Shown here: positions 1 through 17,991 of the stretch, piece after piece | Position numbering within the stretch: the first letter of the stretch is position 1 | How the letters are laid out: each line of letters starts with the position of its first letter | Source of the DNA: Fidelibacterota bacterium | GTDB taxonomy: Bacteria; Fidelibacterota; Marinisomatia; Marinisomatales; TCS56 | NCBI GenBank assembly: GCA_043822705.1 | Contig: JBDRBK010000164.1 | Coordinates: 1-17,991 of the forward strand | Length of the DNA stretch: 17,991 bases | Direction of reading: 5' to 3' | Translations under genes and position numbers: made by a program | Notes under the pieces: generated by a model | What the model was told of the DNA's origin: nothing | What the model saw: only the letters and a program-made list of their open reading frames with translations | The model's database searches: none

Positions 1-1
1 T

Positions 2-961
2 AATCTGGAAGATATTTCCCAGCCCAATTGCTACAAGGTGCTGGATACGCTGCGCGAAGAATGTGATATCCCGGTCTGGCATGATGACGCCCAGGGCACC
101 GGTTCGGTCACCCTGGCCGGATTGATCAACGCCCTGAAAGTAGCCGGCAAAGAAATCGGCAATATCCGGATCGTGATGCTGGGAGCCGGCGCATCCAACA
201 CTACGATTGCCCGCTTGATCCTCAAAGCCGGCGCCGATCCACAGAAAATAGTCCTGTTCGATTCCCGCGGCTCGCTCCACAAAGGTCGTGATGATATCAA
301 GGCCGACCCGCGTTTCTATCGCAAATGGGAACTGTGCCAGGCTACCAACCCCCAGGCCTATCCTGATATGGCGACGGCCTGTAAGGGCGCCGATGTGCTG
401 ATTGCCCTGTCCAAACCGGGACCGGATACGGTCAAGCCGGAATGGGTGGCTTCCATGGCGAAAAAATCAATTGTTTTCGTCTGTGCCAACCCGGTGCCGG
501 AAATCTATCCTTACTCCGCCAAGGAAGCCGGGGCCTACATCGTGGCCACCGGTCGCGGTGACTTCCCCAACCAGGTCAACAATTCCATGGGCTTCCCGGC
601 AATTTTGAAGGGTGCATTGATGGTGCGCGCCCGCAAGATCACCGACCAAATGGCGATTACCGCCGCTCGTTCCCTGGCCAAATTCGCAGAAGAAAAGGGC
701 ATCCATCCGGAATACATCACGCCCACCATGGATGAAGCCGGCGTCTTCCCCTACGAGGCCGCTGATGTTGCCATGCAGGCTATCAAAGATGGCGTCGCCC
801 GGATCGAAATGACCCGTGAAGAAGCCTTCGCCATGGCCGAAAAGGACATCAAGTATGCCCGCAGCCTGACCGATAACCTGATCGCGAATGGTTACATTAA
901 AAAACCGCCGGTCGAGCTGATCGAAGAAGCGGTGAAAGCTGCGGTTGCTGCGGTCAGTTAA
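2..961 (+). CDS. NAD(P)-dependent malic enzyme (5'-truncated by window edge)
   Basis: The frame is open from position 2 (NLEDISQPNCYKVLDTL...). Malic enzyme motifs: NLEDI, HDDAQGT, GAGAS, ANPVPEI, TGRGDFPNQVNN. Ends at TAA 961 with no PTA domain fused. The ORF-track start at 38 is internal. Confidence 0.93.
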   Translation, partial: NLEDISQPNCYKVLDTLREECDIPVWHDDAQGTGSVTLAGLINALKVAGKEIGNIRIVMLGAGASNTTIARLILKAGADPQKIVLFDSRGSLHKGRDDIKADPRFYRKWELCQATNPQAYPDMATACKGADVLIALSKPGPDTVKPEWVASMAKKSIVFVCANPVPEIYPYSAKEAGAYIVATGRGDFPNQVNNSMGFPAILKGALMVRARKITDQMAITAARSLAKFAEEKGIHPEYITPTMDEAGVFPYEAADVAMQAIKDGVARIEMTREEAFAMAEKDIKYARSLTDNLIANGYIKKPPVELIEEAVKAAVAAVS

Positions 962-985
962 TTAATACTGATCTTTGTAGCTGTG

Positions 986-1017
986 AAAACGGGACTCCGC
1001 CGGGGTCCCGTTTTTTT
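986..1017 (+). terminator. Rho-independent terminator, possibly bidirectional
   Basis: Hairpin AAAACGGGACTCC-GCC-GGGGTCCCGTTTT (one G-U pair) ending in a T7 run, 25 nt after the malic enzyme stop. The A4 on the 5' side gives a short U-tract on the - strand, and it lies between convergent genes. Confidence 0.85.
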
Positions 1018-1021
1018 ATTT

Positions 1022-1045
1022 GGGCACGGCGTATCGTGCCCCTAC
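1022..1045 (-). repeat. GTAG-type REP-like palindrome
   Basis: The - strand reads GTAG-GGGCACG-ATACGC-CGTGCCC, a GTAG tetranucleotide followed by a 7-bp GC-rich stem. This is the architecture of GTAG-family REPs. Confidence 0.65.
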
Positions 1046-1062
1046 AATATGCATTCTATATA

Positions 1063-1101
1063 CAACCTTCCTGGTTGCTTGTTCTGTAATCTGGAAGGTT
1101 G
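1063..1101. repeat. Imperfect palindrome / REP-like hairpin
   Basis: CAACCTTCC (1063-1071) pairs with GGAAGGTTG (1093-1101). An inner stem GGTTGC/GTAATC pairs with two G-U wobbles around a 7-nt loop. Confidence 0.5.
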
Positions 1102-1122
1102 CCGAATTAATACCCAACTACG

Positions 1123-1150
1123 GCAGGGACAATTCGCGAATTGTCCCTAC
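1123..1150 (-). repeat. GTAG-type REP-like palindrome
   Basis: Perfect 24-bp palindrome AGGGACAATTCGCGAATTGTCCCT (1125-1148), extending to 28 bp with one mismatch. The - strand begins GTAGGGACAATTC. It shares the flank CCCTACAATA with the element at 1022-1045. Confidence 0.7.
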
Positions 1151-1208
1151 AATAAATCATTTTTCTTAAACAAAAACTGAAAGCCAACCGCTCATATAAA
1201 TAATAATC

Positions 1209-3314
1209 CTACTTCATTCCCAACTGCCACATCAGAAAGGCCAGTTCATCGCTGCGGGTAGTGATTGATTTGCTGACCGGTGTGCCTTTGCTATGGCCGG
1301 CGCTGCGTTCGTAGCGCAACAGGATCGGCCGCTGGCCGGTGTTTTTCTTCTGCAGCAGGGCCGTCATTTTGCAGGCGTGCAGCGGATCGACCCGGGTATC
1401 AAATTCGCTGGTGGTGAACAGGGTGGCCGGATAGTCGCTGTGTGATTTCACGTTGTGGTAAGGCGAGTAGGCAAAGATGAACGGAAACTGCTGCGGGTTG
1501 TCGGCTGAGCCGAATTCGGGAATCCACAGACTGGCAATGGAAAATTTATGGTAACGGATCATATCCAGTAGCGGCACGCCGCAGACCGCTGCCTGCCACA
1601 GGTCCGGCCGTTGGGTGATGGCAACGCCCACTAACAGTCCGCCATTGCTGCCCCCGCGAATTGAAAGATGTTTCGAATCGGTATAGCCGTTGGCGATCAG
1701 CCATTCGCCGGCGGCGATGAAATCATCGTAACTGTTCTGTTTATTATCGAGTCGGGCCGATTCGTGCCACGCCCGGCCGTACTCGCCGCCGCCACGGATG
1801 TTAGCCAGCGCGAACACGCCGCCTTCCAGTATCCAGGGTACGGCAGTCTGACTGAAAACCGGCTTCTCGGAAATATCAAAACCGCCGTAACCATAGAGCA
1901 TGGTCGGATTATCGCCGGTCAGCTCCAGCGAATCATGATGGACGATAAACATCGGAATACTGGTGCCATCCCGGGAGGGATAAAAGATCTGGGTCATCGT
2001 CTGGTGACTGAGATCAATCCCGGGTTCCGGCCGGTGCAAAGTTTGCAATTTATCCGTGAACAGGTCGAAATGGAATATTGTCGGCGGATGGATAAACGAT
2101 TCGAAATCGAAAAACAGGTTATAAGAGCGCGGATCGCCATGGATATTTTTAATGCTGCCCATGACCGGCAACGGTATCTCCCACTTGCGTTTGCCGTCCA
2201 GTGAGTACATCCACAGATGCGATATCACATCCTTGCGAAAGGCCACGGCGATCTGGCCGTCGGCAATGGTGAAGGTCTCGAGGCGCTGGTTTGAGGCCGG
2301 GATGATTTCCTTCCAGTACTCCGGCCCCGGTGTGCCGACCGGCGCCGTCACCAGCCGGTACTGCGGGGCGTTCAGATCGGTCAACAGATAAATCCGGTCG
2401 TCGTAAACATCACCGGAAAAATACCCATCCAGACCCACCGCCACCGGCTGGATTTCCGCGTTCCGTTCCAGCCGCATCAAATACAGATCGTTGACAGTCC
2501 AATCCACGGATGAATAAATAAACAGGTATTCCCCATCGGAAGTCCCATAGGCGTCGACCCAGTCCTCGCGCCCCAGCTGGTCGCCAAAAATCAAGCAGTC
2601 GTTTTCCCAGGTCGTATCGGCCAGATCGTGGAAGAACAGGCGCCGGAAATAAAATTCATCGCCTTCTGCCACGGTTCCTGGTTCAGGATATCGGACGTAA
2701 TAAAAACCGCTCTCATCCGGCAACCAGACCACCGGGCTGGACCTGGTGTAAGGGATTACCAGGGCCAGATCGGCACCCTGATCCACATTTCTGACCATAA
2801 GCGTGCTGATTTCCGAACCACCGCGGGAAGCGCCGTAGGCCAGCAAGGCGCCGCTGGGTGACGGGTATTGCCAGTCCAGACCGGTTGTGCCGGCTTCGCT
2901 GAACTGATTCGGGTCCAGCGCTACCCGCTCCTTTCTCCCGGGGAAATCATCGCTGTAATATAGCGCTTTATGATTCTGTCCGGCGGCACGCTTGAAATAG
3001 AAATAACGTTGATCGTAAATCTGGGGCACTGTCATTACCGGCATATCATACAAGGCGCTGACGATTTTCTCGATCCGGCGGCGCTGCGGCAGACTGTCGA
3101 GCAAAAAGTGGGTAAAATCATCCTGGGCGGTGATCCAATCCTGTACTTCCGGATCACCGGAATTTTCCAGCCAGCGATAGTCATCGGAGATGCGCGTGCC
3201 ATGCAGCTCGTCAATTACGGTCTCTACCCGGGTCAACGGATAATTCCACTGAGCCTGGATAATCAACGGTACGACCACTGCGATGAAATATTTTACTGTT
3301 CTGCTTCCCGGCAC
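1209..3314 (-). CDS. Prolyl oligopeptidase (peptidase S9A), probably exported
   Basis: Motifs DDYRWLE, YGYGGF, ANIRGGGEYG, nucleophile GGSNGGLL, DTRV (Asp) and AGH (His). Start reassigned to GTG 3314, which lies 6 nt after AGGAGG and gives a signal-peptide-like MPGSRTVKYFIAVVVPLIIQA/QW (about 701 aa). Confidence 0.93.
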   Translation of the reverse strand: MPGSRTVKYFIAVVVPLIIQAQWNYPLTRVETVIDELHGTRISDDYRWLENSGDPEVQDWITAQDDFTHFLLDSLPQRRRIEKIVSALYDMPVMTVPQIYDQRYFYFKRAAGQNHKALYYSDDFPGRKERVALDPNQFSEAGTTGLDWQYPSPSGALLAYGASRGGSEISTLMVRNVDQGADLALVIPYTRSSPVVWLPDESGFYYVRYPEPGTVAEGDEFYFRRLFFHDLADTTWENDCLIFGDQLGREDWVDAYGTSDGEYLFIYSSVDWTVNDLYLMRLERNAEIQPVAVGLDGYFSGDVYDDRIYLLTDLNAPQYRLVTAPVGTPGPEYWKEIIPASNQRLETFTIADGQIAVAFRKDVISHLWMYSLDGKRKWEIPLPVMGSIKNIHGDPRSYNLFFDFESFIHPPTIFHFDLFTDKLQTLHRPEPGIDLSHQTMTQIFYPSRDGTSIPMFIVHHDSLELTGDNPTMLYGYGGFDISEKPVFSQTAVPWILEGGVFALANIRGGGEYGRAWHESARLDNKQNSYDDFIAAGEWLIANGYTDSKHLSIRGGSNGGLLVGVAITQRPDLWQAAVCGVPLLDMIRYHKFSIASLWIPEFGSADNPQQFPFIFAYSPYHNVKSHSDYPATLFTTSEFDTRVDPLHACKMTALLQKKNTGQRPILLRYERSAGHSKGTPVSKSITTRSDELAFLMWQLGMK

Positions 3315-3407
3315 GGAACTCCTCCTGACTTTGTGGTCAAATTTAGGCTGTTTTAGCGCCTTCAACCCGGACAAATTTAATTAGTTTTCCCGTCCGGTCT
3401 CTTTCCC

Positions 3408-3462
3408 TTGCTTGGTATACGAAACCACTTTTAAAATCAGGATAAGAAGGTCTTATTATAAT
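3408..3462 (+). promoter_or_regulatory. Candidate sigma70 promoter region for the group 3b hydrogenase operon
   Basis: TTGCTT(3408-3413)-N18-TAAAAT(3432-3437). There is also a perfect TATAAT at 3457-3462, directly preceded by the inverted repeat ATAAGA-agg-TCTTAT (3442-3456). Lies in the AT-rich divergent intergenic region. Confidence 0.35.
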
Positions 3463-3583
3463 CATTCGGTTCTCTACTAATTACGGATAAAATTGTGGAA
3501 CGTACACAGCCAATGCAGCTCCAGAATGTTCGAATTTTACAAAGAGAGTCGAGTCCCGTGATACTATCAAACCAACCTCTCAA

Positions 3584-4660
3584 ATGGTGCCAAACATGAA
3601 GAAATACAACCTATTGCTACAGAATATTCCTGATTTTGTCGCACATCTGAAATCGTTCGGTGAGGTATTTGCTCCGCATAAGAAGGGGGACAATTCATTC
3701 AGCTTCGATTCGGTCGCCGATCCTGGCGATGCGGTCCTGGATTACAATCGCACGCTACAGTCGATTCGTAAGTTTTTCCTGCCGCCCAGTGAACGGTTGC
3801 TGAATTATTCCCTGACGGACAATACCTATGAAAAAATTGCGATCGATAACGATCCCCGAATCTTTTTAGGCGTCCACAGTTACGATATGAAAGCAGTATT
3901 GAAACTGGACTACAATTTCAGTAATCGCACTCCGGAAATCAACTACCTGAAACGCCGCGAAAATTGCACTTTTATCGGTGTATCTTTCGAACCCGACGAG
4001 TTTCATTTCAGCCGCTCGGTGGGCATCACCGTGGAAGAAACCGAGGGCTTCGACCTTTTCCTCAACCGCCATGAGACCGGCTATGTCGTGCAGGTCCTGA
4101 CCGAACGTGGTGAAGAAATCATCAAAGGTTTCCCAAATCTGGGCGATGCAGCGGATTTGCCGCAGATTAACCGTCAGTTCAAGAATAAAATCAAATTCAA
4201 TTACAACCGCCTGCCGGAAGTGATGGAACAGGCCTGGAATTCACCGGTCTGGAGTGAAGTAGCCCAGCGTTGCGTCGGCTGCGGTACTTGCAATCTGGTC
4301 TGCCCGACCTGCTACTGCTTCAATGTCGTCGACGATATCGAACTGAGCCTGACAGCCGGTTCGCGGGAACGGCACTGGGACGGCTGTATGCTCAACAGTT
4401 TCGCCGCCGTTGCCGGTGGTGAGAACTTCCGTGGCAAGCTGGCCGATCGCCAGCGCCATCGCGTCTATCGCAAATTCAAGTATATCACCGATAAGACCGG
4501 CGACCCCTGGTGTGTCGGGTGCGGACGTTGTACGGCCTACTGCACCGCCGGCATCAGCATCGTGGAAATCGTAAATAAACTCAGCGACGAGTTCGAGCAT
4601 ATTCATCTGAGAAAATCATCGGCTGCGACCACACGGAATACGGAAGGGGTTTCATTATGA
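3584..4660 (+). CDS. hydB: Group 3b [NiFe]-hydrogenase beta subunit (4Fe-4S dicluster, AsrA/HydB-like)
   Basis: Ferredoxin motifs CVGCGTCNLVCPTCYCF and CVGCGRCTAYC, plus RERHWDGC and R-x-RHRVYRK, typical of the AsrA/HydB family. First gene of a beta-gamma-delta-alpha cluster. The start may be ATG 3596. Confidence 0.88.
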   Translation: MVPNMKKYNLLLQNIPDFVAHLKSFGEVFAPHKKGDNSFSFDSVADPGDAVLDYNRTLQSIRKFFLPPSERLLNYSLTDNTYEKIAIDNDPRIFLGVHSYDMKAVLKLDYNFSNRTPEINYLKRRENCTFIGVSFEPDEFHFSRSVGITVEETEGFDLFLNRHETGYVVQVLTERGEEIIKGFPNLGDAADLPQINRQFKNKIKFNYNRLPEVMEQAWNSPVWSEVAQRCVGCGTCNLVCPTCYCFNVVDDIELSLTAGSRERHWDGCMLNSFAAVAGGENFRGKLADRQRHRVYRKFKYITDKTGDPWCVGCGRCTAYCTAGISIVEIVNKLSDEFEHIHLRKSSAATTRNTEGVSL

Positions 4661-5505
4661 CAATGTTATCAAAATTGGAACAAAATCCCATGGAACTGTA
4701 CTATCCGGACATGGCGGAAATCACCGCCGTCAAACAGTACACCGAACTGGAAAAATGGTTTGAGATCAAATTGCCCGATGGCCGGGAATTGGGTCACCAA
4801 CCCGGTCAGTTTGCCCTGTTTTCCCTGTTCGGGATCGGCGAGGCGGCCATTTCGATCTGTTCGGCGCCCACCAAGAAAGGCGCCTTCGATATCTGTGTGC
4901 GCAAGGTCGGCATGCTGACCGAAAAGCTGCATCAGTTGGACGTCGGCCAGAAAATCGGCGTTCGCGGTCCGTTCGGCAATGGTTTCCCGGTGGAAGATTT
5001 CCAGGGCAAGGATATTCTGATTGTCGGCGGCGGCATCGGCATCGTGCCGCTGCGGTCACTGATCAACCACGTGATCGACAACCGTGCCGATTACGGCCGG
5101 CTGATCATCCTATATGGCGCCAAGAATCCCCATGAACTGCTGTTCCCCGAAGAACTGCAGAAATGGGCCGCCGATCCCACCATCGAATATCATGTTACCG
5201 TCGACAATGGCTCACCGGAATGGAAAGGCAATACCGGCGTTATCACTACCCTGATCCCCAAACTGGAGCTCGATCTGGATAACACCATCGCCGCCGTGGT
5301 CGGTCCCCCGGTCATGTACAAATTCGTATTGATGTCGCTCAAGACCAAACGCCTGCCGGAGGCGAACATTTACATGTCGCTGGAACGGCGGATGAAATGC
5401 GGCGTCGGCAAGTGCGGACACTGCCAGATCAACGATACTTACGTTTGCCTGGACGGTCCGGTGTACCATTATCCTGATATTAAAAATCTGCCGGAGGCGA
5501 TCTGA
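4657..5505 (+). CDS. hydG: Group 3b hydrogenase gamma subunit (FAD/NAD(P)-binding, 2Fe-2S; AsrB/HydG-like)
   Basis: Motifs PGQF, GVRGPFGNGF, GGGIG, GPPVM and ERRMKCGVGKCGHC...C. ATGA overlap with the upstream gene. Confidence 0.9.
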   Translation: MTMLSKLEQNPMELYYPDMAEITAVKQYTELEKWFEIKLPDGRELGHQPGQFALFSLFGIGEAAISICSAPTKKGAFDICVRKVGMLTEKLHQLDVGQKIGVRGPFGNGFPVEDFQGKDILIVGGGIGIVPLRSLINHVIDNRADYGRLIILYGAKNPHELLFPEELQKWAADPTIEYHVTVDNGSPEWKGNTGVITTLIPKLELDLDNTIAAVVGPPVMYKFVLMSLKTKRLPEANIYMSLERRMKCGVGKCGHCQINDTYVCLDGPVYHYPDIKNLPEAI

Positions 5506-6272
5506 TGACTACTCAGCCTGCACCGAAGACCAAGCCGAAAGTAGCGTTTTTCGATTTTACGAGCTGCGAAGGCTGCCAGTTGAGCAAACTGAATCTTGAG
5601 AATCACATTCTCGATCTGCTGGAACATATTGACATTGTGGAATTCCGTGAAGCCATGGATGATCGGGCCGAGGAATATGACATCGCCTTCATCGAAGGAT
5701 CGATCTCAACCCCCACCTGTGTCGAGCGTATTCATGACATCCGTCGGCGCACCAAGTTGCTGGTGGCGCTGGGCTCCTGTGCCTCGATCGGCGGTATTAA
5801 CGCCTTGAAAAACCTGCAACCGATCGAAAACGTCCGGGAAGCGGTTTATGGCAAGGATAAATACCTGTTCCCGACCCTGCCGGCCATGCCGGTATCGGCG
5901 ATAGTCAAGGTGGATTTTGAAATCCACGGCTGCCCGATGAGCATACCGGAATTCCTGACCGTGTTCAAGGCCCTGGCCCTGGGCAAACAACCGATCAAAC
6001 CCGATTCCCCGGTCTGCGTCGAATGCAAACTGCGGGAAAATGAATGCCTGTACGACCGCGGCATGGTCTGCCTGGGCCCGATCACCCGTAGCGGTTGCGA
6101 CGCCATTTGTCCCAGCTTCGGCCAGTTCTGCACCGGTTGCCGGGGACTGGTCCCCAATCCCAACAAGAACGCCATGCTGGATATCCTGACCAGCCATGGC
6201 CTGTCCTTGCAGGAAGCGGAGAAACGGCTGCTTTTATTCAACGCCTACAACAAACAGAACACGTTCAAGTAA
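5505..6272 (+). CDS. hydD: Group 3b hydrogenase small (delta) subunit
   Basis: Proximal-cluster motifs SCEGC, EGS, GSCASIGG and HGCP, plus a C-terminal Cys array (CVEC..C..CLGP..GC..CP..CTGCRG). No Tat signal, so cytoplasmic. TGATG overlap with the gamma gene. Confidence 0.92.
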   Translation: MTTQPAPKTKPKVAFFDFTSCEGCQLSKLNLENHILDLLEHIDIVEFREAMDDRAEEYDIAFIEGSISTPTCVERIHDIRRRTKLLVALGSCASIGGINALKNLQPIENVREAVYGKDKYLFPTLPAMPVSAIVKVDFEIHGCPMSIPEFLTVFKALALGKQPIKPDSPVCVECKLRENECLYDRGMVCLGPITRSGCDAICPSFGQFCTGCRGLVPNPNKNAMLDILTSHGLSLQEAEKRLLLFNAYNKQNTFK

Positions 6273-6286
6273 CGCAAGGATTAGTC

Positions 6287-7603
6287 ATGAGCAAAAATCT
6301 TGATATCAACGTACACCACCTGACCCGCGTCGAGGGACATGGCAATATCGTTGTCAACATGAAGGAAGGGCGGTTGGAAAAAGCCGAACTGCAGATCGTG
6401 GAGGCACCGCGTTATTTTGAGGCGATGCTGAAGGGCCGCAGTTTTCACGAAGCCGCCATCATAACCTCGCGCATTTGTGGTATCTGCTCGCTGGGCCACC
6501 AGCTTACATCGCTGAAAGCCACTGAAGACGCCCTGGGGCTGGAACTTTCGGAACAGACGATTCTGCTGCGGAAATTGCTGGTCCACGGCGCGACCCTGCA
6601 ATCCAATGTACTGCATGTTTATTTCCTGGTCGCCCCGGATCTGCTGAATGCCCCCAGCGTATTTCCATTGATTCCGACCCACACCGATGTCATCCTGCGG
6701 GCCCTGCGGATGAAACGACTGGCCAACGATATCGGCGATATCGTCAGCGGCCGCGCCGTTCACCCGATCACACCCGTTCCCGGCGGCTTCACGCGGATTC
6801 CGACCGTGGGCGAGCTGAAGGAAATCCGGCGACGCCTGATTGAGGAAGGCATCCCGGACATCGTCCAGACCGTCGAAACCGTGAAAGCGCTGGCCGGCGG
6901 GATCCCCGGTTTCGTGCGTGCGACCGAATACATATCGCTGAAGGATAAAAATGAATATGCCCTATACGAAGGCGATATTTATTCTTCCGATACCGGTTAT
7001 ACCGACGTCCATGATTACCGCAGTATTACCAACGAATTTGTGGTCGGTCATTCCACCAGCAAGCACACCAGGCACAATCGCAGCAGTTACATGGTCGGTG
7101 CCCTGGCCCGCTGGAATAACAACCGCGACCAGATGAGCGAAATGTCGCTGCAGGCCGCCGAAACGCTGGGTCTGACCCCGGATTGCTTCAATCCGTACAT
7201 GAACAGCGTCGCCCAGGTTGTGGAATGCGCCCACTGTGCCGAGGATGCGATCGCAATCATTGACCGGCTGCTGGAAATCGGCCTGAAGGACGAAAAACCC
7301 AATCAGACACCGACCAAGTATGGTATCGGTGCCGGCGCCACCGAGGTTCCCCGCGGTATTTTGTTCCATGAATATGAATACGACCGCAAGGGTGATATCG
7401 TGGCCGCCAACTGTATTATCCCGACCGGCCAGAATCTGGCCAATATCGATGATGACATGAAGAAGCTGGTACCGGAGATAATCGATAAATCCAAGGCGGA
7501 AATCACCAAGCACCTGGAAATGCTGGTTCGGGCATATGATCCTTGTATCTCTTGCTCGGTTCATTTATTGAACGTAGACTTCATCGATGACTCGGAAGGC
7601 TAA
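6287..7603 (+). CDS. hydA: Group 3b [NiFe]-hydrogenase large (alpha) subunit
   Basis: The true start is ATG 6287 (after AAGGA), giving MSKNLDINVHHLTRVEGHG. L1 motif RICGICSLGH, EVPRG, and L2 motif RAYDPCISCSVH followed by a 12-aa cleavable tail. 438 aa. Confidence 0.95.
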   Translation: MSKNLDINVHHLTRVEGHGNIVVNMKEGRLEKAELQIVEAPRYFEAMLKGRSFHEAAIITSRICGICSLGHQLTSLKATEDALGLELSEQTILLRKLLVHGATLQSNVLHVYFLVAPDLLNAPSVFPLIPTHTDVILRALRMKRLANDIGDIVSGRAVHPITPVPGGFTRIPTVGELKEIRRRLIEEGIPDIVQTVETVKALAGGIPGFVRATEYISLKDKNEYALYEGDIYSSDTGYTDVHDYRSITNEFVVGHSTSKHTRHNRSSYMVGALARWNNNRDQMSEMSLQAAETLGLTPDCFNPYMNSVAQVVECAHCAEDAIAIIDRLLEIGLKDEKPNQTPTKYGIGAGATEVPRGILFHEYEYDRKGDIVAANCIIPTGQNLANIDDDMKKLVPEIIDKSKAEITKHLEMLVRAYDPCISCSVHLLNVDFIDDSEG

Positions 7604-8093
7604 AACGGAAACGAACATTAAAACCGGTCCTACCGCGATGAAAATCATCGCAGTAGGCAACAGTCTGTATGGCGATGACGGTGTCGGCGAGGCGGTTCTG
7701 AACGCCCTGGCCGATATACCCGAAATGGAAGAGGTGGAACTGATTGACGGCGCCACCGACGCGCTGGGATTAATCGACTATTTCGCCGACACCGATCATG
7801 TCGTAATCATCGATGCCGCCAGCATGGACAAGGAACCGGGCACGGTTCAGGTATTCAATGCCGATCAGGCCAAGCTGAAAATCCGGGATGATCACTTATC
7901 GCTGCATGGAATCAGTCTGGCAGAGACATTCGAAGTCGCCCGCCTGGCTGAATCGATGCCCAACCGAATCACAATCATCGGGATCGAACCCCAGCACCTG
8001 ACGGTGGCCGCCGGTTTGAGTGAACCGGTCCGGCGGGCGGTACCACTGGCAGTTTCCAAAATCCTGGAATTACACCAATCATCAACAGTTTAA
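7587..8093 (+). CDS. Hydrogenase maturation endopeptidase (HycI/HoxW/HybD family) for the group 3b large subunit
   Basis: Metal-binding pattern GNSLYGDDGVG, IIDAA and SLH. Directly follows the large subunit. Alternative start ATG 7638. Confidence 0.9.
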   Translation: MTRKAKTETNIKTGPTAMKIIAVGNSLYGDDGVGEAVLNALADIPEMEEVELIDGATDALGLIDYFADTDHVVIIDAASMDKEPGTVQVFNADQAKLKIRDDHLSLHGISLAETFEVARLAESMPNRITIIGIEPQHLTVAAGLSEPVRRAVPLAVSKILELHQSSTV

Positions 8094-8105
8094 TTCGAGA
8101 TAGTA

Positions 8106-8495
8106 ATGTCAAAGAAAATTATGATTATCGACGATGATATCGATCTTGTCGAAGCGATGCGGATCACCCTGGAATCGGGTGGCTATGAAGTAATTGATGC
8201 GCAAGAGGGGGGTAAAGGTTTTGAGATGTTGAAAACCGAAAAACCCGACCTGTTGATCCTGGATGTAATGATGGGCACCCAGGACGAAGGTTTCCATCTG
8301 GCCTACCAGATCCGGAGCGACGAAGCCACCAAGGAGATTCCGATCGTGATGGTCACCGCCGTCGGCGCCCAGACCGGATTTGCATTCGACCCGGCCAAGG
8401 ATGAGAATTTCCTGCCGGTGGATGAATTCCTGGAAAAGCCGGTCAAGCCGCGAACACTGCTGGACACCGTCAAAAGGAATCTGCCGCTTGGCTAG
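8106..8495 (+). CDS. Stand-alone response regulator receiver (CheY-like, no output domain)
   Basis: Acidic pocket IIDDD, phosphoacceptor LDVMM, and the conserved VTA and KP motifs. Only 129 aa. Confidence 0.92.
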   Translation: MSKKIMIIDDDIDLVEAMRITLESGGYEVIDAQEGGKGFEMLKTEKPDLLILDVMMGTQDEGFHLAYQIRSDEATKEIPIVMVTAVGAQTGFAFDPAKDENFLPVDEFLEKPVKPRTLLDTVKRNLPLG

Positions 8496-9834
8496 TACCA
8501 CGCCGGAAAAAATTGCAGCAGACATAAAATACTCCTTTTACACCCCTGGTTCGCTTCGACGGAAAAATATCTGGCTGATTAAACTGCGCTGGATTTCCAT
8601 CGGCGCCGCCTTGGTTTACGCCCTTCTGGCTAAAAGCTTATTACCCGAGGTCATCCCCTTGGGTAATTTGTTTTGTGTTATCACCGCCCTGGCGGCCACT
8701 AATTTCCTCTACTTCCGATATACCAGCACCAGACCGCCGACCAGTTTAGGTCTGGAAGAACGACTTGTACTGTTACAAATCATACTGGACTTGATACTGC
8801 TAACATTTATAATTCATTATTCCGGCGGATTGGAAAACCCCTTCTATTTCTTTTACATATTTCATATCATCATTTCGGCTACGATTTTCGACGAGCCCAA
8901 ACAGCCCTTCATGATGGCCGGCGTGGCTGTGATATTGTTTTCATGCCTTGCGATATTGGAGTACACCGGCCTGGTGCATCATTACCAGATCAGCCAGAAC
9001 ACGTACACCCTGATCCATACATTACTAGCCCTGATGGGCTTTTATGTCACGATTTTTGTCAGTTCCTACATTGGCGTCACACTAATGAACCGCCATCGTA
9101 AGGTTAAAAATCTGATTTTCGCCCAGAATGAACAATTGGAAAAAGCCGCCGCCGAAAAAATGCAGTTTTTCCGCTTTGTATCCCATGAATTGAAATCGCC
9201 GATTGTGGCGGTGCAGAGTTCGATCAATGTCGTGCTGGATGTGGTCAATGCCGATATGCCACCTAAAGCCCGCGATATGCTGGATCGCGCCCGGATTCGC
9301 AGCAGCCAGATGTTGGATATTTTAAAGGATCTGGTTGACCTCAGTTACGACCGCCCTACTTCCGTCGACCAGAAAGAATTAGTAAATCCCTGTGATTATC
9401 TGAGCCAATTCATTGAAAACGAACGACCGCGGGCCGACGAGAAGAATATCCGTATTATCCAGGATATCTGTGCCAACCACGGCGATTTACGAGTCGACCG
9501 GTTCATTCTGGAAAAGATTTTTTCCAACCTGCTCTCCAATGCTATCCGGTATACACCCCCGGATGGGACAGTAACAATTTCAACTACTGTGAATAAAAAT
9601 TTCTGGTCGTTTGACATTACCGACACTGGAATCGGGATGACCAAAGTCGATCAGAAACGGGTATTCGAGGAATTTTACCGGGCGGATAACGCCAAGAAAT
9701 TCGCCTCGGTTGGAACCGGATTAGGGTTAAATATCGTAAAAAAACTGGTTGACCAATTGGGTGGAATAATTAAATTAAAAAGTAAATTGAACGAAGGGAC
9801 AACCGTTACCGTAAGGATACCGCTGCATGTATAA
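8488..9834 (+). CDS. Membrane-bound sensor histidine kinase with a RegB/PrrB-like 6-TM sensor domain
   Basis: Six hydrophobic segments, with LIKLRW and SGGLENPF motifs. H-box SHELKSP, N-box NLLSNAIRYT, G1 DTGIG, F-box FEEFYR, G2 GTGLGL. The start is probably TTG 8488 (AAGGA upstream, overlapping the receiver stop) rather than 8380. Confidence 0.9.
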   Translation: MASTTPEKIAADIKYSFYTPGSLRRKNIWLIKLRWISIGAALVYALLAKSLLPEVIPLGNLFCVITALAATNFLYFRYTSTRPPTSLGLEERLVLLQIILDLILLTFIIHYSGGLENPFYFFYIFHIIISATIFDEPKQPFMMAGVAVILFSCLAILEYTGLVHHYQISQNTYTLIHTLLALMGFYVTIFVSSYIGVTLMNRHRKVKNLIFAQNEQLEKAAAEKMQFFRFVSHELKSPIVAVQSSINVVLDVVNADMPPKARDMLDRARIRSSQMLDILKDLVDLSYDRPTSVDQKELVNPCDYLSQFIENERPRADEKNIRIIQDICANHGDLRVDRFILEKIFSNLLSNAIRYTPPDGTVTISTTVNKNFWSFDITDTGIGMTKVDQKRVFEEFYRADNAKKFASVGTGLGLNIVKKLVDQLGGIIKLKSKLNEGTTVTVRIPLHV

Positions 9835-10300
9835 AATTCCTGTTGGCGGAATATTGCAATTAAGAGGTCTGACCATGATGGAAGTTCTGGGATTGCCAAA
9901 CCGGCCGGGTTATGCCGGTAAAATTCTGACTTTGCTGGGAGATGCCGAAATAAACCTTCATTTCATCGCCGAGTGTGAAGACTCGCGTGGTCTGGCCAAT
10001 ATCGCCATCTGTATTGATCCCGAACGTGAACAGGAGGCAGCAAACATTATTCATCTGTATGAAAAAACCGATGATTCAGTGACAATCATAAGACGTCCGC
10101 ATGTATCGGTTATCACTGTATACGGCCCTCACTTTCGCGAGAAACCGGCGATTTGCGGCAATATGTGCGCCGCACTCGGGGAGAAAGATATTAATATTCT
10201 GGGCATATCCACGTCAATCTCGTCCGTTTGCAGTGTCGTGGCAGATCAGGATTTCGAACAAGCGTACGAAGGATTACTGACGGTTTTCAGCCTGCCCTGA
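9827..10300 (+). CDS. Stand-alone tandem ACT-domain protein (aspartokinase regulatory-domain-like)
   Basis: Two ACT-like repeats: GLPNRPGYAGKILTLLGDAEINLHFI and GPHFREKPAICGNMCAALGEKDINILGISTS. No kinase domain. Overlaps the histidine kinase stop by 8 nt. Confidence 0.82.
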   Translation: MYKIPVGGILQLRGLTMMEVLGLPNRPGYAGKILTLLGDAEINLHFIAECEDSRGLANIAICIDPEREQEAANIIHLYEKTDDSVTIIRRPHVSVITVYGPHFREKPAICGNMCAALGEKDINILGISTSISSVCSVVADQDFEQAYEGLLTVFSLP

Positions 10301-10376
10301 TCTGGTTTTTTTGGTAATTCCCGCCTTTTACGCCATCATTTTGGTTTTATGAGAGTTCGGTCCTGGATAATATTTC

Positions 10377-10405
10377 TTGTATTATTAGTCGGCATACTAT
10401 ATACT
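10377..10405 (+). promoter_or_regulatory. Sigma70-type promoter for marR (and probably the hyb operon)
   Basis: TTGTAT(10377-10382)-N17-TATACT(10400-10405). Confidence 0.65.
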
Positions 10406-10433
10406 TAACATACTTAATAGTTAAGTATGTTAA
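10405..10433. promoter_or_regulatory. Putative MarR operator (perfect 13-bp inverted repeat)
   Basis: TTAACATACTTAA-tag-TTAAGTATGTTAA. It abuts the -10 box and covers the predicted transcription start and the marR ATG. Each arm is a TTAA-N5-TTAA box. Confidence 0.75.
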
Positions 10434-11020
10434 CCAAACATCCGAAAATACCGCTCATATCCAGCAATATTCAGTTGTTCGCGGAAATAATGAATGATGT
10501 TTGCACTCAGATTTTTCTTCGTGATGTTTGCCCATCGTCTATATCCAAGACACAGTTGCATATTCTTAAAACATTATTTGTATCCGGTCAAAAATCCGCC
10601 AGTGACCTTTCCGAAATTATGCATATCAGTCGTCCAGCCATTACCCAGCAGGTGGATAAATTGACCAAATTATCGTTGATTGCGCGCCAAATTGATCCTA
10701 GTGATCGGCGGTCGATTAAAATTTCCTTAACTAACAATGGTCAGGAACTCATCGTTTCATACGAAGAGTATGTCCTGGCCCGCCATGCCAACATTCTCAA
10801 TTACTTTACATATGAGGAACGGACGGTTTTTAACCAGTGTCTTGAAAAATTCATCGATTTATGCCTTGACTGTGTTGACAATCTTGATATTCTATGCCTG
10901 AACTGCGAAGGACGCTATATGGAATTTTGCAAAATTAACGCGCATAAATATTATTGTCATCTTGATTACAAGCAACAGCAAAAGAAACAATCGGTTTCCA
11001 ATGCAACGAAAGACGATTAA
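10427..11020 (+). CDS. MarR-family transcriptional regulator with a Cys-rich C-terminal extension
   Basis: Winged-HTH signature SASDLSEIMHISRPAITQQVDKL...DPSDRRSIKISLTNNG. The tail has the pattern C-x7-C-x2-C-x7-C-x2-C-x7-C-x8-C-H. Confidence 0.9.
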   Translation: MLTKHPKIPLISSNIQLFAEIMNDVCTQIFLRDVCPSSISKTQLHILKTLFVSGQKSASDLSEIMHISRPAITQQVDKLTKLSLIARQIDPSDRRSIKISLTNNGQELIVSYEEYVLARHANILNYFTYEERTVFNQCLEKFIDLCLDCVDNLDILCLNCEGRYMEFCKINAHKYYCHLDYKQQQKKQSVSNATKDD

Positions 11021-11112
11021 CCTGAATTTATACTGAAATCCGGATTAGGGGGCCTGCTTATCAAGATATTCGAGGGGAAACAAGTAACGCAATAACAATA
11101 AGGAGAATCGTA

Positions 11113-12270
11113 ATGCCCAAGCGACACCCATCTGCTCCCGATTCTGATCTGGCACGATACCATTCCGCTGAATTGGAACTTTCCGGTGTCTCGCGTCGAG
11201 ACTTCGTCAAATTCTGCACCACCATGACGGCCGCCATGGGACTGCCTTTCAGTCTGGCCGCGCAGGTAGCCAAAACAATTACCGACCCAGCCCGCCTGCC
11301 GATTATCTGGTTGCATTTTCAGGAGTGCACAGGGTGCACTGAAACATTACTGCGGGCGACGCATCCCAAGGTCGAAGATCTGGTTCTGAACATGATTTCG
11401 CTGGATTATTCGGAAACACTGATGGTGGGTGCCGGTCACCAGGCCGAGGCCGCCCGCGATGCATCGATTGCCGCCAATAAGGGCAAATTCATCCTGGTTG
11501 TCGAAGGCTCAATCCCGATCAAGGATGGTGGCGTTTATTGTAAAGTCGGCGGACGCACTGCATTGGATATTGTTAAAGAAATCGCTCCCCAGGCCGCGGC
11601 GGCTGTGGCGATCGGTTCCTGTGCCTCCTGGGGCGGGGTCCAGTCTTCCGGCCCCAATCCGACCGGCGCCGTCGGTCTCCATGAAGTGATCTCGGATATC
11701 CCGATAATCAACATCCCCGGCTGCCCCGCCAGCCCCTATAATTTGCTATCGACTGTTCTATATTTTCTGACCCTGAAAAAGCTGCCGGAACTGGATAAGC
11801 TGGGCCGGCCCAAATTCGCTTATGGCCGACTGATTCATGAGCACTGTGAGCGTCGTCCGCATTTCGATGCGGGACGATTCGCCGGCCAGCTCGGCGATGA
11901 GAATCACCGCCAGGGATACTGTCTCTACAAACTGGGCTGCAAAGGGCCCGAAACTCATGCTAATTGTCCTTCTATTCATTTTGGCAATACCGGCAGTTGG
12001 CCGGTCGGTGGCGGTCACCCCTGTTTCGGCTGTACGGAAAAAGGAGTCGGTTTCACAAAACCAGCTTTTGAACAGGCCAGCGTGCTGTCGGTGACGCCAC
12101 CAGAGATTTTCCCCGGAATCGTCGATGATAAAAAAGGTGGAATCACCCCCGGTGCCGCTGCCGTAGCCGGCGTGCTGGCCGGTGCCGCCCTGGGCGCCGG
12201 AGCCATGATGACTAAAAACCTGAGCCAATCCGATCAGGATGCCGGAACCGGCGACAACCAGCGTGCTTAG
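11113..12270 (+). CDS. hybO: Hyb-type (hydrogenase-2-like) [NiFe]-hydrogenase small subunit
   Basis: SD AAGGAG and Tat motif SRRDFVK. Cluster motifs ECTGC, GSCASWGG, IPGCP, HEHC..CLYKLGCKGP and NCP..HPCFGC. C-terminal TM anchor. Confidence 0.95.
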   Translation: MPKRHPSAPDSDLARYHSAELELSGVSRRDFVKFCTTMTAAMGLPFSLAAQVAKTITDPARLPIIWLHFQECTGCTETLLRATHPKVEDLVLNMISLDYSETLMVGAGHQAEAARDASIAANKGKFILVVEGSIPIKDGGVYCKVGGRTALDIVKEIAPQAAAAVAIGSCASWGGVQSSGPNPTGAVGLHEVISDIPIINIPGCPASPYNLLSTVLYFLTLKKLPELDKLGRPKFAYGRLIHEHCERRPHFDAGRFAGQLGDENHRQGYCLYKLGCKGPETHANCPSIHFGNTGSWPVGGGHPCFGCTEKGVGFTKPAFEQASVLSVTPPEIFPGIVDDKKGGITPGAAAVAGVLAGAALGAGAMMTKNLSQSDQDAGTGDNQRA

Positions 12271-12279
12271 GAGGTATCC

Positions 12280-13275
12280 ATGAACATCGAACGTCGTGGA
12301 TTTTTCAAAGTATTGTCCGCCGGAGCACTGGCTGCCGGCAGCATGAGTACGGCTCTGGCGAGGACCGTAAAAACCCTGCCACCTAATGCCGTCGGTATTC
12401 TTTACGATGCCACCCTGTGCATCGGCTGCAAGGCCTGCGAGGCAGGATGCAAAAAGGCCAACAACATGCCGGCCGATCACTCTGACCTGGAAACCCAGGC
12501 CGGCGTTGGCCCGATCTGGGACTCCGGCACCGATCTAAATTCCAGGACACTGAACAAGATCAAAGCCTACCGGCATGGCAGCGGAACCATCAAAAACGCG
12601 GCCAATGACGGATACTCCTTCGTGAAACGAGCCTGTATGCATTGCATTGATCCGGATTGTGTGTCGGCCTGCCCGGTCAGCGCTCTAAATAAAGACGCCG
12701 ATACCGGGATCGTGACATACAATAAAAAGGCTTGTATCGGCTGCCGCTATTGTCAGGTGGCCTGTCCCTATAACATCCCCAAATTCGAATTCGACAAAGC
12801 CTTCCCGGAAATCGTTAAATGCGAAATGTGTTCGCATCTGCTGGCTGAAGGTGGTTTGCCCGGCTGCTGTCAGAGTTGCCCGACGGGTGCATCGCTGTTC
12901 GGACGAGTGGAGGACCTGCTGGATGAGGCCCGACGGCGACTGGCGCTGCAACCGGGCACAGACTATGCCTACCCGATCACCTCCCTGACCGGCGGCGAAA
13001 GTCAGGTACGCCCGGCGGCCCGCTACGTGGATTATATCTATGGCGAATATGAGTCCGGCGGAACGCAATACCTGCTGCTGTCAGCAGTGCCATTTGACAA
13101 GCTGGGCCTGCCGCAACTGCCCCGGGACGCTGCTGCGGTGGCTTCCGAAACGCTGCAACATACAATCTACAAGGGTCTGATCGCCCCGGTGGCACTGTTA
13201 GGCGGGCTGTTGTATACGGCTTACCGGTCCACCGCGACTCACCAGACAGCCACGGAAGGAGGCGATCATGAGTGA
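12280..13275 (+). CDS. hybA: HybA periplasmic 4x[4Fe-4S] electron-transfer subunit
   Basis: SD GGAGG and Tat motif ERRGFFK. Motifs CIGCKACEAGC, CMHCIDPDCVSACP, CIGCRYCQVACP, CEMC..CCQSCP, YGEYESGGTQ, and SETLQHTIYKG followed by a C-terminal TM helix. Confidence 0.94.
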   Translation: MNIERRGFFKVLSAGALAAGSMSTALARTVKTLPPNAVGILYDATLCIGCKACEAGCKKANNMPADHSDLETQAGVGPIWDSGTDLNSRTLNKIKAYRHGSGTIKNAANDGYSFVKRACMHCIDPDCVSACPVSALNKDADTGIVTYNKKACIGCRYCQVACPYNIPKFEFDKAFPEIVKCEMCSHLLAEGGLPGCCQSCPTGASLFGRVEDLLDEARRRLALQPGTDYAYPITSLTGGESQVRPAARYVDYIYGEYESGGTQYLLLSAVPFDKLGLPQLPRDAAAVASETLQHTIYKGLIAPVALLGGLLYTAYRSTATHQTATEGGDHE

Positions 13276-14404
13276 ATATAAACCGGTCGGCGGGAAACTG
13301 CTGACCAAGCCCTTCCTGTTTCTCCTGGGGCTGGCAGTGATTGCCGGCTTCATCCTGATTCGCCGCTTCCTGTTCGGGCTGGGCGCCGTGACCAACCTGT
13401 CGGACGGATATCCCTGGGGCCTGTGGATCGTCTATGATGTACTGACCGGTACCGCGATCGCCTGCGGCGGTTACGCCATGGCCCTGGTAGTCTATGTGTT
13501 TAACCGCGGCCACTACCATCCGCTGATACGACCGGCAATCATGACCAGCATGTTCGGGTATACACTGGCGGCGGCATCGATCGTGATCGACGTGGGCCGC
13601 TACTGGCAACTCTATAACGTGTTCCTGCCCTGGCATGTCAACCTGAATTCGATCATGTTCGAAATCGCCTTCTGCGTCGCCAGCTATGTGGTCGTTCTGT
13701 GGATCGAGTTCTCCCCCACCTTCCTGGAAAAGTGGCGGCTGGCGCGGGGACAGAAAATCGCCGACCGCATCCTGTTCGTGTTCATCGCCCTGGGTGTACT
13801 GCTACCGACGATGCACCAATCATCGCTGGGAACACTGATGATCATCGCCGGGGACAAGCTGTCGCCGCTGTGGCAATCGAGTTGGCTGCCGGTGACCTAC
13901 CTGATATCGGCCATCGCCATGGGCTATGGGATGGTGATCCTGGAATCGCTGTTTGCTTCGGTGGGACTCAAACGTCCGCTGGAAACCGGGATACTGACCC
14001 GCCTGGCGCGCTTCATGCCGGCCCTGCTGGGGCTGTACCTGTTCATCCGTTACTGCGATCTGATCAGCCGCGGCGCCTTGGGTCTGGCTTTTGCCGGCGA
14101 CTTCCGTAGTTTCATGTTTCTGCTGGAAACGCTGCTGTTCGCCTTCCCGGTGATATTCCTGTCGATACCAAAATACCGGACACGAAATTCCTGGTTGCTG
14201 CTGACCGGGATTGCGATTGTCCTGGCCGGCGCCCTGTATCGTTTCAATGCCTATGTGATCGGCTTCGACCCCGGTCCGGGTTGGCATTATTTCCCATCGG
14301 TGGGAGAATTGCTGGTAACCGTCGGAATCATCGCGGTGGAGATTATGGCATACCTGATATTCGTGAAACGACTGCCGGTACTGCCCAAACTGGAACACGC
14401 CTAA
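13268..14404 (+). CDS. hybB: HybB NrfD/PsrC-family integral membrane quinone-reactive subunit
   Basis: Motifs GLGAVTNLSDGYPWGLWI, DVGRYW and LPTMHQSSLG. About 10 TM segments. SD GAAGGAGG. Confidence 0.93.
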   Translation: MSEYKPVGGKLLTKPFLFLLGLAVIAGFILIRRFLFGLGAVTNLSDGYPWGLWIVYDVLTGTAIACGGYAMALVVYVFNRGHYHPLIRPAIMTSMFGYTLAAASIVIDVGRYWQLYNVFLPWHVNLNSIMFEIAFCVASYVVVLWIEFSPTFLEKWRLARGQKIADRILFVFIALGVLLPTMHQSSLGTLMIIAGDKLSPLWQSSWLPVTYLISAIAMGYGMVILESLFASVGLKRPLETGILTRLARFMPALLGLYLFIRYCDLISRGALGLAFAGDFRSFMFLLETLLFAFPVIFLSIPKYRTRNSWLLLTGIAIVLAGALYRFNAYVIGFDPGPGWHYFPSVGELLVTVGIIAVEIMAYLIFVKRLPVLPKLEHA

Positions 14405-14426
14405 CTTTAATCAGGAGAAAATTTTT

Positions 14427-16127
14427 ATGGCTAGAACAATTACCGTTGACCCGGTGACACGCATCGAGGGTCATCTGCGCATTGATTGTGATATTGACAA
14501 TGGTCACGTGACAAAAGCCTGGGCCTCCGGGCAAATGTGGCGGGGAATCGAAACTATCCTGCAGGGCCGCGATCCCCGGGACGCCTGGTTATACACGCAA
14601 CGTTTCTGTGGCGTCTGCACCACCGTTCATGCGATCGCTTCGGTGCGGGCGGTGGAGAATGCCCTGGATTTGGAAATCCCGGTCAATGCCCAGTATATCC
14701 GTAACATGATCATCGCCGCCCACGGCATCCACGATCATATCGTCCATTTCTACCACCTGTCAGCCCTGGATTGGGTCGACGTGGTTTCGGCCCTGTCGGC
14801 CGACCCGGTGGCCGCCTCCAAACTGGCCCAGAGCCTCTCGCCCTGGCCCAACAACGGCGTGCAGGAATTCAAGACGGTACAGGCCAAATTGACCGGTTTC
14901 GTCCAATCCGGGCAACTGGGCATTTTCGCCAACGGCTACTGGGGTCATCCGGCCATGAAGCTGCCACCGGAAGTGAACCTGATCGCGGCAGCCCATTATC
15001 TGGAGGCCTTCGAATACCAGCGCAAAGCCAACCAGATCGTATCGATCCTGGGCAACAAGACGCCCCATATTCAGAACCTGGCGGTGGGCGGCGTTTCCAA
15101 CGCCATCAATCCCGATAATCAGGCCGCCATCAATATGGAACGGCTGGCTTACGTCAAGACGCTGATGGACGAGGTGGAAAGCTTCGTCCGCAACGTCTAT
15201 CTGGTGGATCTGGCGGCCGTCGGCGCGCTCTATGCGGAATGGCTGCCCTATGGCGCCGGTGTCACGAATTACCTGAGCGTCCCAGACTTCCCCATGGATC
15301 GGAAAGGCACCCAATTCGGCACGCCCGGCGGTTACATTCCGGCGGCCGATATCGCTAAATTCCGCGCCATCACCAGTTTTAACGATTCCTATTTCGAAGA
15401 TAATGTCAAGGAAAGCATCAAACATGCCTGGTACCAGGGCGACTGGAACCGCCACCCCTACAAGGAAGACACCCTGCCCAACTACACCGACTTCAACCGG
15501 GATGGAAAATATTCCTGGGTGAAAGCGCCCAGTTTCCTGGATCAGCCGGCTCAAGTTGGTCCGCTGGCCAACGTGCTGGGGATGTACGCCGCCGGTCACA
15601 AACCGACCCAGACCTACGCCAACCTGGCATTGGAGAAGATCAGCGCCATCGCCAAGACCCAGGTGGGTCTGGGCGCCCTGCACTCCACCCTCGGCCGCCA
15701 TGCCGCCCGCTGCATCCGCGCCAACGTACTCTACGACGTGCTTCAGGATAACTATAATGCCCTGGTCGCCAGTATCGCCAGCGGCGATGTCGAGACTTTC
15801 AATCCGCCGGTATTTCCGAAAGGTGAAATAACCGGTTTCGGCTTCCACGAGGCGCCCCGCGGGACCCTGTCGCACTGGGTGGTGATCGAAAACGGCAAGA
15901 TTAAAAATTACCAGGCGGTGGTCCCCTCCACCTGGAACGCCGGTCCGCGTAACCAGGACGATCTGGCCGGCCCCTACGAGGCTTCCCTGGTAGGCAATCC
16001 GATCGCCGATCCGGAACAGCCCCTGGAGGTGCTGCGGACGATCCATTCCTTCGATCCCTGCCTGGCCTGCGCCATTCACCTCCATAATAACGGCCGGGAA
16101 AACAGCGTACGTGTCAGTACCTGGTAA
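14427..16127 (+). CDS. hybC: Hyb-type [NiFe]-hydrogenase large subunit
   Basis: DPVTRIEGHLRI, L1 motif QRFCGVCTTVH, HFYHLSALDW, EAPRG, VVPSTWN, and L2 motif HSFDPCLACAIH followed by a 15-aa tail. SD AGGAG. Confidence 0.96.
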   Translation: MARTITVDPVTRIEGHLRIDCDIDNGHVTKAWASGQMWRGIETILQGRDPRDAWLYTQRFCGVCTTVHAIASVRAVENALDLEIPVNAQYIRNMIIAAHGIHDHIVHFYHLSALDWVDVVSALSADPVAASKLAQSLSPWPNNGVQEFKTVQAKLTGFVQSGQLGIFANGYWGHPAMKLPPEVNLIAAAHYLEAFEYQRKANQIVSILGNKTPHIQNLAVGGVSNAINPDNQAAINMERLAYVKTLMDEVESFVRNVYLVDLAAVGALYAEWLPYGAGVTNYLSVPDFPMDRKGTQFGTPGGYIPAADIAKFRAITSFNDSYFEDNVKESIKHAWYQGDWNRHPYKEDTLPNYTDFNRDGKYSWVKAPSFLDQPAQVGPLANVLGMYAAGHKPTQTYANLALEKISAIAKTQVGLGALHSTLGRHAARCIRANVLYDVLQDNYNALVASIASGDVETFNPPVFPKGEITGFGFHEAPRGTLSHWVVIENGKIKNYQAVVPSTWNAGPRNQDDLAGPYEASLVGNPIADPEQPLEVLRTIHSFDPCLACAIHLHNNGRENSVRVSTW

Positions 16128-16650
16128 CCAGCCGGCCGCAATCCTCGTCCTGGGGCTGGGTAACATCCTGCTCCAGGACGAGGGCGTGGGGGTGCGGGCC
16201 GTCGCTAGTCTGAGTAATAATTTCCGGTTTCGTCCGCAGATAGATATTGTCGACGGCGGCACCGCCGGACTGGACCTGCTGCCGGAATTCGACGACCGGG
16301 AAAAAATACTGATTGTCGACGCCGTGGAATTCAACCAGCCGCCGGGCTACATCGGCCTGATTGAAAATGATGCTATCCTGGTGCGAATCCAGACCAAGCT
16401 ATCAATCCATCACCTGGGACTGGCGGACGTGCTCAGCGCCGCCAAGATGCTGGATAAAATGCCGGCGGAAATCGTGCTGGTGGGCGTTCAGCCGGGTGGG
16501 GTGAATCCGGTCTTGGAATTGACGCCGGCCGTGGATAAAATCATGCCACGCGTTCTGGAAGCGATACTGACCCGGCTGCAACAGTGGGGCGTCGCTGCGG
16601 AACGGACGGCAGCGGAAAAGCGAGCGGGGGTATTCAATCTTTTTGATTAA
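16111..16650 (+). CDS. hybD: Hydrogenase maturation protease HyaD/HybD
   Basis: Motifs LGLGNILLQDEGVG, DGGT, IVDAV and SIHHLG. Overlaps the end of hybC. Confidence 0.92.
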   Translation: MSVPGNQPAAILVLGLGNILLQDEGVGVRAVASLSNNFRFRPQIDIVDGGTAGLDLLPEFDDREKILIVDAVEFNQPPGYIGLIENDAILVRIQTKLSIHHLGLADVLSAAKMLDKMPAEIVLVGVQPGGVNPVLELTPAVDKIMPRVLEAILTRLQQWGVAAERTAAEKRAGVFNLFD

Positions 16651-16702
16651 TACTAACACCCGTCAATAATCAATCACCAAACCTGGTTACAGGTACTGAT
16701 TA

Positions 16703-17119
16703 GTGATGAGTATAATTAAAAAAATCTGCGGTATGCCGATGGAACATAAGCTGGCTGTGTTTCTGTGGCTGGTCATGCTCCATTCGTTGACGGTGGGCAT
16801 CGGACTGATCACTTCACCGGCCTGGCTGCTGCAACGCTTCGGCTTCGCCTTCGATCCCGCCCGTTTCTTCGTCACTCAGGGCGGCGTATTCCACCTGGTA
16901 ATGACCCTGTGCTACGGTCTGGCGGCTCACGATCAACACCGGTTCGAAGGCCTGGTGATATTATCCATCGCCGCCAAATCAATCGCCACCGTGTTCCTGT
17001 TGATATATTATCTGGCGGTGGTGCCACTGCCGGTCGTGCTGCTGTCGGCTCTGGCCGACTTCCTGATGGGACTGGTAATCTTCCTGTTGCACCGTAGTAG
17101 CCGGTCAGGAAATCGATGA
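16703..17119 (+). CDS. Small 4-TM membrane protein of unknown function
   Basis: Four hydrophobic segments and an ATGA overlap with the next gene. The start is uncertain (16703, 16733 or 16739). Confidence 0.72.
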   Translation: MMSIIKKICGMPMEHKLAVFLWLVMLHSLTVGIGLITSPAWLLQRFGFAFDPARFFVTQGGVFHLVMTLCYGLAAHDQHRFEGLVILSIAAKSIATVFLLIYYLAVVPLPVVLLSALADFLMGLVIFLLHRSSRSGNR

Positions 17120-17991
17120 GCGCGAAACAGCTACCCTGCATCCTGGTCACCGGTGCATCGGGCTTCATCGGCCGGAATTTCCTCGAGGCGGTGAAAAACG
17201 ATTTCCGGATACACGCGCTGGCCCGGCGACCGCAACAGGAAGTGGGTATTCCCCTGCACAGCAATATCAAATGGTACCTGGTGGATATCGCCGACCGCAA
17301 TCACCTGACCAAGATTTTCAATGAGATTCGCGAGAGCGGCTGTGTCGATTACGTATTTCATCTGGCCGGCTATTATGATTTTGGTAACGGTCCCAGCCCC
17401 GAATACGAAAGGACCAATGTCAACGGCACCCGCAATGTGCTGGAGTTGACCAGATCCCTGGCAATCAAGCGCTTCATCTTCGCCAGCTCGATCGCCGCCT
17501 GCAATTTCCCCGTGCCGGGTACTGCCCTCACCGAAGATTCACCGCTGGACGCGGACTACCCCTACGCCTGGAGCAAACGCGAAGGCGAAAAAATGATCGG
17601 TGAATTTTCGACCCATTTCCCCTGTTCGATCATCCGGTTCGCCGCCGTCTTCAGCGACTGGTGCGAATACGGCGTGCTGTACATGTTCATGAATGCTTGG
17701 TGCTCGGGACGCTGGAACGCGCGGATTCTCGGCGGTTCGGGTGAGTCGGCCATACCGTTCATTCATATCCGCGACCTGGTCAAGCTGGTAACGATCATCA
17801 TCGACAACACCGCCGTGCTGCCTGGCTACGACATCTACCTGGCCAGTCCCAATGGTTGCATCCCCCACCGGCAACTGTTCGAGCTGTCAACACGCTATTA
17901 TTTCGGCCAGTCACGCAAACCAATCGACATGCCCAAATGGCTGGCGCTGATTGGCGTTTACGGCCGCGATCTGCTGGGGCGTCTGATCGGC
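17116..17991 (+). CDS. NAD(P)-dependent epimerase/dehydratase (extended SDR), 3'-truncated; missing from the ORF track
   Basis: Manual translation from ATG 17116 gives MSAKQLPCILVTGASGFIG (TGxxGxxG), HLAGYYDF, NVNGT, ASS and YAWSK (YxxxK). The frame stays open to the window end. Confidence 0.9.
   Translation, partial: MSAKQLPCILVTGASGFIGRNFLEAVKNDFRIHALARRPQQEVGIPLHSNIKWYLVDIADRNHLTKIFNEIRESGCVDYVFHLAGYYDFGNGPSPEYERTNVNGTRNVLELTRSLAIKRFIFASSIAACNFPVPGTALTEDSPLDADYPYAWSKREGEKMIGEFSTHFPCSIIRFAAVFSDWCEYGVLYMFMNAWCSGRWNARILGGSGESAIPFIHIRDLVKLVTIIIDNTAVLPGYDIYLASPNGCIPHRQLFELSTRYYFGQSRKPIDMPKWLALIGVYGRDLLGRLIG

Follow-up and report, generated by a model that had tools for sequence, protein, structure and literature searches.

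Gene layout between two [NiFe]-hydrogenase operons

The window, by which we mean the whole stretch of DNA analyzed, spans 17,991 nucleotides of a Fidelibacterota contig (JBDRBK010000164.1). All four open reading frames under study (receiver, kinase, tandem ACT and MarR) were found at 8106-11020 on the forward strand. A prior sequence-only reading had described this gene set with a 12-nt gap followed by two 8-nt overlaps, flanked by two different [NiFe]-hydrogenases, and this was borne out, with a group 3b-type operon upstream and a HybO-A-B-C operon downstream. The features were as follows.

3438-3455, no strand: imperfect palindrome (AGGAYA-N4-TRTCCT type) flanked by the sigma70-like -35 and -10 boxes of the 3b promoter
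3584-7603, forward: group 3b-type NAD(P)-linked [NiFe]-hydrogenase operon (Pfam and NCBIfam sulfhydrogenase models; RICGIC and DPCISCSVH motifs)
3584-4660, forward: its beta gene (Pfam/NCBIfam sulfhydrogenase models, as for the next three)
4657-5505, forward: its gamma gene
5505-6272, forward: its delta gene
6287-7603, forward: its alpha gene
7587-8093, forward: hydrogenase maturation protease (HycI / TIGR00072, above cut-off)
8106-8495, forward: single-domain receiver of 129 aa, Response_reg as sole domain, 12 nt past the 3b maturation protease
8488-9834, forward: membrane histidine kinase (6TM_PilS, HisKA and HATPase_c), with a presumed TTG start
9827-10300, forward: stand-alone tandem-ACT protein with an aspartokinase-beta fold, overlapping the kinase gene by 8 nt
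10405-10433, no strand: perfect inverted repeat with 13-bp arms, a 3-nt spacer and a TTAA-N3-TTAA core, over the MarR start codon
10427-11020, forward: MarR regulator (Pfam MarR) with a C-terminal CxxC-x7-C-x8-C tail
11113-16650, forward: Hyb-type periplasm-facing [NiFe]-hydrogenase, comprising hybO, hybA, hybB, hybC and a protease gene (NCBIfam; Tat motif)

The group 3b label is based on gene order, motifs and profile models: the beta-gamma-delta-alpha order, the FAD/NAD(P) subunit and both Ni motifs are present, and every NCBIfam sulfhydrogenase match of the subunits falls under its equivalog cut-off. HybA and HybB exceed their NCBIfam cut-offs, whilst HybO and HybC are best matches but under cut-off. 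The order 3b-protease-receiver-kinase-ACT was found again in relatives, showing that the arrangement is not due to chance. The regulatory genes are low in GC (39-48% vs about 55%). Horizontal insertion was weighed and is disfavored, because the gene order is kept across the phylum.

The four regulatory genes had been read as a single cassette. We instead found two units, the first consisting of the receiver, the six-helix kinase and the tandem-ACT protein at the end of the group 3b operon, and the second of MarR with the hyb genes. The MarR gene lies 126 nt past the ACT gene and 92 nt ahead of hybO, and the inverted repeat within the 126-nt gap indicates that MarR opens a new unit.

The MarR regulator and its putative operator

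The MarR domain (PF01047) scored 55.5 bits vs 24.6, and MarR structures led the fold search. Of the nine cysteines of the protein, C157, C160, C168 and C177 were invariant in 8/8 aligned homologs, and the four-cysteine tail was seen in 29/30 MarR loci, the 30th being interrupted by a contig end. The tail was unstructured (pLDDT <50) in a model made without cofactor, and it was unmatched among the solved MarRs in the fold search, in which the aligned stretch covers about 130-150 residues. The tail may bind a metal or an Fe-S cluster. The exact TTAA-N3-TTAA core recurred in 18/30 MarR loci (shuffle mean 0.7, maximum 4), and the repeat at 10405-10433 is likely to be the auto-operator of MarR, from which the protein would likely repress both itself and the hyb genes.

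MarR stands in front of a group 1 small subunit gene in 23/30 loci and of a HybA/HybB-like pair in six, with one locus stopping at a contig edge; the earlier placing of a Cys-rich MarR at the head of the hyb operon is supported. The proposal that all four proteins form one circuit balancing the cytoplasmic against the periplasmic hydrogenase, in which MarR might for instance be under the control of the receiver or ACT, fared less well. MarR does follow ACT on the same strand in 9/30 best loci, drawn from three families, where it heads a Hyb-type or cytochrome-b-type operon, and ACT is also present in 25/39 MarR genomes. However, MarR went unmatched in 64/89 ACT genomes and ACT in 14/39 MarR genomes, unrelated genes follow the receiver-kinase-ACT trio in close relatives (L029, L030 and L043), and MarR has its own putative operator, its companions being group 1 or HybAB-like operons. 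We regard such a four-protein circuit as improbable, and consider it very likely that MarR is separate from the trio.

The receiver, kinase and tandem-ACT proteins

Across 401 genomes of the phylum, ACT was found in 89, the kinase in 93 and both in 84. ACT was present in 62/63 genomes with this 3b clade and in 0/13 with more distant 3b homologs, although such counts overstate the support as kin are not independent. The gene upstream of ACT was the kinase (70) or the receiver (16) in 86/107 loci. The trio was also found after a group 4 hydrogenase, even with its genes scattered: five further genomes hold receiver, kinase, ACT and group 4 hydrogenase, in some with the trio genes far apart. A kinase-less 3b-receiver-ACT version was considered and rejected, as the six-helix kinase was located elsewhere in 5/5 genomes tested, where it terminates a group 4 hydrogenase operon that opens, in loci covering its start, with AsrA/AsrB-like genes. 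Over 32 loci, pairwise identities correlated within the trio (Spearman 0.78-0.83) vs 0.60-0.68 with hydrogenase subunits. Neighborhoods beyond Marinisomatota came from metagenome contigs alone (the best 80 of 181), with the Chloroflexota- and Desulfobacterota-type branches sparsely sampled. We consider it very likely that receiver, kinase and ACT are one system. The earlier suggestion of a conserved hydrogenase-linked system therefore stands for these three, recurring with the 3b clade and the group 4 hydrogenase, and does not extend to MarR, which adjoins ACT in only 9/30 loci. The kinase is retained without receiver or ACT in at least four genomes (four of family f30 hold no ACT and no receiver orthologue), suggesting that it has other targets. 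Our literature search, in which subscription journals were little covered, found no description of the system or its parts.

The kinase start codon (8488) is preceded by an AAAAGGA element, and the gene overlaps that of the receiver by 8 nt. Its phospho-His, H233 within HELKSP, is present in 58/58 kinase homologs. A GGLENPF loop at 113-119 resembles the GGxxNPF loop described as universally conserved in RegB homologs, and like RegB the protein is a membrane-only sensor, with R34, N117 and F119 corresponding to RegB R31, N110 and F112 (PMC3000548). The helix-1 Arg (R34) was present in 57/58 homologs. The loop motif is exact in the window kinase, whereas homologs (n = 58) carry N (35) or S (23) and F (39), L (13), V (4) or I (2), with exact NPF in 21/58. 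The position equivalent to RegB Q38 (R+7) is A41 in the window and was Gln in 0/56 homologs with the R-W motif; no Cys equivalent to the redox-active RegB Cys265 lay within 55 residues past the phospho-His in any homolog parsed. On the RegB-family model NF033792 the kinase scored 93.2 bits vs a cut-off of 350. The description "RegB-like" thus holds as a resemblance but not as family membership. In further contrast to RegB/RegA (PrrB/PrrA, ActS/ActR), the partner receiver here has no DNA-binding domain and is accompanied by an ACT protein. In RegB, quinone binding controls kinase activity. Tentatively, the kinase may sense a membrane signal, with quinone redox state as our best guess; the variability of the quinone loop among homologs counts against it.

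In the receiver, the phospho-site residues D9/D10, D53, T84 and K111 are intact, D53 and K111 being invariant and T84 almost invariant in the 20 receivers compared. With the H-box and the ATP-binding domain of the kinase also intact, the two proteins have the make-up of a canonical His-Asp pair, and given the indirect signs of overlapping genes (8 nt) and correlated divergence (0.83), the kinase probably phosphorylates the adjacent receiver. Receivers had a mean pairwise identity of 0.685 over 32 loci, with helix-1 residues D13, V15, E16 and R19 invariant and the T84-P104 segment extended. D13, E16 and R19 were retained in 64/64 ACT-associated receivers and changed in the paralogues inspected; kinases also dock on helix 1 of receivers, and so this conservation is not specific evidence for ACT binding. 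A paralogous receiver lay immediately upstream of a NuoE/F-type and [FeFe]-hydrogenase pair in 4/4 loci fetched.

The ACT model (pLDDT 94) gave a Foldseek TM of 0.84 to 3AB2, the aspartokinase beta subunit, and shares the tandem-ACT fold with the beta structures of C. glutamicum (2DTJ/3AB2) and T. thermophilus (2DT9/2ZHO) at TM 0.82-0.88. The aspartokinase beta subunit is encoded alongside the aspartokinase catalytic chain, is its partner and binds Thr or Lys. The ACT protein keeps the D/N-x-PG-x-A pattern with E49 and N123-I124, which we take to be the first ligand site of aspartokinase beta. In contrast to that subunit, it is a separate gene in a signaling operon, its predicted partner is a receiver domain, and the second-site loop has been remade, GAGM becoming YGPHF and STSEI becoming STSISS. 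YGPHF and S130/S132 are invariant in the family, and on the alignments YGPHF is a new invariant motif on the aspartokinase-beta fold. The ligand is presumably an amino acid or a comparable small compound, bound at the retained first site, and we infer that the second site has been turned into a receiver-binding patch. A279 and Q298 are among the ligand-site residues of C. glutamicum aspartokinase (PMC10464499).

In the modeled complex, the ACT dimer sits on the kinase-docking helix of the receiver via YGPHF, with a score of 0.61; the best of three control complexes scored 0.01. The score mark used was reached by 116/157 solved and 2/215 mismatched pairs, counts that are only roughly valid here. 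Complex runs shared at least 84% of contacts, with partner pLDDT of at least 76. At the ACT interface 11/16 residues are at least 90% conserved vs 31/157 overall, and these include the motif differing from aspartokinases, although the folding model and the conservation count drew on the same alignments. The joint absence of ACT and the receiver orthologue from the four f30 genomes also speaks for a link between the two. On this model, the ACT dimer probably binds the receiver directly.

The contact could also be an artefact of paired conserved patches, with ACT being a free aspartokinase regulatory subunit or ligand buffer. The fold argues for this, aspartokinase beta being the top structural match; the next profile matches after the ACT family are real aspartokinases, and many sources name the family "aspartokinase". 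All 15 PDB sequence matches are named aspartokinases. The 1593 proteins found at E up to 1e-25 in the family search possibly include true aspartokinase subunits. Yet the host aspartokinase bears its own ACT domains and is encoded on a different contig (C121), a domain search found no AA_kinase domain in the ACT protein or the window, GAGM and TSEI are swapped for invariant GPHF and SISS, kinase or receiver genes precede ACT in most loci as counted above, and the three complex controls scored no higher than 0.01. We therefore give this explanation little credence. Long proteins with an ACT profile were taken up as fusion clues and rejected, since they proved to be ordinary aspartokinases.

CheZ, CheX/CheC, Rap, Spo0E and PmrD bind receiver domains and PII acts on NtrB, and in each case, as proposed here for ACT, a separate protein gates phosphorylation upon a second signal. 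To our knowledge none of them uses an aspartokinase-type ACT dimer or is tied to hydrogenases.

Candidate transcriptional inputs and the probable output of the trio

The palindrome at 3438-3455 was found within 3 mismatches in 24/37 3b promoters vs a shuffle mean of 5.8 (maximum 12), the AGGAYA-N4-TRTCCT consensus having been derived from the same promoters. In an independent set it was found in 17/30 promoters of Rrf2 genes vs 3.5 (maximum 9). A genome-wide scan gave 71 matches over the score used, most of the top 14 inspected being intragenic, and the evidence is restricted to the 3b and Rrf2 sites. The palindrome is likely the operator of a regulator of the Rrf2 family whose gene lies elsewhere, with the Rrf2 at C99:37955-38422 as a candidate, and its sharing with Rrf2 genes indicates that DNA-binding control exists outside the trio. 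The earlier remark that no DNA-binding response regulator is present holds for the trio; taken as the lack of any DNA-binding regulator it goes too far, given MarR and this palindrome. Rrf2 was present in 60/121 genomes of the order, far more commonly than the trio, which fits independent control.

Sigma54-type boxes preceded 9/37 3b operons, all distant from the window, vs a shuffle mean of 0.07, implying a DNA-binding activator there. The trio might be the input of a transcriptional relay to a DNA-binding regulator encoded at another site, with a sigma54 activator, a NarL-type protein and Rrf2 as the candidates. The kinase would act on it directly or via the receiver, which would serve as a sink or shuttle for phosphate and be tuned by ACT. 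A PAS-HisKA_3 kinase lies directly after ACT in 22/107 loci, with a NarL-type regulator next in those scanned, and in some loci ACT stays with this pair while the receiver lies elsewhere. One genome has an NtrC-type activator after ACT, and in another 3b clade the genes upstream, as read from sequence, encode a kinase, a sigma54-type regulator and receivers. HoxJ/HoxA provides a precedent (PMC10073562). Against such a relay, the window's own 3b promoter has no sigma54 box, no DNA-binding response regulator is labeled beside ACT in 3b-type loci with that one genome excepted, Rrf2 is distributed much more widely than the trio, and the receiver is conserved far beyond the needs of a plain sink. 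We consider a relay unlikely, though less so than the four-protein and aspartokinase-subunit explanations.

HoxJ/HoxA (HupT/HupR) are likewise two-component proteins devoted to hydrogenase genes, but the unit described here has no sensory hydrogenase and no sigma54 activator, the neighboring hydrogenases carry NAD(P) or membrane modules, its kinase is membrane-bound, its receiver lacks an output domain, and its output may be post-translational. Transcription factors that depend on cysteines and govern hydrogenase or NAD(P)H genes are also known, namely SurR of Thermococcales, RsrR and other Rrf2 proteins, and thiol- or metal-sensing MarRs (PMC12162507, PMC5015018); the SurR CxxC is in the N-terminal wHTH domain, whereas the MarR here has a C-terminal four-Cys tail. 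The hydrogenase regulators compared here, HoxJ/HoxA and SurR, act at transcription.

Because the conserved trio has no DNA-binding part and accompanies NAD(P)-linked hydrogenases of both group 3b and group 4, regulation of the enzyme itself is suggested. Judged by gene context, the output would probably be the hydrogenase protein. Our preferred reading of the locus, to which as a whole we give an even chance, combines the two units as follows. The kinase, reading a membrane signal, would phosphorylate the receiver, and the ACT dimer would clamp the receiver's kinase-docking face. With a ligand at the first ACT site and the second serving as the receiver patch, ligand binding would gate phosphorylation or dephosphorylation. 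The target of the phosphorylated receiver would be a hydrogenase protein, not DNA. The separate four-cysteine MarR would repress itself and hyb from its own palindrome. The other conserved surface of the receiver, T84-P104, may contact the flavin/NAD(P)H module. More doubtful is a specific form in which ACT is a ligand-gated gate or phosphatase at the mouth of the receiver active site, with the receiver switching the NAD(P)H module of [NiFe]-hydrogenases; the invariant ACT His would lie at that mouth, with Asp in its place in the Chloroflexota-type branch.

If ACT does grip the receiver, this would be an undescribed way of controlling hydrogen enzymes, would make such ACT dimers a new class of auxiliary proteins in two-component signaling, and would give a role to a large family labeled "aspartokinase" in databases. 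Were ACT such a gate, membrane redox and amino-acid supply would set hydrogenase activity post-translationally in several phyla, with MarR and Rrf2 setting the amount of enzyme. For an uncultured phylum, MarR with its four-Cys tail and the palindrome of Rrf2 type are two candidate transcriptional inputs. The ACT-family search also found homologs labeled Caldithrix abyssi, a species that has been cultured and possesses a group 3b enzyme (PMC5317091).

Gene order and occurrence of the trio

The window is the whole of contig C164 of genome G000, and its named homologs point to Marinisomatota/Marinimicrobia. Four regulatory genes were found between the 3b-type and Hyb-type operons in the window:

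3584-8093, group 3b-type [NiFe]-hydrogenase operon (beta, gamma, delta, alpha, protease)
8106-8495, receiver
8488-9834, six-helix kinase
9827-10300, tandem-ACT protein (ACT)
10405-10433, perfect 13-bp inverted repeat with a TTAA-N3-TTAA core (sequence pattern)
10427-11020, four-Cys MarR regulator
11113-16650, Hyb-type operon

The spacings proposed from the sequence alone were confirmed, with 12 nt before the receiver and 8-nt overlaps between receiver and kinase (dependent on an inferred TTG start for the kinase at 8488) and between kinase and ACT. MarR begins 126 nt after ACT, and hybO 92 nt after MarR. GC content was 39-48% over kinase, ACT and MarR (window 8500-11000) vs about 55% in the hydrogenase genes. 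Upstream of the 3b operon, in a neighborhood kept in the family, lie the C-terminal portion of a malic enzyme (38-961) and a prolyl oligopeptidase gene (1209-3374). The small membrane protein conserved after the hyb protease (16703-17119) had no Pfam or NCBIfam match; the next gene usually encodes a protein of ~500 aa that opens with a nucleotide-binding GASGFVG sequence.

Receiver, kinase and ACT very probably form one system. The ACT profile matched 89/401 phylum genomes and the kinase membrane-plus-His region 93/401, the two occurring together in 84. A 3b large subunit of at least 64% identity was present in 63 genomes, 62 of which have ACT, vs 0/13 genomes with more distant (36-50%) large-subunit homologs. 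Directly upstream of 107 distinct ACT proteins in the fetched loci we found the kinase (70), the receiver (16), other genes (16) or contig ends (5). In a second main layout, hyp genes, receiver and ACT (with or without a PAS/HisKA_3 kinase and NarL) precede a group 4 hydrogenase with AsrA/AsrB-like subunits; where the ACT locus lacks the six-helix kinase, the kinase gene instead closes the group 4 operon, directly after the protease (5/5 genomes). Five further genomes of family f28 have receiver, kinase, ACT and group 4 enzyme, the genes being far apart in some. We infer that the feature common to the 3b and group 4 hydrogenases is the AsrA/B-type flavin/NAD(P) module.

Losses were informative on the unity of the trio: four genomes of family f30 (77-96% complete) keep the kinase, with neither ACT nor receiver orthologue found, and likewise neither was found in a fifth genome tested (87% complete). 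Among five ACT-positive genomes re-tested, four had a receiver orthologue and one had none. Pairwise identities over 32 loci correlated at 0.78-0.83 among trio proteins and at 0.60-0.68 with hydrogenase subunits, a descriptive comparison as the pairs are not independent. Outside the phylum, ACT homologs carry the labels Calditrichaeota, Caldithrix abyssi, KSB1 and Melioribacteraceae, and they match loci on metagenome contigs that have either kinase-ACT or the complete operon; atlas look-alikes were mostly Chloroflexota, a lead only.

In seven fetched loci (L143-L147, L209, L210) a membrane hydrogenase of group 4, with Mrp-type subunits, is encoded by an operon that has the six-helix kinase as its last gene and, where the loci extend far enough, AsrA/AsrB-like genes first; the enzyme is a candidate for an ion pump linked to NAD(P)H. 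At two high-GC loci (L096, L114) receiver-ACT adjoins a maturation protease or molybdopterin oxidoreductase, and in part of that branch Asp replaces the invariant His of ACT.

The trio is conserved and apparently undescribed in print; it would be a two-component system to which a further protein, predicted to bind the receiver, has been added. Among the papers listed by literature searches, none, judged mainly by abstract, concerns a receiver-kinase-ACT hydrogenase system. HoxJ/HoxA pairs a sensory hydrogenase with a DNA-binding activator (PMC10073562); excerpts describing the Caldithrix 3b enzyme do not name trio-type regulators (PMC5317091); and in excerpts and one table of a further paper kinases and receivers appear among the usual neighbors of hydrogenases, with no match to 'ACT domain' or 'MarR' (PMC12727194).

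The kinase compared with RegB

Domain searches of the kinase gave 6TM_PilS, HisKA and HATPase_c, and a hydropathy scan placed five segments above threshold. The sequence-only reading had called it RegB-like. In RegB, excerpts report that R31, Q38, N110 and F112 are conserved and Cys265 redox-active (PMC3000548). The resemblance holds for R34, N117 and F119, but Ala stands at the Q38 position. Across 58 kinase homologs the Arg was kept in 57 and position 117 was Asn in 35 and Ser in 23, while neither Gln at R+7 nor Cys within 55 residues after the phospho-His was ever found. The NF033792 score was 93 against a cut-off of 350. The kinase may act like RegB, yet is not a member of its family. Other membrane positions that do not vary (W29, N72, D101, G113) hint at a conserved pocket. 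C302 and C328, at the start of the catalytic domain, occur together in 34/37 close and 0/21 distant homologs; they may form a thiol switch that is specific to this clade and has no relation to RegB Cys265.

ACT, the receiver and the output of the trio

The ACT model (pLDDT 94) matched aspartokinase beta subunits (TM 0.84). ACT retains the first-site pattern (N/D25, P27, G28, A30, E49, N123, I124) of aspartokinases, a site we take to be Thr-binding there, but has YGPHF for GAGM and SISS for TSEI. Changes at A279 and Q298 deregulate aspartokinase, according to an excerpt (PMC10464499). A 350-aa protein, P0424, has two tandem-ACT repeats with a GPHFGDR motif variant and no kinase domain.

One receiver and two ACT copies, both supplied as alignments, gave a complex score of 0.61 (best of three controls 0.01), a mark reached by 116/157 solved and 2/215 mismatched pairs, counts only roughly valid here. 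Contact agreement between runs was at least 84% and partner pLDDT at least 76. Because the 15 PDB sequences matched by the ACT profile are all named aspartokinases, the model is unlikely to have reproduced an already solved receiver-ACT complex. Modelled contacts were ACT residues 7-10, 99-101, 130-133 and 157 in both copies (H102 in one) and receiver residues 11-19, 29-33, 55, 85 and 111-114, that is, helix 1 and the phosphorylation-site rim. Conservation of at least 90% was seen at 11/16 ACT contacts (31/157 positions overall) and 13/19 receiver contacts (57/129), although the model was given the same alignments and helix 1 doubles as kinase-docking surface. D13, E16 and R19 were retained in 64/64 ACT-associated receivers, and E16/R19 altered in five paralogues inspected. 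The prediction supports receiver-ACT contact, and carries the main interest here in being specific and testable. ACT and kinase would compete for a single face of the receiver, which makes a putative gate on receiver phosphorylation the preferred reading of ACT.

No effector domain was found in receiver or ACT. A second conserved receiver region (T84-P104) is common to paralogues, one of which lies directly 5' of a NuoE/F-type gene and [FeFe]-hydrogenase in 4/4 fetched loci (L211-L214; two of the four scanned). A related tandem receiver stands upstream of a different 3b clade. Because receiver paralogues precede hydrogenase genes in this way, genomic context favours output on the enzyme itself, the weak link of the whole reading. 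The alternative, output through a DNA-binding regulator, draws on sigma54-type boxes before 9/37 3b operons (shuffle mean 0.07), a PAS-HisKA_3 kinase after ACT in 22/107 loci and an NtrC-type activator after ACT in one genome; none of the sigma54-type boxes lies in the window.

In L211-L214 the NuoE/F gene is fused, the receiver paralogue stands alone and no kinase is labelled nearby. The other 3b clade (L218:2044-11706) has a kinase, sigma54-type regulator, tandem receiver and receiver-kinase upstream, and its large subunit ends exactly at DPCISCSVH. Eight loci with ACT, PAS-HisKA_3 kinase and NarL regulator (L072, L073, L077, L083, L104, L109, L123, L134) have no hydrogenase gene in the fetched stretch, and lexA adjoins in several.

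MarR and the two hydrogenase promoters

MarR very probably forms a unit separate from the trio. The four-gene cassette first proposed is real and conserved, but as three genes plus one: the trio recurs near hydrogenases, whereas of 39/401 genomes with the four-Cys MarR only 25 have ACT, and MarR follows ACT in only 9 of the best 30 of 45 matches, a set biased toward the window's kin. The combined trio-MarR circuit was therefore not upheld. Among these 30 loci MarR heads a group 1 small subunit in 23 and a HybA/HybB-like pair in six (one contig edge), and the CxxC-x7-C-x8/9-C tail is present in 29. An exact TTAA-N3-TTAA core, first read from eight of the 30, lies near the MarR start in 18 (shuffle mean 0.7, max 4). 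No Shine-Dalgarno sequence precedes the MarR ATG in the window. Going by MarR family behavior, the protein would likely repress marR-hyb, with relief through the Cys tail. The six HybA/HybB-like operons (L156, L163, L165, L166, L168, L169) have no adjacent hydrogenase small subunit.

The 3b promoter has its own candidate operator, an AGGAYA-N4-TRTCCT palindrome found upstream of 24/37 3b operons, where shuffled sequences gave a mean of 5.8 and at most 12; the consensus was derived from the same 37 promoters. It also precedes an Rrf2 gene in the source genome and occurs in 17/30 Rrf2 promoters (shuffle mean 3.5, max 9). With MarR for hyb and a putative Rrf2 regulator for 3b, each hydrogenase operon would have, apart from the trio, its own candidate for a transcription factor that contains Cys; excerpts on RsrR (PMC5015018) and SurR (PMC12162507) offer functional precedents. 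The Rrf2 gene (L177:1456-1920; contig C99 of source genome G000, 37955-38422) encodes a three-Cys-plus-His tail and is preceded by the palindrome of the 3b operon. Downstream come a gene read from the sequence as Usp-like and then a second Rrf2. The regulator was found in 60/121 order genomes.
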